A DNA stretch of 64,000 nt from an uncultured Vicinamibacterales bacterium. Lineage in GTDB: Bacteria > Acidobacteriota > Vicinamibacteria > Vicinamibacterales > JAKQTR01. Below the pieces are notes generated by a model that saw nothing but the letters and a program-made list of their open reading frames with translations, had not been told where the DNA came from and made no database searches. Positions 1 through 64,000 of this stretch are shown here, one piece after another (positions within the stretch are counted from its first letter, which is position 1; every line of letters starts with the position of its first letter). Where the stretch lies: positions 30,535 through 94,534 of the forward strand of contig CAYZYG010000003.1 in the NCBI GenBank assembly GCA_964481395.1, in the 5' to 3' direction. Position numbers and translations under genes: made by a program.

Positions 1-404
1 TCGGCCAGCAAGCCACGATCCGTCTTCGTTCGGGCGCAGAGTACGCCGGCCACGTCGCGCGCGTGGCCCTCGAGGCCGACCCGGTGACACGGGAACTCGA
101 GATCAACGTGGCCTTCGACACGAAGCCGCCACGCTTCGCCATCCACGAGCAGGCGGACGTCACCATCGTCGGCCGACGAGCCAGCGGGATCGTGGTGCCC
201 GCCGGGGCGCTGCGCCGCGGCGAGGGGGGCGCCAGCGTCTTCGTGCTCGACAACGGCACCGCGAAGCGTCGCCCGGTGCGCGTCGGCCTCGCCGGTTCGG
301 ATCGCGTGATCGTCACGGAGGGACTCACCGGGGGTGAACTGGTGATCCTGGCCCCGGCCGTCCAGGACGGCCAGCGCGTGACGGCCGCCGAGAAGGGGCG
401 GTAG
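1..404 (+). CDS. Periplasmic adaptor (HlyD/membrane-fusion family) of an ABC-type efflux system, C-terminal fragment; 5' end lies outside the window
   Basis: Reading frame of ORF 63..404 stays open to the window edge. C-terminal barrel-like sequence (VFVLDNGTAKRRPVRVGLAGSDRVIVTEGLTGGELVI). Ends 3 nt before an FtsX-type permease followed by an ATPase (DevB-DevC-DevA order). Confidence 0.6.
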   Translation, partial: GQQATIRLRSGAEYAGHVARVALEADPVTRELEINVAFDTKPPRFAIHEQADVTIVGRRASGIVVPAGALRRGEGGASVFVLDNGTAKRRPVRVGLAGSDRVIVTEGLTGGELVILAPAVQDGQRVTAAEKGR

Positions 405-407
405 GGC

Positions 408-1604
408 ATGGACCTGGCGGTCAAGGACATGCGGCGCCACGCGGGGCGCTTCATCGGCACCGTCGTCGGCGTGAGCCTGCTCATCTCGATCGTGCTCATC
501 ATGAACGGGATGTACCGCGGCAACATCGCGGATGGCATCTGGCTGATCGACCACACAGACGTGGATCTGTGGGCCGTGGAGCGGGACCGCGGCGGGCCGT
601 TCAACGAGTCGTCTCGTGTGCCGGAGACCCTGTACCGTGCCGTCGCCGCCGTGCCAGGCGTCGCGGTGTCGAGCCCGTTCATTTTCTACACGGTCGAGCG
701 CGAGATCGAAGGACGCAGCCAGCACTTCACGATCATCGGGTACGACGTATTGGGTGGTCTCGGCGGCCCTCCGGCCGTGCAGTCGGGCCGGGGGATTCGC
801 GAGCCGCGCTACGAGGTCGTGGCCGACGCGAAGCTCGGCCTCCGGCTCGGCCAGCGGATCCGCCTCGGGCGGCACGACTACACGGTCGTCGGTCTGACGA
901 AGCGAGCCGTGGATCTCGGGGGCAACCCGCTCCTCTACATGTCTCTGCCGGACGCCCAGGAAGTGCTGTACCAGCGTGACAACGAGGCCATCCGGTCGGC
1001 CCGGTACGCCACGCGGCGGGCGATCGAGGCTCAGGGATACTCGCCCGCGGAGGCGGAGCGCCTGCTGCCGATGATCTCGGGGGCCGAGACCCGCACGATT
1101 GCCGCCGTGCTGGTGCGGGTCCAGCCGGGCGTCGACGTGAACGCCGTCAAGGCCGGCATCGAGGCACGGCTGCTGCTCTCGGCCTTCACGCCCGACGAAC
1201 AGCGCGATCTGCTGCTGAGGGGGCGTCTGATGCGGATGACCCAGGTCCTCGGCCTGTTCCGCACCCTGCTCGTGATCGTGTCCGTCGTCATCATGGCGCT
1301 CATCGTCTATGTGATGACGATGGACAAGATCAAGTCGATCGCCACGTTGAAGCTCATCGGCGCGTCCAACATCGTCATCGTGCGGCTGATCCTCGAGCAG
1401 TCGCTCCTGCTGGCCGTGGTCGGCAGCGTGACCGCGTGGGGCCTCGTTCAGCTGACGCAGGAATCCTTCCCACGAACGCTCGTCTTCGAGACGTTCGACA
1501 CGGCGGTGACGTTCGGCGTGCTGTTCGTCGGCGGGATCGTGGCGAGTCTGTTCGGCATCTGGCGCGCGCTGCGTACCCCGCCGTCGCTCGCGCTGGGGGG
1601 ATGA
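408..1604 (+). CDS. ABC transporter permease, FtsX/MacB-type (DevC-like)
   Basis: 398 aa. N-terminal TM helix, large periplasmic domain, C-terminal FtsX-like TM bundle (KLIGASNIVIVRLILEQSLLLAVVGS...). Sits between the adaptor and the ATPase. Confidence 0.8.
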   Translation: MDLAVKDMRRHAGRFIGTVVGVSLLISIVLIMNGMYRGNIADGIWLIDHTDVDLWAVERDRGGPFNESSRVPETLYRAVAAVPGVAVSSPFIFYTVEREIEGRSQHFTIIGYDVLGGLGGPPAVQSGRGIREPRYEVVADAKLGLRLGQRIRLGRHDYTVVGLTKRAVDLGGNPLLYMSLPDAQEVLYQRDNEAIRSARYATRRAIEAQGYSPAEAERLLPMISGAETRTIAAVLVRVQPGVDVNAVKAGIEARLLLSAFTPDEQRDLLLRGRLMRMTQVLGLFRTLLVIVSVVIMALIVYVMTMDKIKSIATLKLIGASNIVIVRLILEQSLLLAVVGSVTAWGLVQLTQESFPRTLVFETFDTAVTFGVLFVGGIVASLFGIWRALRTPPSLALGG

Positions 1605-2278
1605 TGGCCGTCGTCGAAGTCGAAGGCCTCCGCAAGGTGTTCGGGAGCGGCGATCTCGCCGTGACCGCGCTCGACGGGGTGGATGTCGAGATTCAGGCGG
1701 GCGAGCTGTTCGCGCTGCTGGGTCCGAGCGGGTCCGGCAAGAGCACGCTGCTCCTGTGCATCAGCCTGATCGTCGAGCCCACGGCCGGCCGGATCCGCGT
1801 CGCGGGGAGAGACGTGTTCGCCGACGGCGCCTCACGCGTCAACGCGCGCCGCTACCGACGCGAGAGCATCGGCTTCGTCTTTCAGTCGCACAACCTGATT
1901 CCGTTCCTGAACGCGCGCGACAATGTGGCGGTGGCCGTCGAACTCGGCGGCGAGAGCTCCCGTCGGGCGAGGCGCCGTGCGATGGAACTGCTCGAGTACC
2001 TGGAACTCGGATCGCGGGCTCACGCCACGCCGGACGCGCTGTCAGGCGGCGAACAGCAGCGGGTCGCCATCGCGCGGGCTCTGGCGAACTCGCCGCCGGT
2101 CATCTTCGCCGACGAGCCCACCGCGTCGCTCGACACCGAGCGCGGCTTCAAGGTCATGGGCCTCCTGCGGAAGATCGCCAGGGAGCGCCAGTCGGCCGTC
2201 ATCGTCGTCACGCACGACGAGCGAATGATCGAAGGCTTCGACACCGTGAAGCGGCTGCGCGACGGCCGGTTCGGGTGA
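1601..2278 (+). CDS. ABC transporter ATP-binding protein
   Basis: Walker [10 protein letters not shown], signature [15 protein letters not shown], Walker B VIFADEPT. Start trimmed to the ATG at 1601, which overlaps the permease stop (ATGA); the upstream part of ORF 1436..2278 is Arg-rich out-of-frame sequence. Confidence 0.9.
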
Positions 2279-2323
2279 CCGTCGCGCCCGGCGCGAACCG
2301 TGCGGCCTGCGTCGCCGGCCCTG

Positions 2324-3994
2324 TCAACGCGCGTCGACCCGCGCCGTGGCGATCACGGCAGGCGTGCGGTCGGCAGCATCGTGCAGGGAGCCGTAGCGGG
2401 CGACTGCAGATGTCGCCGTTTCTCTGAGATCCCGGACGAACCCGTACGAGACGGTCTGATACAGCAGCCGGGCCGTAACCGCCAGCGGACCCTCGGCATC
2501 GTGCGTTTCGATGAGATACGTCAGACGATCCGTGCCCCCCGAGAAGTTGCGATCCTGTGCCGCGCATCCGTAGACCGCCACGTCAGCCGGCGCCGTCGCG
2601 GGATCGAACCCCGCCGGAAGCAGGCGGTTGTCCTTGGCGTACCGGGCTCCGCGCAGCAGCGTGTAGGTGACCGCTCCGTCGGAATCGGCCATGATGGCCT
2701 CGTAAATCTGCACCTGCGATGCCTCGGTGATGCGATCGTAGTGGGGCTCGAAGGCGTCTGGATCCTCGTCGGCTGCATTCCCGGCGATGCTGCCGTCCTC
2801 CAGCGGTCTGCCTGATTCGAAGACCACCCGTCCGTCGCTGCCGGTCACCGTCAGGTGCACCCACGCGCGCCTCGACGGGAACCCGGTCGGCAGCTTGTGA
2901 CCGGTGAGGCTCTGGACGCGCAGTCCCACCGTGAGCAGCCCGTCGTCGAGACGGGCGTCTTCGACGAACAGCTTGGCAGTGCCGGCGGCAAACTGGTCGG
3001 TCGTCCGCTGGATCGTCGCCTGGAACTGATCGGTTGACGCTGTCAGCCCAAGCTCGTCGATGCTCCTTGAGAGGATGCCCAGCATGAAGGTATTCGCTCC
3101 GGCGAAAATGTGCTGGCTGAATGGGCTGCGCGGAGTCAGCCAGCGCCAGGGGCGGTTCGCAATCACCACGCTTCCGGTGGCCGCTGGCATGTGGCACTGG
3201 CGGCAACTCCGATCCTCGTCGACCCCGTCGCCGTAGCTGCTGTGCCGCCATTCGAGATAGGGCGTCTGCTCCGGCAACTGCCCGACGATGGCACCGGTTG
3301 CGTCGACGGTCGGGGTATAGAGCGTGTGGCACGTGGCGCAGAGCCCCGAGTCGCCCACGTGCGGGCTGTGTGTGGGAGTGAACCCGCTGGACTGCCGCAT
3401 CGGGTTCAGCAGCGGTGCGTTGAAGGGGCCGAAGACGGGGGCGGCCGGCCGCGCCGTCCTGGTATCGATGACGTAATGGCCGGTGAAGCCCGGTGGGGCA
3501 CCCAGATCGCGGTTCTGGATCTGATGACAGAGCGTGCACGACACGCCGTCACGGGCGGCCTGGTGCAGGGGATGCGCGTCGTCGAGGAATCCCCTGTCCA
3601 GCAGGGCAACCGGCGACGCGTCCGCCACGGCCTGGGTGCGCGCCATCGGCGTGTGGCAGGTCGCGCACTTGTCTTCGATGACGGCCTTGAGCGCCGGTGT
3701 TTTCGCCGCCTCTGCGCTCACCTTCGCCTGCCACAGGGGATCGCGCGAGCTGTTGGCCATCATCGTCGAGCGCCAGTGCGTGTCGATGGAGACATCCTGA
3801 CGCGCCGCATCGACAAGGCCAGTGTGGCAGGCGGCGCAGTTCCCTGAGCCTGAAAAGTGAGACGTGTCGAACGTCGGGAGCGGCCGCCCCGCGTATCGCG
3901 GCACCGGACCCTGTGCGAAGAGTCCGGCCGCAATGCCGAGCGACCCAGCGACGACGACCATCCGGAGTACCGTGCGTGTACGATGCCTGCTCAT
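2324..3994 (-). CDS. Secreted multiheme c-type cytochrome (five CXXCH sites) with a long heme-free C-terminal domain
   Basis: Heme motifs CAACH, CATCH, CTLCH, CATCH, CRQCH. Start trimmed to [29 protein letters not shown] (signal peptide). Confidence 0.8.
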
Positions 3995-4448
3995 CGAAGT
4001 CTCCGTTCCTCCGGGCCGCGCCCGCCTGAATCGTGGGGCTCCGCCGGCTGATGTCGGACGGAAGGCTTCGACCCCCACGATCGGCGGCGTCTTGGACACG
4101 GACGTCGGATCCCGCCCGCTCGCTCATCACCCAGTCCTGATGGCGCAAGAAACGCTGCCGTGCGAGCGCATCGAGGAACTGAGCAAGTTGCAAGCCAGCC
4201 GATGCGTTGCGTGGCGCAAGCGCCCCCAACTCCTTCATCGGACGAAGGTTGCCCGGGGCAGGGCGGGCCCGTTGGGCGTCGGGGATGGACTGGGCGCTCG
4301 ACCGCCTGGTCGAGAGACGTCGACCATCTGGTCGACGCGCGCGGCCTCACGTTCCCGCGCGCCGGCGTAGGCCGCACTGTCGATGGGACGGGATCCTCCG
4401 GCTTGACGCCCGGCAGCGGTTGCCCGAAGATGGGGCATTCAACGAAAG

Positions 4449-5435
4449 GTGGACCGGATGGCCGATGTCGTCCACGACGTGGTGCGCGAACAGCTCACCT
4501 CACGACGGGTCCGGCTGCAGGCGGCGCTCGAGCAGCCGAACGTGCCAGCGGAACTGCGCGGACTGCTCGACGAGGTGGATGCCGCGCTCCATCGTCTGGA
4601 TCACGGCGTCTACGGGCGCTGCGAGACCTGCGGCGATGCGATCGAGAGCAGCCGTCTCCTGGCCGACCCCCTGCTTCGCTTCTGCCTGGACCACCTGACC
4701 GCGGCCCAGCAGGCCGGCCTGCAGCGCGACCTCGAGCTGGCCGCGCGCGTCCAGCAGGGCCTCCTGCCGTCCCCGGCGCAGCAGGTGCCGGGATGGGTGT
4801 TCGCGTACGAATACCATCCGGCCGGCATCGTCAGTGGCGACTACTGTGACGTGCTGCCGGTGGCGTCTGGGGACACGTACTTCCTGCTGGGCGACATCGC
4901 CGGGAAGGGCGTTGCGGCCTCGATGCACATGACGCAGCTGCACGCGATGTTCAGGTCGCTGGCGCCCCTGGGCATGCCACTCTCCAGCCTCGTCGAACGC
5001 GTCAGCGCCATCCTCTGCGACAGCTCGTTGCCCACTCACTATGCGACCCTGGCCTGCGTGCGCGCGATGCCGCACGGCGAGGCGGAGGTCTGCAACGCGG
5101 GTCACATGCCCGTGCTCCTGGTCCGGCCTGGCGGCGTCACGCGGATCGATTCGGAGAGCCTGCCAGTCGGCCTCTTCTGCAGCGCGAGCTTCGCCACGCG
5201 CCACGTGCGCCTGGAACCGGGCGACACGCTCGTGCTCTTTTCGGACGGTGTATCGGAAGCCGAAGACCCCGAGGGCGGCGAGTTCGGCGTGGATCGCATC
5301 GAGGCCAGGAGCCGGGTGCTCGCGGCTGACGGGCCGGCGGCACTGGCACGCTCGCTGGCCGAAGAGTCAAGGCGCTTCACGCAGGGTGCCCCGCAGGCCG
5401 ACGACCTCACGGTGCTCGCGGTGCGCCGGGTCTGA
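4449..5435 (+). CDS. PP2C/SpoIIE-family protein phosphatase with an N-terminal TraR/DksA-type zinc finger
   Basis: N-terminus has CETC-x17-CLDH (CxxC-x17-CxxH) after a helical segment. C-terminus has SpoIIE motifs (SGDYCDV, LGDIAGKGVAASMHM, FSDGVSEA, DDLTVLAV). GTG at 4449 or ATG at 4458. Confidence 0.75.
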   Translation: MDRMADVVHDVVREQLTSRRVRLQAALEQPNVPAELRGLLDEVDAALHRLDHGVYGRCETCGDAIESSRLLADPLLRFCLDHLTAAQQAGLQRDLELAARVQQGLLPSPAQQVPGWVFAYEYHPAGIVSGDYCDVLPVASGDTYFLLGDIAGKGVAASMHMTQLHAMFRSLAPLGMPLSSLVERVSAILCDSSLPTHYATLACVRAMPHGEAEVCNAGHMPVLLVRPGGVTRIDSESLPVGLFCSASFATRHVRLEPGDTLVLFSDGVSEAEDPEGGEFGVDRIEARSRVLAADGPAALARSLAEESRRFTQGAPQADDLTVLAVRRV

Positions 5436-5439
5436 TCCG

Positions 5440-8112
5440 TCACTCCGCCCGCAGGGCGACGACCGGATCGAGCCTGGTCGCGCGGCGGGCCGGCAGATAG
5501 CTGGCCAGAAGCGCCACCACGAAGAGCACCACCGAGACGGCCGCCAGCACGAGCGGATTGGCCGCGGAGGTGCCGACGAGCCCCGCCCGCAGCAGCATCG
5601 CCAGCCCGAACGATCCGGCGAGCCCCACGGTCATTCCCGCGACGACCCACCACATGCTCCGGCCGACGAAGAGCCGGACGATGTCCCGGCGCCCGGCTCC
5701 GAGAGCGACGCGGATGCCGATCTCGTGCGTGCGCTGCTCCACCGCGTAACTGACCACGGCTCCAATGCCCACGCTCGCCAGCGCCAGCGCCAGCAGCCCG
5801 AATCCGCACAGCAGCCACATCGCGAAGCGGCGCGAGCCCACCGATCCCGCCACAACCTCGTCCATCGTGCCGACGCTCGACACGGGCAGATCCGGATCGG
5901 CTCGCTCCACCGCAGAGGCCGCGGCCGCGGCGAAGCCGCCTGGCTCGGCGGCCGTCCTGACCACGATCGTCATCCAGGGCCAGGCTGCCTGAGTGTAGGG
6001 CCGGAAGAACTGCGGCCTGATGTCGCGGTCGAGCCCCCAGTGCCGCGTATTACCGACGATGCCGACGACCGTGAGCCAGGTGTTGCCGTCCTGCGCGATC
6101 CCGATCTTGATGCGCTGGCCCAGCGCGTCGCGCTCCGGCCAGAACTGCCGGGCCATGGCTTCGTTGATGACGATGACGCCGGGGGAGCCGAGCGTGTCGC
6201 GGTCGGTGAACTCACGCCCGTTCACGATGGGGATGCCCATGGTGCGGAAGTACCCGGGACACGCCACGCTGTAGGACGCATTGGGCCAGCGCCCGTCGGC
6301 CGGCAGCGGCCGGCCCTCGATCTCGAAGCCGCGGCTCGCGTTGCCCCGGAGCGGCAGGTGCGCCACGGCGCCCACCGAGCGCACGCCCGGAACGGCGCCC
6401 ACCTGCTCGGCCACGTCCTGGCAGAACCGCGCTTTCACGGGCGGGCCGTAGTACGTGTTGACCTGTGGCACGGCCGTCTGCATGGTCAGCACGTTGGAGG
6501 CATCGAATCCGGGGACCACGCCGACGATGCGCCAGACGCTCGCCATCATGAGCCCTGCTCCGCAGAGCACCACCAGCGTGAGCGCCACTTCGGTGGCGAC
6601 CAGCACGTGGCGCCCGCGCGCCCGCCCGACGGCGGCGTCGCCACCGCGTTCGCTCAGCGGATCGGTGGATTCCGTCCTGAACGCGCTCAACGCCGGTGCG
6701 AGGCCGAACAGGAGTCCGGTCAGCCCCGACGCGACGAGGGCGAAGGCCAGGACCGCGCCGTCCACGTGCGCGCCGTCGAGCGGTCGGAAGGGCACCCGCG
6801 AAAACGCGCCCGGCAGGATCCGCACGAACAGCGAGGAGCCCCATGCGGCCAGGAGCAGGCCGGCCGCGCCCCCGAGCGCGCTCAGCATCAGGCTCTCGAT
6901 CAGGAGCTGACGCGCGATGCGCCAGCCGGTTGCGCCGAGCGCCCGGCGCACGGCCAGCTCGCGCCTGCGCCGCGCCCCGCGGGCGAGGAGCAGATTCGCG
7001 ACGTTCACGCACGCCACGAGCAGGACGAAGCCGACCGCTGAGAGGAGGAGGATCATCAGCTGCCGCAGGCCGGAGAGATCCGCCTCGCCCATGGGTTCGA
7101 CGACGGTGCGCGCCTGTTCGGAGCCCTTGGGTTGTTGTTCGGCGATGCGCGACTGGATGAGCGTCATCGCCGACTGGGCCTCGGCCGCGCCGACGTCCGG
7201 CCGGAGTCGCGCGAAGGCGATGAAGCTGCGCGAGTTGCGCGCGCGATCGCCCTCCGTGTAGCCGGCCGGCACGAAGAGCTGCCGGGGCGCGCTCCGATAC
7301 TGGAACTGGAACTCTGGCGGCATGATGCCCACGACCTCGAACGGCTCGCCGTCGATCCGGATCGTCCTGCCCACGATGGCGCGGTCTCCGCCGTACCGGC
7401 GCTGCCACAAGGCGTAGGTCAGCACGACGATGCGGTCGGTGCCGAGGCGGTCCTCTCCGGGGCGGAACGTTCGGCCGATGAAGGGTGCGACGCCGAGCAC
7501 GTCAAAGAACGCCGCGCTCACGCGGAGTCCCGACACGCCCTCGGCCTGCCGCCCGCTGGTGTCGCTGCCCAGGTTGTAGGCCCGGCCGGCCGAGTCGAAG
7601 AGGGCCATCCCGCTGAACACGCGGTTGTCGCGCTCCCAGTCCCAGAAGTCCGGTGCCGACACGATGCCCCTGTCGTTGCTTCCTGGGCCGTCGCTCAGCC
7701 AGACGAACACGAGCCGGTCGGCGTCCGGGAAGGGAAGGGGCCTGAGGAGCGTCGAGTTGACCAGCGTGAAGATGGTCGTGTTGGCACCGATGCCGAGTGC
7801 GAGGGTGGCGACAACGGCCGCGGTGAAGAGCGGGGCTCGCCAGAGCGTTCGCCAGCCGTAGCGGAGATCCTGCCACACGGTCTCGAGATGCGTTTCCCAT
7901 CCCGCGTCGCGAATCGAGTCCTTGACCGCCTCGAGACTGCCCATCTCGACGCGGGCCGCGCGACGCGCCTCGCCGGCGCTGAGCCCGTCCTTCATCTTCT
8001 CGGCGACCGCGGCGTCGAGATACGCCTGCAGCTCGTCATCCAGGTCCCGCTCCGCCCGGCCCTTCCACAGCAGCGTCCGGAGGCCCGCCGCGAGATGGCG
8101 TCTGAGTGACAT
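5440..8112 (-). CDS. ADOP-family (acidobacterial duplicated orphan permease) MacB-like permease with N-terminal prefix domain
   Basis: 890 aa. Prefix domain (RAERDLDDELQAYLDAAVAEKMKDGLSAGEARRAARVEMG), then a TM helix (FTAAVVATLALGIGANTTIF) and two FtsX-type modules. Directly downstream of PadR. Confidence 0.9.
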   Translation of the reverse strand: MSLRRHLAAGLRTLLWKGRAERDLDDELQAYLDAAVAEKMKDGLSAGEARRAARVEMGSLEAVKDSIRDAGWETHLETVWQDLRYGWRTLWRAPLFTAAVVATLALGIGANTTIFTLVNSTLLRPLPFPDADRLVFVWLSDGPGSNDRGIVSAPDFWDWERDNRVFSGMALFDSAGRAYNLGSDTSGRQAEGVSGLRVSAAFFDVLGVAPFIGRTFRPGEDRLGTDRIVVLTYALWQRRYGGDRAIVGRTIRIDGEPFEVVGIMPPEFQFQYRSAPRQLFVPAGYTEGDRARNSRSFIAFARLRPDVGAAEAQSAMTLIQSRIAEQQPKGSEQARTVVEPMGEADLSGLRQLMILLLSAVGFVLLVACVNVANLLLARGARRRRELAVRRALGATGWRIARQLLIESLMLSALGGAAGLLLAAWGSSLFVRILPGAFSRVPFRPLDGAHVDGAVLAFALVASGLTGLLFGLAPALSAFRTESTDPLSERGGDAAVGRARGRHVLVATEVALTLVVLCGAGLMMASVWRIVGVVPGFDASNVLTMQTAVPQVNTYYGPPVKARFCQDVAEQVGAVPGVRSVGAVAHLPLRGNASRGFEIEGRPLPADGRWPNASYSVACPGYFRTMGIPIVNGREFTDRDTLGSPGVIVINEAMARQFWPERDALGQRIKIGIAQDGNTWLTVVGIVGNTRHWGLDRDIRPQFFRPYTQAAWPWMTIVVRTAAEPGGFAAAAASAVERADPDLPVSSVGTMDEVVAGSVGSRRFAMWLLCGFGLLALALASVGIGAVVSYAVEQRTHEIGIRVALGAGRRDIVRLFVGRSMWWVVAGMTVGLAGSFGLAMLLRAGLVGTSAANPLVLAAVSVVLFVVALLASYLPARRATRLDPVVALRAE

Positions 8113-8130
8113 GGCTTCCTCCCGGACGAG

Positions 8131-8460
8131 TCAGGCCTCGAGGATGCGCGTGATGGCGGCCAGCTGACGGAACCATCCGCGGAGCTCTTCGTCGAGGCGG
8201 CGCCGGCCGGCGGCGCTGAGACTGTAGTACCTGGCGCGACGGTTGTTCTCGGTGGTCCGCCACGCGCCGATGATGAGCCCGTCGCGCTCGAGGCGCTTGA
8301 GGGCAGGGAACAGCGTGCCGGGGTTGACGTGGAACACGCCCTGGCTCATCTGCTCGAGGCGGAGCGTGATGCCGAAGCCGTGCAGGGGTTCGAGGGCGAG
8401 CGTCTTGAGGATGAGCATGTCCAGGGTGCCCTGGACGAGCTCGCTGGGTTGCAGGGCCAT
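8131..8460 (-). CDS. PadR-family transcriptional regulator
   Basis: 109 aa. Winged-helix PadR pattern (GTLDMLILKTLALEPLHGFGI...GTLFPALKRLERDGLI...RRARYYSLSAAG). 18 nt upstream of the ADOP permease. Confidence 0.9.
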   Translation of the reverse strand: MALQPSELVQGTLDMLILKTLALEPLHGFGITLRLEQMSQGVFHVNPGTLFPALKRLERDGLIIGAWRTTENNRRARYYSLSAAGRRRLDEELRGWFRQLAAITRILEA

Positions 8461-8602
8461 CGGCGTCAGTCCTTTCCTTTGGCCTGTCTAGAGGAGGAGA
8501 CGTCCAGAGTGGCGGCGAAGTTCCCTGGCCGCGCCGCGTCCGCAGGAAGGCCGTGCGGACGGGCGGTGTCCCGCCGACCTCCACGGGGAGAGCCTGGTCG
8601 GA

Positions 8603-8953
8603 GTGGTGGTGTTCGGATCGTGGGCCCGCGGCGAGGCGGGCGACACGTCCGACGTCGACGTGCTCGCCGTGCTCGATCGCCGCGTCCCGCTCTCGCGGAC
8701 GCTCTACCGTGCGTGGGACGCCCGGCCCGCCGAGTGGGCCGGCAGGCCCGTCGAAGTGCACCTCGCGCACCTGCCCGACCGGGACGCCGCGCCGTCGGGC
8801 TTCTGGGCGGAGGTCGCGCTCGACGGCGGTGTCCTCTACGAACGCGGCCGGCAGGTCTCGCAGGCGCTCGGCACCGTGCGGCGGGCGATCGCGGACGGGA
8901 GGCTCGTGCGGCGCACGGTACAGGGACAGCCGTACTGGTCACAGGTGGCCTGA
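8603..8953 (+). CDS. Minimal nucleotidyltransferase (MNT/MntA-like), antitoxin-type partner of the HEPN protein
   Basis: NTase motif FGSWARGEAGDTSDVDVLAV (GS...DxD) lies immediately after the GTG start. There is no other ATG/GTG/TTG upstream in frame back to a TAG at 8489, so the usual N-terminal helix is absent. Confidence 0.75.
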   Translation: MVVFGSWARGEAGDTSDVDVLAVLDRRVPLSRTLYRAWDARPAEWAGRPVEVHLAHLPDRDAAPSGFWAEVALDGGVLYERGRQVSQALGTVRRAIADGRLVRRTVQGQPYWSQVA

Positions 8954-8954
8954 G

Positions 8955-9359
8955 ATGCGAAACCAGGAACTCGCCAAGGACTACATCACGCGTGCCGCAG
9001 GCCGCCTCCGCGCCCTCGACGTGCTCTACGAGGACGGCCACTGGGCCGACGTCGTCCGCGAAGCGCAGGAAGTCGTCGAGCTTGCGCTCAAGGCCGCGCT
9101 CAGGGCGCGCGGCATCGACCCGCCGCGGCTGCACGACGTGTCGGAGGCGCTGCTGGCCGAGCGAGCTCGACTGCCGGGCCCGCTCGTGGCGGAACTGGAG
9201 GCGCTCGTCCGGATTTCACGCGAGCTCAGGCGCGACCGCGAGCTGGCGTTCTACGGGCCCGAGGACCTCACGCCGTCGGGCTTCTACTCGAAGGCCGACG
9301 CGACCAAGGCGAGGGACGGGGCCCGTCTGGTCGTGCGCGTCGTTCAGCCCCACGTGTGA
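8955..9359 (+). CDS. HEPN domain protein (classical PF05168-like), partner of the MNT
   Basis: ATG is 1 nt after the MNT stop. Helical HEPN pattern (AKDYITRAAGRLRALDVLYEDGHWADVVREAQEVVELALKAALRARG...LHDV...RRDRELAFYG). I could not see a clean Rx4-6H motif. Confidence 0.7.
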   Translation: MRNQELAKDYITRAAGRLRALDVLYEDGHWADVVREAQEVVELALKAALRARGIDPPRLHDVSEALLAERARLPGPLVAELEALVRISRELRRDRELAFYGPEDLTPSGFYSKADATKARDGARLVVRVVQPHV

Positions 9360-9391
9360 CGGACCGGCCCGTTGCCTCCTCCGCCACGGCT

Positions 9392-10282
9392 TCAGAACCG
9401 CCGCGGCGGCATGCCGGGCAGCAGCACGAAGACGTCGTGGTGGTCCTTGCGGATCTCGTCGATGAGTGCGGGAGCGCCGGTCTCGCGCGCGATCGACACA
9501 TGGGTCAAGGCCAGATGCGCCGGCCGCAGCACGTCCCGCAGGAACCGCCCGCCGTTGAAGTCGGTCGGAAACCAGGACTGCACCAGCGCGAGGTTCACCG
9601 GCAGGCCGCCCAACCCGGCCCGCTCGTATTCGTCGACATTCCCCGGTGAGTCCCCGTCGTGGAACACCCGCCATCCGTGCAGATCCACCAGGTACATCGC
9701 GTTGGGCGGCGTCTGACTGTGGCTGCTGCCGTGATTGGTCCTGAAGGCCGTGACGAAGACGTCACCCACCTTCCGTTCGACGCGTGCTCCTGCGGGGCCG
9801 TCGATCGTGACCACCCGCCGGGCGACGCGCGACCAGTCGGAGGCGGCCTCGCGCATCGCCGCGATCGCGTCGGGCGGCGCCACCAGCACCGCCTCGTGAC
9901 GATGCTCGAGGAAGCGCAAGGCCACGCGCGCATCGAAATGATCGGGGTGATTGTGCGTCACCAGCGCGAGTTTCACGTTGTCGAACGGTGGGACGCCGGC
10001 AACCATCTTGTCGATCGTCTCGGCGCTTGGCGCCCGATAGGCCGGATTGGGCCTGTCGAAGAGGGCGTCGATCAGGATCGTCGTGTCGCCGGCGCCCACC
10101 GCCACACCGCAGTTGGCGACGTAGTGCAGGGTCAGAGACGGCCTCGCGGCCATCGGCCGGGCCTGCCCGGCCCCGCCGCGCGGCGTTGCCGCGCCGGGCC
10201 CGGCACCGAAGAGCGTCTGGTTCGTGGCGGCACCAGCCAGAACGACGGCGCACAGCAGAACGCGGAACGGGGTGCGAGTCAT
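9392..10282 (-). CDS. Secreted MBL-fold metallo-hydrolase
   Basis: Signal peptide (MTRTPFRVLLCAVVLAGAATN) and metallo-beta-lactamase motif THNHPDHFD. Confidence 0.8.
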   Translation of the reverse strand: MTRTPFRVLLCAVVLAGAATNQTLFGAGPGAATPRGGAGQARPMAARPSLTLHYVANCGVAVGAGDTTILIDALFDRPNPAYRAPSAETIDKMVAGVPPFDNVKLALVTHNHPDHFDARVALRFLEHRHEAVLVAPPDAIAAMREAASDWSRVARRVVTIDGPAGARVERKVGDVFVTAFRTNHGSSHSQTPPNAMYLVDLHGWRVFHDGDSPGNVDEYERAGLGGLPVNLALVQSWFPTDFNGGRFLRDVLRPAHLALTHVSIARETGAPALIDEIRKDHHDVFVLLPGMPPRRF

Positions 10283-10538
10283 GTTTGCGCCCTCATTTTC
10301 GGCACCCTCGGCGGATCACATTCGGCTGCCGCCTGTGTCTCGCGCATGGTCGCCACGACACACCAGCGACCGTGCCTGCCTGCTGTCACGCGTCGCGTCT
10401 CTCCCCAGTGATTGGACACCAATCCACGGGCGTCGGGAGGCTGACGGCGAGACAGGCGATCCGACGCGCGGGGACGAGGTGCTCGCCGCCCATGTCGATG
10501 GTGCGTGCGCTGCTGCCCGCGGCAGGCGCTGGCCTCTT

Positions 10539-11018
10539 CTACGGTTCCGATGTACCCGTTCCACCGGCCATGGCTTCCATGCGTCGCTGCAGTTCGTCGG
10601 GCGGGACGTCCTCGACGTGCGTGGCGAGCGTCCACTGGTGTCCGAACGGGTCCACGAGCGTGCCCGCGCGGTCGCCGTAGAACTGGTTCCGCACCGGCTT
10701 CACCTCGGTGCACCCCGCGTCGATCGCCCGTGCGAACGCGGCGTCAACGTCAGGCACATACACCATGAAGCTGACCGCGTGACCCTGGCCTGGTTGTGGG
10801 GAGACCGCTCCCATCTGCGGAAACTCGTCGGCCAGCATGAATGGGGAATCTCCGATCCGCAATTCGGCGTGACCGATGCTGTTGCCCGGTCCTGTGAGCC
10901 GGAACAGCTCCTGCGCACCAAGGGCCCGTGCGTAGAACTCGAGGGCGTCCGCGGCGCCCTTGACGATCAGGTACGGCGTGAGGGTGTGGTATCCCTCCGG
11001 AATCGGCTGGACGGCCAT
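10539..11018 (-). CDS. VOC/glyoxalase-family protein (PhnB-like)
   Basis: Start trimmed to MAVQPIPEGYHTLTPYLIVKGAADALEFYARALGA. C-terminal pattern FYGDRAGTLVDPFGHQWTLATH is typical of PhnB-like VOC proteins. Confidence 0.8.
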   Translation of the reverse strand: MAVQPIPEGYHTLTPYLIVKGAADALEFYARALGAQELFRLTGPGNSIGHAELRIGDSPFMLADEFPQMGAVSPQPGQGHAVSFMVYVPDVDAAFARAIDAGCTEVKPVRNQFYGDRAGTLVDPFGHQWTLATHVEDVPPDELQRRMEAMAGGTGTSEP

Positions 11019-11188
11019 GGGGCTCTTCTGTCTCATGCGAATGTCGGATGCCCTCCCATGGTACACCCCGCGGGCTTACCGGGCCTCGAGAGCCCGGCTC
11101 GGTGCCGGTCGCGATGCGCGACGACGCCGGGGAAGGGCCGCCCAGGCAAGTGTGATCCGGGTGCCGGCGAGCCGTTTGCTCTTCGCCC

Positions 11189-12190
11189 TCAACGCGATCG
11201 CTTGATCGCGCCCTCGGGAGGGGCGTCCGTGGGAATGATCGTCACCGTCCGCTCCTTTCCGTCGGTCCCGCGCAGGGTCAGTTGCAGGGGCTGTCCTGCC
11301 CGAGCATTGCCGAACGCCCCGCCTCCCTTGGCGGAGGTGATCGGATGTCCGTCGACGGCCGTGATCTCGTCGCCCCTCTGGACGCCCGCGGTGTCGGCGG
11401 GGCCGCCGACCTCGACTCCCGTCACGCGGAGGGGCTTCGAGAACGTCCACGCGCGGCGCCCCTCCTTCATCGTGGCGGTGCACCCATCGCACGACCACCG
11501 GATGCCCAGGTGCGCGGCCAGAAACACCGCCTGGGGCCGGCTGAACCGCGAGCCTGCGCGGGGCACGGCGACCGCCACGCGGGGCTGGGGCAGGGCAATC
11601 GTGATCTCCTGCTGAGCCGGGTCGTCCATGTCGATCCGGACTCCGTCCCGCAGCTGCAGGGATTGCTCGACCGACGACCAGGTGAACGGGCTCGTGCTCA
11701 TCCCCTCCACGAACTGCCCGCAGCGAGGGCGCGCGCGAAGCACGACGTCGGCGGAGCGGCCGCGTCGCCGATACCGGAGCGTGACGTCCTGGTCGGGCTC
11801 GATGTCGGCCAGGCGTCGTCCCCCTTCGGCCGACGTGATGAGCATCCCGTCGATGCCGACGATTTGGTCGCCGACCCGCAGCACGCCATCGGCCGGGCTG
11901 CCCGGCGCGATCTCGGTGATCGTGGGTTCGATCGCGAACGACCACGCCGGCTGCCACCTGTCGGACACGCGTTTGATCGTGACCGAACAGGGCGGACAGT
12001 TCAGGCCGGTGATGCCCAGGTAGCCCGAGATCTCACCGGGGCAGGGCCGGTCCGCCGTCTTCTGGCCCGTCGCGACCTGCGGCGAAGCCCATGCCGCACC
12101 TGCGAGGGCGAACCAGGCCAGCAGAACCGGCCCGGCGAACGCTCGTGCTGTCGCCCGTTCACGGGTCTCGTGCGTTGTGGCGTCGCTCAT
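11189..12190 (-). CDS. Secreted protein with two PDZ domains
   Basis: Signal peptide. Two PDZ-like segments (GSPADGVLRVGDQIVGIDG; GGPADTAGVQRGDEITAVDGHPI). Last gene of the ECF sigma/anti-sigma operon. Confidence 0.7.
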   Translation of the reverse strand: MSDATTHETRERATARAFAGPVLLAWFALAGAAWASPQVATGQKTADRPCPGEISGYLGITGLNCPPCSVTIKRVSDRWQPAWSFAIEPTITEIAPGSPADGVLRVGDQIVGIDGMLITSAEGGRRLADIEPDQDVTLRYRRRGRSADVVLRARPRCGQFVEGMSTSPFTWSSVEQSLQLRDGVRIDMDDPAQQEITIALPQPRVAVAVPRAGSRFSRPQAVFLAAHLGIRWSCDGCTATMKEGRRAWTFSKPLRVTGVEVGGPADTAGVQRGDEITAVDGHPITSAKGGGAFGNARAGQPLQLTLRGTDGKERTVTIIPTDAPPEGAIKRSR

Positions 12191-12223
12191 GATCGAGCTC
12201 CCTCGCTGCGTCGTGCCCGGTCG

Positions 12224-12823
12224 TCAGTACAGCGTCGTCCTGTTGGATCCGCTGCGGCCAGCGGGCGCGAACTGCCGGTCTTCGAGAATTCTCAGAATCC
12301 GCTCCACGTCGGGATCGTCCGGTGCCAGGCGCGCCAGTTCGAGCGCCGCGGCGTACAGCGCGCCCATGGCGGACTCGCCGCCCTGTCTGATCTCGACCGC
12401 GAGTCGTGCGGGCGGCACGGCGGTGACGCCGCCGGTGCCCGACGCGGCGCGCAGCCGCGCGAGGGCCTCGATCGCGCGCACGTACGCGGAGCCGGCCTCC
12501 TGCACCCGTTGCGCCACCAGCGCGTCGTCCTGCTGGCGCGCCGCCACCAGGATCCGTTCGGCGCTTCGCGTTCCCGCCCAGTGCCCGACCAGCAGCCCTG
12601 ATCCGAACAGGACGAGGGATGCGGCCACCGAGGCCGCGGCCACGAACCACGTTCGCGACACGCCGCGGCCCGGAGCGGCCGAGCTTCCGGGGCTGCGCAG
12701 CACGCCCTCCCGGCGCAGGGTGCGGACGATGCGCTCCTGCAGGAGCTCGGAGGGCTGCGCTTCTCTGGGCAGTTCGGCGAACGCCATCTTCTCCTCCGAC
12801 GTCAGCTCGGTATCGTCGTCCAT
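12224..12823 (-). CDS. Putative membrane-anchored anti-sigma factor
   Basis: Position 52 nt downstream of an ECF sigma gene. Short cytoplasmic N-terminus, single TM helix (WFVAAASVAASLVLFGSGLLVGHW), helical periplasmic domain. Call is by context only. Confidence 0.5.
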   Translation of the reverse strand: MDDDTELTSEEKMAFAELPREAQPSELLQERIVRTLRREGVLRSPGSSAAPGRGVSRTWFVAAASVAASLVLFGSGLLVGHWAGTRSAERILVAARQQDDALVAQRVQEAGSAYVRAIEALARLRAASGTGGVTAVPPARLAVEIRQGGESAMGALYAAALELARLAPDDPDVERILRILEDRQFAPAGRSGSNRTTLY

Positions 12824-12875
12824 GCGCGTTCTCCTCGCCTGCGAACGGGGGCGGCCGCACTCCAGGCGGCGCCGT

Positions 12876-13424
12876 TCATGCCGTCTGCGGTCTCGCGTCG
12901 AGCAGCCGGCGCATCGCCCGCCGGGCGTCGTGCAGCTGGCTCTTGCAGGTGCCGTCGCTGATGCCCAGCCGCTCCCCGATCTCCCGATGGGTGAACCCCT
13001 CCACGTCGTGGAGCACGAGCACGGTCCGGAACCCCGGCGGCAGCAGCTCGAGGGCCCGCTCGAGATCCACCCGGCGTCCCGGGTCCGCCGTCTCTGCCGC
13101 CGCCGTCCGCTCGAGCCATTCGCCGTCGATGGTGGAGATGCGGCGGCCTTTTCTGCGCGCCAGCTCGCGGAACTGGTTGAGGGCGATTCCCGAGAGCCAG
13201 GTCCGCAGGCTCGACTGCCACTCGAAGTGCTGGAGCCCGCGCGCGGCCCTGAGCCAGGCTTCCTGCATCACATCTTCCGCTTCCGCCGCGTCGCCGCCGG
13301 TCAGCCGCAGGACGAACCGGTAGACCGTGGGGGTATGGCGGCGGTAGAGGGCCCGAAACGCGGTCTCGTCGCCGTGGGCTACGACCCTGTCGGCCAATTC
13401 CCGGTCTGAGAGGGCGTCTGTCAT
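12876..13424 (-). CDS. ECF-type RNA polymerase sigma-70 factor
   Basis: Start trimmed to MTDALSDRELADRV. Region 2 (FRALYRRHTPTVYRFVLRLTG...AEDVMQEAWLRA) and region 4 (FRTVLVLHDVEGFTHREIGERLGISDGTCKSQLHDARRAMR). Confidence 0.85.
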   Translation of the reverse strand: MTDALSDRELADRVVAHGDETAFRALYRRHTPTVYRFVLRLTGGDAAEAEDVMQEAWLRAARGLQHFEWQSSLRTWLSGIALNQFRELARRKGRRISTIDGEWLERTAAAETADPGRRVDLERALELLPPGFRTVLVLHDVEGFTHREIGERLGISDGTCKSQLHDARRAMRRLLDARPQTA

Positions 13425-13534
13425 GGCGTGCGACGCTTCTCCAAGGTTGCTGTCAGAAACCGTCAGGCCTTGCATCCCGTATGTGGCCGGCGCAAGCCAG
13501 AAGGTTGGCTGGGGCTGGAAACGCCGCGGCTGAC

Positions 13535-14776
13535 TCAGTTCAGCGCCCAGAAGGCGAGCGTCGTCGCGTCCTTGATGAGCACGCCGCCCCGGACCAGCAC
13601 CGGGTGGGCCCAGGTCTGGCTGTCGGCCACCTTGTAGGTCCGCACGGCGTCGAGCCCGCTGGCGGATGCTGCTGACACGATCAGATCCGCATCGCTGGTC
13701 AGACTCACCATGAATCCGCCGGCCAGCAGCATGGCGGCGTTGTCGCCGCGCCCGCCCTCGTCCGTCCAGAGCGTCTTGCCGGATGCGGCGTCGAGGCAGA
13801 AGAACTGGCCGCGCCTCTTGTGCGACAGCCCGAAGACGAGGTTGCCGGCGAGGACGGGCGAGTTCATGTACATGCCCACGTCGGTGTTCTTCCAGACCGG
13901 CTCGGCCGTCCACCGATCACCCTGCCTGACGGGGCGAACCGCCATGACGCCGTTGTCGAGCCCGGAGAAGAGGAGCAGGTCCTTGAAGGCCACGGGCGTC
14001 ACGATGTTCTGGACGTACGGCGTGGCGAACGGCAGGCTCCACAGGAGCGCGCCGGTGTCGGCGGCCACCGAGACGATCTTCGACTGCGACTGCGTCACGA
14101 TCTGGCGGGTTCCCGCGAGGTCGACGGCAATCGGCGACGCGTAGCCGGGCCCATCGCCGCTCCACCGCCACCTGACCTCACCCGAGCCGGCATCGAGGGC
14201 CACCAGCGCGCCCTGGCCCGATGTTCCCACGTGGACGACGAGCAGGCCGCGATCGACCAGCGGCGACATCGCCGTGCCGAAGTCGGGCGACGTCTTCGCG
14301 TACTCCGTCGTGAAGTCCTTCTGCCAGACGAGCTTGCCCGTGGCCACCTCGTAGCAGGACAGGATCTCCGTGATCCCGAAGGTGTACACGCGGCCGTTGG
14401 CGACGACCGGCGTGGACTTGGGACCTTTGCCGTGGGCCCTCGCGACCGGGTTCATCGAGTAGGGTGCCTCGTACGCGTGCTGCCAGACGATGCGGCCGCT
14501 TTCCAGGTCAACGGCCGTGACGACCTCGCGTTCCTCCTGCCGCGTGTGGACGATGACGTGCCGTCCCGTCACGACAGGCGAGGCATGTCCGGCGCCGACG
14601 GCCAGTTTCCACCCTGGCTTCAAGGCTGCGGGCCACGAGGACGGCCGGGTCTCGGGCGGCACGACGCCGTCGCGATTCGGGCCCCGCCACTGGGGCCAGT
14701 CCTGGGCTGCGGGCCCTCCTGCGGCCAGCGCGGAGGAGGCGAGCGCGAGCAGCACGGCGACGATCGACCTTCTCAT
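13535..14776 (-). CDS. Secreted PQQ-like beta-propeller repeat protein (BamB-like fold)
   Basis: Start trimmed to MRRSIVAVLLALASSALAAGGPAAQDWPQWRGPNRDG, the typical start of PQQ-like repeat proteins. Repeated G-x-VxW/VY blades. The upstream 400 aa of ORF 13535..16003 is antisense to the gene at 15098..16036 and Arg/Pro-rich. Confidence 0.8.
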   Translation of the reverse strand: MRRSIVAVLLALASSALAAGGPAAQDWPQWRGPNRDGVVPPETRPSSWPAALKPGWKLAVGAGHASPVVTGRHVIVHTRQEEREVVTAVDLESGRIVWQHAYEAPYSMNPVARAHGKGPKSTPVVANGRVYTFGITEILSCYEVATGKLVWQKDFTTEYAKTSPDFGTAMSPLVDRGLLVVHVGTSGQGALVALDAGSGEVRWRWSGDGPGYASPIAVDLAGTRQIVTQSQSKIVSVAADTGALLWSLPFATPYVQNIVTPVAFKDLLLFSGLDNGVMAVRPVRQGDRWTAEPVWKNTDVGMYMNSPVLAGNLVFGLSHKRRGQFFCLDAASGKTLWTDEGGRGDNAAMLLAGGFMVSLTSDADLIVSAASASGLDAVRTYKVADSQTWAHPVLVRGGVLIKDATTLAFWALN

Positions 14777-15097
14777 GGTGTCTCCTTTCGGGGTACCGGC
14801 CGTGCGCCTGCCCCGAGGTCTGCAGCCGCGCCGGGGGCGGGATCGCGGTCGACGGGACGGATCATCTGCTGAGACGGAGCCCGGAGTCGCCGGGTTTCGC
14901 GCCGACACCCCGCGGGGCCTGCCCGAGTCACGGTTGCGGCAGCCCTGCCCGGCACCGTGGCGAGGGAGAGCGCGGCGGCCAGGCCGTTCCGCCGCCCGGG
15001 ACCGAATCAACTCCGAAGGGGTTCGTAACCCCGGGGGCCGGTCGTCGGTGTCCAATAAATCATCGGCTGGTACGCGGGCCGGTGTGGAGGTGCCGCG

Positions 15098-16036
15098 ATG
15101 CACGACTGGCTCGTCGGGATGGTGATGGCGGCGACGACCGTGGCGACGCTGGCGCCGGCGGCGGAGACGACGGCGCTTCGGGAACTGCAGAAGCCCCACC
15201 AGATTGCCGTCGAGGGAGATCGCGTGTACGTCTTCGACGAAGCCGACTACTCGCTGCACGGCTACTCGACGGCACCTGTCGCTCCGGTCGTGACCTTCGG
15301 CCGCAAAGGGGACGGCCCGCACGACTTCAAGCACCTCCCGTTCGTCTTCGTCCAGCCCGACGCGCTGGTGTGCACGGACTTCACGAAGATCATCTGGTTC
15401 TCCAAGAACGGTGAGGTCCGGCGGGCCATGCCCTTCGCCGGGCTGAAGGATTTCGATCTCAACTCCGAGATGCTCCTCGTGCCGATCGGAGATCGGTTCC
15501 TTCGCATCACGGGAGATCACGGAAAGCTCAAGCGGTTCGTGGACCTGCTGGACTCGAGGTTCGAGTTCCTCAAGACGCTCTACGAGGGACCCTTCGTCTG
15601 GATGCAGGGCTCGCGAACGGACTTCCGGACCGACACGGTCGTGTCCGGGGGGCTGGCGTTCGTGGCGGACACGTTCAGGGGGTTCTACGTCAGCGTGTTC
15701 GACGGCGACGGCACGCTGCTCCGGACCATCGATCGAACGGCGGACGTGGACGAGATTCCAGACCGCGCGCCGCTTCACCAGTTCTCCGTGTCGGACAATC
15801 GGATCTACGCCACGACGTACAAGAAGGTCGAGGGGAGGACGGAGATGCTCGTCCTCGACCTCGAAGGCCGCATTCTGCAGCGGCTCTACCTGCCGCTGAC
15901 CTCGATCCGTCCGGGGAGAGGCGTGCTGCGCCAGGATCTGTTCACGGTGAGCCAGGGGAAGCTCTACGAACTGGTTCAGGACGCCGGGACCGGGATCTGG
16001 CAACTCCTGGTCACCGACCTGGCCGCCGTGAGGTGA
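15098..16036 (+). CDS. Hypothetical 6-bladed beta-propeller-like protein (DUF5128/NHL-like)
   Basis: 312 aa with normal amino-acid composition (K, F, Y, D rich for this genome). Motif FGRKGDGPHDF resembles the G-x-GPGEF blade motif. Hydrophobic N-terminus. Confidence 0.55.
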   Translation: MHDWLVGMVMAATTVATLAPAAETTALRELQKPHQIAVEGDRVYVFDEADYSLHGYSTAPVAPVVTFGRKGDGPHDFKHLPFVFVQPDALVCTDFTKIIWFSKNGEVRRAMPFAGLKDFDLNSEMLLVPIGDRFLRITGDHGKLKRFVDLLDSRFEFLKTLYEGPFVWMQGSRTDFRTDTVVSGGLAFVADTFRGFYVSVFDGDGTLLRTIDRTADVDEIPDRAPLHQFSVSDNRIYATTYKKVEGRTEMLVLDLEGRILQRLYLPLTSIRPGRGVLRQDLFTVSQGKLYELVQDAGTGIWQLLVTDLAAVR

Positions 16037-16616
16037 CTCCGGCCGGCTCGGGGGACGGTGATGCGAAGGGCCTCGCTGTCGGCGCGAAGCTGCGCACCCC
16101 GAAGCTCGATGCGCAGGCCTGGGGCGGTCACCGTCACCGTCTCGTCGCCGCGCGCGACGTGCGGCGCTTCTGCGAGGCCGACGACGGTGACACGCCGGAT
16201 GCCATCAGCCAGAGGATGGCGTCCCGCTGCAACGGTCAGCACGACCGTACCGGCGAACGCGTTGCGGGTGAACCCGGGATTGGTGAGCGCCACGGAGCCA
16301 CGGGCCCCCGCCAGGGTGATGAAGTTGGCCTGAACGACCTCGCCATCGTCGAGCACGAAGAGGTTGATGGGGTCGAAGCGCTCGATCTGGAGCGGGTCGG
16401 CGCCTTCCTCCACCTCGAGAATCACGCGGGCACCCGGCCGGGCGAGCATGTCCTTACGCAGCTGCCGCCGGCGACGCCTCGGGCGCCAGCCTCATCGAGG
16501 GCGCGCACGTACGCGAAGACGTCGTGCTGAGCTCGAGCGGGCGGCGTCTGAGCGGCAGCGGGCGCCGCCAGAGCCATCATCGCCGGAAGGAGCCGCGAGA
16601 GCCGCGCGGTGCGCAT
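15976..16616 (-). pseudogene. Secreted hypothetical protein split over two frames (frameshift near 16455-16480) or assembly error
   Basis: A signal-peptide ORF (MRTARLSRLLPAMMALAAPAAAQ..., from 16616) ends at 16422. A body ORF (16449..15976) lies in another frame and overlaps it. The 3' end overlaps the convergent gene 15098..16036 by 60 nt. Confidence 0.35.
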
Positions 16617-16719
16617 CGTGCGAAGGCCCCGAGCCGAGGGTGGTCTGACGTGCCGGTGGGGCACGGGCCCCGGCGCGATGCCCGAGCCCGTGCCGCCGGT
16701 GTTCAGCCAGCCGTGCGGG

Positions 16720-19700
16720 CTACCACGTCGCGCGGACGCCGAACCGGAGAATCCTCGGGGCCACGATGCCCGAGATGTTGTTCGCCGTTGCCGAGTTCTG
16801 CTGGAGCCGGCGGGCGAGAATCGTGTTGGCGTTCAGCGCGTTGAAGATGTCGACGCTCGGGATGAGCGTCACACGGCCGAGCCGGAACGACTTGTCCGCC
16901 TTGAGATCCAGGGTGTGCAGGCTCGGCAGCCGCGCGTCGCCGAAGCTGTCGAGGTAGATGCGGACCGTGCCCGCCCGGTTGGCGCGTGACGGCGACAGGA
17001 TGTACTGGGGCATCAGATAGCCCTGCCGCGCGTTGTAGAAGGCGCCGACGTTGATGGCCCAGGGGAACGTGTACATCCCGCTGACCTTGGCCATCCACTT
17101 GGCGTTGATGAACACGTTGTCGATGCCGCTGCCGCCCGCCTCGATGGCGTACTGGGCGCTCGTCCAGGCCCGCACGGTCGTCGGATCGACCTTGTCGGGA
17201 TTCCGCGACTGATCCGCGTTGCCGCCGTCGAACCCGTCGGGCGAATCGTAGCGATCGACCGCGTCGTTGTAGGCGAAGCTGGCCGTGAGCATCCAGCCGT
17301 CGGCGTACCGCTTGCGCGCGGTCAGCTCGATGCCGTTGAACGTGCGGTTGTAGCCCTCCCGGTTGGTGTAGACGTAGGCCGCGGGAATCGGGATGGTCGG
17401 TTCGAGGTACGTGACCGTGCTGCACCGCGCTCCCGCCTGCGGGCACGATGCGGCGGTCGGCGTGAACGACCGCTCGACGTAGTCCTGGCTGCCGAAGTCC
17501 AGCGTGTCGTTCCACTGGAACTGATCGTATTTCCGGTAGATGTAGCTGGCGCCCACGCCGAGGCCGGCGAGGATTTCGTGGTCGACGCCGACGATGAACT
17601 CCTGCGTGCGGTCGTTCTCGAGGTGCGGGTCGACCGTTCCGACCGTGGTGAGCTGGGCCGGGTTGTCGGGGTTGTAGTTGCCGCTGAAGGTCAGGATCCG
17701 GGAGTAGTCCAACTCGCCCGCCTGGACGATGCCGTCGCGGTTCGCGTCGGACCAGGGGAAGCGGATGCTCGCGGCGGTCACCGGGTTCAGCGGCGCGACG
17801 GCCTGACTCGGCGACCGCTGCCCGAAGTAGATCGCCCACGAGGCGCTGGCCACGGTGCGGCCGGTGCCGAGTACGTCGTAGGTGAGACCGAGACGCGGCG
17901 ACCAGTCGTTCCACACGACCCCGCCGTCGGCCCCATCGAAGGTGACGGCCGGCAGCCACTGCGGCGCGAAGGGGTGCGCGGGCACCGACGATTCGAGCGC
18001 GCGGTTCCACTGCCGATCCCACCGCAGGCCGGCCTTGACGGTCATCCGGTCGCGGGTGAACGTGTCCTGGACGTACGCCGCCAGGGTCTTCAGCTCGTAG
18101 TCGGTGACCGAGTCTCGCCACAGATCGGCGGCCTCCGCCCTGGTGAACGGCTCGCCAGCCGGACTGTTGAAGCGGGCTTCGGTGTTTCCGCCGACGTGGG
18201 TCTCCGAGTGCTCCTTCGCCGATCGGTAGCGGAACCCGGCCTTGAGCGCGTGATCCCCGCCAGCCGTTGCCGGGAGGAAGTAGTTCAGCGTGGCATCGAA
18301 GCTCGTCGTCGGGCGGATGTACGGGCCGTTGCGCGAGAACGAGGCCGCGTACGTGCCCGTCGGCACCTCCAGCTTGCGCTGCACGTCATTCAGCGCGTCT
18401 TCGTGGAAGTCGAGAATGAAGTTGTTCCCGAGGTGCGACCACGCCACGTCGAGCAGCAGGCGGTCGTTGAAGATGTGCTGGTCGGCGGCCTTCCACAGGG
18501 GGTTCGCCCCGACATCCCAGCCGGGGGTGCCGTACTTCGACGGGACGGCGCCCTGGCGCCACGTCGTCTCGATCGGACGGGTGTCCGACGCGTTGCGGGC
18601 GTTCTTGGACTTGGCCGCCCAGGTGTTCTGGAACGAGAACTTGTTGGCGGCTGACGCGGCCCAGCTCACCTTGTAGTTGTAGTTGTCGAGGAGCGTGCCG
18701 TCACTGCCCAGGCACTTGCGGACGTCCTTCGTCGGGATCTGGGCCAGCGGATCGGCCGCGAGCTCCGCCCTGATGGCCTGGCACGCCGCATCCGCGTTGT
18801 AGAAGCCGACGATGCCCGCCGCGATGTCCTGCTTGCCGTAGCTGCCCCAGAACCAGAGCTTCTGCCGCAGGATCGGCCCGCCGACCTCGAAGCCGTAGTC
18901 GTAGATGTGCTTGATGGGCGCGCCGGAGCCGGCTCGCTGCCGCTTCATCTCGTCGGTCACGTTGTCGGCCTGGAACCTCTCGTGCGTCAGGTAGTAGCGG
19001 CCGGAGCCCCGGAACTGGTCGCCTCCGCTGCGGGTGACCATGTTGACGCCGACCCCGCCCGTCTGCTGCGAGGCGTCGGCGCCGCCGGTGACGACCTGCA
19101 TCTCCTCGAGCATGTCGAAGTCGTAGTAGATCGGCGACGATCCGGTAGCCGACATGTCGGTGATGTCGACGCCGTCAATCGTCCATTTGTTGTTGCCCGT
19201 GGAGGCGCCCCGCGAGATGTAGCCGGACTGCTGGCCCGACTGCGATCCGCCCACGTTGGTCCGGTCCATCGCGATGCCCGGCGTCTGCTCGAGAATCACC
19301 CACGGGTCGCGCGCGGTGGGCAGCGTCTGCAGCAGCTCCCGGTTGAAGGTGGATTGCGTGCCAGTCTCACTGGTATCGACCACGGCCGCCTGACCGCTCA
19401 CCGTGACGGTTTCCTGGACCGAGGAGATCTGCAGGACCTGGTTGATGTCGACGGCGCTGTTGATCGAGACGCGTACCCCCTCGCGCACGACGGTCGCGAA
19501 CCCGGTGAGCTCGAAGGTCAGCGTGTAGAGGCCCACCTCGAGCCTCGGAAAGACGAACGTACCGGTCTCCGACGACACGGCGGTGAGCTGGGCGGTCGGG
19601 CCCCTGAGCGTCACGGTGACGCCAGGCAGCACGCCGCCCTGGCTGTCGACGACCTTGCCGGAAATGTCGCCGGTTTGCTGGGCGACGGCCGGCGCAACGC

Positions 19701-19749
19701 CCACGGCGACCAGCAGGGCCGCGAGCCAGATGGCGCGCACGGTTCTCAT
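16720..19749 (-). CDS. TonB-dependent receptor with N-terminal carboxypeptidase-regulatory-like domain
   Basis: Start trimmed to MRTVRAIWLAALLVAVGVAPAVAQ with AGGAGG 6 nt upstream. CarboxypepD_reg segment (GDISGKVVDSQGGVLPGVTVTLRG...), plug region (NKWTIDGVDITD), beta-barrel ending in an aromatic residue (...RFGVRATW). Confidence 0.85.
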   Translation of the reverse strand: MRTVRAIWLAALLVAVGVAPAVAQQTGDISGKVVDSQGGVLPGVTVTLRGPTAQLTAVSSETGTFVFPRLEVGLYTLTFELTGFATVVREGVRVSINSAVDINQVLQISSVQETVTVSGQAAVVDTSETGTQSTFNRELLQTLPTARDPWVILEQTPGIAMDRTNVGGSQSGQQSGYISRGASTGNNKWTIDGVDITDMSATGSSPIYYDFDMLEEMQVVTGGADASQQTGGVGVNMVTRSGGDQFRGSGRYYLTHERFQADNVTDEMKRQRAGSGAPIKHIYDYGFEVGGPILRQKLWFWGSYGKQDIAAGIVGFYNADAACQAIRAELAADPLAQIPTKDVRKCLGSDGTLLDNYNYKVSWAASAANKFSFQNTWAAKSKNARNASDTRPIETTWRQGAVPSKYGTPGWDVGANPLWKAADQHIFNDRLLLDVAWSHLGNNFILDFHEDALNDVQRKLEVPTGTYAASFSRNGPYIRPTTSFDATLNYFLPATAGGDHALKAGFRYRSAKEHSETHVGGNTEARFNSPAGEPFTRAEAADLWRDSVTDYELKTLAAYVQDTFTRDRMTVKAGLRWDRQWNRALESSVPAHPFAPQWLPAVTFDGADGGVVWNDWSPRLGLTYDVLGTGRTVASASWAIYFGQRSPSQAVAPLNPVTAASIRFPWSDANRDGIVQAGELDYSRILTFSGNYNPDNPAQLTTVGTVDPHLENDRTQEFIVGVDHEILAGLGVGASYIYRKYDQFQWNDTLDFGSQDYVERSFTPTAASCPQAGARCSTVTYLEPTIPIPAAYVYTNREGYNRTFNGIELTARKRYADGWMLTASFAYNDAVDRYDSPDGFDGGNADQSRNPDKVDPTTVRAWTSAQYAIEAGGSGIDNVFINAKWMAKVSGMYTFPWAINVGAFYNARQGYLMPQYILSPSRANRAGTVRIYLDSFGDARLPSLHTLDLKADKSFRLGRVTLIPSVDIFNALNANTILARRLQQNSATANNISGIVAPRILRFGVRATW

Positions 19750-20348
19750 GTATTCCTCCTTGCCTGTGGCGCCGCGCGGACAACAGGATCCCGGGGAGGC
19801 GCACACGCGCCGGGCATATTCCCCTGCGCACTTCGCACGCGACTGCCGGCAGCGCCCAGGAGCGAGGGGCGTGCCAGGGCCGGAATCGGAACGGATCACC
19901 ACGATCCGAAGCGCGCGCGAAGCGGTCGGGAATGAATCCGGGGCTCGCGACGACTGATCAGGGCCGCCGCGAGCGCTTCCGGGGCATCGTGGCTGGTGCT
20001 GGCCTCCGACCTGCGTCCGGCGGGCCGGACCGCGATCCAGGAAGCCGAAGCGGGCCGCCTGGCCGACGGCTGCAGGCGTGGAATGGTGGTCCGGCGGGGC
20101 GGTTCGAGGCGAATGGACCCGGGCGGCAGGTCAATTGTGAACCCGGCGTAAGTCACTTCGAACCGATCGAGGCAAAGCGGAAGCCTGCGCGAAGTCGGCC
20201 CGAAGATTCCGATCGGCTGCCATCTTCGCCGAATTGGATCGGCATGCGCGTGGGGCCGCGATGGGCACCGGCGGCGCTCGTGTCGCCCGCCGACTTCGAC
20301 CACGTCACGCGACTCACGATCTGGCACGGATCTTTCCTTGCCCTTTCG

Positions 20349-20371
20349 CGACGACGATGGCATCGTCGTCG
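20349..20371. promoter_or_regulatory. 23-bp near-perfect palindrome (11-1-11) immediately upstream of the Shine-Dalgarno of the MNT-like/HepT fusion gene; candidate operator
   Basis: CGACGACGATG-G-CATCGTCGTCG read directly. It ends 2 nt before GGGAGGG (20374-20380) and 13 nt before the ATG at 20385. Confidence 0.4.
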
Positions 20372-20384
20372 TCGGGAGGGGAAT

Positions 20385-21296
20385 ATGCTGGCTCACGGTG
20401 ATGAACTCAGAGCCGACACCGAGCGGCGGATCGCGGCGCTTGCGGCAGACCTGGCGGCAGACGACCGGGTGCGCTTCGCCTTCGTGTCCGGCGTGGCGGA
20501 ACCGTCGCGGCTCGCGCCGCTGACGGGGCTCACGGTGTTCGTGTATCTCGATCCATCCAGGGCGACCGCGGAGGCACGTGCGGACATCGAGACCTGCGTG
20601 AGCCGCCGGCCGGGCATCGGCAACATCGCGATGACCGTCCTGAACGACGTCGAACTGGAGCAGGCCGGACGGCTGCTGGCGCACAGCGAGGTGCTGGTCG
20701 ATCCGCATCCGGACGATCGTGTCGAGTTCGAAGCGCGCGCGTCCCGGGCGTACGAGGATTTCTGCTGCTTCGAAACCGTATGCGTGCGCGAGCTGGCGGC
20801 CGATCCGTACGGAACCATCATCGACCGCAAGCTGGCGCTGCTTGATGGATACGTGGCGAGACTCCGCAGTCTGTCCGGCATCACCGTGGCGGAATACGAG
20901 ACGGATTGGATGATGCGGTGCGCGATCGAGCGCACGCTCGAACTGGCGGTTCAGACGGCCATCAGCCTCGCGCGGCATGTCGTAGCCGATCGCCGTCTGC
21001 GCGCGCCCGCGACCTACGCCGATACGTTCGCGGTCGCGCGGGAGGCCGGCCTGATCGATCCGCCGCTGGCCGCGTCGATGTCGCGCATGTGTGGTTTCCG
21101 GAACCGCCTCGTCCACGAAGGCGCCCACCTGGATTCGGCGGTGGTGGTTGGAGTCCTGCGCCGCGAACTGGACGACCTCACCGGATTGTGCGCGTGTGTC
21201 AAGCGGCTCGGGTCGGTGGGCCGGCCCGATCTCGAGACGCGCCCAAACGGGGTCGATCTCACAACCGGTGCGGGTCGTCAATCACTCCCGGAGTGA
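20385..21296 (+). CDS. Single-chain fusion of a degenerate MNT-like nucleotidyltransferase domain and a HepT/DUF86 HEPN domain
   Basis: C-terminal half matches DUF86 (ERTLELAVQTAISLARHVV...MCGFRNRLVHEGAHLD, i.e. an Rx4H motif). In the N-terminal half, FVSGVAEPSRLAPLTGLTVFV aligns to FGSxARGx(n)SDxDxxV but lacks the G and both Asp residues. Start trimmed to the ATG at 20385 with an upstream SD. Confidence 0.7.
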   Translation: MLAHGDELRADTERRIAALAADLAADDRVRFAFVSGVAEPSRLAPLTGLTVFVYLDPSRATAEARADIETCVSRRPGIGNIAMTVLNDVELEQAGRLLAHSEVLVDPHPDDRVEFEARASRAYEDFCCFETVCVRELAADPYGTIIDRKLALLDGYVARLRSLSGITVAEYETDWMMRCAIERTLELAVQTAISLARHVVADRRLRAPATYADTFAVAREAGLIDPPLAASMSRMCGFRNRLVHEGAHLDSAVVVGVLRRELDDLTGLCACVKRLGSVGRPDLETRPNGVDLTTGAGRQSLPE

Positions 21297-21342
21297 TGTC
21301 CAGCCCGGGGCCGTGCGGGCAATCAGCCCGGGAGTGATTGAC
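21277..21342. terminator. Perfect 15-bp inverted repeat (GTCAATCACTCCCGG / CCGGGAGTGATTGAC) with 36-nt spacer between convergent genes; possible bidirectional terminator or small palindromic element
   Basis: Arms at 21277-21291 and 21328-21342. The left arm also forms a local 8-1-8 palindrome (ATCACTCC-C-GGAGTGAT) spanning the fusion-gene stop codon. No U-tract. Confidence 0.35.
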
Positions 21343-21388
21343 GGTTCCGCAACCCGATGCAGAGTGGGTCAGCCGCCCCGCGTGCTCA

Positions 21389-22645
21389 TCAACTGATCCA
21401 GTCCGGGGTGGTCGCCACGACGTACCAGCGGTTGCGCATGCGGCGGAGATACACGAAGTGACCCTCTCCCGCCATTCCACCGGTGGCCTGGTCGATCCTG
21501 ACCGTCGCGACATCGACCGCCCTGTCGGAGATTTCCCAGAACACGGACCGCCCGCCTCCTGACCAGCCCGGGTCCGTGAACCGTGGCCGAGGGCGGCCGT
21601 AGAGGACAGGACCAGCGAGCCCCCAGAGATGAACCTCCGGGGTATCGGGCACCGGCAGCATCAGGCCGGGGAGCCTCGTCAGCCCGAGAATCGCGAATGC
21701 CGCAGTGGAGAGGATGGCGTGGTCTTCCGAACCGACTGGCGCCGCCGGGGCAGCCAGGGCGGGACACACGTCGCGGCCATCGGCCGTGCCGTCCCGATCC
21801 GTATCGGGCGAATGCGGATCGATCCCGAACCGCTGCTCTTCCAGATCCGTCCATCCATCTCCGTCCGAATCGCGCAGGATGCCCGCGATGTCGAGTCGCC
21901 ACGACCGGACCTCACGACGCGGCTGCGCGTATCCCGGCGCGCCGGCGCCGCACGTGCCTGGCACCGGGCACGGTCGCGAATCCCGCCTGGGAACTCCCCG
22001 CCCGACCTGCCGAATCACCATCGTGTCCCCATCCCAGGTCGCCGTGACATGGCCGCTCGCGGCGAGCCCGGGCGAGAGGGGCACCAGCCGAGGGCGGGCC
22101 CAGGGCCCAGAGCCGACGCTCCACGACAGCACGACATCGTGCCCGGCGTAGCGCCGGTCGGTCCACACGGCCCAGCGGACGCCCAAGCCGCCGGACACAT
22201 ACGGCTCCCGGACCACGCCGGCACGCGCCGTGGCGACAGCGGTGTCCGCGAAGGCGCGATCGATCCGTTCGACTGCGTCGAGTGCCGTTGGCGTGCCGAG
22301 TTCTCCGAGGCGGGCGTAGGCGTCCTTCCGGACGTCGATCGTATGTGGGAGCAATGGATCCGTCGCCGCACGCTCCAGCCACGCCACATCGGTGGATTCG
22401 AACACGCGCCGTCGTTCGGACAGGGGCTTCCAAGGGCCTGCGTCGCCCGTGCGAGTCCGCAGCACGTCCTGCAGCGTCTGGTTTCGCGAGGGCCCCACGG
22501 TCTCCTCGACGGTCTCCAGGGCGATGGCCGGCACGGGGCGGCCATCCCGCGTGGCGGGCAGGTAGCGCCAGTACTCCCGGATCCGCTCCATCACAAGAGC
22601 ACCCGCCTTCGGTGTGGTGGCCTCGAGTACGCAGCCGTCGGTCAC
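21389..22645 (-). CDS. Hypothetical protein with thrombospondin type-3-like calcium-binding repeats
   Basis: 418 aa. Asp-rich repeats DSDGDGWTDLEE...DPHSPDTDRDGTADGRD. In frame with the upstream lipoprotein-signal ORF across a TGA codon. Confidence 0.6.
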   Translation of the reverse strand: MTDGCVLEATTPKAGALVMERIREYWRYLPATRDGRPVPAIALETVEETVGPSRNQTLQDVLRTRTGDAGPWKPLSERRRVFESTDVAWLERAATDPLLPHTIDVRKDAYARLGELGTPTALDAVERIDRAFADTAVATARAGVVREPYVSGGLGVRWAVWTDRRYAGHDVVLSWSVGSGPWARPRLVPLSPGLAASGHVTATWDGDTMVIRQVGRGVPRRDSRPCPVPGTCGAGAPGYAQPRREVRSWRLDIAGILRDSDGDGWTDLEEQRFGIDPHSPDTDRDGTADGRDVCPALAAPAAPVGSEDHAILSTAAFAILGLTRLPGLMLPVPDTPEVHLWGLAGPVLYGRPRPRFTDPGWSGGGRSVFWEISDRAVDVATVRIDQATGGMAGEGHFVYLRRMRNRWYVVATTPDWIS

Positions 22646-22669
22646 CCGCCCGTCCGTGTCGACCCGAAG

Positions 22670-22930
22670 TCAGACTCGCACTCTGACGAGTCGACCAGGC
22701 GGCGGGGAGGGCCGGAAGTGGGGTGGTGGTGCCGGCGGTCCGAACAGGATGCGGTCTCCGGCATTCGCGTTCCGGCGCGCCGGCGGGACATCGACCTCAT
22801 GCGGCAGCGCGGCATCGTCGAACGTGCAGCCCGGCGGGACCGGCTCCTGCGGGGCAGGCGCCGAACAGGCCGTGAGCCACACGGCGACGACCGCGACCGC
22901 CCACCCCGGTCCCCGCGCACCTTCGGTCAT
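22670..22930 (-). CDS. Putative lipoprotein signal peptide plus Pro-rich linker; likely the N-terminus of the downstream ORF, interrupted by an in-frame TGA
   Basis: MTEGARGPGWAVAVVAVWLTAC|SAPAPQEP (lipobox LTAC). TGA at 22670-22672. Same reading frame as the GTG at 22645, 8 codons downstream. Confidence 0.4.
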   Translation of the reverse strand: MTEGARGPGWAVAVVAVWLTACSAPAPQEPVPPGCTFDDAALPHEVDVPPARRNANAGDRILFGPPAPPPHFRPSPPPGRLVRVRV

Positions 22931-22967
22931 GCACTGCCCGTCCTTCTGGGTGATTAGACACGTGAAT

Positions 22968-23393
22968 CTACAATCCCGCCGCACGGACGCGGCGGCGCAT
23001 GACGTACCAGGCCACCCACGACGCGGCGGCCAGGCTCCAGAACGACCACACGAGGCCGGGATGGCGGCCGAGAATCAGGAACCGCGCGCCGGTTCCGTCG
23101 AACGTGAAGACCAGCGGCAGCAGCGTGAAGAGAATGCCGCTTGCGGTGAACACGGTCCGCAGCCGGATGAACTCGCGCGTGCGCTCGAGCGCCATCAACT
23201 GCGTGTCGCGGATGAACCGCGCCGGCGGAACGGCGTCTGGCAGCGCATAGGCGCTGGACGCCCGAAGGCGTGTCGCGAAGTCCGCGTGCTCCCGCGCGTA
23301 CGATTCGACCAGCGCTTTTGTCTCAGGAGAGGCCTCGCCGGCGAGGTACACCGTCAGCAGATCGTTCATTACGGCGTGCGAGAAAGTCGTCAT
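22968..23393 (-). CDS. Membrane-bound anti-sigma factor (context call)
   Basis: The ATG overlaps the ECF sigma stop (ATGA). N-terminal helical domain (DLLTVYLAGEASPETKALVESYAREH) followed by two TM helices. Confidence 0.6.
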   Translation of the reverse strand: MTTFSHAVMNDLLTVYLAGEASPETKALVESYAREHADFATRLRASSAYALPDAVPPARFIRDTQLMALERTREFIRLRTVFTASGILFTLLPLVFTFDGTGARFLILGRHPGLVWSFWSLAAASWVAWYVMRRRVRAAGL

Positions 23394-23872
23394 CGTCCAT
23401 TCCTTTCGGCGCCGGTGGTGGCCGCCGCCAGCATCTGCCGCGCGCGGTGCACGCGGATCTTCACGGTGCCGGTCGGCAACCCCAGGACGCCGCCGGCCTC
23501 CTCGTAGGTCAGGCCACCCGCGATGAGCATCAGTGGATCGCGGTAGGGCGGCGCGAGGGCGCGCACCGCCTCGAGCGCACGATCCAGGTCGAGTTTCAAT
23601 TCCGCATCCGGTGCCACGCGTGGCTCGGGCATGTCGCCTCCGGGCCAGCGCCTCGCGTGACGGTGCCGATCGCGCGCCAGGTTGCGCGCAATGGCCAGCA
23701 GATACGCCTTGACCGTTCCCACACGGATCGACGACCGACCCGCCCATGCCCTCAGGAACGTTTCAGCCGTGATGTCCGCCGCCGCGTCATCGCTGGCGGT
23801 GAGGTAGCGAGCGAAGCGGAAGACGTCTCCGGCGTGGGCGTCGTAGATGGCCTGGAAGGTGGTCGTCTCCAT
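23390..23872 (-). CDS. ECF-type RNA polymerase sigma-70 factor
   Basis: Region 2 (FQAIYDAHAGDVFRFARYLT...AADITAETFLRAW) and region 4 (YRDPLMLIAGGLTYEEAGGVLGLPTGTVKIRVHRARQML). Confidence 0.85.
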   Translation of the reverse strand: METTTFQAIYDAHAGDVFRFARYLTASDDAAADITAETFLRAWAGRSSIRVGTVKAYLLAIARNLARDRHRHARRWPGGDMPEPRVAPDAELKLDLDRALEAVRALAPPYRDPLMLIAGGLTYEEAGGVLGLPTGTVKIRVHRARQMLAAATTGAERNGR

Positions 23873-24078
23873 CGCGTTCCTGGACTATACGCGGAACGCG
23901 CCGTCCGGTTTCATGTCCCCTCCGCGTCTCCGGCAGGGGACACTCCCCGAACCAGCCTCGCGACAATGCGCCGAAATCGGCCCTGTTCGAGGCGTGAACC
24001 GCTGGCACGATGGCTGCATTCAGCAGAAGTGAGCCCTCGGTCTCCAGCGCCACCTTGGGCGACGCCAGGAGAAATGCG

Positions 24079-25017
24079 ATGAACACGACATGGGTGGCCA
24101 CGCCGGCAGCCGTTGCACTGGCGCTCGCGCTGGCTGCGCTACCGGCCTCGGCGCAGTCGAGCAACCGCGAGCGGCCTGCCCGCGACCGTTCGGCGCAGTC
24201 GGCCCGGACGGCCCGCCAGGGAGACGCCGCAAACACGCAGCCCAGGGGACAGGCGGTCCGCCGGGCGGAGCCGCGTCAGAACACCTCCCGCGAGACCCCG
24301 TCGTCGGGCACGCGCGGCTACACGACATCACGCAGCGCGCCGCCGGCCTCCGGGACGCGTGGCTACTCGGGATCGCCGAGTGGGCCGCCTGCCGATCCGC
24401 CGCCGGCATCTGGCGTGCGTGGCCGCGGGCCGCAGCGAGGCACGCTGCCGGCCAACGAACCGCCGGCCTCCGGCACGCGCGGGTACACCACGTCGCGCGG
24501 TGCCCCGCGAGCCGAGGCGCCGCCCGTCTCCGGCACACGGGGCTACGCGACATCGCGGCCCACCGCAGTCCCGCGTGACCAGCGGTACGACCGCGGGTAC
24601 AGCGGCAACGACCGCGGGTACGGCGGTTACGGCCGGTCCCGCTACGGCAACTACAACCGGGATGCGTGGCGTGGTCGGGTTCACTGGGGCCTCGGCATCT
24701 CGATCTTCGCGGGCAACGCGTTCCGCTTCCACTTCGACTACGGCTGGAGGCCGACGTTCACGTATCACTACCGAATGATGCCCGGCCTGGCGTACGGCGG
24801 CATGAGCTTCGTGCTCGATCCGTACTACACCGAGGTCTACATCGACGGTGAGTTCGTGGGCGTCTCGAGCGACTTCGGCGGCCAGCCGGTTCCGATCGCG
24901 GCGGGTTTCCACCGGATCGAACTCTACGCGCCGGGATTCGTGCCGGTGGCCTTCGACATTCAGGTGCGCCCTGGGCAGGTAATTCCGTACTACGGGACGC
25001 TCTATCCGGCGTACTGA
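24079..25017 (+). CDS. Secreted repeat protein: five SG(T/V)RG(Y) repeats, an RGY-rich segment and a C-terminal PEGA-like domain
   Basis: Start trimmed to MNTTWVATPAAVALALALAALPASAQ with an AGGAGA SD. Repeats PPASGTRGYTTSR and variants. C-terminus YTEVYIDGEFVGVSSDFGGQPVPIAAGFHRIELYAPGFVPVAFDIQV is PEGA-like. Divergent from the ECF sigma operon. Confidence 0.7.
   Translation: MNTTWVATPAAVALALALAALPASAQSSNRERPARDRSAQSARTARQGDAANTQPRGQAVRRAEPRQNTSRETPSSGTRGYTTSRSAPPASGTRGYSGSPSGPPADPPPASGVRGRGPQRGTLPANEPPASGTRGYTTSRGAPRAEAPPVSGTRGYATSRPTAVPRDQRYDRGYSGNDRGYGGYGRSRYGNYNRDAWRGRVHWGLGISIFAGNAFRFHFDYGWRPTFTYHYRMMPGLAYGGMSFVLDPYYTEVYIDGEFVGVSSDFGGQPVPIAAGFHRIELYAPGFVPVAFDIQVRPGQVIPYYGTLYPAY
24296..24567 (+). 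repeat. Intragenic degenerate tandem repeat (about 39-60 nt units) encoding the PPASGTRGY(T/A)TSR motif five times
   Basis: Recurring ccgccggcctccggcacgcgcggctacacgacatcgcgc-like units are visible in the DNA and in the translation. Confidence 0.6.
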
Positions 25018-25272
25018 CACACGCGGCGCCAACGCGGGGCCTGCGCCCCGATCAGCCGTGCTGAACCGTGCCAAGGCCCCCCAGTCACCCCGCGGGATGC
25101 GCGGACACTGGCTGGAGGGCCTACCGCGCTACCGTTTGTTCCGAAGACACAGCCCCTGTCTACTCCACCCGCAGGCCGCCCCCGGGCCGGCTGACCAGGC
25201 CGGCCCGCCCAAGTCTGTCTCCTGGCTCCCATCTCCTGAATTCCGTCCGTGCCCGGTCCCCGATCCCCGGGT

Positions 25273-25278
25273 TAGAAT
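25273..25278 (+). promoter_or_regulatory. TAGAAT -10-like hexamer upstream of the S9 peptidase gene
   Basis: GGTTAGAATG in otherwise GC-rich intergenic DNA, 48 nt before the ATG at 25327. The same GGTAGAATG box recurs at 35503 and 53697. Confidence 0.3.
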
Positions 25279-25326
25279 GCCCCGGCGCGCCGGGCGCGCC
25301 CGTCCACGCTTCCTGGGGGCACTCTC

Positions 25327-28300
25327 ATGAGACATCCTGCCGCACGATTGCCGTTCACGATCCGCCCGTTCGCCGTGGCAGCCGTCACCCTCGTGGTCGC
25401 GCTCGCGTACGCGGTCGCCCTGCCCGAGGCGCAGGCGCCCGCGAGGAAGGCGCTGACCATCGACGACTACGCGAGGTGGCGCAGCATCGGCAGCCAGACG
25501 CTCTCGGCGGACGGCACATGGGTCGCGTACGTCCTGCGGCAGATGAACACCATCGCTGCCGAGTCGAAGCCCGTGCTGCACGTGCGCAATCTCGAGACGG
25601 GAACCGAGGTGACCGTCGACGACGCCACCGATCCCGAGTTCTCGGCGGACTCGAAGTGGATCGCCTATCAGGTCGATCCGGGTGCCGCCGCGCGGGCGCG
25701 CGCGGCACGGCGTGGATCGAGCGGTGGGTCGGGTGGGTCCGGAGGAGGGCAGGGAAGCGGCGGCGCGGCATCCGGCCTGGCCCAGGAGGGCGGACGCGGT
25801 GGCGGGGCGATTCCCCCGCGGCGCGTTGAACTGCGCAATCTCGCGTCGGGCGCGGTCCGGTCCTGGGAGAACATCGGGACCGTCACGTTCTCGCCGACCT
25901 CGACGCATCTCGTGCTCCAGCGGCGAGGAGGCGATGCGCCGGCGGCGACGGGCGGACGCGGTGGCGGGGCCCCTGGCGGCGCGGGCGGTGGGCGCGGGGG
26001 CGGTGGCGCGTTGCCGTCCGGCCCGCGCGGTCTCGACGTCGTCCTGCTCGACCTGCGGACGGGCGGTCACCAGCTGCTCGGCAGCGTTGGCGACATGGCG
26101 TTCAACCGCACGGGCGACCTGCTCGCGTTCACGGTGGATTCGACCGGCAAGGACGCCAACGGCCTCTTCATCTTCGACACGCGAACCGGCCGCGTGACGC
26201 CCCTCGACAACGACGCCAGGCAGTATTCTCGCCTCGCGTGGAACGACGGCGGCACGGCGGTGGCCGTCCTCAAGGGCAAGGACGTCGAGAAGATGCGCGA
26301 GAAGGACAACGTCCTCCTCGCGTTCCGTGATGTGCCCGCGGTGCTGAAGGACGGCACGCCCGCTCCCGCGCCGGTCACGCTCGACCCGGCGACGACGGAG
26401 GGCTTCCCGAAGGGCTGGGTCGTCAGCGACCGCGCGCCGCTTGCCTGGAGTGAGGACAACGCGCGCGTGTTCTTCGGGATGAAGGAGCAGGTGCCCGAGC
26501 CCGACACGGCCCGACGCTCAACGGACGAGACGCCAGACGTGGACGTGTGGAACACGATCGACGAGCGCGTGCAGTCGCGCCAGATGATCCAGGCGAACCA
26601 GGATCGCAACTTCACGTTCCGTCAGGCCTTCGACGTCGCCGCGGCGACGTTCGTGAAGCTCGCCGAGGAGACAATGAAGGACCTGGAGGTCGCACCGGAC
26701 GGGAAGTGGGCCGTAGGCCGCGACGCGCGCGGGTACATTTCAGACCGCAAGGAGCCGGCGGCCGACTTCTACCGGGTCAACACCTCAACCGGCGAGCGGA
26801 CGCTGATCGTGAAGGGGCAGCTCTCGGGCCGGCAGCACGTCCCCGGCATTTCACCTCACGGTACGACCTTCCTCTACTGGAAGGACGGGAAGTACCAGGC
26901 CTACGACCTCGACGCGAACGCGACGCGCACGCTGGGCGGTCCGAAGGCTCCGAGCTTCGCCGACATGGAGGACGACCACCCCGGAACGCGGCCGCCGTAC
27001 GGGGTGGCCGGGTACGCGAGCGACGGCACGGGCGTCATCGTGAATCACCGGTACGACCTGTGGCTGCTGCCGCTCGACGGCTCGGCCGCGGCCAACCTCA
27101 CGAGCGGTGAGGGTACCAAGAACGAGATCCGCTACCGCCTCGTGCGCACGGTCCCCGACGACCCGACGCAGCCGCGCGCGGCCGGACCCCGCGGGACGTA
27201 CGACCTGGCGAAGCCGCTCACGCTCTCGGCCTTCGGCCAGTGGACGAAGAAAGCCGGCTTCTCCGAGCTGGCCGGCGCCACGATCCGGCCGCTCGTGTAC
27301 GAGGACGCGCGGTTCAGCAATCCGGTCAGAGCCCTGAAGGGTCACCGGTACCTGTTCACGCGCGAGACCTTCGCCGAGTACCCGGATCTGCGCGTCTCCG
27401 GGCCGGGCTTCGCCGACTCGCAGAAGATCACCGACGCCAATCCCCAGCAGAAGGACTTCCTTTGGGGCCACCGCGTCCTCTTCGACTACAAGAACAAGGA
27501 CGGCGTCCGCCTGCAGGGCATTCTCGCGATTCCCGATGACTACAAGCCGGGCGAGAAGCGGCCGATGATCGTGACGTTCTACGAGAAGAATTCGCAGAAC
27601 ATGCACGTCTACACCCCGCCGGTGTACATGGTCAGCATGGGCCGCATGCCCACACAGGCGGTCAGCCAGGGTTATCTGACGATGATGCCGGACGTGCACT
27701 TCAGGACCGGCTCGTCGCACAGCGACATGCTGGAGTGCGTGGAGGCCGCCACACGCAAGGTGATCGAGATGGGGTACGCGGACCCGAAGCGGATCGGCGT
27801 CACCGGGCACAGCTACGGCGGGGAAGGGGCCGCCTACGTCGGCGTCATGTCGAAGATGTTCGCGGCCGTCGGCATGGGCGCCGGCGTGGTCGATCTCTAC
27901 AACGACTTCAACATGAACTGGGGATGGACCTATGCCGCGCCCGGCGGCAGCGGTGACACCGGGTTCAACTACTACCTGTTCGACCAGGGCCGCTGGGGCT
28001 TCTCGCCCTGGGACCGGCCGGACCGCTACCGCAGCGAGTCCGCGCTCACGTGGGCGCCGCGGGCGACGGCCCCGTTTCTCATCATGCACGGCACCTCGGA
28101 TCCGACGGTGGGTTTCATAAACGGCCTGGCCTTCTACAACGCGCTCCGCTTCAACGGGAAGACCGCCGTGCTGCTGGCGTACCCGAACGAGGGGCACCAT
28201 CTGAGCGGCGTGGCGAACCAGCGCGATCTGACCACCAAGTTCATGGAGTTCTTCGACCACTACCTCAAGGGCACGCCCGCGCCGACGTGGCTCACCGAAG

Positions 28301-28350
28301 GGGTGCCGTTCCTCAGGAAGGCAGACGCGAGGACAGGAGACAGCAAGTAG
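25327..28350 (+). CDS. S9-family serine peptidase (prolyl oligopeptidase/dipeptidyl peptidase type) with N-terminal beta-propeller and two Gly-rich inserts
   Basis: Signal peptide. TolB-like propeller segments (SADGTWVAYVL, FSADSKWIAY). Catalytic elbow GHSYGGEG. C-terminal FLIMHGTSDPTV and PNEGHHL supply the Asp and His. Confidence 0.85.
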   Translation: MRHPAARLPFTIRPFAVAAVTLVVALAYAVALPEAQAPARKALTIDDYARWRSIGSQTLSADGTWVAYVLRQMNTIAAESKPVLHVRNLETGTEVTVDDATDPEFSADSKWIAYQVDPGAAARARAARRGSSGGSGGSGGGQGSGGAASGLAQEGGRGGGAIPPRRVELRNLASGAVRSWENIGTVTFSPTSTHLVLQRRGGDAPAATGGRGGGAPGGAGGGRGGGGALPSGPRGLDVVLLDLRTGGHQLLGSVGDMAFNRTGDLLAFTVDSTGKDANGLFIFDTRTGRVTPLDNDARQYSRLAWNDGGTAVAVLKGKDVEKMREKDNVLLAFRDVPAVLKDGTPAPAPVTLDPATTEGFPKGWVVSDRAPLAWSEDNARVFFGMKEQVPEPDTARRSTDETPDVDVWNTIDERVQSRQMIQANQDRNFTFRQAFDVAAATFVKLAEETMKDLEVAPDGKWAVGRDARGYISDRKEPAADFYRVNTSTGERTLIVKGQLSGRQHVPGISPHGTTFLYWKDGKYQAYDLDANATRTLGGPKAPSFADMEDDHPGTRPPYGVAGYASDGTGVIVNHRYDLWLLPLDGSAAANLTSGEGTKNEIRYRLVRTVPDDPTQPRAAGPRGTYDLAKPLTLSAFGQWTKKAGFSELAGATIRPLVYEDARFSNPVRALKGHRYLFTRETFAEYPDLRVSGPGFADSQKITDANPQQKDFLWGHRVLFDYKNKDGVRLQGILAIPDDYKPGEKRPMIVTFYEKNSQNMHVYTPPVYMVSMGRMPTQAVSQGYLTMMPDVHFRTGSSHSDMLECVEAATRKVIEMGYADPKRIGVTGHSYGGEGAAYVGVMSKMFAAVGMGAGVVDLYNDFNMNWGWTYAAPGGSGDTGFNYYLFDQGRWGFSPWDRPDRYRSESALTWAPRATAPFLIMHGTSDPTVGFINGLAFYNALRFNGKTAVLLAYPNEGHHLSGVANQRDLTTKFMEFFDHYLKGTPAPTWLTEGVPFLRKADARTGDSK

Positions 28351-28353
28351 TGG

Positions 28354-28381
28354 ACAGTAGATAGCAGACAGTAGACAGTAG
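28354..28381. repeat. Heptamer tandem repeat ACAGTAG (3 perfect units and 1 degenerate unit, with degenerate flanking units) immediately after the S9 peptidase stop codon
   Basis: ACAGTAG ATAGCAG ACAGTAG ACAGTAG read directly. Followed by purine-rich low-GC sequence and a CCGGAATC x2 direct repeat at 28426-28441. Confidence 0.7.
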
Positions 28382-28463
28382 AAGATACGGCCCAAGACCG
28401 AAGACAAGAAAACGGCAGTCAGGAGCCGGAATCCCGGAATCGGGAGGCGCGCACCACGCAACG

Positions 28464-29786
28464 GTGATGGTGGGAGGGGGACCTGTGTCGTCAGTGGTGA
28501 ACCAGTCGGAGGCCCTCAGATACGCCCTCCTGGGAGAGCGGGAAGTCGCGCAGCCGCCGGGTATCCCGACGGACGTGACGCGGAGGCCCGTGCAGGCGGT
28601 CGGCATCGTGGGGGCCGGCACGATGGGCGCCGGGATCGCCATGTGCTTTGCGAATGCCGGCATCCCTGTCGCCATCCTCGACGCGGACGAGGCCGCGCTC
28701 CAACGGGGCGTCGAGACGATCCGCCGGACCTACGCGTCGGCCGTCAGCCGTGGGTCGCTCTCGCAGGACGCGATGGCCAGCCGCCTGGGCCTCGTGCGCG
28801 CGACCACCTCGCTCGAGGACTTCCGCGAGTCCGACCTCATCGTCGAGGCAGTGTTCGAAGACATCGACGTCAAACGGCAGGTGTTCCGGCAGCTCGACAC
28901 GATCGCCAGGCCCGGGGCGATCCTCGCGACGAACACCTCGTATCTGGATGTGGGAACGCTCGCTGCAGTCACGCGACGGCCGGAGGATGTGATCGGCCTG
29001 CACTTCTTCAGCCCGGCGCACGTCATGCGCTTGCTCGAAGTGGTGCGGACCCCTGCCGTGGCCCAGGACGTCGTCGTCACCGCCATGCACCTGGGAACGA
29101 CCCTCGGCAAGGTGGCCGTGCTCGTCGGGGGCGCGGACGGCTTCGTCGGCAACCGCATGCTCGCCCAGCGCACGCGCGAGGCGTATTTCCTGCTGGAGGA
29201 GGGCGCGCTGCCGGAGCAGGTCGACCGGGTCCTCACCGAATTCGGGTTCCCGATGGGCCCCTTCGCGGTCGGCGATCTGGCCGGCCTGGACATCGGCTGG
29301 CGGAACCGGAAGGCGCGAGCCCACCTGCGCAAGCCGGGCGTGCGAGACTGTGACCTGCTCGACAAGGTCTGCGAGCTGGGACGCCTGGGCCAGAAGACCG
29401 GGGCGGGGTGGTACCGGTACGAGGCGGGCAGCCGGACGCCGATTCCCGATCCTCTCATCGAACGGCTGATCGTCGAGCACTCGAAGCAGGCCGGTATGTC
29501 GCGCCGGGCGATCGGCGACCAGGAGATCCTCGATCGCTGCCTGCTGGCGATGGTCAACGAGGGGGCCAAGATCCTGGAGGAGGGCGTGGCGGCCCGCGAG
29601 GTGGACATCGACATGGTCTGGCTGCACGGCTACAGGTTCCCCTCGTATCGTGGCGGTCCGATGTTCTACGCGCGAGCCAGAGGATTCGGCGAGGTCCTCG
29701 CACGCATCACCGAGTTCCGGGACCGGTTCGGGCCGGATTTCTGGACGCCATCAGAGTGGCTGACCGAACGCGCCCGAGAGCGCTGA
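28464..29786 (+). CDS. 3-hydroxyacyl-CoA dehydrogenase (NAD-binding, FadB C-terminal type, no hydratase domain)
   Basis: Rossmann motif VGIVGAGTMGAGIAMCFANAGIPVAILD, HFFSPAHVMRLLEV, and a duplicated C-terminal dimerisation domain. The true start may be the GTG at 28485, 5 nt after GGGAGGGGG. Confidence 0.85.
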   Translation: MMVGGGPVSSVVNQSEALRYALLGEREVAQPPGIPTDVTRRPVQAVGIVGAGTMGAGIAMCFANAGIPVAILDADEAALQRGVETIRRTYASAVSRGSLSQDAMASRLGLVRATTSLEDFRESDLIVEAVFEDIDVKRQVFRQLDTIARPGAILATNTSYLDVGTLAAVTRRPEDVIGLHFFSPAHVMRLLEVVRTPAVAQDVVVTAMHLGTTLGKVAVLVGGADGFVGNRMLAQRTREAYFLLEEGALPEQVDRVLTEFGFPMGPFAVGDLAGLDIGWRNRKARAHLRKPGVRDCDLLDKVCELGRLGQKTGAGWYRYEAGSRTPIPDPLIERLIVEHSKQAGMSRRAIGDQEILDRCLLAMVNEGAKILEEGVAAREVDIDMVWLHGYRFPSYRGGPMFYARARGFGEVLARITEFRDRFGPDFWTPSEWLTERARER

Positions 29787-29802
29787 TCGAACGGAGACAA
29801 CG

Positions 29803-31002
29803 ATGAGAGAGGCGGTCATCGTCGATGCGGTCCGTACGCCGGTGGGCCGGTACGCGGGCGCGCTGAAGGACGTGCGCGCCGACGACCTCGCGGCGCTGTG
29901 CGTCAGGGCGCTCGTCGACCGGAATCGACTGGATCCGGGCGCAATCGAAGACGTCATCTTCGGGTGCGCCAATCAGGCGGGAGAGGACAACCGGAACGTC
30001 GCCCGCATGGCGGCACTCCTGGCGGGACTGCCGGTGAGAGTGCCGGGACTCACCGTCAACCGGCTTTGTGCCTCGGGCCTGAGTGCGGTGGTCAGCGCGG
30101 CCCACGCCATCCGGAACGATGAAGGCGACGTGTTCATCGCCGGCGGTACCGAGTCGATGACCCGGGCGCCCTTCGTGATCGGCAAGTCTCCAACCGCGTT
30201 TTCGCGGGACATGCAGGTTTATGACTCGACGATCGGCTGGCGGTTCGTCAATCCGCGGCTGGCCGAGGCGTATCCTCCCACCAGCCTCGGAGAGACAGCC
30301 GAAAACGTGGCAGAGCGGTATGGGGTGACCCGCCTGGAGTCGGACGAGTTCGCGCACGCGACCCAGCAGAAATGGGGCGCAGCCCACGCAGCTGGCACGT
30401 TCCGCGACGAACTGATTCCCGTCACGGTGCCGCAGGGCCGCCAGGAACCCGTCATCGTCGATCGAGACGAGCATCCCCGCCCGGACGTGACGATGGAGCA
30501 ACTCGCCAGGCTGCCGCCAGCCTTCAAGAAGGGCGGCATCGTGACGGCCGGCAATGCCAGCGGCGTCAACGACGGCGCCGCGGCCCTGCTGCTGATGGAG
30601 GCGAAGACGGCCGAGCGACTTGGCTGCACGCCAATCGTGCGCATCGTCGCGAGCGGCGTCGAGGGGGTCGACCCGGCGTACATGGGACTCGGACCGATCC
30701 CCGCCACGCGTAAGGCGCTGGCGCGGGCAGGGCTGCAGATTGGCGGCCTCGACCTCGTCGAATTGAACGAAGCGTTCGCGGCGCAGGCGATTCCGTGCAT
30801 CAGGGAACTGGGTCTCGACCCGGCGACGGTGAATGTCAACGGCGGCGCGATCGCCATCGGCCACCCGCTGGGATCCACCGGCGCACGGATCCTCACCACG
30901 CTGGTGCACGAGATGAAGCGCAGGCGGTCTCGATACGGCCTGGTGTCGATGTGCGTCGGCGTCGGCCAGGGCATCGCCATCGTCGTCGAAGGATGCCGGT
31001 AG
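29803..31002 (+). CDS. Acetyl-CoA C-acyltransferase (thiolase)
   Basis: MREAVIVDAVRTPVGRY. Active-site Cys in NRLCASGL. C-terminal NVNGGAIAIGHPLGSTGARI and MCVGVGQG motifs. Confidence 0.9.
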   Translation: MREAVIVDAVRTPVGRYAGALKDVRADDLAALCVRALVDRNRLDPGAIEDVIFGCANQAGEDNRNVARMAALLAGLPVRVPGLTVNRLCASGLSAVVSAAHAIRNDEGDVFIAGGTESMTRAPFVIGKSPTAFSRDMQVYDSTIGWRFVNPRLAEAYPPTSLGETAENVAERYGVTRLESDEFAHATQQKWGAAHAAGTFRDELIPVTVPQGRQEPVIVDRDEHPRPDVTMEQLARLPPAFKKGGIVTAGNASGVNDGAAALLLMEAKTAERLGCTPIVRIVASGVEGVDPAYMGLGPIPATRKALARAGLQIGGLDLVELNEAFAAQAIPCIRELGLDPATVNVNGGAIAIGHPLGSTGARILTTLVHEMKRRRSRYGLVSMCVGVGQGIAIVVEGCR

Positions 31003-31047
31003 CCGCGTGCGCCCCGGGTCGGCGGGGATGCGACAGAGCCGTTTCCG

Positions 31048-32028
31048 TCAGCGCTCGACGCGTGCAGCGGCCACCGTCACGTCGCGTCGCCCGCCGCTGC
31101 CGTACCGCTCGAACACCATGAGGATTTGTGCGTCGTTGGCGGACGGACGCATCCGGAAGTACGTCGGGAGACCCGCGAACCCTTCGTGGCGGCTGTGCCG
31201 CAACTGTCCGCGGAAGTTCTCGCCCTCGTTGTCCACGGAGATTTCGTACGCGCCGGGTTCCGCGGACGTCCCGACGAGCGTGTTGAAGCCCACCACCCTG
31301 AGCGTGAACCGCCGCTCACCCTCCGTGTCGGCGAAGATGCCCTGCCCGTCGAGGATGCGCCATTCGCCCGCGAGGCGCGTGATGCGAGCGATGTTGTCGG
31401 TCGAATACGGATTCGGGCGAGGCTCCCAGGGCGCCACGGCGTACGCGACCGCGCCGGCCGCGACGAGCACGACGAGCCAGAGCGCGGCATGGCGCGCCGA
31501 GCGCACGGGCCCGATGGAGTCTGGAGCAGATGCGTCGGGTTCGAGCGCCGCGGTCCCGCTCAACGCCATCACGGTGCCGGCCAGGTGCGCGAACGCCAGG
31601 AGAGCCGTGTCGACGAGCGTGAAGGCGACCCACCAGCCTCCTTCGACCTCGCCCGCCGCCGACCCGCCGCGCTTGATCGCCAGGAAGGGCTCCTTGAGGG
31701 ATCCGTCCACCACTTCGCCAAGCCAGTAGAGCGGCGGATCGATCGGGCCAGCGTGGACGAAGCTGGTGACTGCGAGGTGGGGCACGACGAAGGCGACGGC
31801 CGCTGCCAAGGCCAGCCACACGCGCTGCGTGAAGATCCAGTGTCGCCCCGGGTCGTTGCGGCCGAGCCACCCCGTGGCATACCCGACGAGGCCCCCGGCC
31901 ACCATCCCTTGAATGCCGAACAGCGAGAACCCGAGCGAGCCCCTCAGCGCACCGAGCAGCGCCCCTGCCACGGCCGCCACCAGCATGGCGGGCACGAAGC
32001 GGAAACGGATCCAATCCCCGTTGGTCAT
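31048..32028 (-). CDS. Hypothetical integral membrane protein with C-terminal soluble domain
   Basis: Start trimmed to MTNGDWIRFRFVPAMLVAAVAG with a GGAGGC SD. About 6 TM helices, then a soluble tail. The rest of ORF 31048..33270 is antisense or overlaps ilvE. Confidence 0.55.
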   Translation of the reverse strand: MTNGDWIRFRFVPAMLVAAVAGALLGALRGSLGFSLFGIQGMVAGGLVGYATGWLGRNDPGRHWIFTQRVWLALAAAVAFVVPHLAVTSFVHAGPIDPPLYWLGEVVDGSLKEPFLAIKRGGSAAGEVEGGWWVAFTLVDTALLAFAHLAGTVMALSGTAALEPDASAPDSIGPVRSARHAALWLVVLVAAGAVAYAVAPWEPRPNPYSTDNIARITRLAGEWRILDGQGIFADTEGERRFTLRVVGFNTLVGTSAEPGAYEISVDNEGENFRGQLRHSRHEGFAGLPTYFRMRPSANDAQILMVFERYGSGGRRDVTVAAARVER

Positions 32029-32165
32029 GGCTGCCTCCAGCGCTGCCGAGCAGTATGAACCGATTCCGGAGAGGATCAAGGGAGTCGGGGTCCGAGGCGG
32101 TCTTCCGGTACGCGTTCGTCGAGTTGCGGGCCACGATCTCGTGCCTTCGATGCCCCGGCCCGTGC

Positions 32166-33209
32166 TCAGAGCCCGCTCACGCCCTCCGGAACCAGGTGTG
32201 TCCAGCCTCTCGTGTCGGCCAGCCGTCCCGTCTGAATGCCGTTGATGATCTCCCACAGGCGGTCGCGGACATCGCGGCCAGGAAGCGTGACGGACCGATC
32301 CCGATAACCGATCTCGCCGACGCGCCTGAGCGTCCAGGCGGTGCCGCAGGAGAACGCCTCGCGCGCGTCGGCCAGAATTTCGTCGATGCTGATTCGGCGC
32401 TCCTGCACGTCGAGGCCGAGGTCTTCCCGGGCCACCGTGATCACCGAGTTCCGCGTCACGCCGGCGAGGATCTGATCGTCGAGCGGCGGCGTGATCAGTT
32501 GTCCGGTTCGGTTCACCACGAAGAAGTTGGCCCCGCTCGTCTCTGTCACGTACTTCAGCTCGCGGGCGTCCAGGTACAGCACGTCGTCGAAGCCCTGCGC
32601 CTTGGCCGCCGAGGTCACGTGCATGCTGCCGGCGTAGTTGCCCATGGCCTTGGCGGCGCCGGTTCCGCCCGGCGCCACGCGCGCACGATCCACGGCCTGC
32701 AGGCGGATCGCGTCCATCGAGGGGCCGATCGAGCCGACTGGCGTGCCGTACATCGTGACCTGGTGGGCGCCGCCGGCCCCGTAGCCGAGCCGCGGCTCGG
32801 TCGCGTGCTGCAGCGGGCGGATGTAGAACGAGCCCACGCTGGGCGGCGGCACGAAGCGCCGGTTGGCGTCGACCAGGCGATCGACCGCGGACAGGAACTC
32901 GTCGATCGGGAACGGCGCCATCGACAGCCGCTCGGCGGAGCGCTGGAAGCGGGCCGCGTTGGCGTCGGGCCGGAAGAGCCGGATGGTGCCGTCCTCGCGG
33001 CGAAACGCCTTCAGTCCTTCGAAAATCCCGACGCCGTACGACAGCACGGCGGCAGCCGGCGACAGCGCGATCGGGCCGTACGGCTCGATCCGCCCCCGCG
33101 TCCACACGGGGTCCCGCCGGGTGTCCCCGTCGGCACGGTAGATGTAGTCGGTTTCGGTGAACGCGAACGTCAGCGCAGTCCAGTCGGGAACGGGCTTGCC
33201 GTGGGTCAT
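32166..33209 (-). CDS. ilvE: Branched-chain amino acid aminotransferase (class IV)
   Basis: 347 aa. LSYGVGIFEGLKAFR, FYIRPL, GGTGAAKAMGNYAGS, YLDARELKYVTETSGANFF, ILAGVTR. The overall pattern is that of long-form IlvE. Confidence 0.85.
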   Translation of the reverse strand: MTHGKPVPDWTALTFAFTETDYIYRADGDTRRDPVWTRGRIEPYGPIALSPAAAVLSYGVGIFEGLKAFRREDGTIRLFRPDANAARFQRSAERLSMAPFPIDEFLSAVDRLVDANRRFVPPPSVGSFYIRPLQHATEPRLGYGAGGAHQVTMYGTPVGSIGPSMDAIRLQAVDRARVAPGGTGAAKAMGNYAGSMHVTSAAKAQGFDDVLYLDARELKYVTETSGANFFVVNRTGQLITPPLDDQILAGVTRNSVITVAREDLGLDVQERRISIDEILADAREAFSCGTAWTLRRVGEIGYRDRSVTLPGRDVRDRLWEIINGIQTGRLADTRGWTHLVPEGVSGL

Positions 33210-33372
33210 GGGACCATCGTCTCATGAATCCGATGTATCCGGCACGGACCTGCGCGACCGGCGCGCGCACGCCGGTGCCGCTTGCGTCCGACCCTCAGCC
33301 GACCTACGATTGGAGGCGGGCGGCCCGCTCACGACCGAAGATTTCGCGCCGGCATCCGGCGGGAGGTATCCC

Positions 33373-33825
33373 ATGAGCACGATCGACGTCGGGGATCTGC
33401 TGTACGAGTACGCGGTCAATATCAGCCGCGTGACCGACTACGGCGTCACGCTGGACTCGCTGGCGGCGGGTGCCGCCCCGCCGCCCGAGGGCGCCAGGTT
33501 CGACGTCTGGTTCGAGGGACCGGTGAACGGAGAGCGGTTCAAGGGGACGGCCACCGGAGTCGACTATCTGCACGTGCGCGCCGACGGCCGCTTCGAACTC
33601 CACATCCATGCGGAGATCACCACCGACGACGGGCACAGGATCGCGCTCTTTGCCGATGGCGTCGGCCTTCCGCAGCCGGGGAGCCCCATCGTCCAACTGC
33701 GCGAGAACGCGACGCTGTTCACGTCATCGAAGAAGTACGCCTGGGTGAACACGCTCCAGGTCTGGGCCATTGGCACGGCGGACCTGTCGCAGCAGGTCGT
33801 CCGCATCAAGGGGTACGTAGCCTAG
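33373..33825 (+). CDS. Small hypothetical beta-rich protein (possibly DUF3237-like)
   Basis: ATG at 33373 preceded by GGGAGG. 150 aa with normal composition. The family call is tentative. Confidence 0.45.
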   Translation: MSTIDVGDLLYEYAVNISRVTDYGVTLDSLAAGAAPPPEGARFDVWFEGPVNGERFKGTATGVDYLHVRADGRFELHIHAEITTDDGHRIALFADGVGLPQPGSPIVQLRENATLFTSSKKYAWVNTLQVWAIGTADLSQQVVRIKGYVA

Positions 33826-33922
33826 GATAGCGGCAGTGAGTCCGCGGGTCGTCAGAGGCGCGCCCCGGCTCGCCTCTCGAGAGAGGTATGATCGGACATT
33901 CCCTTTCGAGAGGCACCCGTCC

Positions 33923-35431
33923 ATGCGTATCGCGCCATTCGTCCTCGCGTGGCTGTTGACCGCCGTCATTGCGGCGGCCCAGCCCGCGGCTCCCGCGCCG
34001 GCCCCAGCGGGCCCGGTCACCGTCACGCTGCTGCACTTCAACGACGTCTACGAGATCCAGCCCGTAGAGAACGGCAGGACGGGCGGCTTGGCGCGCGTCG
34101 CCACGCTGATCGACGGGCTGAAGGCCGAAGGCCGCCCGCTCGTCACCACCCTCGGCGGCGACTACCTCTCCCCGTCGGCCATCGGGACCGCCCGCATCGA
34201 CGGCCAGCCGCTGGCGGGCCGCCAGATGGTCGCCGTGCTCAACGCCGTCAAGCTCGACTGGGCCACCTTCGGGAACCACGAGTTCGACGTCTCCGAATCG
34301 GCGTTCCGCGCGCGCCTCGCCGAATCGACCTTTCGCCTGGTGTCGAGCAACGTCACCGAGGCGTCCGGGCAGCCCTTCCCCGGCGTGGTGACCTCCGCCG
34401 TCGTGCCGGTGAAGGCCGGAGACCGCACCGTCAACATCGGACTGATCGGCGTTACCGTGGGGTCGACGAAGAAGCCGTGGGTGGCCTATCGCGATCCGAT
34501 CGAGGCCGCTCGCGGGGAGGTCGGCAAGCTCAAGGGCAAGGCCGACGCCATCGTCGCACTGACGCACCTCTCACTCGCCCAGGACGCCGACCTGGTGACG
34601 GCAGTTCCGGAGATCGATCTCGTGCTCGGCGGCCACGAGCACGAGAACTGGCTGGCGCGCCGGGGCCCCCGCTTCGTCCCGATCGTCAAGGCCGACGCCA
34701 ACGTGCGATCGGTGGCGATCGTGACGCTTGCGATCGAGCCCGGGAAGCGCCCGGTCGTCACCGCCGACCTGAAGATCGTCGACGAGGCTGTTCCGTCCAG
34801 TCCCGCGGTCGCTGAGGTGGCGCGCCACTGGACCGAGTTGGCGTTCGAGGGGTTCCGGCGCGACGGATTCGCTCCCGAGGCGCTGGTCGTGACCACGACC
34901 GAACCGCTCGACGGGCGCGAGTCCACCGTGCGCAACCGCCCCGACCGGCTGACCACACTGATCGCGGCCGCGGTCGCGCGCGAAGTGCCGGGCGCGGACG
35001 TGGGGTTGTTCAACGGGGGGTCTGTACGCATCGACGACGTGATCCTGCCCGGGCCCGTCACCGAGTACGACATCATCCGCGTGCTGCCATTCGGCGGCCG
35101 TGTGGTCGGCGCGACGTTCACCGGCGCGCTCCTCGCCCGGGTCCTCGAGACGGGCGTCAACAACGAGGGGACCGGCGGCTACCTGCACGCCTGGGGCGTC
35201 CGCTGGCAGGACGGGCAGTGGCACGTGCAGGGAAAGCCCATCGATCCGGCCGCTCGGTACACGGTGGCGCTCACGGACTTCCTCCTCACGGGCGGCGAAA
35301 TCAATCTCGGCTATCTGACCCGTTCGAATCCAGGCGTGGGTGACGTGCGCGAGTTCCGGGACGTCCGGCGTGCGCTCATCGACGAGCTGCGGACCGTGTA
35401 CGGCGGCGCTCCCGGCGGCGGGCGCCGCTAG
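33923..35431 (+). CDS. Secreted bifunctional metallophosphatase/5'-nucleotidase (UshA-like)
   Basis: Signal peptide MRIAPFVLAWLLTAVIAAAQ. Metallophosphatase motifs LLHFNDVYE, GGDYLSPS, FGNHEFD, LGGHEH. C-terminal 5'-nucleotidase domain. Confidence 0.8.
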   Translation: MRIAPFVLAWLLTAVIAAAQPAAPAPAPAGPVTVTLLHFNDVYEIQPVENGRTGGLARVATLIDGLKAEGRPLVTTLGGDYLSPSAIGTARIDGQPLAGRQMVAVLNAVKLDWATFGNHEFDVSESAFRARLAESTFRLVSSNVTEASGQPFPGVVTSAVVPVKAGDRTVNIGLIGVTVGSTKKPWVAYRDPIEAARGEVGKLKGKADAIVALTHLSLAQDADLVTAVPEIDLVLGGHEHENWLARRGPRFVPIVKADANVRSVAIVTLAIEPGKRPVVTADLKIVDEAVPSSPAVAEVARHWTELAFEGFRRDGFAPEALVVTTTEPLDGRESTVRNRPDRLTTLIAAAVAREVPGADVGLFNGGSVRIDDVILPGPVTEYDIIRVLPFGGRVVGATFTGALLARVLETGVNNEGTGGYLHAWGVRWQDGQWHVQGKPIDPAARYTVALTDFLLTGGEINLGYLTRSNPGVGDVREFRDVRRALIDELRTVYGGAPGGGRR

Positions 35432-35502
35432 CCCCGGGGGAACCCCGCTCAGACTCCGGGAGTGCCCCCGCTCTACAGCGGGGGTGCTCCGGGGACATCG
35501 GG

Positions 35503-35508
35503 TAGAAT
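35503..35508 (+). promoter_or_regulatory. TAGAAT -10-like hexamer upstream of the serine hydrolase gene
   Basis: GGGTAGAATG, 33 nt before the ATG at 35542. Confidence 0.3.
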
Positions 35509-35541
35509 GCGCCCATTCGCGCCCGTTGCCAGGAGCCTGTC

Positions 35542-37008
35542 ATGCGACTCTTCCGCGCCGCTTCCGTCGCTTTGCTGGTTGTTGCCGTTCTCGGCTGGAT
35601 CGGCTCCGAGCAGGTCGAGCCGCAACATCCGCGCATCGCCCAGGCGCTCGAACTGGCGCGCGTGTGGCTCGAGGCCCAGCGCGCCTACGACCAGATCCCC
35701 GGCGTGTCAGCCGCCATCGTGCACGACCAGCAGGTGCTCTGGGCCGGCGGGTACGGGATGGCCGACCTGGCCGCGAAGCGCCCGGCGGCGCCCGACACGA
35801 TCTACAGCATCTGCTCCATCTCGAAGCTCTTCACGAGCATCGCCGTCATGCAGCAGCGCGACGCCGGCAAGTTGCGCCTCGACGATCCGGTCAGCCGCCA
35901 CCTGCCCTGGTTCCGCATCAAGCCGCTGGAGGGTGAATCGACCGAGATCACCGTCGAAGGCCTCCTCACGCACGCATCCGGGCTTCCCCGTGAATCCGAC
36001 TTCCCGTACTGGACGGGCGCCGGCTTCCCGTTCCCGACGCGCGAACAGATCATCGAACGCATCACCGCCCAGCAGATGCTCTATCCGGCCGAGACGCTCT
36101 TCCAATACTCCAACCTTGGCCTGACGCTCGCGGGTGAAATCGCGGCGACCGTGGCCGGAAAGCCCTACGCGGAACTGGTCCGGCAGTCCATCCTCGACCC
36201 GCTCGGCCTCCAGAGCACGACGCCCGACATGCCCGCTGACCAGCGCGGCAGGCGTCTCGCCACCGGCTACAGCGGCCTCGGGCGGGAGGGCGTGCGCCAG
36301 CCCGTTCCGTTCTTCACTGCCAACGGCATCGCACCGGCCGCGGGCTTCGCCTCGACGGTCGAAGACCTCGCCCGCTTCGCCTCGTGGCAGTTCCGGCTGC
36401 TCGCGAAGGGCGGCACCGAAATCCTGGCCGCGACGACCCTGCGCGACATGCACCGCGTCCACTGGATCGACACGGACTTCACGAATTCGTACGGGCTCGG
36501 CTTCGCCGTGTGGCGCAGCGACGAGAAGACGTTCGTGGGCCACGGCGGCTCGTGCCCGGGATTCCGCTCGCAGCTGCTGCTCAAGCCCGACGAGAAGATC
36601 GCGACGGTCTTCATGGCCAACGCCCAGGGGGTGAACGCCACCCAGTACGCCCAGCGCCTCTACGACCTCGTCGGCCCGATTGTCGCGGCGGCGGCGAAGG
36701 AGAAGAAGATGGGGCTGGAGCCCGAGGCGCCCGATTCGTCGCTGTCGGCCTACCTCGGCTCGTACGCGAGCACCTTCAGTGGCTCCGAGACCGCGGTCGT
36801 TCTCTGGGACGACGGGCTCGCGATGCTCCCGCTGCCTACGACCAACCCGGTGACCGCGCTGGCGAAAATCCGGAAGGTGGGCGACCACACGTTCCGCCGG
36901 GTGCGGAAGGACGGAGTGCTCGGCGAGACCATCACCTTCGAGATGGGGCCTGACGGCCGCGCGCTGCGCTATGTGCAGCACAGCAATCCGTACGAGCGGC
37001 GACGGTAG
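35542..37008 (+). CDS. Beta-lactamase-fold serine hydrolase (class C/PBP4-like family)
   Basis: Signal peptide. SxxK motif SICSISK. YSNLG (YxN). 488 aa with an extra C-terminal domain. Confidence 0.85.
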   Translation: MRLFRAASVALLVVAVLGWIGSEQVEPQHPRIAQALELARVWLEAQRAYDQIPGVSAAIVHDQQVLWAGGYGMADLAAKRPAAPDTIYSICSISKLFTSIAVMQQRDAGKLRLDDPVSRHLPWFRIKPLEGESTEITVEGLLTHASGLPRESDFPYWTGAGFPFPTREQIIERITAQQMLYPAETLFQYSNLGLTLAGEIAATVAGKPYAELVRQSILDPLGLQSTTPDMPADQRGRRLATGYSGLGREGVRQPVPFFTANGIAPAAGFASTVEDLARFASWQFRLLAKGGTEILAATTLRDMHRVHWIDTDFTNSYGLGFAVWRSDEKTFVGHGGSCPGFRSQLLLKPDEKIATVFMANAQGVNATQYAQRLYDLVGPIVAAAAKEKKMGLEPEAPDSSLSAYLGSYASTFSGSETAVVLWDDGLAMLPLPTTNPVTALAKIRKVGDHTFRRVRKDGVLGETITFEMGPDGRALRYVQHSNPYERRR

Positions 37009-37013
37009 CGCGG

Positions 37014-37050
37014 CACACGGCACCGGGGGGCGGTTCGATTCTGCCGTGTG
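37014..37050 (+). terminator. Hairpin (9-bp stem CACACGGCA/TGCCGTGTG, 19-nt loop) 6 nt after the serine hydrolase stop
   Basis: Read directly. There is no U-tract, so function as an intrinsic terminator is uncertain. Confidence 0.3.
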
Positions 37051-37160
37051 GCGAGCATCCGATCGTGCCGGGTGCGCGGAAGTGAACGGGGACTGGCGCT
37101 GCCCGGGTTCGTTCCCGCCGCCGCATTCGGGTATCCTCACTGTCACCGGGAGATCCCGTC

Positions 37161-37747
37161 ATGGCCGCACCGCCGCTCTTTCCGAAGACCCGCGTTCAGA
37201 TCGTGGCGATGATCCACGCCGGCGCGCTGCCGGGGACGCCCGGATCGTCCGCGCCCCTCGACGCCAACCTGAGCGCCGGCGTGGTCGAGACGCTGGCGGA
37301 TCGATGCCGGCGCGCGGACGTCCCGTACGCGCTGGATCCCTCGGCCCACGAGCGATGCACTCGGATCGCCGCCGCTATCCCGGGCTGCGACCTCATCAAG
37401 CCCGACCGCCCGGAGGCAGCGGCCCTCACAGGCCTCAGGTGCGACACGTCGGCGGAAGCCGGGACCTGTGCAGAGGCTCTCATGCTCGCGGCGCACGCCG
37501 CGCCATCGTGAGTCTGGGCGCCGACGGACTCATATTCGACGCGCACGCCGCGCTGCCCGCGCTGCCGACGACGGTGACGGATGTGACGGGCGCTGGAGAC
37601 GCCATGTTCGCGGCGGCGTTCCTGGGCCTGCTCCAGGGACTGCCGACCGAACGCGCCATCGATGCCGGGCGTCGCGCGGCGGCACTGACTCGTGCCGTGC
37701 GTGGCGCCGTGAGCGCGGCCGTCAGCCCGGACCTCTTTCGTGTGTGA
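37161..37747 (+). pseudogene. Mosaic, frameshifted remnant: BtpA-like N-terminus (about 35 codons) joined to the middle and C-terminus of a PfkB-family sugar/nucleoside kinase
   Basis: LFPKTRVQIVAMIHAGALPGTPGS resembles BtpA N-termini. DLIKPDRPEAAALTG is the PfkB mid motif. The frame changes near 37480-37505. The second frame carries IVSLGADG and the PfkB signature DVTGAGDAMFAAAFLG. No PfkB N-terminal region is present. Confidence 0.6.
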
Positions 37748-37967
37748 GCTGTCCATGGACTCCCTGAACCGTCTGCTCGACGTGTCACCGGAAGTCGCCG
37801 AGGCGCTCGCCGATGCTGCGGCGCACGGCGTGAGCGGCAAGGCGCTGACGCCGTACCTGCTGGCCAGGGTCAACGAGCTGACTGGCGGGAGCGCGCTCGC
37901 GGCGAACGTGGCGCTCATCAGGAACAACGCGACGCTGGCCGCGGGAATCGCGGCTGCGCTGGTGTGA
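37740..37967 (+). pseudogene. C-terminal ~70-codon fragment of pseudouridine-5'-phosphate glycosidase (PsuG/IndA family)
   Basis: HGVSGKALTPYLLARVNELTGGSALAANVALIRNNATLAAGIAAAL matches the conserved PsuG C-terminus (G-K-x-x-TP-F/Y-LL...T-G-G-x-S-L-x-x-N...NNA). The roughly 230 N-terminal residues are missing. Confidence 0.55.
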
Positions 37968-38018
37968 CGAGGAGCGGGCTCATTCGACCGGCTGGCGGGT
38001 TCCCAGTCCGCTGCAGGC

Positions 38019-38930
38019 TCAGGCCACGTCGGCCTCGAGGCCGGCGTCGGCGAAGATCGCCAGCGCCCGGTCTACATCCTCGGCCGCCAGCGGAGCTGCG
38101 TCCGGCGGAGGCATCCTGCCGATCTGTTCGTACTTGTCGCGGCCGAGCGGGTGGTAGGGCTGGATCTGCACGCTCGATAGCCGGTGTGCGCGCGCGATGG
38201 CGGCAATGCCGCGGAGGTTCTCCTCGTCGTCGGTGAAGCCCGGAATCAAGGGGACGCGGAGGACGATCTTCGAGCGCGCGGCCGAGGCCAGATCGGCGAG
38301 GTTGCTCACGATCAGCCGATTGTCGGCGCCCGTGACGTGACGATGACGGCCGCCGTCGGCCAGCTTCAGATCGAAGAGGAACAGATCGACCGCGGGCTCC
38401 GCGTCCAGCAGAGCCCGCCGGCTCACGTGCCCGCAGGTTTCGACCGCCGTGCTGATGCCCAGCGCGCGGCAGCGTGCCAGCAGATCGAAGAGGAAGTCCG
38501 GCTGCTCGAACGGCTCGCCGCCCGAGAACGTCACGCCGCCCCCGGAGTTGGCGTAGAACTCCCGGTCGGCCGCCACGCGGGAGACGACGTCGGCGGCGGT
38601 CATCAGTTCCCCGGCCACACTGAGCGCCTGCGAACAACAGGCCTCGACGCACGCCGCGGTGTCGCACCGCGCGCACGTGGAGCGGTCGAAACGCACCGAT
38701 CCGTCCGTCATCTGGACGGCGCCGAGCGGGCACACCCCCGCGCATCGGAGGCAGGCCTGGCAGCGGGTCGCGATACGCCTGAGTTCCGGCCTGTTCGATT
38801 GCGATTCCGGGTTGCAGCACCAGGCGCACGACAGCGGGCAGCCTTTCAGGAACACGAGCGTGCGGATGCCCGGGCCGTCGTGTACGGCGTAGTGCTGGAT
38901 GTCGAAGACGAGTCCGGTCGTGCGGCTCAC
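38019..38930 (-). CDS. Glycyl-radical enzyme activating protein (radical SAM, PFL2-type with two auxiliary ferredoxin-like clusters)
   Basis: The GTG at 38930 overlaps the GRE stop (GTGA). DGPGIRTLVFLKGCPLSCAWCCNPE (CX3CX2C). CQACLRCAGVCP and CARCDTAACVEAC cluster motifs. SGGEP. Confidence 0.9.
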   Translation of the reverse strand: MSRTTGLVFDIQHYAVHDGPGIRTLVFLKGCPLSCAWCCNPESQSNRPELRRIATRCQACLRCAGVCPLGAVQMTDGSVRFDRSTCARCDTAACVEACCSQALSVAGELMTAADVVSRVAADREFYANSGGGVTFSGGEPFEQPDFLFDLLARCRALGISTAVETCGHVSRRALLDAEPAVDLFLFDLKLADGGRHRHVTGADNRLIVSNLADLASAARSKIVLRVPLIPGFTDDEENLRGIAAIARAHRLSSVQIQPYHPLGRDKYEQIGRMPPPDAAPLAAEDVDRALAIFADAGLEADVA

Positions 38931-41413
38931 AGGCAGTGCTCGGTCCGCCAGATCACCTGATCCTGCAGCGCCCGGCTCATCTCGACCCAGTAGGCTGAGA
39001 AGCCCGCGACGCGAACGACGAGGTCGCGGTACTGCTCGGGGTGGTCCTGCGCATCCCGCAGCATTCGCGAGTCGACGACGTTGAACTGCACGTGGAAGCC
39101 GGGCCCCGCGAAGTACGTCTTGATGAGCGCCAGCAGGTTCCGCGACCCCCGCTCGCCCGCGAGGGCGGACGGATGGAACTTGAGATTGAGCAGCCCCCCG
39201 CGGATCTGGGTGTGATCGACCTTCCGCGACGACCGGATGACCGCGGTAGGACCGTGCGTGTCGGTGCCGGGGAACGGCGACGTCACCCCGTCGGCCAGCG
39301 GCTGCGAGGCGAGGCGGCCGTCCGGAAACGCGCCGCACACCTTGCCGAACGGCACGGGCGTCGAGATCGCGAGCATCGACGGATCGTACGGTTCGCCGAG
39401 GTAGTTCTTCTGGCCTCTCACCCACGACACGTAGTCGGCGAAGAGATCGAGGAAGACGCGGTCCACCTCGTCATCGTCGTTGCCCCACTTCGGCGCGTCG
39501 AGGGCGCGCCGGCGCAGTTCGTCGTATCCCTGCCAGTTCGCGGCCACCGCCGCTCTGAGTTCGTCGAGCGTGCACGTGCGGGTCTCGAAACACAGCTTTC
39601 TGATCGCCGCCAGCGAGTTCGCCACGTTGACGAGGCCCGACGACAGCGTGGTCGGCGTGTGGTTGTTGGCCGCCCCGCCGTCGTCCATCGAGCGGCCGCG
39701 GGCGAGGCAGTCGCGCACGAACACCGAGCAGAACACGAGGGGCACCGTCTGACGGTGGGCCGCCATGACGTAGTTCCAGTACTGCTGCCACGTCCTGACC
39801 GCCGTGTGCATCTTGTCCAGGTAGGACTCCACGACATCGTCGTACGTGGCGACGGGCCGAGGGTCGAACAGGCGAATCGAGGTCGCCGGATCGACCCCGT
39901 CGTGCATCACGAGATCGATCACCTTGCCGTGGTTGACGAAGCCCGCCTGGACGACGCCGTAGGACATGCCGCCGAGGACCGGCTCCGTGCAGCCGCCCAT
40001 CGCGGCGTGCTTGCGCACGACATCGGCGGGAATGCCCGAGGTGGCCGTCTCGTGGGCCACGTACGTCTTCTGGTTGAAGAAGGCCGGATACCCGACGCCG
40101 GTCTTGACGCACTCGGCGGCCTTCAGCAGGAAGCGCTCGGAGAGCGAATCGTCGTACCACACCGACAGCGTCGGCTGGGTCATCTGCATGTTGATCTGCG
40201 CCTGCAGAATCGCCAGCGATACCTCATTGTCGGCGGGGCGGCCATCCTCGTCGACGCCCCCGAGGATCAGGTTCTGGAAGAGGTTGCCGTGCCCGAGCCC
40301 CTGCCAGCTCATGCTGGCGATGTACTCGATCTGGGTCATCTTCACGAACAGCTCTTCGAACAGCTCGACGGCGGCGTCGACGGTGATGTGCGGATCGGCC
40401 GCGTAGTACGGCCAGAGCAGCATGTCGACGCGGCCGGGCGAGAAGCCGAGGTGTGCGCCCTCGAGGTGTCCGAGCAGGTAGGTGAACCAGAAGGATTGAA
40501 CCGCCTCGCGGAAGTTCCGCGGCGGCTCGGCAGGCACCCTCCGGCACGTAGCGGCCATCGCATCGAGCTCGCGGCGGCGCCGCGGATCGGTTTCGAGCGC
40601 TGCCAGGCGCGCGGCTTCCCGGGCGTAGTTCGCCGCGAAGGCCAGCCCGCCTTCGAGCGCGCGACGTGCGGCCCGCCAGAAGTGCAGCGCATCGGCGTCG
40701 TGCGGCCCGGCCGGCCTGAACGTGCGGATGCGTTCGTCGATCTCAGCGATGACGGCCGTGTACCCCCTGGAGAGCGCAGCTTCGTAGTCGAGCACCAGCC
40801 GCCCCTCGGGACACGGGTCGTGCGGCGCGGTGTAGAGTCCGACCGCCCACCCGTCCTCGATGAACCGGGCACCCGGGAACGCCGACTTCCACAGGCGATC
40901 GCCGGCGGCCATCAGGCACTTGTCCTCCCAGTACTCGCAGATCGCGGCCAGCGCCTGGCAATCGGCGGGCGTGATCAGAAACTTGCCCGAGATAATCTCG
41001 TAGCCCTTTTCCTGGGCGGCGCGGCGGGCCTCCGCGATCCCGCCGCCGTGCCCCTGCTCGACGTGCTTCTGCTGCGCGTCCTGCTCCTGGCGGCGAAGCT
41101 CCCGCAGGAACGGCCCCGCGGCGTAGTTGGCGTACGGCACGGCTCCCCGGATGAAGCGGGTCTTGTTGCCGGCCAGGCGGTCCTCCGGATGGATCACGGG
41201 CGTGAGCTGCTCGAGCGCGTACGCGTGGTTGGCCGCCCGGCGCTCGAGGACTTCCATGCCGTCCGAGGCCCGATGCGCATCGGTGAGGCGGCTGATGTAC
41301 TCGATGTCGAGGACCAGCGGCGCGTCGAGGTAGCGGGCCTTGAGAAACGCCGTTCGCGGCGTGCTGGGCGTTCCGATGACTTCTCGCGAAGCAATGCGTG
41401 CGGCAAGGGTCAT
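38927..41413 (-). CDS. Glycyl radical enzyme, PFL2/glycerol-dehydratase-like family, substrate unknown
   Basis: 828 aa. Glycine loop VVRVAGFSAYWVEM near the C-terminus. Cys loop AAMGGCTEPVLGG (thiyl Cys plus Glu). N-terminal pattern as in PFL2-type GREs. Confidence 0.9.
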   Translation of the reverse strand: MTLAARIASREVIGTPSTPRTAFLKARYLDAPLVLDIEYISRLTDAHRASDGMEVLERRAANHAYALEQLTPVIHPEDRLAGNKTRFIRGAVPYANYAAGPFLRELRRQEQDAQQKHVEQGHGGGIAEARRAAQEKGYEIISGKFLITPADCQALAAICEYWEDKCLMAAGDRLWKSAFPGARFIEDGWAVGLYTAPHDPCPEGRLVLDYEAALSRGYTAVIAEIDERIRTFRPAGPHDADALHFWRAARRALEGGLAFAANYAREAARLAALETDPRRRRELDAMAATCRRVPAEPPRNFREAVQSFWFTYLLGHLEGAHLGFSPGRVDMLLWPYYAADPHITVDAAVELFEELFVKMTQIEYIASMSWQGLGHGNLFQNLILGGVDEDGRPADNEVSLAILQAQINMQMTQPTLSVWYDDSLSERFLLKAAECVKTGVGYPAFFNQKTYVAHETATSGIPADVVRKHAAMGGCTEPVLGGMSYGVVQAGFVNHGKVIDLVMHDGVDPATSIRLFDPRPVATYDDVVESYLDKMHTAVRTWQQYWNYVMAAHRQTVPLVFCSVFVRDCLARGRSMDDGGAANNHTPTTLSSGLVNVANSLAAIRKLCFETRTCTLDELRAAVAANWQGYDELRRRALDAPKWGNDDDEVDRVFLDLFADYVSWVRGQKNYLGEPYDPSMLAISTPVPFGKVCGAFPDGRLASQPLADGVTSPFPGTDTHGPTAVIRSSRKVDHTQIRGGLLNLKFHPSALAGERGSRNLLALIKTYFAGPGFHVQFNVVDSRMLRDAQDHPEQYRDLVVRVAGFSAYWVEMSRALQDQVIWRTEHCL

Positions 41414-41509
41414 GCTGATTCCCTGCGGTGTCGGGGGCGGCCTGCCACAGCGGCGGAGTGGACGACCCCGGCTGGACGACTGCAGTGTATCGCGTTTGGC
41501 CGGGTCGGG

Positions 41510-42100
41510 ATGAGAGGGGGGAGTACTGCGTCGGCCTTCCTCGACGGCCTGACTGCGATCGATCGGGCCGGACTTCTCGTGTTCGGTGGGCGGCCGACTC
41601 TGCTCCAGGCGCCGACGAGCGATGGAAGCCGGCTCGGTCGGTTGCTGCAGGCTGTCGAAGGCAGCGGGAGCACGGCTCTCAACGACGCGGTCTTCGCGGC
41701 GCTGCGATTTCGCCAGCCTGGCGACACGCGTGGAACTGTCGTCGTGTTCACGGACGGCGTCGACAACGTCAGTTGGCTCTCAGCGAGCGAGGTCATCGAG
41801 GTTGGGAGGCGATCCGACGCGATCGTTCACGCCGTCGTGATCGGCCGGGCCGGGAGCAACAACGCCCTGTTGCACGAACTCACGCGCGGGAGCGGTGGGC
41901 ACGTGTGGCCCGCCGCGTGGGGACCCAAGCTCGCAGATGCGTTTCGCGCGGTCCTCGACGACCTCCGCTCGCGCTACGTGCTCACGTACTACCCGAAGGA
42001 TGTCGGCACAGACGGTTGGCATGCGCTCGATGTCAAGGTACGGCTCCGACATGTCAGCATCACGCATCGGTCCGGGTACTACAGGCGGGAGCGGCGCTAA
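41510..42100 (+). CDS. vWA-domain protein of the acidobacterial VWFA-related family, apparently 5'-truncated (no signal peptide, no intact MIDAS DxSxS)
   Basis: ASAFLDGLTAIDRAGLLVFGG...GSTALNDAV...VVVFTDGVDNVS...LTRGSGGHVW...LRSRYVLTYYP...HRSGYY match the C-terminal two thirds of the family. Upstream in-frame sequence (CIAFGRVGMRGG) looks like a decayed DxSGSM region abutting the GRE start. Confidence 0.6.
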   Translation: MRGGSTASAFLDGLTAIDRAGLLVFGGRPTLLQAPTSDGSRLGRLLQAVEGSGSTALNDAVFAALRFRQPGDTRGTVVVFTDGVDNVSWLSASEVIEVGRRSDAIVHAVVIGRAGSNNALLHELTRGSGGHVWPAAWGPKLADAFRAVLDDLRSRYVLTYYPKDVGTDGWHALDVKVRLRHVSITHRSGYYRRERR

Positions 42101-42296
42101 TGCCCTGGAACCGTGATGCCTTGCAGAAGTCCCGGAGCGCGGCGCCCGGATGGCAAGGCGCGACGACTGAGCATACTGCCCGTATGTGAGGGAGGAGCAA
42201 CGCTGCCAGGCGGGCTTGTCGCACCTTCTGCCGGAGGTGGCTTCCTTCCACCAGAGGGGTGTCGCGTTCGGCGGCGACGCGCTGGACACTCCGCGC

Positions 42297-44774
42297 TCAG
42301 CGCACGATCTGCTGAAGGACCACGAAATCCGCGTCAGCCCGGGCCAGCAGCGGTCGCAATTCGGCCTCGACCGTGCCGGCGTCGGCGGGGCGTCCCGTCC
42401 GGCGGTACAGCGAGGCCAGCTGGGCCCGTCCGGCCAGCCAGAAGACCTGGGCCGCGCCGCCGGGATGACACACCAGACGGCTGTCCGTGGCCTGCTCGAG
42501 CACCCTCGCCGCCCGCGTCGACTCGCCCCGATCGGCCAGGGCGGACGCAATCTTCCCGGCCAGCCACAGCGTTCTCATGCTGCGGGGGGGAAGCCTGGTC
42601 ACTCTGGCGTGTTCGGCCTCCGTGATGGTCTGCTCGTCCGGGCTGGACGGGAATGCCATCACCTGCGGGAAGTTGCCGAGCAACCCCACACGAGCCAGCG
42701 TCTGCAGGTTCCGCGCGTCGGCTGTTCGGCCGCTGTCAGCCAGCAGCACGACCAACTCCTCGAGGGCCCGGATGTCGGTCGTGGGGATGACGCCCGGCCG
42801 GCGCGCCCGATCGTAGGCGCGCGCCACGTGGCTCCGCAGGGCACGGGTATCTCCCCGCCAGCGCGCAGCCTCGCCGAGGTAGACGTCACGCTCGACGCCC
42901 GCGGGCAGCAACTGGAATGTCCGCTCGGCATCCGCGACACGTCCGAGACCGAGGTGGAACAGCCCGGCGCCGACCAGGTCCGTGGCAGTCGCGTTGGCGT
43001 CGCCGGCGACGCCCGCCACGACGCTGGCGGCCCTCGGCAGATCCCCCTCGACCCAGGCTTCGCAGGCTGGGAACAGCCGGAGCCACGTACGAAACAGCGG
43101 GAGCGCGGCCGACGGATCGAGGGTGCGCAGCCGTTCGACGAACGGCCTCACCTCCGCCAGCGACATCGCTGATTCCATCATCGCTCGCGCGGCGGCGAGG
43201 TTGGACGTGAAGTCGTTCGGCCGCAGGGCGGCCTCGCGCAACGCGAGAGACCGGACGGCTTCACGGGGGCCGATCCTGCCGACCGCCATCCGCACGTTGC
43301 GCAAGCTCCAATGGTCGTCGGGGTAGAGCCGCAAAACCGTCTCGTACTCCGTCACCGCCTTGGCGTCATCGCGGATCATCGAGTAGTAGCTGCCGCGGAT
43401 GAATCCCCGCTCGCGTTCGGTGGTCTGGTCGGCCAGATCCCACGCGCGTCTCGCATGCGCCACGCACTCGGCTTCCGCGTGATCCGTGTTCCACAGGGCC
43501 CACGCCAGGAGGATGTGCGCCATGGCGAAACCGGGATCGGTCTCGACCGCCCGCGAGAGCAGGCCGACGGCGGTCTGCCACGCGCCCTCGTTCACAGCCG
43601 CCATGCCGGCCGTGTAGAGCTGGAGGGCATGCATCGAGGGCGTGGTGACCCGCTCAAGAGGCGGGCGCGAGCCTCGGATCCGCCGGGCCTCCTCCCCCAG
43701 GCTCGCGCGAATACGATCGGCGATGGAGCGCAGTGCCGCCGGCAGGGCGGCGACATCGGGCGCGCGCGCGTTCCCCGCGAACACCACCCGGCCGTCGGCC
43801 GCCGGATCGAGCAAGGAAACGGAGACGAGCAGGTCCGAGGCGAGCGTCTCGGTCCGGCCGATCACGAGACCCCTGATGCCCCCGTCGCGCCGGCACACCT
43901 CGAGACCGACGCCGGCGTCGAGGTCGGCGCCCGCCACCGGATATCCACCCGTCAGCAGGTGCCACAGCAAAACGCCGAGGGCGTAGATGTCGGCCTGCGG
44001 CGTGGCGGGGCCGTCCTCGAAGAGTTCGGGCGCCATGTAGAGCGGCGTGCCTCCCGAGCTGCCGCGCCCGGGCGACGCATCGGAGGCCGGCTGCCCCATC
44101 CCGAAGTCCATCAGGACCAGCCGGCCACCCCGCTCCCGCATCACGTTCCGCGCCTTGACGTCCCGGTGCAGCACGCCCGCCGCGTGCACCGCGGCCAGCG
44201 CACGGCACAGGTCGATCCCCGCCAGTGCGGTTTCCCGCGCACTGAACGGCCCGTGCGCCGTCAGTTCATCTTCGAGCGTCTGCCCGTGCACGTATTCGGT
44301 CCAGATGCCCACGCGGCCGTCGAACGTGCCGGCGCCGTGCACCACGACCACGTTGGGGTGGCGGACCGACGCGAGCAGCTTCCCTTCGCCAACGACGGCG
44401 GCCCCTGCGCCGCCCACCGGATGTGTGCGTCGCAGGAGCTTCAGGGCGACCTCGCGGTCGAGGTGCGGATCCCGGGCGCGGTAGACGTCGGCGAACGATC
44501 CCTGGCCCACCTTCTCGACGAGATCGAGCGGACCCCACCGGCAGGTGCCCGGGTCTTCGGCCTGGCCCGCCGGCGTCGGCACTCCGCTCGCATCCGGGGA
44601 GAGAGGCGCGTCCTGACTGCCTCGGTTCAGCGCGACGATGTCGGCGAGGGTCCTGAGCTCGGCCAGCAGGGCTGGGTCGCCGAGCAATCCGTCCGCCGCT
44701 TCGGCCTCCCAGTCGACACGTCGGCCGTCAAGGATGCGGCCCGCCAGGTCGTCGAGTCGACGGTCGTCGGTCAT
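42297..44774 (-). CDS. Ser/Thr protein kinase with C-terminal TPR-repeat domain
   Basis: Kinase motifs GQGSFADVYRA, VALKLL, HRDVKARNVM, DFGMG, GTPLYMAPE. About 500-aa helical-repeat C-terminus. No TM segment seen. Confidence 0.85.
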   Translation of the reverse strand: MTDDRRLDDLAGRILDGRRVDWEAEAADGLLGDPALLAELRTLADIVALNRGSQDAPLSPDASGVPTPAGQAEDPGTCRWGPLDLVEKVGQGSFADVYRARDPHLDREVALKLLRRTHPVGGAGAAVVGEGKLLASVRHPNVVVVHGAGTFDGRVGIWTEYVHGQTLEDELTAHGPFSARETALAGIDLCRALAAVHAAGVLHRDVKARNVMRERGGRLVLMDFGMGQPASDASPGRGSSGGTPLYMAPELFEDGPATPQADIYALGVLLWHLLTGGYPVAGADLDAGVGLEVCRRDGGIRGLVIGRTETLASDLLVSVSLLDPAADGRVVFAGNARAPDVAALPAALRSIADRIRASLGEEARRIRGSRPPLERVTTPSMHALQLYTAGMAAVNEGAWQTAVGLLSRAVETDPGFAMAHILLAWALWNTDHAEAECVAHARRAWDLADQTTERERGFIRGSYYSMIRDDAKAVTEYETVLRLYPDDHWSLRNVRMAVGRIGPREAVRSLALREAALRPNDFTSNLAAARAMMESAMSLAEVRPFVERLRTLDPSAALPLFRTWLRLFPACEAWVEGDLPRAASVVAGVAGDANATATDLVGAGLFHLGLGRVADAERTFQLLPAGVERDVYLGEAARWRGDTRALRSHVARAYDRARRPGVIPTTDIRALEELVVLLADSGRTADARNLQTLARVGLLGNFPQVMAFPSSPDEQTITEAEHARVTRLPPRSMRTLWLAGKIASALADRGESTRAARVLEQATDSRLVCHPGGAAQVFWLAGRAQLASLYRRTGRPADAGTVEAELRPLLARADADFVVLQQIVR

Positions 44775-44824
44775 GGACTCGTCATCGGACGCGTTGCATC
44801 TCGGCGGCCAGCCGGAGACCCACG

Positions 44825-45349
44825 ATGCCCCATGACTCGCCCCTCACCAACCGCCGCCAGTGGCTGGCTGCTGCCAGCGTCGTCGTCTGCCTCGCCGCGG
44901 CCGCCGCGACGACCATCGCGGCACCGCCAGCCCAGAAAGGCAGCAGGGCCCCCAAACCGCCGTCGACCACGTACACAGGTGCCACGGCCACCTTCGACTC
45001 CAACCCAGGGGACGGTATCCGGGGTGACGGCCAGCCCTATGTCGGCGATCCGGGCTCGAGTACCACCAAAGGCGCCTTCCTCGTGTCGTCGGGCACGTAC
45101 GACGACTTCAGGCTGAAGGTGGCGCCGAAGCCGGACGGTTCGCCGGACCGGTGGCTGACGCTGGACTTCAGGAACATGAGCGTTGCGCCGCCCAACCCCT
45201 GTGGCGGAACCAAGAGGCGTCCGATCGCGTGTCGCAAGGACTTCCTCGAAGTGACAGGCGCACGACGTCGACAGCGCCGGGAGTCCTCCGGAAGTCCTCC
45301 GGAAGTGCCCCCGCCTTCGGACGGGGGGGCCACCCGGCAGGCCCAATAG
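44825..45349 (+). CDS. Hypothetical secreted protein (Tat-like signal)
   Basis: NRRQWLAAASVVVCLAAAAATTIAAP N-terminus and plausible composition for about 140 aa. The C-terminal 30 aa are Arg/Pro-rich, so the 3' end is doubtful. Confidence 0.4.
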   Translation: MPHDSPLTNRRQWLAAASVVVCLAAAAATTIAAPPAQKGSRAPKPPSTTYTGATATFDSNPGDGIRGDGQPYVGDPGSSTTKGAFLVSSGTYDDFRLKVAPKPDGSPDRWLTLDFRNMSVAPPNPCGGTKRRPIACRKDFLEVTGARRRQRRESSGSPPEVPPPSDGGATRQAQ

Positions 45350-45536
45350 GCGGTACGACGGCGGACCCGAGCCTCCCGTTCGCGGTTTGCGAATCTCCCC
45401 GACACGCCGCGGGGCCGGCCTTCGCGGCCGGCCCCGGATGAGTCAGGACACCGAGCGCACCCGGCCGGCAGGCCGAGCCCTCGGATCGCAGCGAATGAAC
45501 GGGAGGCGAATCCGCGGTCAATCCGCGGCTACACAC

Positions 45537-46361
45537 TCAATCCCGCTTGCATGTGCTGGTCTTCGTCGCCAGATCGAACGTGCACGACTGGGTCACCCCG
45601 TTCACCGTCAGCTCGATCCTGACGATGTTCGTGCCGTCGAAGGTTTCCTGGCGCCGGACCGTCAGCGCGCCCCGATCGCCTGGGCCTTTCGTCACCGCCG
45701 TGTGCACGCGAACGCCCGAGAGCGGATACGCAGCGGAACGATCCGCCGGCCGGACGGGCACGACCAGGTTCGTCGTCGCGTCCTCGACGGACGTGTTCGT
45801 CGTGATCTTCGCCCCGTCCCTTCCGGTGACGGTCGTGACGATCGTGCCCTGCTCATTCCCGTTCAACGTGTGCGTCGTGGCATCGGGTCCCAGGCCCGTC
45901 GTCATCATCGTGCCCCGCCGGCTCACCGTGGCTGTGGCGCCGTTCTCGCGCGTGATGGAGCCCTCGGCCGTCGTCTCGGTGCGAATCGCGGCGGTCTGCC
46001 GGTTGCGCGCGGACTGGACGTTGCCGCTGGCGTCGTAGAGCGTGAAGCGCATCGTGAAGGTCATGCCGTCGCGCGTGCGCTCCGGGCACACGAACTGCCC
46101 CGAGGCCGGATCGAAGACGCACGGGTTCTCTGCGCCGGCCGGCGTGTCGGCGGCCGTGACCGCGAACAGCCGGGCGTCGGGATCGGCCAGACCGCCAACC
46201 GTGGTGGTCGGCGTGGAGGGCGCCGTGGGCGTCGGAACCGGCGGCGCCTGGGAGGTGGACGCCGACGACGTGGGTGCCGCGGGCGGACTCTGCTGGCTCG
46301 AGCAACTCGCCACCGTCACGACCAGGATCAGCAGAAACAAACCACGCCAGGTTGCCTTCAC
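45537..46361 (-). CDS. Hypothetical lipoprotein, Thr-rich
   Basis: MKATWRGLFLLILVVTVASC|SSQQ lipobox, Pro/Thr/Ser linker, Thr-rich beta-type body, two Cys pairs. Confidence 0.65.
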   Translation of the reverse strand: MKATWRGLFLLILVVTVASCSSQQSPPAAPTSSASTSQAPPVPTPTAPSTPTTTVGGLADPDARLFAVTAADTPAGAENPCVFDPASGQFVCPERTRDGMTFTMRFTLYDASGNVQSARNRQTAAIRTETTAEGSITRENGATATVSRRGTMMTTGLGPDATTHTLNGNEQGTIVTTVTGRDGAKITTNTSVEDATTNLVVPVRPADRSAAYPLSGVRVHTAVTKGPGDRGALTVRRQETFDGTNIVRIELTVNGVTQSCTFDLATKTSTCKRD

Positions 46362-46614
46362 AGATGCCTCCTCGAGAACAGGCCGGCCGGACGTCCGCAG
46401 ACGGGCCGTCCCTTCCGGATGCAGTGTTTAGACCGGACGGCCGGGCTTGAGGATACACCCGTTACCAGCCTCAGCCCTGACCGGCACCGGCGCGTTCCCG
46501 GAACGGGTCGGCCTCACGACCGGTCCCGCGAGGGGAAATCGAAGGCCCCCGGAAGGTTCGACAGGCAAACGCTCCGCCCTCGGATTCCGTCAAAGCCCAC
46601 AGGCCCCCGCCACA

Positions 46615-46633
46615 GGAGTGTTGTCACAACTCC
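46615..46633. promoter_or_regulatory. 19-bp imperfect palindrome (GGAGTGTTGTCACAACTCC, 2 mismatches; core GTTGT-C-ACAAC) 50 nt upstream of an ADOP permease gene
   Basis: Read directly. This ADOP paralog has no adjacent regulator gene. Confidence 0.25.
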
Positions 46634-46683
46634 GGGATCACCCCGGCTCTAGAGCGGGGGTCTTCTGCACGCGAGGCCAGCCC

Positions 46684-49161
46684 ATGCGTACCATTCTCCG
46701 AGACGTCAGCCACTTCGGCCGGATGCTGGCGAAATCCCCAGGCTTCTTCGCCGTCGCCGTCCTCACCCTCGCCCTCGGCATCGGCGCCAACACCGCCATC
46801 TTCTCGGTCATCAACGCGATGCTGCTGCGGCCGCTGCCGTTCGCGGACCCGGACCGCCTCGTGCGTCTCTTCGAAACCGAGGCCGCCCCGGGGCTGTATC
46901 CCTTCGCCGCGCCTGACTACCTCGACTGGCAGGACCAGAACACGACGCTCGAGGGCATGGCACTGATGGGATGGCCGAACCGGCGCAATGTCAGCGGCGC
47001 CGGCGAGCCGCAGGCGGTGCTGGTGATGCCCGTCGAGGCCGACTACTTCACGGTGCTGGGTGTGCAGCCGCTCCTCGGCCGCGCCTTTGTCCCTGGCGAA
47101 GACGCCGAGGGGCGCGATAACGTCGCGGTGCTCAGCCACGGGTTCTGGCAGCGCCAGTTCGCCGGCGACCCGGGCGTCCTCTCGAAGACCATCCAGCTCA
47201 ACGCACGCACCTTCGCGATCGTCGGCGTGATGCCGCCGTCGCTGACGTACCCGAGCACCGTCGAGGTGTACACGCCGCTCGACATGTCCGTGCAGAACCT
47301 CGGGCCCCGCGGGTCGCACAGCTACCAGGCCATCGGCCGGCTGAAGCCGGGCGTGACCATCGAGCAGGCGGAGGCCGATCTCTCGGTCATCGCCGCGCGA
47401 CTCGAGGAGCAGTACCCGGCCTCGAACGAGCAGGTCGGCGCGGCCGTCCGGTCGATGAGCGAGATCCTGACGCGCAACGCGCGTGAGCCGCTGCTGATCC
47501 TGCTCGGCGCCGTGGCGCTCGTCCTGCTCGTTGCCTGCGCGAACGTCGCCAACCTGCTGCTCATCCGCGCGAGCGGCCGCCGGCGCGAGATCGCCGTCCG
47601 CCTGGCGCTCGGCGCCGGACGCGGCCGCGTCATCCGCCAGCTCCTCACGGAAAGCGTGCTCCTGGCGTCCGCAGGCGCCGCGGCGGGACTCGCCGTGGCC
47701 TGGTGGTCGCTGCGCCTGCTCGCGTCGGGCGCCGTACTGCCCGCGCCTCCGTCGGGTCCGGTGACGATCGACCTGACCGTACTCGCCTTCACCGTCGCCG
47801 CCGCCGTGGCGACGGGCCTGCTCTTCGGCCTCGCACCCGCGTTCCAGGCCACCGGCCTGACGCTGTCCGAGGAGTTGAAGGCGAGCGGCCGAACGGTGCT
47901 CGGCTTCGGCCGGCGCGGCGGGCGACTGCGCGACACGATTGCCGTAGCCGAAATCGCCGTCTCGGTCGCGCTCCTGGTCGCGGCGGGGCTTCTGCTGCGC
48001 AGCTTCGATGAGATGCGCCAGGCCGACATCGGCGTGGAGACCGAGAACGTCCTCACGCTCTCCATCAACCTGCCCGAGGCCGCGTATGCCACGCCCACGG
48101 CCCAGCGGCAGTTCTTCGACAGGCTCACGGCCGATCTGCGGGCCACGCCAGGCATCACGGCGGCCTCGCCCTCGACGCTCATCCCCCTCGAGGGCGGCAG
48201 CAACGGCTACATCACGGTGCCGGGCAGGGATGATGCCGCGCTCAGAAACCAACTGTTCGAGGTCAACTACGTCGGTTTCGACTACTTCACCGTGTACCGC
48301 ATTCCGGTCCTCCAGGGACGGACGTTCACGCCGCAGGATGAGGACGACGCCGTCCGGTTTGCCGAGCGGATCGTCGAGCTGCGCGGCATCCCCGACCCGC
48401 CTCCGGACGCGCTCCAGGATCTCCACCGCGTGGCCGTCATCAACCGCACGATGGCCGAGTTCGTGTGGCCCGGTCAGGATCCGATCGGCCGCACCTTCCT
48501 GGGCGGCGGCCAGGTTCCGGTGACGGTGATCGGCGTGGTCGGCGACGTCAGCGTGCGCGGCGTGCGCGCGGGCAACCTGCCGGGGGCCTACTACGCGTTT
48601 CCGGGCGCGCTCAGCCGGTCGGCTCCCCGCCAACTCTCGGTGAAGGCGAGCGTGCCGCCGACAGGACTGCTCGCGGCGGTCCGGCAGCGCGTGCATGGGC
48701 TCGATCCCACGCTCGCGCTCATCCGGCCGAGGACGATGGACGAGGTCGTGGCGGACGGGATGGAGGACACCAGCGTCCAGACGGGGCTGCTGGGCGTGTT
48801 CGCGGCGCTGGCGGTGCTCCTGGCCTGCGTGGGCCTCTACAGCGTGATGGCGTTCCTCGTGGCGCAGCGGACGCACGAGATCGGGATCCGCACCGCGCTT
48901 GGCGCCGGGCCCGGCGATCTCATGCGCCTCGTCTACCGGCACAGCGTGCGGCTGATCGTCATCGGCCTGGCGGCGGGCATCGGCGGGGCGCTGTGGCTGA
49001 CGCGTCTGCTGCAGAGCCAGCTCTACGGCGTGGCGCCGAACGACCCGGCGACATTCGTCGTGGCCGCTGCGCTCCTCACGCTGGTCGCGCTCGCCGCGTG
49101 CGGCCTGCCCGCCTGGCGCGCCACTCGCGTCAGCCCCATCGTCGCGCTGCGCTACGAGTAG
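46684..49161 (+). CDS. ADOP-family MacB-like permease (no prefix domain, no adjacent regulator)
   Basis: Start trimmed to MRTILRDVSHFGRMLAKSPGFFAVAVLTLALGIGANTAIFSVINAMLLRPLPF. Two FtsX modules. Ends ...PIVALRYE. Confidence 0.9.
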   Translation: MRTILRDVSHFGRMLAKSPGFFAVAVLTLALGIGANTAIFSVINAMLLRPLPFADPDRLVRLFETEAAPGLYPFAAPDYLDWQDQNTTLEGMALMGWPNRRNVSGAGEPQAVLVMPVEADYFTVLGVQPLLGRAFVPGEDAEGRDNVAVLSHGFWQRQFAGDPGVLSKTIQLNARTFAIVGVMPPSLTYPSTVEVYTPLDMSVQNLGPRGSHSYQAIGRLKPGVTIEQAEADLSVIAARLEEQYPASNEQVGAAVRSMSEILTRNAREPLLILLGAVALVLLVACANVANLLLIRASGRRREIAVRLALGAGRGRVIRQLLTESVLLASAGAAAGLAVAWWSLRLLASGAVLPAPPSGPVTIDLTVLAFTVAAAVATGLLFGLAPAFQATGLTLSEELKASGRTVLGFGRRGGRLRDTIAVAEIAVSVALLVAAGLLLRSFDEMRQADIGVETENVLTLSINLPEAAYATPTAQRQFFDRLTADLRATPGITAASPSTLIPLEGGSNGYITVPGRDDAALRNQLFEVNYVGFDYFTVYRIPVLQGRTFTPQDEDDAVRFAERIVELRGIPDPPPDALQDLHRVAVINRTMAEFVWPGQDPIGRTFLGGGQVPVTVIGVVGDVSVRGVRAGNLPGAYYAFPGALSRSAPRQLSVKASVPPTGLLAAVRQRVHGLDPTLALIRPRTMDEVVADGMEDTSVQTGLLGVFAALAVLLACVGLYSVMAFLVAQRTHEIGIRTALGAGPGDLMRLVYRHSVRLIVIGLAAGIGGALWLTRLLQSQLYGVAPNDPATFVVAAALLTLVALAACGLPAWRATRVSPIVALRYE

Positions 49162-49287
49162 GGCAGGGCCGGAAACGGACCGGGCCGGCCTCCACGGCCG
49201 GCCCGGATGCCTGCTGTCGGTCGTACCGATTTCACCGCCGAGCGGGTGGCGCCGGACGGGCGCCCGCCACGGCGCCAGGTTTCAGCG

Positions 49288-50604
49288 TTACTTCGGCTGG
49301 CCGCCCTTGAGCTGCGCCAGCGCTGCCTTCAGGTCCTTCCGCTTCATCGACAGCATCTTCACGTCCTGGTCGATCTTCGCCAGCGTCTCCGCGTCGGTGG
49401 TGCTGGCGCGCTTGGCCTCGAGCATCTCGATCTTCTGCGAGACCTTCGCAATCATCTCTTCGACCGCTGCCGGGTCGCTCAGATTCACGGTGACCGGGGC
49501 CGGAGGGACGCTCTCCTTGAGCTGCTTCATCTTCAGCTCGATCTCCTTTTTCAGCGTCGGATCGCTGGTGGCGTTGTACTTTTCCTCGAGCGCCTTCAGC
49601 TTGGCGTCCAATTCCGCCTTGGTGATCTTCTTTTCGGCGACTTTCTTCTCCGTCGGCGTCGCGGTCTTCTGCGCCTCGGCCTGGTACTCGGGCGCCGACG
49701 GCTCGGCCGTCCACGCCGGGGCCAGCATGTCGGGCCCCACCTGATCGTCCACGGCGACGACCCGCGGCTCGCCGTAGGCCGCAACGAGCAGGGCGAGCGC
49801 AGGCAGGATGAGCAGGTACTTGGCGGTGGTCCAGCGGCCGGAGTGTCGGGTCATCATGTCGAGTCTCCTTCGAATCTGCGAGTGATGGAACTGGTGCGCC
49901 AGCGCCAGCGGGCCGGCGCCGAACTGCTGGGTGAGCAGGAGGTGCGCGTATGCGGTCCGGTCGTGCCCCTGATTCAGGACCTCCCGGTCGGCGAGGAACT
50001 CGTGCAGGTCGGTGATCGCGCGCCGGTAGCCCCAGACGATCGGGTTGAACCACTGGAACACCCCGGCGAGGTGCACGAGCACGACGTCGATCGAGTGGCC
50101 CTGCCGGATATGGGTACGCTCGTGCGCGACCACCTGGGCCAGCGCCTCCTCATCGCCCTCAGACGGGCGGGGCACGAAGACGGTCCGGAAGAACGAGAAC
50201 GGCGCGCCGTCGTCTTCGAGGTACACGACGCGCAATCCGTCCGCCAGGACGACGGGCTCTCGGCTCGACAGGCGGGCCAGCCGCGAGAGCCGCCAGCCGA
50301 GGCGGACGAGCATGAGGCCCGCACCCAGCAGGTAGAGCCCCACGACAACCTGGAGCCAGTCGACGCCGCCCGCAGGCATCGGCACGCCCCCGACAGTCTG
50401 CACGGCCGCCGGCGATGCGGCGATGGTGCGGAACGGCGATGGCAGATCGATGAGCGGCAGGGCGAACGCCAGCACGATCGACCCCACGAGATAGACACGG
50501 TTCAGGTGGAAGTGCGTGTCGTGCCGGAGGAACGTCCGGTGGACCAGGTAGAAGACCGCCAGCGCGACGGCGGTCTCGGCAAGGTACGCTGGTACGCCGC
50601 TCAT
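49288..50604 (-). CDS. BlaR1/MecR1-type M56 peptidase signal transducer with a Lys/Glu-rich coiled-coil C-terminal domain instead of a penicillin-binding sensor
   Basis: TM helices. HEXXH as VVAHERTHIRQGH. LHEFLADRE. C-terminal 140 aa TEKKVAEKKITKAELDAKLKALEEKYN...KMKQLKE...KRKDLKAALAQLK. Local GC is visibly lower than the surroundings. Confidence 0.85.
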   Translation of the reverse strand: MSGVPAYLAETAVALAVFYLVHRTFLRHDTHFHLNRVYLVGSIVLAFALPLIDLPSPFRTIAASPAAVQTVGGVPMPAGGVDWLQVVVGLYLLGAGLMLVRLGWRLSRLARLSSREPVVLADGLRVVYLEDDGAPFSFFRTVFVPRPSEGDEEALAQVVAHERTHIRQGHSIDVVLVHLAGVFQWFNPIVWGYRRAITDLHEFLADREVLNQGHDRTAYAHLLLTQQFGAGPLALAHQFHHSQIRRRLDMMTRHSGRWTTAKYLLILPALALLVAAYGEPRVVAVDDQVGPDMLAPAWTAEPSAPEYQAEAQKTATPTEKKVAEKKITKAELDAKLKALEEKYNATSDPTLKKEIELKMKQLKESVPPAPVTVNLSDPAAVEEMIAKVSQKIEMLEAKRASTTDAETLAKIDQDVKMLSMKRKDLKAALAQLKGGQPK

Positions 50605-50984
50605 CGTCGTGTTCCTTTCTTGCGGGCGATCTCGTCGCCCAGCAACGCCTTGATCGCCTCGAGATCGTCGAGTGACAGCTGCCGGTCCTGGGCGAAGAAC
50701 GACACCAGCTCCTGGGGCGAGTTGCCGAAGAACCGGTCGACGAAACTGTGCAGGTAGCTCCGCCGATACTCGTTCATCGAGACCAGCGGGAAGTACTCGT
50801 GGGTCTTGCCGTAGGCCTTGTAGGAGACGAACCCCTTCTTTTCCAGGATGCGGACGATGGTGGAGACCGTGTTGTAGGCCGGCTGGGGTTCGGGCAGCTC
50901 GGCCAGGATGTCCTTGACCAGACCTCGCCCGAGACGCCAGAGGACCTGCATGATCTGCTCCTCGGCTCTGGTGAGTTCCCTCAT
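50601..50984 (-). CDS. BlaI/MecI/CopY-family transcriptional repressor
   Basis: Start trimmed to MRELTRAEEQIMQVLWRLGRGLVKDILAELPEPQPAYNTVSTIVRILEKKGFV. The stop overlaps the blaR1-like start (ATGA). Confidence 0.9.
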   Translation of the reverse strand: MRELTRAEEQIMQVLWRLGRGLVKDILAELPEPQPAYNTVSTIVRILEKKGFVSYKAYGKTHEYFPLVSMNEYRRSYLHSFVDRFFGNSPQELVSFFAQDRQLSLDDLEAIKALLGDEIARKKGTRR

Positions 50985-51006
50985 GCCGCCAATGTCTAAC
51001 GAAATC

Positions 51007-51024
51007 CTTAGTTTGTCAACTAAG
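51007..51024. promoter_or_regulatory. Perfect 7-4-7 palindrome CTTAGTT-TGTC-AACTAAG, plus a third TTAGTT half-site at 51028-51033, in the AT-rich divergent region between the BlaI-like gene and an ADOP permease; candidate BlaI operator
   Basis: Read directly. It lies 23-40 nt upstream of the BlaI start and 100 nt upstream of the ADOP ATG. The flanking TTACA resembles BlaI/MecI TACA/TGTA half-sites. Confidence 0.5.
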
Positions 51025-51123
51025 TTTTTAGTTACATTTCCCTTCCGAAGGTTTTCCGAAGACTGGCGCCCCCGCCTCATCGACGCCAAAACTCCGTTGC
51101 CGCCGTTTCCGTCCAATACGGGC

Positions 51124-53661
51124 ATGGCCTTCGACACCCTTCGGCAGGACGTTCGCTACGCGGTTCGGAGCCTCCTCAGAGCGCCGGCGTTCGCGATCGT
51201 CACGATCCTGACGCTGGCTCTGGGGATTGGCGCCAACTCCGCCATCTTCTCCATCGTCAACGGCGTCATCCTCCGGCCCCTGGACTACCCGAAGCCGGAT
51301 CAGTTGATGTATCTGACCACCGCGTTCCCGAACCTCGGGTTCGATCAGTTCTGGGTGTCGCCGCCCGAGTTCTTCGAGTTCCAGGAGCTGAACCAGTCGT
51401 TCTCCGAGGTGGGCGCCTTCAGGACGGGCGAGGTGAACCTCACTGCCGGCGACCGGCCGCTGCGGGTGCGGTCGGCCTCCGTCTCGGATGAACTCCTCCG
51501 GGTGCTCGGGGCCAGGCCTGCCGAAGGCCGGCTCTTCGCCGAGGGCGAGACCGACGCCGCCGGCCCGGCGCCGGCCCCAGGCGCGCCTCCGCCCCAGCCG
51601 CCCGCGATCGCCATCCTTTCGCATGAGCTGTGGCAGTCGTCGTTCGGTGGACAGCCGATGGTCGGGCAGATGGTCGAGATCAACGGCGTGCGACGCGAGG
51701 TCATCGGGATCCTCGAACCCGGCGTCGATGTCATGGACAGCCGCGCGCAGGTCTGGCTGCCGCTGGGTCTCAACCCGGGGAACCGACAGAACCGCGGGAA
51801 TCACTTTCTGTATCTGGTTGGCCGCCTGAAGGACGGCGTGACGCAGGTGCAGGCGCAGACCGAGCTGGCCTCACTGCTGCAGAACTGGGGCGAGCGCGTC
51901 GGCGTGACGCAGCACGTCTTCAGGCCCGCGCCTCCCCCCGGATCCTCGGACGCCGCGCGACCCGGCGCGGGTCACGTCCTTCAGATGAAACCCGTGCAGG
52001 ACGAAATCGTCGGCGCGGCTGGCCGCGTGATCTGGGTGCTGCAGGCGGCCGTCGCGCTCATTCTGCTGATCGCGTGCGCGAACCTCGCCAACCTCATGCT
52101 GGCGCGCGGCGAAAGCCGGCGCCGCGAGTTTGCCGTGCGGGCGGCGCTCGGCGCGGGTCAGGGCCGCCTGCTGCGCCAGTTCCTGACCGAAGGCGTGCTG
52201 CTGTCGCTGGCGGGCGGAGCCGTGGGCGTCCTGCTGGCGCGCGTCGGCGTCCAGGCGCTCGTTCACCAGTATCCCGACAGCCTGCCCCGGACGGGCAACA
52301 TCGGCGTCGATGCCACGGTGCTCCTGTTCACGCTTGGCCTGTCTGTCGTCACCGGCATCGTGTTCGGCCTGGCGCCGCTGATGCAGACCCGCGCGCGGGG
52401 ACTCGTGACCGCGCTGAAGGAGGGGACGAGAGGGTCCAGCGGGACGCTCCGCCACCACGTGCGCCGTGGGCTCGTGATGGCTGAAGTCGCCATGGCCGTG
52501 ATGCTCGTCATCGGCGCGGGCCTTCTGCTCCGCACGGTCTACAACCTCGTGAACGTCGACGCGGGCTTCGAACGGTCGCGGCTGGTGACCTTCTCGATGT
52601 CCCTGCCGCCCACCAGCTACCCGCAGCCGGCAACGCGCGCCCAACTGTACGGGCGCCTGCTCGACCGCCTGCAGGAGATTCCTGGCGTGTCGTCCGCGTC
52701 GGCGATGACAGGCCTTCCACCCGATCGGCCGGTGGATGCCAACGATACCGACATCGACGGCTACACCGCGCCGCCCGAGGGCCCGTTCGAGAACGTCGAC
52801 TACTACCAGTTCGTGATGGCGGACTACTTCGAGACGATGGGCATTCCCATCGTGCAGGGCCGCGGATTCGAGGCCGCGGACGCGGCGTCGAGCGGCCTCG
52901 TGGCGGTCGTCAACGAAACGCTCGCACGCACATTCTGGAAGGACCGCAACCCGATCGGGCAGCGGCTGAAGCCGGGATTCGGCGATCAGATCCCCTGGTT
53001 CACCGTCGTCGGCGTGGCGCGGGATGTGAAGCAGGGCGGCGTCGACGACAAGACCGGCACGGAGTTCTACTTCTTCGTGGACCAGGCGGCGAATGCCCCG
53101 GGTCCGCTGGCTACGGCGCCCGCGTCGATGAACGTCGTGATGCGCACGACACTGCCGGCTGGGGCGCTGGCGACCGCGGTCGAGCAGGCGGTGCGGGAGG
53201 CCGATCCGAGCGTGCCGGTCGTGCGCCTGCGCGAAATGGAGGACGTCTTCGCCGAGTCGATCAGCCGGCCGCGACTGCTCGCGCAGTTGCTCGGAGGGTT
53301 CGCCGGCCTCGCGCTGCTGCTCGCGGCCATCGGCACGTTCGGCGTCCTGTCCTACATGGTCACCGAGCGTCGCCGCGAGATCGGCATCCGCATGGCCCTC
53401 GGCGCGAACCAGGGCCGCGTCATCGGCCTCGTCGTCCGCCAGGGCCTGATCGTGGTGGGCGTCGGTCTGGCCGCGGGCCTCGCCGGCGCGCTGGGGCTGA
53501 ACCGGCTGTTCGCCTCGCTGCTGTTCGGCGTGAGCGCGACCGATCCGACGACGTTCGTGGCCGTGGCCGCGACGATCGGTCTCGTCGCCGCGCTCGCGTG
53601 CTGGCTCCCCGCGTGGCGGGCCTCGCGCGTGGAGCCCACGGTCGTGCTCAGGGACGAGTAG
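51124..53661 (+). CDS. ADOP-family MacB-like permease
   Basis: Start trimmed to MAFDTLRQDVRYAVRSLLRAPAFAIVTILTLALGIGANSAIFSIVNGVILRPL. Two FtsX modules. Ends ...PTVVLRDE. Confidence 0.9.
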   Translation: MAFDTLRQDVRYAVRSLLRAPAFAIVTILTLALGIGANSAIFSIVNGVILRPLDYPKPDQLMYLTTAFPNLGFDQFWVSPPEFFEFQELNQSFSEVGAFRTGEVNLTAGDRPLRVRSASVSDELLRVLGARPAEGRLFAEGETDAAGPAPAPGAPPPQPPAIAILSHELWQSSFGGQPMVGQMVEINGVRREVIGILEPGVDVMDSRAQVWLPLGLNPGNRQNRGNHFLYLVGRLKDGVTQVQAQTELASLLQNWGERVGVTQHVFRPAPPPGSSDAARPGAGHVLQMKPVQDEIVGAAGRVIWVLQAAVALILLIACANLANLMLARGESRRREFAVRAALGAGQGRLLRQFLTEGVLLSLAGGAVGVLLARVGVQALVHQYPDSLPRTGNIGVDATVLLFTLGLSVVTGIVFGLAPLMQTRARGLVTALKEGTRGSSGTLRHHVRRGLVMAEVAMAVMLVIGAGLLLRTVYNLVNVDAGFERSRLVTFSMSLPPTSYPQPATRAQLYGRLLDRLQEIPGVSSASAMTGLPPDRPVDANDTDIDGYTAPPEGPFENVDYYQFVMADYFETMGIPIVQGRGFEAADAASSGLVAVVNETLARTFWKDRNPIGQRLKPGFGDQIPWFTVVGVARDVKQGGVDDKTGTEFYFFVDQAANAPGPLATAPASMNVVMRTTLPAGALATAVEQAVREADPSVPVVRLREMEDVFAESISRPRLLAQLLGGFAGLALLLAAIGTFGVLSYMVTERRREIGIRMALGANQGRVIGLVVRQGLIVVGVGLAAGLAGALGLNRLFASLLFGVSATDPTTFVAVAATIGLVAALACWLPAWRASRVEPTVVLRDE

Positions 53662-53683
53662 CCGCGGGGCGGGGGCGACCTGA

Positions 53684-53714
53684 GGTGCAGCTCCGGTAGA
53701 ATGGGTGCTGCACC
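53684..53714 (+). terminator. Hairpin (8-bp stem GGTGCAGC/GCTGCACC, 15-nt loop) 22 nt after the ADOP stop; the loop carries a GGTAGAATG -10-like box (53697-53702)
   Basis: Read directly. It is ambiguous whether this acts as a terminator, as the promoter for 53782..54423, or as both. Confidence 0.3.
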
Positions 53715-53781
53715 CTCAATCTGAACGGTCGCGGACTCCGGCTGAGTGGCACCGGCCGTCCGCGTGTCCCGGGAGCCCCCG

Positions 53782-54423
53782 ATGCCCGACTGGGTCTGGA
53801 TTGGCGTTATCATCGTCGCCCTGATCGCCGGAGCGCTTGTCCGTGAGCACTGGCGCCTCAGGGCGCTGGAATCGTGGAGCCGCACGCGCGGGTTCACGCT
53901 GCATCGCCCGTTCAAGCCTGGTGATCACCCGGAGATTGCCGCCCTCGGATCGAGGTTCAGCGGCCGTGACAACATGCGCTGGGCCACCGGCGCCTCGGGA
54001 TGGGCGGCGGACACGAAAGTCACCGTCGCCGAGTTCGAGTACACGCCGACGGGCCGGAAGACCGGCATCTGGTTCACGCTCGTCGCCTGGGCCGTTCGCG
54101 GCCCAGCCGGCCCGCTCACCCTCACGCCACGGGGCCGCAACGTCATCGACTCGGCGGTGAGCGCGGTCATGGGGCGTTCGGACGCGGACTCCGCCGGTCT
54201 GCAGATCACCACCGACGGAGCGCTCGTCGTCCACGGCGAGCCCGCCGTCCGCGAGGCCTGGCTGACCGACGACCGCCGGCGCGCCCTCGAGGCGTGGCCG
54301 CACGGCGGACAGTTCGTCGTGATGGACGGGTGGGCCGGCTGGAAGACCGAAGGCCTCATCACCCCCGCCCGCGTGGACGATCTACTCGCGCACGTCGCCG
54401 AGATTCGGCCGGTGCTGGACTAG
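53782..54423 (+). CDS. Hypothetical single-pass membrane protein
   Basis: MPDWVWIGVIIVALIAGALV TM helix, then a 190-aa soluble domain with ordinary composition. No family recognised. Confidence 0.5.
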   Translation: MPDWVWIGVIIVALIAGALVREHWRLRALESWSRTRGFTLHRPFKPGDHPEIAALGSRFSGRDNMRWATGASGWAADTKVTVAEFEYTPTGRKTGIWFTLVAWAVRGPAGPLTLTPRGRNVIDSAVSAVMGRSDADSAGLQITTDGALVVHGEPAVREAWLTDDRRRALEAWPHGGQFVVMDGWAGWKTEGLITPARVDDLLAHVAEIRPVLD

Positions 54424-54524
54424 CGGCCCGTATCGGCTGAATCAATCGCGGCCTCCGGGCGGGGCATCCCGTCTGGCGGCGTTGCTCCTCCTTCGAATAC
54501 TCGCAGTAATCTCGGTCGTCACGC

Positions 54525-54690
54525 CTGGTATACACTCCCGCGCATGCCCCGCGCGGATCTCACCGTGCGCGTGACCGCCGGCCTGGCCGCCGGCGGCTCC
54601 TCTCGATTCCCGGGCGCCGAAGCCTCGGCGCAGCGGGATGCTCCTGACCGCGTCCGCCGGCGCGGACCTGTCGTCGAGGTACTGACGCCG
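54525..54690 (+). pseudogene. Internally deleted ghost copy (5' ~110 nt plus 3' ~60 nt) of a paralog of the esterase gene at 58771..60471, retaining the promoter-like box and ATG
   Basis: CTGGTATACACT..GCGCATG..CCCGC, TCTCGATTC..G.GCGCCGAAGCC and GGATGCT..TGACCGCG.C.GCCGGCGCGGACCTGTCGT.G.GGTACTGACGCCG align to 58753-58867 and 60419-60476. The junction is near 54632. The original stop is out of frame with the ATG. Confidence 0.6.
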
Positions 54691-54748
54691 ACACGGGCGT
54701 GCGCCAGGGGCCGGATCGAGAGGCGGCGCCTTCGGGCAAGGGGGCGGC

Positions 54749-56407
54749 ATGGCTCGTGAGTCGGAAGGACGACGCACGTTTCCGGTGGCGGTCATCGCGC
54801 CGTCGAGCTATGACGGGCAGGGGTACGTGATTCAATGGCGCTACCCCTTCGCGCCCTCGCTCGCGATCGGCTGCATCTACTCCCTTGTGCGGGAGGCCGC
54901 CGACCGCCGGGCCCTCGGACCCGACCTGGATGTCGCGGTCGAGGCCTACGACGAGCCGGGCTCGGTCGTGCCGGTGCGCCGGCTGCTCCGGCGGTTCCGA
55001 AGGGAAGGCCGGGGGCTCGTACTGCTGGCAGGTGTACAGACCTGCCAGTTCCCGCGCGCCGTGGACCTGGCTCGTCCGTTCCGGCAGGAGCGCATCCCGG
55101 TCGTCATGGGCGGACCCCACGTGACCGCGGCCGTCGGCGTCTCGTCGGACTCGCCGCCGGATGTGGCCGCCGCGCAAGAGCTCGGCATTTCGCTCTTCGC
55201 GGGCGAAGCCGAAGGCCGCATGGCCGCGCTGCTCCAGGACGCCGCGCGCGGCGAGTTGAAATCCGTCTACGACTACGTTCAGGATCGGCCCGATCTGCGG
55301 GGGCAGGTGCTCCCGCTCCTTCCGCCCGGCCCTCGACGGGTGTATTACGCCCCGTTCGATGCGGGGCGCGGGTGTCCGTTCGGCTGCGACTTCTGCTCCG
55401 AGCCGGCGATCCAGGGCCATCGGTCCCGGTACCGTGACGCCGACGACGTGGAGCGGATCGTCCGGCACTACCTCGGCATAGGCGTCCGCCATTTCTTCAT
55501 CACGGACGACAACTTCTCGCGCAACGCGAACTGGGAGGCGATTGTCGATCGCCTCATCGCGATGCGGGAGCGGGAAGGGCGGAACATCCGGCTGGCCGTG
55601 CAGGTGGATACCCTGTCCCACACTGTTCCCCGTTTCGTCGAGAAACTCGCACGGGCAGGATGCCGGCGCGCGTTCCTCGGCGTCGAGAGCGTCCGCCAGG
55701 AGAACCTGGATGCCGTCCGCAAGACGCACAACCGCCTCTCGACCTACCAGCAGGTGCTGCGGTCGTGGAGATCTCATGGCGTCATGACGCTGGCCGGCTT
55801 CATCATCGGGTTCCCGGGCGATACCCCCGAGACGATCGCCGACGATATCCGGCGGATTCAGGAGGAGCTGCCCGTCGACCTGCTGTCGGTCACCATCCTC
55901 ACGCCGATCGTGGGGGCCGCCTACGATGCCAGGCTGCGGGAGCAGGGCGTGCCACGGGACCCGGATCTCAACCGGTACGACCACGAGCACGCGACGACGG
56001 CGACACCTGGCATGACGGCGGCCGAACTCCAGGACGCGCTGGAGCGGGCCTGGCGCGCGTACTACAGTCGCGAGCACATCGAGCGGCTGCTCCGGCGAGC
56101 CGTGGCGTCGGGCCTGCCTGTCGATCGTCTGCGGGACGCGATCTGGTGGTTTCACTCCTCCCGCCGGATCGCGGGAGTGAATCCCTACCGCGCAGGTGTC
56201 CTGCGGCGAAAACGACGCGCGACCCGGCGTCCGGGGTTTCCCCGTGAGCTTCCCGTTCTCTTCCACGCTCGACGGGTGTGGGAGGAACTCTCGACGTACG
56301 CGGCGGTCGCGGCCGACGGGCTGCGGCTGGTGGTGATTCAGCGGCGTATCGAAAAGGATCGGCTCAGGAATGAACGGCAACCCGGCGATCGCCGATGGCC
56401 GGCCTGA
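54749..56407 (+). CDS. B12-binding-domain radical SAM protein (class B; HpnR/DUF4070-like architecture)
   Basis: N-terminal B12-binding-like domain (VAVIAPSSYDGQGYVIQWRYPF..., LLAGVQTCQFPRAVDLA, VVMGGPHVT). Radical SAM cluster motif GRGCPFGCDFC. Long C-terminal extension. Confidence 0.8.
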   Translation: MARESEGRRTFPVAVIAPSSYDGQGYVIQWRYPFAPSLAIGCIYSLVREAADRRALGPDLDVAVEAYDEPGSVVPVRRLLRRFRREGRGLVLLAGVQTCQFPRAVDLARPFRQERIPVVMGGPHVTAAVGVSSDSPPDVAAAQELGISLFAGEAEGRMAALLQDAARGELKSVYDYVQDRPDLRGQVLPLLPPGPRRVYYAPFDAGRGCPFGCDFCSEPAIQGHRSRYRDADDVERIVRHYLGIGVRHFFITDDNFSRNANWEAIVDRLIAMREREGRNIRLAVQVDTLSHTVPRFVEKLARAGCRRAFLGVESVRQENLDAVRKTHNRLSTYQQVLRSWRSHGVMTLAGFIIGFPGDTPETIADDIRRIQEELPVDLLSVTILTPIVGAAYDARLREQGVPRDPDLNRYDHEHATTATPGMTAAELQDALERAWRAYYSREHIERLLRRAVASGLPVDRLRDAIWWFHSSRRIAGVNPYRAGVLRRKRRATRRPGFPRELPVLFHARRVWEELSTYAAVAADGLRLVVIQRRIEKDRLRNERQPGDRRWPA

Positions 56408-56444
56408 TGAGCCCCGGATGCGCCGGTTGCGCCGGCCGGCGCGC

Positions 56445-57215
56445 TCAGGGGCCGGGGGGGCGATCCAGGCGCGGTTCCGCCAGCCGCTCGAGAGGCCAGA
56501 CCACGACATCGACCCCGCGTGAGAAATGCAGCAGCGGCGCTCCGCTGGTGCGCAGTCCGTGCGGCTCCAGCAGCAGCTCCGCATCGACCTCGCCCGACGC
56601 CTCTTGCAGCGGCCAGGGCACGTGGTGGACCTCGGCCCGGTACAGCGTTCCGTCGGGCGCCTGCGCGTAGAGACAATACCGTTCCGTGAGAAACGACTCG
56701 AGCGAGCCCGGCGTTGCCTCGAAGACCTCGGACACCGGCCGGTACGCGGCCCGGAACGACACCGACGCCTCGTCGCCCACCCGGCGGGCCGAGAACCCGA
56801 ATGCTCCCGCGCGCGCCGCGATGCCGATCTCGGCCGGGAAGTACGGCAGATGGAAGAACCGTCTCGCGGCCCATACGGCCACGCGGTTCGCGGCGTCGAG
56901 GCTCAGGAACCACACGCCGGGCTTGCCGTCGCGCTCCACGTAGAGCCGCAGGTTGAGCTCGGGAAACGCCGACAGCCAGGGCAGGTCGGGCAGCGGGCGG
57001 CGCATGACGCCAGACATTCGGAACGGCACGACGCCGATCCACGACGTGCCGCCGAACTCCTGCACGCGCAAGCCGCGCGGGACGAGCGGCCGGAGCAGGT
57101 CGGCCGGAACCGGCCAGTGAGCGAAGAGCAGATCCAGCCAGCGCTGGCGCCACGTCCAGCGGCCTCGCGGCGCGGGCCACGGACGATGCTCAGTTCGCGA
57201 GAACGCGATGTGCAT
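56445..57215 (-). CDS. DUF2071 (YqjF-like) family protein
   Basis: WTWRQRWLDLLFAHWPVPADLLRPLVPRGL...FGGTSWIGVVPFRMSGV...FPELNLRLYV is the characteristic DUF2071 N-terminal pattern. Confidence 0.75.
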   Translation of the reverse strand: MHIAFSRTEHRPWPAPRGRWTWRQRWLDLLFAHWPVPADLLRPLVPRGLRVQEFGGTSWIGVVPFRMSGVMRRPLPDLPWLSAFPELNLRLYVERDGKPGVWFLSLDAANRVAVWAARRFFHLPYFPAEIGIAARAGAFGFSARRVGDEASVSFRAAYRPVSEVFEATPGSLESFLTERYCLYAQAPDGTLYRAEVHHVPWPLQEASGEVDAELLLEPHGLRTSGAPLLHFSRGVDVVVWPLERLAEPRLDRPPGP

Positions 57216-57235
57216 GCAGGGTCCAGCGGAGCGCG

Positions 57236-57574
57236 TCAGTCTCCGACACGGCTCCAGAACTCGATGGGGACGCCCCGCTCCTCGAGGAAGCTCTTGGAGG
57301 CGCAGCGGTCGTCGTCACGGAATCGGCCGGCCAGCAGCGACAGGACATCGTCGCCACTTCTGCCTCCGAGCGCGGCGACAAGGCTCGGGATGTGTGGCGC
57401 GCGCACCGTGATGATCCACTCGTACTCCGACGACCCGGCGCCCCAGAACGAGGCGACGCCGGGGCCGAGATCCTGCCCCTCGATGAGCAGGTCCCCGTTC
57501 GCGTCCACGCGCGCCCACAGCCGACGGACGTCATGTCCCGTGTGGTCCTCTCGAAGCGTGATGGCAGTTGGCAT
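57236..57574 (-). CDS. Small hypothetical protein (112 aa), co-oriented 20 nt upstream of the DUF2071 gene
   Basis: Ordinary composition (EYEWIITVRAPHIPSLVAALGG..., FLEERGVPIEFWSRV). No family recognised. Confidence 0.45.
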   Translation of the reverse strand: MPTAITLREDHTGHDVRRLWARVDANGDLLIEGQDLGPGVASFWGAGSSEYEWIITVRAPHIPSLVAALGGRSGDDVLSLLAGRFRDDDRCASKSFLEERGVPIEFWSRVGD

Positions 57575-57897
57575 ACCGACCTGGATGGCACTCTAAACCC
57601 CGGACTCCCGCGTCGTCAACGAAGCGCCCGGTGACGTCCGGTGACGTTCGATGCTCCGAGTTGATGGCGCGATCCGAAGTGCGCTCTAATAGCTGCCGGG
57701 GCAAGCGGCTGGGCTGCCGGCGCGCCTCGACTGCAGACGCGGAACACGGCCGGGACGTCCGACCCAGTGCGCCATGGTTGGCCCTGCCACGGGGTACCCG
57801 TCCGGAGGCTGGCCCGGAGATGAATGGGGAGCAGAAGACGATTCCCGCGCGACGGCCAGGCGCGCAGCGCCGTCTGGCTTCGCGAGGAGACACGATC

Positions 57898-58431
57898 ATG
57901 GGACGTTCGTTCGGCATGAGTACCGCGTGGCTGCTGGCCGCGCTGATCGTGAGCACGGGGCAGGCGCAGGACAAGGGCGCCGCTCCGAAGATGTCGGCCG
58001 TGCCCCAGACGGCCGAGTGGAAGCGTCTCGGTTCCCTCGTCGGGAGCTGGGAGGGCACGATGGCCCAGGGCGGTCAGAGCATGCCCGCGACCGTCGATGT
58101 CAGGATGACGGGCGACGGATCGGCCATCATGCACGTGCTCGGCCGCGACACGCCCCACGAGATGGTGACGATGATCCATCCGGACGGGAAGCGGCTGTTG
58201 GCGACGCACTACTGCGCCGCGCACAACCAGCCGCGCATGGCGCTCGTACCCTCGTCTTCGCCGAACCAGGTGGCGTTCGACTTCCTGGACGGCACGAACA
58301 TCGCGCCGGGCGACACCCACATGCGGAGCGTGGTGTTCACCTTCATCGACGCGGATCACCACACCGAGGCGTGGACCAGCTCCGAGAGCCGCGAGCCGGC
58401 CGTGTTCACGTTCACGCGCAAGAAGACGTAG
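57898..58431 (+). CDS. Secreted small beta-barrel-type protein (DUF1579-like)
   Basis: ATG at 57898 after GAGGAGA. Signal peptide MSTAWLLAALIVSTGQAQ. Pattern LVGSWEGTM...HPDGKRLLATHYCAAHNQPRM...FTFID. Confidence 0.5.
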   Translation: MGRSFGMSTAWLLAALIVSTGQAQDKGAAPKMSAVPQTAEWKRLGSLVGSWEGTMAQGGQSMPATVDVRMTGDGSAIMHVLGRDTPHEMVTMIHPDGKRLLATHYCAAHNQPRMALVPSSSPNQVAFDFLDGTNIAPGDTHMRSVVFTFIDADHHTEAWTSSESREPAVFTFTRKKT

Positions 58432-58470
58432 CCGGCGGACGGGAAGGTTTGCGCCGGGGGACTGAACATC

Positions 58471-58725
58471 GTGGTCGCGATCCCGGAAGATGTCGAAGAG
58501 TATCGGGACGAGCGGTGGTGCCGCGACACCACGCGAGCCGTCGCGACGGCGGATGACGCGGAGCGCTTCGTCGAGCAGGTCGGCTTCTGCGCCTGCCTCA
58601 CCGACTCGCGGCGTCCAGGCCCGTCCCTGTACGTGGCCGTCTGCGGGCGGCGCGATGCGGTGATGCCCCGGGCCGTGCAGAAGGACCCGGAGTCCTCCCT
58701 CACGTGGCGCGCGTCCCGCTCGTAG
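58471..58725 (+). CDS. Short hypothetical ORF, possibly a truncated gene
   Basis: 84 aa. The central part ([45 protein letters not shown]) looks protein-like and the tail does not. It ends just before the esterase promoter-like box. Confidence 0.3.
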
Positions 58726-58753
58726 CCAGCCCAGGCGCAGGGCGGACGACGTC

Positions 58754-58762
58754 TGGTATACA
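58754..58762 (+). promoter_or_regulatory. Extended -10-like box TGGTATACA 8 nt upstream of the esterase ATG (would give a leaderless or near-leaderless mRNA)
   Basis: Compare TGnTATAAT. No Shine-Dalgarno lies between the box and the ATG at 58771. The same box is conserved in the ghost copy at 54526-54534. Confidence 0.35.
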
Positions 58763-58770
58763 CTTCGCGC

Positions 58771-60471
58771 ATGTCCCGCACGAATCTCAGCGTCGCCCTG
58801 ATCGTGGCCGGTGGCTTGGCCGCCGGTGCCGTCAGCCTCGATTCGCGTGCGCCGAAGCCGCTGCGCATCGCCGTGTCGTTTCCCGCCAGCCTCGAATCGC
58901 AGCCGCTCGACGGCCGGATGCTGCTCGCGATCTCGCGGCGCGACACGCCGCCGCCGCTCCGGGCACAGATGACCGGTCCGAACGCGCAGCCGATGTTCGG
59001 CCTCGACGTGGACGGGCTGAAGCCCGGACAGGCCGCCGTCTTCGACGCGGGCACGCGCGGGTGGCCCGTCGAGAGCCTGCGCGACATCCCCGCGGGCGAC
59101 TACTTCGTGCAGGCCGCGCTCAACGTCTACACCACGGTGACGCGCGCCGACGGGCACACCATCAAGGTCCACCTCGACCAGTGGGAGGGGCAGAACTTCC
59201 GCACCTCGCCCGGCAACCTCTTCAGTCGTGTCGAGAAGGCCCGCATCGACCCGCAGGCCGGCGGCACGATCAGCATCAGCCTGGCCACGAAGAACCCGCC
59301 CATCGAGCCGCCGAAGGACACGAAGTACGTCAAGCACCTGAAGTTCCGCAGCGAGATGCTCAGCAGGTGGTGGGGTACCGACATCTACCTCGGCGCCGTC
59401 GTCGTCCTGCCGGAGGGCTGGGCGGAGCACCCGGAAGCGAAGTACCCCGTCATCTACAACCAGGGGCATTTCCCGAGGACCTTCAGCGGGTTCCGCGAGT
59501 CGCCGCCCGACCCGGCCGCCACCGGGCGGGTGCAAACGCAACAGGAGGGCGCGTACCGGTTCTATCAGGATTGGGTGGCGGGGAAGATGGGCCGCGTCAT
59601 CATCGTGCTCATCCAGCATCCGACGCCCTACTACGACGATTCCTATGCCGTGAACTCGGCGAACAACGGGCCGTACGGCGACGCGCTCTGGCAGGAGTTC
59701 GTCCCGCGCGTCGAGCGCGAGTTCCGCGGCATCGGCGAACCGTGGGCGCGCATGACGTACGGCGGGTCGACCGGCGGCTGGGAGTCGCTGGCGTGGCAGA
59801 TCTTCTACCCCGACCGTCTCAACGGCACGTGGACGTTCTGTCCCGATCCCGTGGACTTCCGCTACTTCCAGCTCGTCAACATCTACGAGGACGAGAACGC
59901 GTTCTACCCGAACAGCGAGTGGCGGAAGACCCCGCTGCGCCCGTGGTCGCGCGGACTCGACGACCAGACGATGAACTCGCAGTTTGACGCGAGCCGGTAC
60001 GAAGAGGTGCTGGGCACCCGAGGGCGGTCGGGCGAACAGATGGACATCTTCATGGCGGTCTTCGGCCCGGTGGGTCCGGACGGCTATCCGAAGCTGCTCT
60101 ACGACAAGTGGACGGGCGCGATCGACCGGTCGGTGGCCGAGTACTGGCGCGAGCACTACGATCTGCGCCACATCCTCGAGCGCGACTGGAAGACGCTCGG
60201 CCCGAAGCTCGTCGGGAAGCTCCACATCTACATGGGAGATCAGGACACGTTCCTGCTCGAGGAAGCCACCTTCAAGCTGCAGGAGTTCCTGGAGAGGACG
60301 GCAGACCCCTACTACGGCGGCTCGTTCGACATCGGCCGGCGCCAGCCGCACTGCTACTCGGGCGAGCCCGCGTTCCCCGGTCAGCGGGCCGAGCAGCGGG
60401 TCTTTCCGCAGATGGTGGAGCGGATGCTGATGACCGCGCCGGCCGGCGCGGACCTGTCGTGGCGGTACTGA
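58771..60471 (+). CDS. Secreted alpha/beta-hydrolase, putative esterase family (enterochelin-esterase/esterase-D-like)
   Basis: Signal/TM start MSRTNLSVALIVAGGLAAGAV. N-terminal beta-sandwich-like region. Nucleophile elbow YGGSTGGWESLAWQIFYPD. 566 aa. Confidence 0.7.
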   Translation: MSRTNLSVALIVAGGLAAGAVSLDSRAPKPLRIAVSFPASLESQPLDGRMLLAISRRDTPPPLRAQMTGPNAQPMFGLDVDGLKPGQAAVFDAGTRGWPVESLRDIPAGDYFVQAALNVYTTVTRADGHTIKVHLDQWEGQNFRTSPGNLFSRVEKARIDPQAGGTISISLATKNPPIEPPKDTKYVKHLKFRSEMLSRWWGTDIYLGAVVVLPEGWAEHPEAKYPVIYNQGHFPRTFSGFRESPPDPAATGRVQTQQEGAYRFYQDWVAGKMGRVIIVLIQHPTPYYDDSYAVNSANNGPYGDALWQEFVPRVEREFRGIGEPWARMTYGGSTGGWESLAWQIFYPDRLNGTWTFCPDPVDFRYFQLVNIYEDENAFYPNSEWRKTPLRPWSRGLDDQTMNSQFDASRYEEVLGTRGRSGEQMDIFMAVFGPVGPDGYPKLLYDKWTGAIDRSVAEYWREHYDLRHILERDWKTLGPKLVGKLHIYMGDQDTFLLEEATFKLQEFLERTADPYYGGSFDIGRRQPHCYSGEPAFPGQRAEQRVFPQMVERMLMTAPAGADLSWRY

Positions 60472-60770
60472 CGCCGGCTATTGCCCGAGCAGCGTCAGCG
60501 CGTGCCCGACCGCGCCGCCGAGGTAGCACACCGCCAGCGCCGCCAGGCCGGCGGCTTCGACTATCGACACCCATGTCCGCATGCGCGCGCGCCAGCCGTC
60601 AGGCCGTGCGCGGCGGCGGGCCAGCGCCGCGAGGCAGCGCTGGCGGGTGCGCTCGGCACGCCTGTTGTCGCTGCGGTGGTCGGGCAGCGCCCAGAGGGGT
60701 TCGACCCACCGTTCCGGGCGCGGCGTGCCGCGCCGCGCGCACCGTATCGTGCCGCACGGAGAGGATCGCG

Positions 60771-61976
60771 ATGATGCATGACCGACGCGAGCCAGGCCGA
60801 CGACGACTCAGCGCCATCCTGGCGTTCGGCTGCGTGACGATCGTGTTGTCGGCGGCCCCGGCCAAGCAGGCGGCGCACACGGGTGGGCCGGTGCCGTCGC
60901 TGCAAGGGCCTGCGCGGCCGGCGGACCTGATCGGCCGCGCGGTGCAGTCCGCATTCGAACGGAGTGGCGTGGCGGCCGCTTCGGTCGCGCTCGTCGGTCC
61001 CGGCGGGCTGCTCTACACGCGAACGATCGGCACGCGTGCGGGCGGAGACACGAGTCCTGCCGACGAGCGCACCGTGTTCCGGGCCGCGTCGCTCGGCAAG
61101 TCGGTTTTCGCCTACCTCGTCTTTACGCTGGTGCGCGACGGGCGGCTCGACCTCGACAGGCCGCTCCACGAGTACCTGCCCAAACCGCTCGCGGAGTACC
61201 CGGAGTACGCCGACCTCGACGGCGACATCCGCTATCGGGCGATTACCGCCCGCATCGCCTTGTCACACCGGACGGGCTTTCCCAACTGGCGCTGGCAGAC
61301 GAAGGACCGGAAGCTGCGTTTCCTGTTCACCCCGGGCGAGCAGTTCCTCTATTCGGGGGAGGGGTACCGTTACCTGCAGTTCGTGGTGGAGCACATCGCG
61401 GGCACGGACCTCGAGACGCTGGCCCGCGACCGCGTGTTTCGTCCGCTGGGCATGGCGCGCAGCAGCTACGCGTGGCAGGAAGAGTACGGGACGAACTGCG
61501 CGATCGATCGCGGGCCGATCGAGCGGATGCTCGGTCCCGACATCCTGAAGCGACCGAACTGCGCGGGTTCTCTCCTCACGACGGCCGCCGACTACGGGCG
61601 GTTTCTCGCCGCCATGCTGGGGAGCGCCGCTCTTCCGGCACGGCTGCGCGACGAGATGCTCGGGCCAGAGACGGCCGTGGCCGGCGAGCACTTGTTCGGT
61701 CCTCCCGTGCCCGCTGCGCCAGCGCGCGGGGCCGAGCCGGATCGCTTCTGGTGCCTCGGTTGGGGCGGGTTTCGCAGCGCCGCGGGCGTTGTCCGGTTCC
61801 ACGTCGGCTACGACTCGCCGGAGTTCGAGAACTACGCGGTCCTGTACCTCGACCAGGGCCTCGGCCTGGTCGTGCTGACCGCCGGGGGGCTTGGCCCGGC
61901 CGCCTCAGTCCCGTCGTTCGTCGAGGCCGTGATCGGACCGACCGACACCCCCTTCGCCTGGGCGGGCTACGAATAG
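60771..61976 (+). CDS. Beta-lactamase-fold serine hydrolase
   Basis: Start trimmed to MMHDRREPGRRRLSAILAFGCVTIVLSAAPA after GGAGAGGA. SxxK motif SLGKSVF. YSGEGY. HVGYDSP. Confidence 0.85.
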   Translation: MMHDRREPGRRRLSAILAFGCVTIVLSAAPAKQAAHTGGPVPSLQGPARPADLIGRAVQSAFERSGVAAASVALVGPGGLLYTRTIGTRAGGDTSPADERTVFRAASLGKSVFAYLVFTLVRDGRLDLDRPLHEYLPKPLAEYPEYADLDGDIRYRAITARIALSHRTGFPNWRWQTKDRKLRFLFTPGEQFLYSGEGYRYLQFVVEHIAGTDLETLARDRVFRPLGMARSSYAWQEEYGTNCAIDRGPIERMLGPDILKRPNCAGSLLTTAADYGRFLAAMLGSAALPARLRDEMLGPETAVAGEHLFGPPVPAAPARGAEPDRFWCLGWGGFRSAAGVVRFHVGYDSPEFENYAVLYLDQGLGLVVLTAGGLGPAASVPSFVEAVIGPTDTPFAWAGYE

Positions 61977-62008
61977 GCCGCAGGCGCGGGCCGCCGCCGT
62001 TCTGCCGC

Positions 62009-64000
62009 TCACTCCGTTCTGAGCGCGCCGACGACGTCGGTCCGCATCGCCCGCCACGCGGGCACGAGGCTGGCGAGCGCGGCCGCGGCGAGGAGCCCGG
62101 CGAGCACGGCCGACAGCGTGGCGGGGTCCGTCGGGGCGACGCCGAACAGCAGCGACGCGATCAGGCGCGCGAGCGCCAGCGCGGCCGCCAGTCCGATCGC
62201 GGCCCCGAGGGCCGCCAGGCCGACGCCCTCGCGCACGAACATCCAGAGCACGTCGCGCGGCCGGGCGCCGTGGGCCATCCGCACGCCGATCTCGAACTTC
62301 CGCTGAGAGACCCGGTAGGCGAGCAGGCCGTAGAGGCCGATGGCGGCCAGGAAGAGCGCCGCCGTCCCGAAGGCGGCGAGCAGGATCATGGAGAACCGCT
62401 CGCGCGCCGTCGCCTGCGCCACGAAGTCCTCGAGCGTGCGGATCTGGCCGATGGGCACGGCCGGATCGATCCTCCGCACCGCCTCGCGAAGCGCCGACGT
62501 GACCATCGCCGGATCGCCGGCGGTGCGGACGATCACGACCATCCCCGAGAACGTCCGCTGGCCGTACGGATCGTAGACCTGCGCCGTCGTGTCGTCGCGC
62601 AGCCCGTACTGACGCGTGTCGCCGACCACACCGACGATCTCGCGCCAGGCATCACCTCCGCCCATGTCCACCTGGATGCGTCGCCCCAGGGGATCGTCGC
62701 CAGGAAAATACTGTCGCGCGAAGGTCTCGTTGACGAGGCACACGCGGGGCGCGTCGGGGCCGTCCCGCTCGGTGAAGAGGCGGCCGCGGACCAGGCGGAT
62801 GCCCATGGCGGGAAAGTAGCCCGGGCTGACGGAGTAGTAGTTCACCGACGGACGCTCGGCTGCCGGGACGATCGGGCGGCCTTCGATCGAGAGCGAGGTC
62901 ACGAAGTCGTCGCTGAACGGCAGGCCCGCCGTCGCGCCCGCCGCTGAGATGCCCGGCGCGTGGGACACGCGCTCGATGAGCTCCTGGTAGAAGCGGTAGG
63001 CGTCCGCGTCTTCCGGGTACCCGGCTGCCGGCAGCGCGAATCGCGCGGTAACGGCCTGGGCCGCCACGAACCCCGGGTCAACCCGCAGCAGGGTCTGGAA
63101 CGTACGCGCCAGCAGACCGGCGCCGACGAGCAGGATGGCGGCGAGCGCGACCTCGGTGACGATGAGCAGGCGGCCCGTGCGGCGGCGGATCACGGCATGC
63201 CCGGCCCTGCCGCCCGTGTTCAGGGCGTCGGCCAGATCGGCCTTCGACATCTGCAGCGACGGCACGAGGGCGAAGAGCAGCGGGGTGATCACCGCCAGCA
63301 CCAGCGCGCAGGCGACGGCGGGCGCGCTCACGCCGATCTCGGCGGCGCGCGGCAGGGCCGTGGGCACGAGCGTCAGGAGCGTGCGGAGCAGCCCGTGCGC
63401 GAGCAGCAGCCCGAACGCGCCGCCCGCCAGCGCGAGCACGCCGGCTTCGGCGAGCAGTTGCCGCACGATCCGCGCGCGTCCGGCGCCGAGCGCCGACCTG
63501 ATGGCCAGCTCCCGGCGGCGCCCCAGTCCGCGCACCAGGAACAGGTTGGCGACGTTCGCGCAGGCGACGAGCAGCACGAGGCCCACCGCGCCGAGCAGCA
63601 TCAGGAGCGCCGGCCGCACTTCGCTCACGAACGCATCGCCCAGCGGCACGGGGAGCGCCCGCCAGTCCTTGTTCGAGCCGGGGTGTTCGGCCTGCAGGCG
63701 GCGCGAGATCGTCTCGAGGTCGGCTGCGGCCTGTTCGAAGGTCACGCCCGGCTTCATCCGCCCGACGCTTCGCATGTAATGCGACCCGTACTGCTGCCGC
63801 TGGTCGGCGGTGAACGCCACCGGCACCCAGAGCGCGGTGTCGCGATGGAGCAGCTGCATCGACGCCGGGGCGATCCCGATCACGGTGTGTGGCACGCCGT
63901 TGAGCGTGACGGTGCGTCCGACGACGTTCGGCTCGCCGCCGAAGCGCCGCTGCCAGGTCTCGTAAGCCAGGATGACGACGGGCAATGCCCCCGGGGCATC
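62009..64000 (-). CDS. ADOP/MacB-like permease, partial (N-terminus outside window)
   Basis: The frame is open to the window end. MacB periplasmic domain and two FtsX modules. Ends ...VVGALRTE. Confidence 0.85.
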   Translation of the reverse strand, partial: DAPGALPVVILAYETWQRRFGGEPNVVGRTVTLNGVPHTVIGIAPASMQLLHRDTALWVPVAFTADQRQQYGSHYMRSVGRMKPGVTFEQAAADLETISRRLQAEHPGSNKDWRALPVPLGDAFVSEVRPALLMLLGAVGLVLLVACANVANLFLVRGLGRRRELAIRSALGAGRARIVRQLLAEAGVLALAGGAFGLLLAHGLLRTLLTLVPTALPRAAEIGVSAPAVACALVLAVITPLLFALVPSLQMSKADLADALNTGGRAGHAVIRRRTGRLLIVTEVALAAILLVGAGLLARTFQTLLRVDPGFVAAQAVTARFALPAAGYPEDADAYRFYQELIERVSHAPGISAAGATAGLPFSDDFVTSLSIEGRPIVPAAERPSVNYYSVSPGYFPAMGIRLVRGRLFTERDGPDAPRVCLVNETFARQYFPGDDPLGRRIQVDMGGGDAWREIVGVVGDTRQYGLRDDTTAQVYDPYGQRTFSGMVVIVRTAGDPAMVTSALREAVRRIDPAVPIGQIRTLEDFVAQATARERFSMILLAAFGTAALFLAAIGLYGLLAYRVSQRKFEIGVRMAHGARPRDVLWMFVREGVGLAALGAAIGLAAALALARLIASLLFGVAPTDPATLSAVLAGLLAAAALASLVPAWRAMRTDVVGALRTE

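Follow-up and report, generated by a model that had tools for sequence, protein, structure and literature searches.

What does a glycyl radical enzyme (GRE) do when it is encoded next to its activase, and next to no other gene that would point to a substrate? This question is posed by a two-gene cassette in a window of 64,000 nucleotides (the whole stretch of DNA that was analyzed) from an uncultured Vicinamibacterales bacterium. The sequence-only reading of this locus had considered the substrate unassignable. This now appears too pessimistic, as phylogeny and active-site mapping suggest a position on the GRE decarboxylase branch of indoleacetate decarboxylase (IAD) and 4-hydroxyphenylacetate decarboxylase (HPAD), along with an IAD-type hydrophobic pocket. 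GRE decarboxylases yield toxic or malodorous volatiles, such as p-cresol, toluene and skatole, and the mechanism of these enzymes, Kolbe-type or via hydrogen-atom transfer, is still debated. To our knowledge, PhdB is known from two metagenomic samples only, while IAD and HPAD are essentially enzymes of the gut and of Clostridia. Only four GRE decarboxylases have been characterized (reviewed in PMC13450708).

Architecture and integrity of the cassette

The features of the locus are collected in Table 1. The two genes are translationally coupled, the GTG start of the activase gene overlapping the stop of the GRE gene as GTGA (read as CTGTGAGC). This coupling had already been recognized from the sequence, as had the 828-aa GRE with its Cys and Gly loops and the radical SAM activase with a CX3CX2C motif and two ferredoxin-like clusters, and translation and Pfam searches agree with that description. 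The GRE possesses the signatures of the glycyl radical enzyme superfamily, a PFL-like barrel (PF02901, E=7e-143) with a mid-barrel Cys loop, and a C-terminal RVxG domain (Gly_radical, PF01228, E=1.6e-29). Its AlphaFold model (pLDDT 84.6, pTM 0.89) matches solved GREs with a TM of about 0.86, two pocket-bearing loops (367-376 and 686-690) being of low confidence. The Cys loop is invariant in 57 aligned family members and in about 70 loci, and the glycyl radical loop is invariant throughout the GRE clade. The activase scores 328.3 bits with TIGR02494 (PFLE_PFLC; cut-off 174.35) and, with its CX3CX2C motif and eight-Cys insert, has the attributes of a GRE-activating enzyme.

Table 1. Features of the GRE cassette and of its flanks, with positions in the window
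Feature	Position	Strand	Basis
GRE (glycyl radical enzyme), 828 aa	38927-41413	minus	ORF translation; Pfam, NCBIfam, tree
GRE-activating radical SAM enzyme, 303 aa	38019-38930	minus	translation; TIGR02494; GTG start at 38930
Radical SAM cluster motif CPLSCAWC (CX3CX2C; C31/C35/C38)	38817-38840	minus	translation
Ferredoxin-like insert, eight Cys (C57-C98), for two auxiliary [4Fe-4S] clusters	38637-38762	minus	Pfam Fer4_12, Fer4_10
Glycyl radical loop RVAGFSAYW (Gly804)	38987-39013	minus	translation
Cys loop GGCTEP (thiyl-radical Cys475, Glu477 of CxE motif)	39980-39997	minus	translation
Gln489, at the position of IAD His514	39947-39949	minus	MAFFT mapping to P0124
GGG motif QGHGGGI, residues 120-126	41036-41056	minus	translation; aligns with IAD/HPAD extension 1 region
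Conserved 115-bp stretch 5' of GRE	41414-41528	minus	blastn; stops at rearrangement junction 41528/41529
Decayed psuK (PfkB, frameshifted) and psuG (Indigoidine_A) C-terminal remnant, flank not cassette	37161-37967	plus	
5'-truncated vWA pseudogene fragment, flank not cassette	41531-42100	plus	Pfam VWA_2 positions 31-106 of 107

All catalytic motifs are present in both genes, an identical protein is encoded by 13 independent metagenome contigs, and purifying selection acts on the cassette, the dN/dS values against L084, a relative of 93% nucleotide identity, being 0.13 (GRE) and 0.23 (activase). The 115 bp upstream of the GRE gene presumably hold its promoter and ribosome-binding site. In blastn comparisons, identity to L001-L004 is 99.9% as far as position 41528 and breaks beyond it, and the alignment with L084 reaches position 41526. 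From these sequence comparisons, the best explanation of the pair would be a functional GRE system, maintained by vertical descent.

Family placement and the active site

The GRE scores under the cut-off of every curated family. The top NCBIfam model is the one for IAD (NF033718), at 753.4 bits, which falls short of the equivalog cut-off of 1100, followed by the model for the general PFL2/glycerol-dehydratase subfamily, PFL2-3 (487.2 bits, cut-off 678.2), and the one for HPAD (NF033715; 483.3 bits, cut-off 1150). Pyruvate formate-lyase can be rejected, as the respective model, TIGR01255, returns 107 bits (cut-off 994), and the Cys loop has a single Cys and no Cys-Cys pair, bearing out the earlier assignment to the CxE type. 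Of the solved GREs, HPAD alone can be aligned with the first 150 residues. When 1.84 billion representatives were searched, the nearest proteins outside the clade included P0124, at 40% identity, a control that passes the IAD cut-off (1187.7 versus 1100 bits). Clusters in the sequence-similarity network that define IAD membership (Liu et al. 2018) comprise proteins of more than about 50% identity, and at about 40% identity to this IAD-class representative the GRE lies outside. In a neighbor-joining tree with 200 bootstrap replicates, the GRE clade (100%) is sister to a group of IAD and HPAD (99%), the three being joined at 93%; a grouping of the clade with IAD, as in nesting inside IAD, was recovered in just 2 of the 200 replicates. 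The GRE belongs to a separate deep clade with no characterized member, which we refer to as Gln-type, sister to IAD/HPAD. Because the clade is sister to IAD and HPAD and not nested in IAD, a pocket that it has in common with IAD may be ancestral, and it may be weakly informative as to the exact substrate.

This pocket was mapped by placing the residues described for OuIAD (PMC13232127, PMC6181972) onto the GRE via a MAFFT alignment with P0124, the IAD-family representative, and via published descriptions of the OuIAD structure. Ten of the 13 IAD active-site residues are identical (OuIAD=GRE: R226=R205, W392=W370, F401=F379, C500=C475, E502=E477, F517=F492, L616=L590, L730=L681, I731=I683, G853=G804) and three differ (A396=G374, C223=P202, H514=Q489), all mapped positions being invariant in the 57 family members with the exception of F379, which is Phe or Tyr. 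The IAD pocket set of Arg226/Trp392/Phe401/Phe517/Leu616/Leu730/Ile731, together with Cys500-x-Glu502, is thus matched in the GRE, and among 122 full-length representatives this fingerprint is common to the GRE clade and IAD only. The His514 conserved in IAD is not found in the GRE, where a Gln, invariant in the clade, aligns with His514/His515. In IAD, His514 hydrogen-bonds the indole N-H (PMC13232127, PMC9248008), and in OuIAD the exchange H514A lowers kcat 66-fold and raises Km 70-fold (PMC9248008). As to the features of the IAD/HPAD subclass, the N-terminal and the extension-1 regions align, the N-terminus being about 25 aa shorter, and extension 2 (about 22 aa), which is located between beta7 and beta8 in IAD and HPAD, is absent. 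The GGG motif aligns with QGGGF of IAD and TGGGN of HPAD in the region of extension 1, an active-site cap in these enzymes (PMC13232127), and its glycines, G123-G125, are invariant in the family alignment.

By established GRE chemistry, the CX3CX2C-bound [4Fe-4S] cluster of the activase, with S-adenosylmethionine, would abstract a hydrogen from Gly804, electrons being supplied via the two auxiliary clusters, and the resulting glycyl radical would generate the thiyl radical at Cys475. Arg205 could stack on the aromatic ring of a substrate, Trp370 could be the gate of the channel, Phe379, Phe492, Leu590, Leu681 and Ile683 would form a hydrophobic cage of the IAD type, and Glu477 could serve as an acid for Cys475. 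The IAD-type pocket, in combination with the position of the clade as sister to IAD and HPAD, leads us to predict radical decarboxylation of an arylacetate whose ring is bulky and probably bicyclic or heteroatom-bearing, with a volatile dead-end aromatic compound and CO2 as products, and membership of the GRE in the arylacetate decarboxylase class seems probable. Conversion of indole-3-acetate to skatole would be the most parsimonious candidate, with Gln489 in the hydrogen-bonding role of His514; indoleacetate as the specific substrate is a tentative proposal.

The invariant changes of His to Gln and of Ala396 to Gly, along with the loss of extension 2, in a deep clade (100% bootstrap) branching as sister to IAD and HPAD rather than within them, also fit an enzyme of the decarboxylase branch with a new substrate or chemistry, beyond the three known arylacetates: a different heteroaryl- or alkyl-acetate, an aromatic acid from plants or lignin, or a reaction other than decarboxylation. 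Very high conservation across phyla (about 70%), suggesting a specific and widely useful reaction, points in the same direction, as does occurrence in MAGs and metagenome contigs only, IAD being an enzyme of Clostridia and Coriobacteriia of the gut (PMC6181972), where the clade does not occur. The identity of 10 of 13 active-site residues, including the cation-pi Arg and the entire hydrophobic cage, argues against such a departure, and gene neighborhoods give no pointer to another substrate; we consider it possible but rather doubtful.

The CxE motif had been read as indicative of either an eliminase or a decarboxylase, and the tree and the pocket speak for the decarboxylase half of this statement. 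An enzyme of the 1,2-eliminase or isomerase type, a dehydratase or a lyase of C-N or C-S bonds such as GDH, PD, CutC, HypD, IslA, HpsG or YbiW, in which Glu477 would act as a base on a substrate hydroxyl, is decidedly improbable. While the CxE motif is common to those enzymes, and glycerol dehydratase, CutC and propanediol dehydratase head the PDB hits when these are ordered by raw score, these matches are 28-30% identical and span residues from about 145 to 828 only, and their rank may be due in part to the lack of an IAD entry among the hits. Models for CutC (371.8 bits, cut-off 1050), HypD (401.1, cut-off 1100) and HpfG/HpsG (404.4, cut-off 1000) thus score at 372-404 bits against 753 for IAD, the tree groups the clade with IAD and HPAD (93% bootstrap), and a hydrophobic, aromatic pocket emerges from the mapping, with a Leu where HPAD has Glu637.

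Distribution, gene neighborhood and history of the locus

The GRE clade is tight (60-95% identity) and is represented in over 70 MAGs of Acidobacteriota, Bacteroidales, Myxococcota and Elusimicrobia. More than 300 homologues were found at 68-95% identity, and none of the relatives recovered is from a cultured isolate, all being MAGs or metagenome contigs. In 65 of 70 loci, the genes for the GRE and the activase lie side by side, and no family recurs in more than four of the 109 immediate neighbors from about 70 loci. Genes for arylacetate formation or import show no consistent linkage, an amino-acid permease adjoining the cassette in just three loci, and no conserved small ORF that would encode a small [4Fe-4S] subunit is found beside the cassette in clade loci. 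Genes for a microcompartment shell or for aldehyde processing are absent from all of the approximately 70 loci, a further point against a 1,2-eliminase; shell genes are likewise absent from the window, and no shell, transporter or pathway gene stands beside its pair. The earlier observation to this effect therefore holds for the window and extends to the clade. The term orphan is appropriate as far as pathway genes nearby are concerned, but not in the sense of something unusual, as the two-gene arrangement is the norm for the clade, and PhdB and the IAD of Clostridium scatologenes are likewise GRE and activase pairs (PMC6181972). An absence of pathway genes is expected for a terminal decarboxylase: a volatile dead-end product would call for no transporter, microcompartment or downstream gene with the cassette. 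For annotation, this means that orphan pairs of the Gln-type clade need not indicate an incomplete island.

The cassette is conserved, and deletions specific to this lineage have shaped its flanks in the window. On the left, PfkB is split across two frames (37161-37511 and a C-terminal part ending at 37747), and of Indigoidine_A/PsuG the last 57 or so residues are left (37740-37967), while L084 and L085 possess, at the same position, an intact PfkB (297 aa) and Indigoidine_A (305 aa). On the right, the vWA fragment corresponds, at 89% nucleotide identity, to the 3' half of vWA genes that are intact in L001 and L084. Decayed left neighbors and a 5'-truncated vWA gene had been correctly noted, and of the acquisition or rearrangement proposed on this ground, rearrangement and decay stand, and recent acquisition does not. 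In the relative of 93% nucleotide identity, the cassette occupies the same locus and the vWA, TPR, PsuG and PsuK genes flanking it are intact, a synteny outcome named beforehand as counting against the earlier interpretation. That the cassette is what remains of a genomic island, recently acquired or in decay and without current function, as pseudogenes on both sides and a right flank structurally polymorphic within the population might suggest, is highly improbable and largely refuted by this shared locus, by the low dN/dS values and intact motifs, by GC and GC3 typical of the window, by the lack of tRNA genes and of mobile-element-type terminal repeats, and by the 99.9-100% identity of the cassette in both population variants. 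Among the other products encoded in the window are a cytochrome c with five haems and a further radical SAM protein. With these genes, and with GRE relatives all from MAGs or metagenomes, the aerobic-soil-type gene content once assumed for this genome is unsupported.

Known GRE decarboxylases in comparison

The Gln-type clade is a candidate fifth family of GRE decarboxylases. It offers a natural relative of IAD with His514 changed to Gln and without extension 2, for probing the decarboxylase mechanism, a concrete candidate for what releases volatile aromatics where oxygen is absent, and a possible biocatalyst for aromatic hydrocarbon production. Whether such a family, with a specificity of its own, would be environmentally dominant, residing in uncultured Acidobacteriota, Bacteroidales, Myxococcota and Elusimicrobia and releasing biogenic volatile aromatics of the toluene, skatole or cresol type in anoxic habitats, is a more speculative proposition, for which we would give less than even chances by a wide measure.

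The arylacetate decarboxylase AAD (PDB 7E7L) shares with the GRE the lack of a small subunit, but the match is of 335 bits over residues 203-825, without similarity in the N-terminal and extension-1 regions, and AAD, like PAD, is without the IAD/HPAD extensions (PMC13232127). The toluene synthase PhdB/PAD, with its activase PhdA, is closer in setting, a stand-alone GRE and activase of similar length from uncultured Acidobacteria of anoxic habitats, with a hydrophobic arylacetate as substrate, as predicted for the GRE. However, PhdB has a CXQ motif (Gln484), Trp495 and Tyr691 (PMC7079210), where the GRE has CTE, Val488 (C+13) and Leu681, and P0245, a representative with the PhdB fingerprint, is at 352 bits and distant in the tree; an identity as toluene-forming phenylacetate decarboxylase is thus rejected.

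HPAD (HpdB/CsdB; PDB 2Y8N/2YAJ) falls into one superclade with the GRE (93% bootstrap) and is the sole solved structure to align from about residue 17 to the C-terminus. Its Arg223, its CxE motif and the GGG motif of extension 1 have conserved counterparts in the GRE. In contrast, the GRE has Leu590 for the phenol-binding Glu637 and Leu322 for Ser344, it lacks the insertion of about 20 residues after the Cys loop that bears His536, and it has no gene for the small [4Fe-4S] subunit, features that, along with the score of 483 bits against 1150, set it apart from 4-hydroxyphenylacetate decarboxylase.

From IAD (OsIAD/OuIAD), the GRE differs in overall identity (about 40%) and in a score of 753 bits against 1100, in Gln489 for His514 and Gly for Ala396, in missing extension 2 and some 25 N-terminal residues, in branching outside IAD and HPAD, and in its hosts, uncultured Acidobacteriota, Bacteroidales and Myxococcota known from MAGs as opposed to gut Clostridiales and Coriobacteriales (PMC6181972). 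Yet IAD remains the best-scoring curated model, and the likenesses extend from the equal length of the Cys loop and the Phe at C+17, through the identical Arg, Trp gate, Phe, Leu, Leu and Ile of the pocket and the Glu of CxE, to alignable N-terminal and extension-1 regions, the latter with a GGG motif, the lack of a small subunit, an activase with two auxiliary clusters, and the two-gene cassette itself.

The cassette and the erosion of its surroundings

The two genes under study, encoding a glycyl radical enzyme (GRE) and a radical SAM activase, are both intact, with all catalytic motifs present, and both are under purifying selection (dN/dS 0.13 and 0.23, respectively). In the GRE, Cys475 and Glu477 belong to the Cys loop GGCTEP and Gly804 to the glycyl loop RVAGFSAYW, and the GTG start of the activase overlaps the GRE stop codon within CTGTGAGC. 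The activase encodes the CX3CX2C motif (CPLSCAWC), along with eight other cysteines (C57-C98), and passes the curated GRE-activase model TIGR02494 (328 bits, cut-off 174). The coordinates and all the motifs quoted in the sequence-only reading proved correct in ORF, Pfam, NCBIfam, and motif checks.

Features of the window discussed in the text
Feature	Position	Strand	Remarks
GRE	38927-41413	-	828 aa; Pfam PFL-like E=7e-143, Gly_radical E=1.6e-29
Radical SAM activase	38019-38930	-	303 aa; GTG start
vWA fragment	41531-42100	+	first third missing; VWA_2 positions 31-106 of 107
Ser/Thr kinase with TPR repeats	42297-44774	-	825 aa; orthologue in locus L084 1005 aa
3-Hydroxyacyl-CoA dehydrogenase and thiolase	28365-31002	+	8-10 kb away from GRE
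Multihaem cytochrome c	2324-4123	-	~600 aa; signal-peptide-like N-terminus; five CXXCH; weak Cytochrome_C7 match
Second radical SAM protein	54686-56407	+	~573 aa; 13 kb away; unrelated to GRE activases
MacB_PCD/FtsX permeases (five)	405-1604, 5440-8130, 46447-49161, 50878-53661, 62009-64000		several with duplicated module

To the left of the cassette, a PfkB kinase gene is broken across two frames and an Indigoidine_A (PsuG) gene is reduced to its last ~57 residues, with genes for a serine hydrolase (beta-lactamase family), a 5'-nucleotidase, a DUF3237 protein, and a class IV aminotransferase located farther left, while to the right the vWA fragment is followed by the Ser/Thr kinase. The decayed left neighbours and the 5'-truncated vWA gene, from which the sequence-only reading suggested acquisition or rearrangement, were borne out by Pfam and frame analyses; a recent acquisition was not. 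Synteny gave a divided answer: none of the 77 other family loci share the flanks of the window, but two loci, L084 and L085, possess the cassette at the same position (95% amino-acid and 93% nucleotide identity) with intact flanks: one side carries genes for an ECF sigma factor, a kinase of 1005 aa, and DUF6841 as well as a TPR gene and a complete vWA gene, the other a 143-aa ORF together with Indigoidine_A and PfkB genes, both intact. Compared to these, the sigma factor, DUF6841, the TPR gene, and the 143-aa ORF are gone from the window, the kinase is short of ~176 codons (an internal ~528 bp, by blastn against L084), the vWA gene is missing its 5' part and psuG most of its length, and psuK is frameshifted. 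Window positions 37161-46800, compared to L084 1-15485, are thus a case of local gene erosion that spared the cassette. The GC and GC3 of the cassette are typical of the window, whose GC content is ~69% from end to end, and no mobile-element signatures were detected (no tRNA genes, repeats at chance level only). The cassette is not a fresh insertion.

The right flank is also polymorphic within one population (window 41529-45395 versus L001 2165-5196), the vWA 3' fragment and the Ser/Thr kinase being found in one variant, and an intact vWA gene, the TPR gene, and a PF00756 esterase in the other. The second variant (L001, L002, L004) is 99.9% identical to the window elsewhere and lacks the kinase block, while the junction at 41528/41529 is seen in three independent assemblies (L003, L005, L006). 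The part of the vWA gene shared by the variants is just 89% identical, suggesting recombination with a diverged lineage.

Family assignment of the glycyl radical enzyme

All the ranked NCBIfam models score the GRE under their cut-offs, with the model for indoleacetate decarboxylase (IAD) ranking first (753 bits, cut-off 1100), followed by the PFL2/glycerol-dehydratase subfamily (487, cut-off 678), 4-hydroxyphenylacetate decarboxylase (HPAD; 483, cut-off 1150), HpfG (404, cut-off 1000), HypD (401, cut-off 1100), CutC (372, cut-off 1050), and PFL (107, cut-off 994). Sequence and fold searches of the PDB revealed no solved structure nearer than ~30% identity, and HPAD is the only one aligning over the N-terminal 150 residues. 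Close homologues are nevertheless numerous: more than 300 proteins of ~828 aa in the protein database share 68-95% identity, and a scan of GTDB species representatives produced 76 loci (60-82% identity), all from MAGs, assigned to Vicinamibacterales, Aminicenantes, Thermoanaerobaculaceae, Holophagaceae, many Bacteroidales, Myxococcota, Elusimicrobia, Omnitrophota, and others, with the Cys-loop and Gly-loop regions nearly invariant. The same peptide patterns also recovered a separate GRE family from unclassified MAGs (L077-L083; 35-38% identity, Gly loop RVAGYSDYF), which falls outside the clade.

When 1.84 billion cluster representatives were searched exhaustively with HMMER, the clade proved isolated, the next protein, P0121, being found at 59% identity and further full-length proteins at ~40%. 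One of the latter, P0124, passes the IAD cut-off (1187.7 bits), and another representative, P0174, is a bona fide HPAD (1725 bits). The representatives, which differ at the N-terminus, were classed by NCBIfam scoring and local residue offsets. In neighbour-joining trees (200 bootstraps) the window GRE forms one clade with P0121, P0122, and P0125 (100%), sister (93%) to a clade of IAD and HPAD-like proteins (99%). By the membership criteria of IAD, HPAD, PhdB, the eliminases, and PFL, the window GRE belongs to none of these.

Since the host is acidobacterial and the cassette stands alone, identity with PhdB, the toluene-forming phenylacetate decarboxylase (PAD), was considered. The hallmarks of PhdB are CXQ, Trp495, and Tyr691 (PMC7079210), and the window GRE has CTE, Val, and Leu instead; His321 of the window GRE at first seemed to match PhdB His327, but alignment by eye using P0245 pairs His327 with Phe324 of the window GRE. 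P0245 itself (826 aa) carries the full PhdB fingerprint at PhdB numbering minus 13 (Cys469, Gln471, Trp482, Gly802) and is distant from the window GRE, and PhdB is placed apart from the window clade in the tree. The identity was rejected. P0245 appears, from these residues, to represent the PhdB/PAD cluster, and is useful as a reference sequence in searches for toluene synthases.

Gene neighbourhoods and the host

No gene for a shell protein, a transporter, or a pathway enzyme adjoins the cassette in the window, as the sequence-only reading had it, but the orphan state is not peculiar to this genome. GRE and activase genes are adjacent in 65 of the 70 family loci, and neither ORF clustering nor codon-usage-trained gene calls nor Pfam analysis revealed recurring partners, with no further gene cluster in more than 10 of these loci and no Pfam family in more than four among 109 immediate neighbours. 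Being an orphan thus characterises the family as a whole and fits a terminal decarboxylation. An apparent cluster of neighbours in 21 loci was rejected, being antisense ORFs of the GRE itself. Lineage-specific neighbours are represented by a histidine kinase (10 loci, position varying), an amino-acid permease (three loci), and an alpha/beta-fold hydrolase directly upstream of the GRE on the same strand in seven Bacteroidales loci (L017, L018, L020, L047, L048, L050, L052). It is conceivable that such a hydrolase acts on an ester or conjugate to free an arylacetate. The PF00756 esterase of the second population variant (L001 4286-5128), unrelated to the Bacteroidales hydrolase, lies upstream of the GRE in divergent orientation. 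The neighbourhoods of the distant clade members P0121 and P0122 were uninformative.

Homologues of both the dehydrogenase and the thiolase of the window occur at a similar distance in one other family locus, L023 (11999-14326); the JGI name for the thiolase homologues is 3-oxoadipyl-CoA thiolase (PaaJ/PcaF-like). This proximity may be a coincidence or a weak link to aromatic-acid metabolism.

As to the lifestyle of the host, the aerobic-type gene content assumed in the sequence-only reading found no support. The secreted cytochrome, with its five CXXCH motifs, suggests that the host is capable of anaerobic respiration, another radical SAM protein is encoded, and the proteins nearest to the thiolase come from anaerobic lineages (73-77% identity across many phyla, uninformative for taxonomy). 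Nothing in the window supports a strictly aerobic lifestyle, and thus the GRE is not out of place. The window also encodes a CarboxypepD_reg TonB-dependent receptor; such receptors and duplicated MacB/FtsX permeases are typical of Acidobacteriota, and we take the five permease genes to represent the 'acidobacterial duplicated orphan permease' pattern.

Active site, predicted reaction, and relation to known decarboxylases

In the IAD termed OuIAD, the catalytic Cys is Cys500 and the Glu of the CxE motif is Glu502. The indole ring is stacked against Arg226 and hydrogen-bonded through its N-H to His514, Ala396 points toward the bulky ring, a hydrophobic cage is made up of Phe401, Phe517, Leu616, Leu730, and Ile731, and Trp392 serves as the gate of the substrate channel (PMC13232127, a cryo-EM preprint; PMC6181972; PMC9248008). 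When the GRE was aligned to the IAD-class P0124, with every OuIAD residue checked by local offset, ten of these and related positions were identical (OuIAD R226/GRE R205, W392/W370, F401/F379, C500/C475, E502/E477, F517/F492, L616/L590, L730/L681, I731/I683, G853/G804), and three were different (A396/G374, C223/P202, H514/Q489). The mapped positions are invariant in 57 family members, with the exception of F379 (Phe or Tyr), and among 122 full-length representatives the IAD-type fingerprint is found in this clade and in IAD only.

Given this pocket and the position in the tree, the GRE is probably an arylacetate decarboxylase that acts in the manner of IAD. As in established GRE chemistry, the activase would cleave SAM reductively and abstract a hydrogen from Gly804, with the radical transferred to Cys475. 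The substrate would be an arylacetate with a bulky ring, held through cation-pi stacking on Arg205 within the Phe/Leu/Ile cage, its carboxylate placed at Cys475 and Glu477 serving as the acid, as currently proposed for IAD and HPAD. Decarboxylation would release CO2 and leave a methyl-arene. As the simplest candidate, indole-3-acetate is a tentative choice, since Gly374 would leave the pocket no smaller than in IAD and since Gln489 can act as the hydrogen-bond acceptor for an N-H or O-H group on the ring.

Overall, while the observation of an orphan GRE cassette is confirmed, its interpretation as a system of unassignable substrate was right only in part: the cassette, intact and maintained by selection, belongs to an uncharacterised clade, widespread in MAGs, that is a candidate fifth family of GRE decarboxylases and a candidate producer of volatile aromatics in the environment. 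PhdAB and CsIAD, another IAD, share the gene organisation of the window cassette. The Cys loop of the window GRE equals that of IAD in length, while HPAD has an insertion of ~20 residues in this loop, and the phenol-binding Glu637 of HPAD is replaced by Leu590. Of the features of IAD and HPAD, the clade has a region that aligns with extension 1 and includes the GGG motif, whereas extension 2 and ~25 N-terminal residues are absent.
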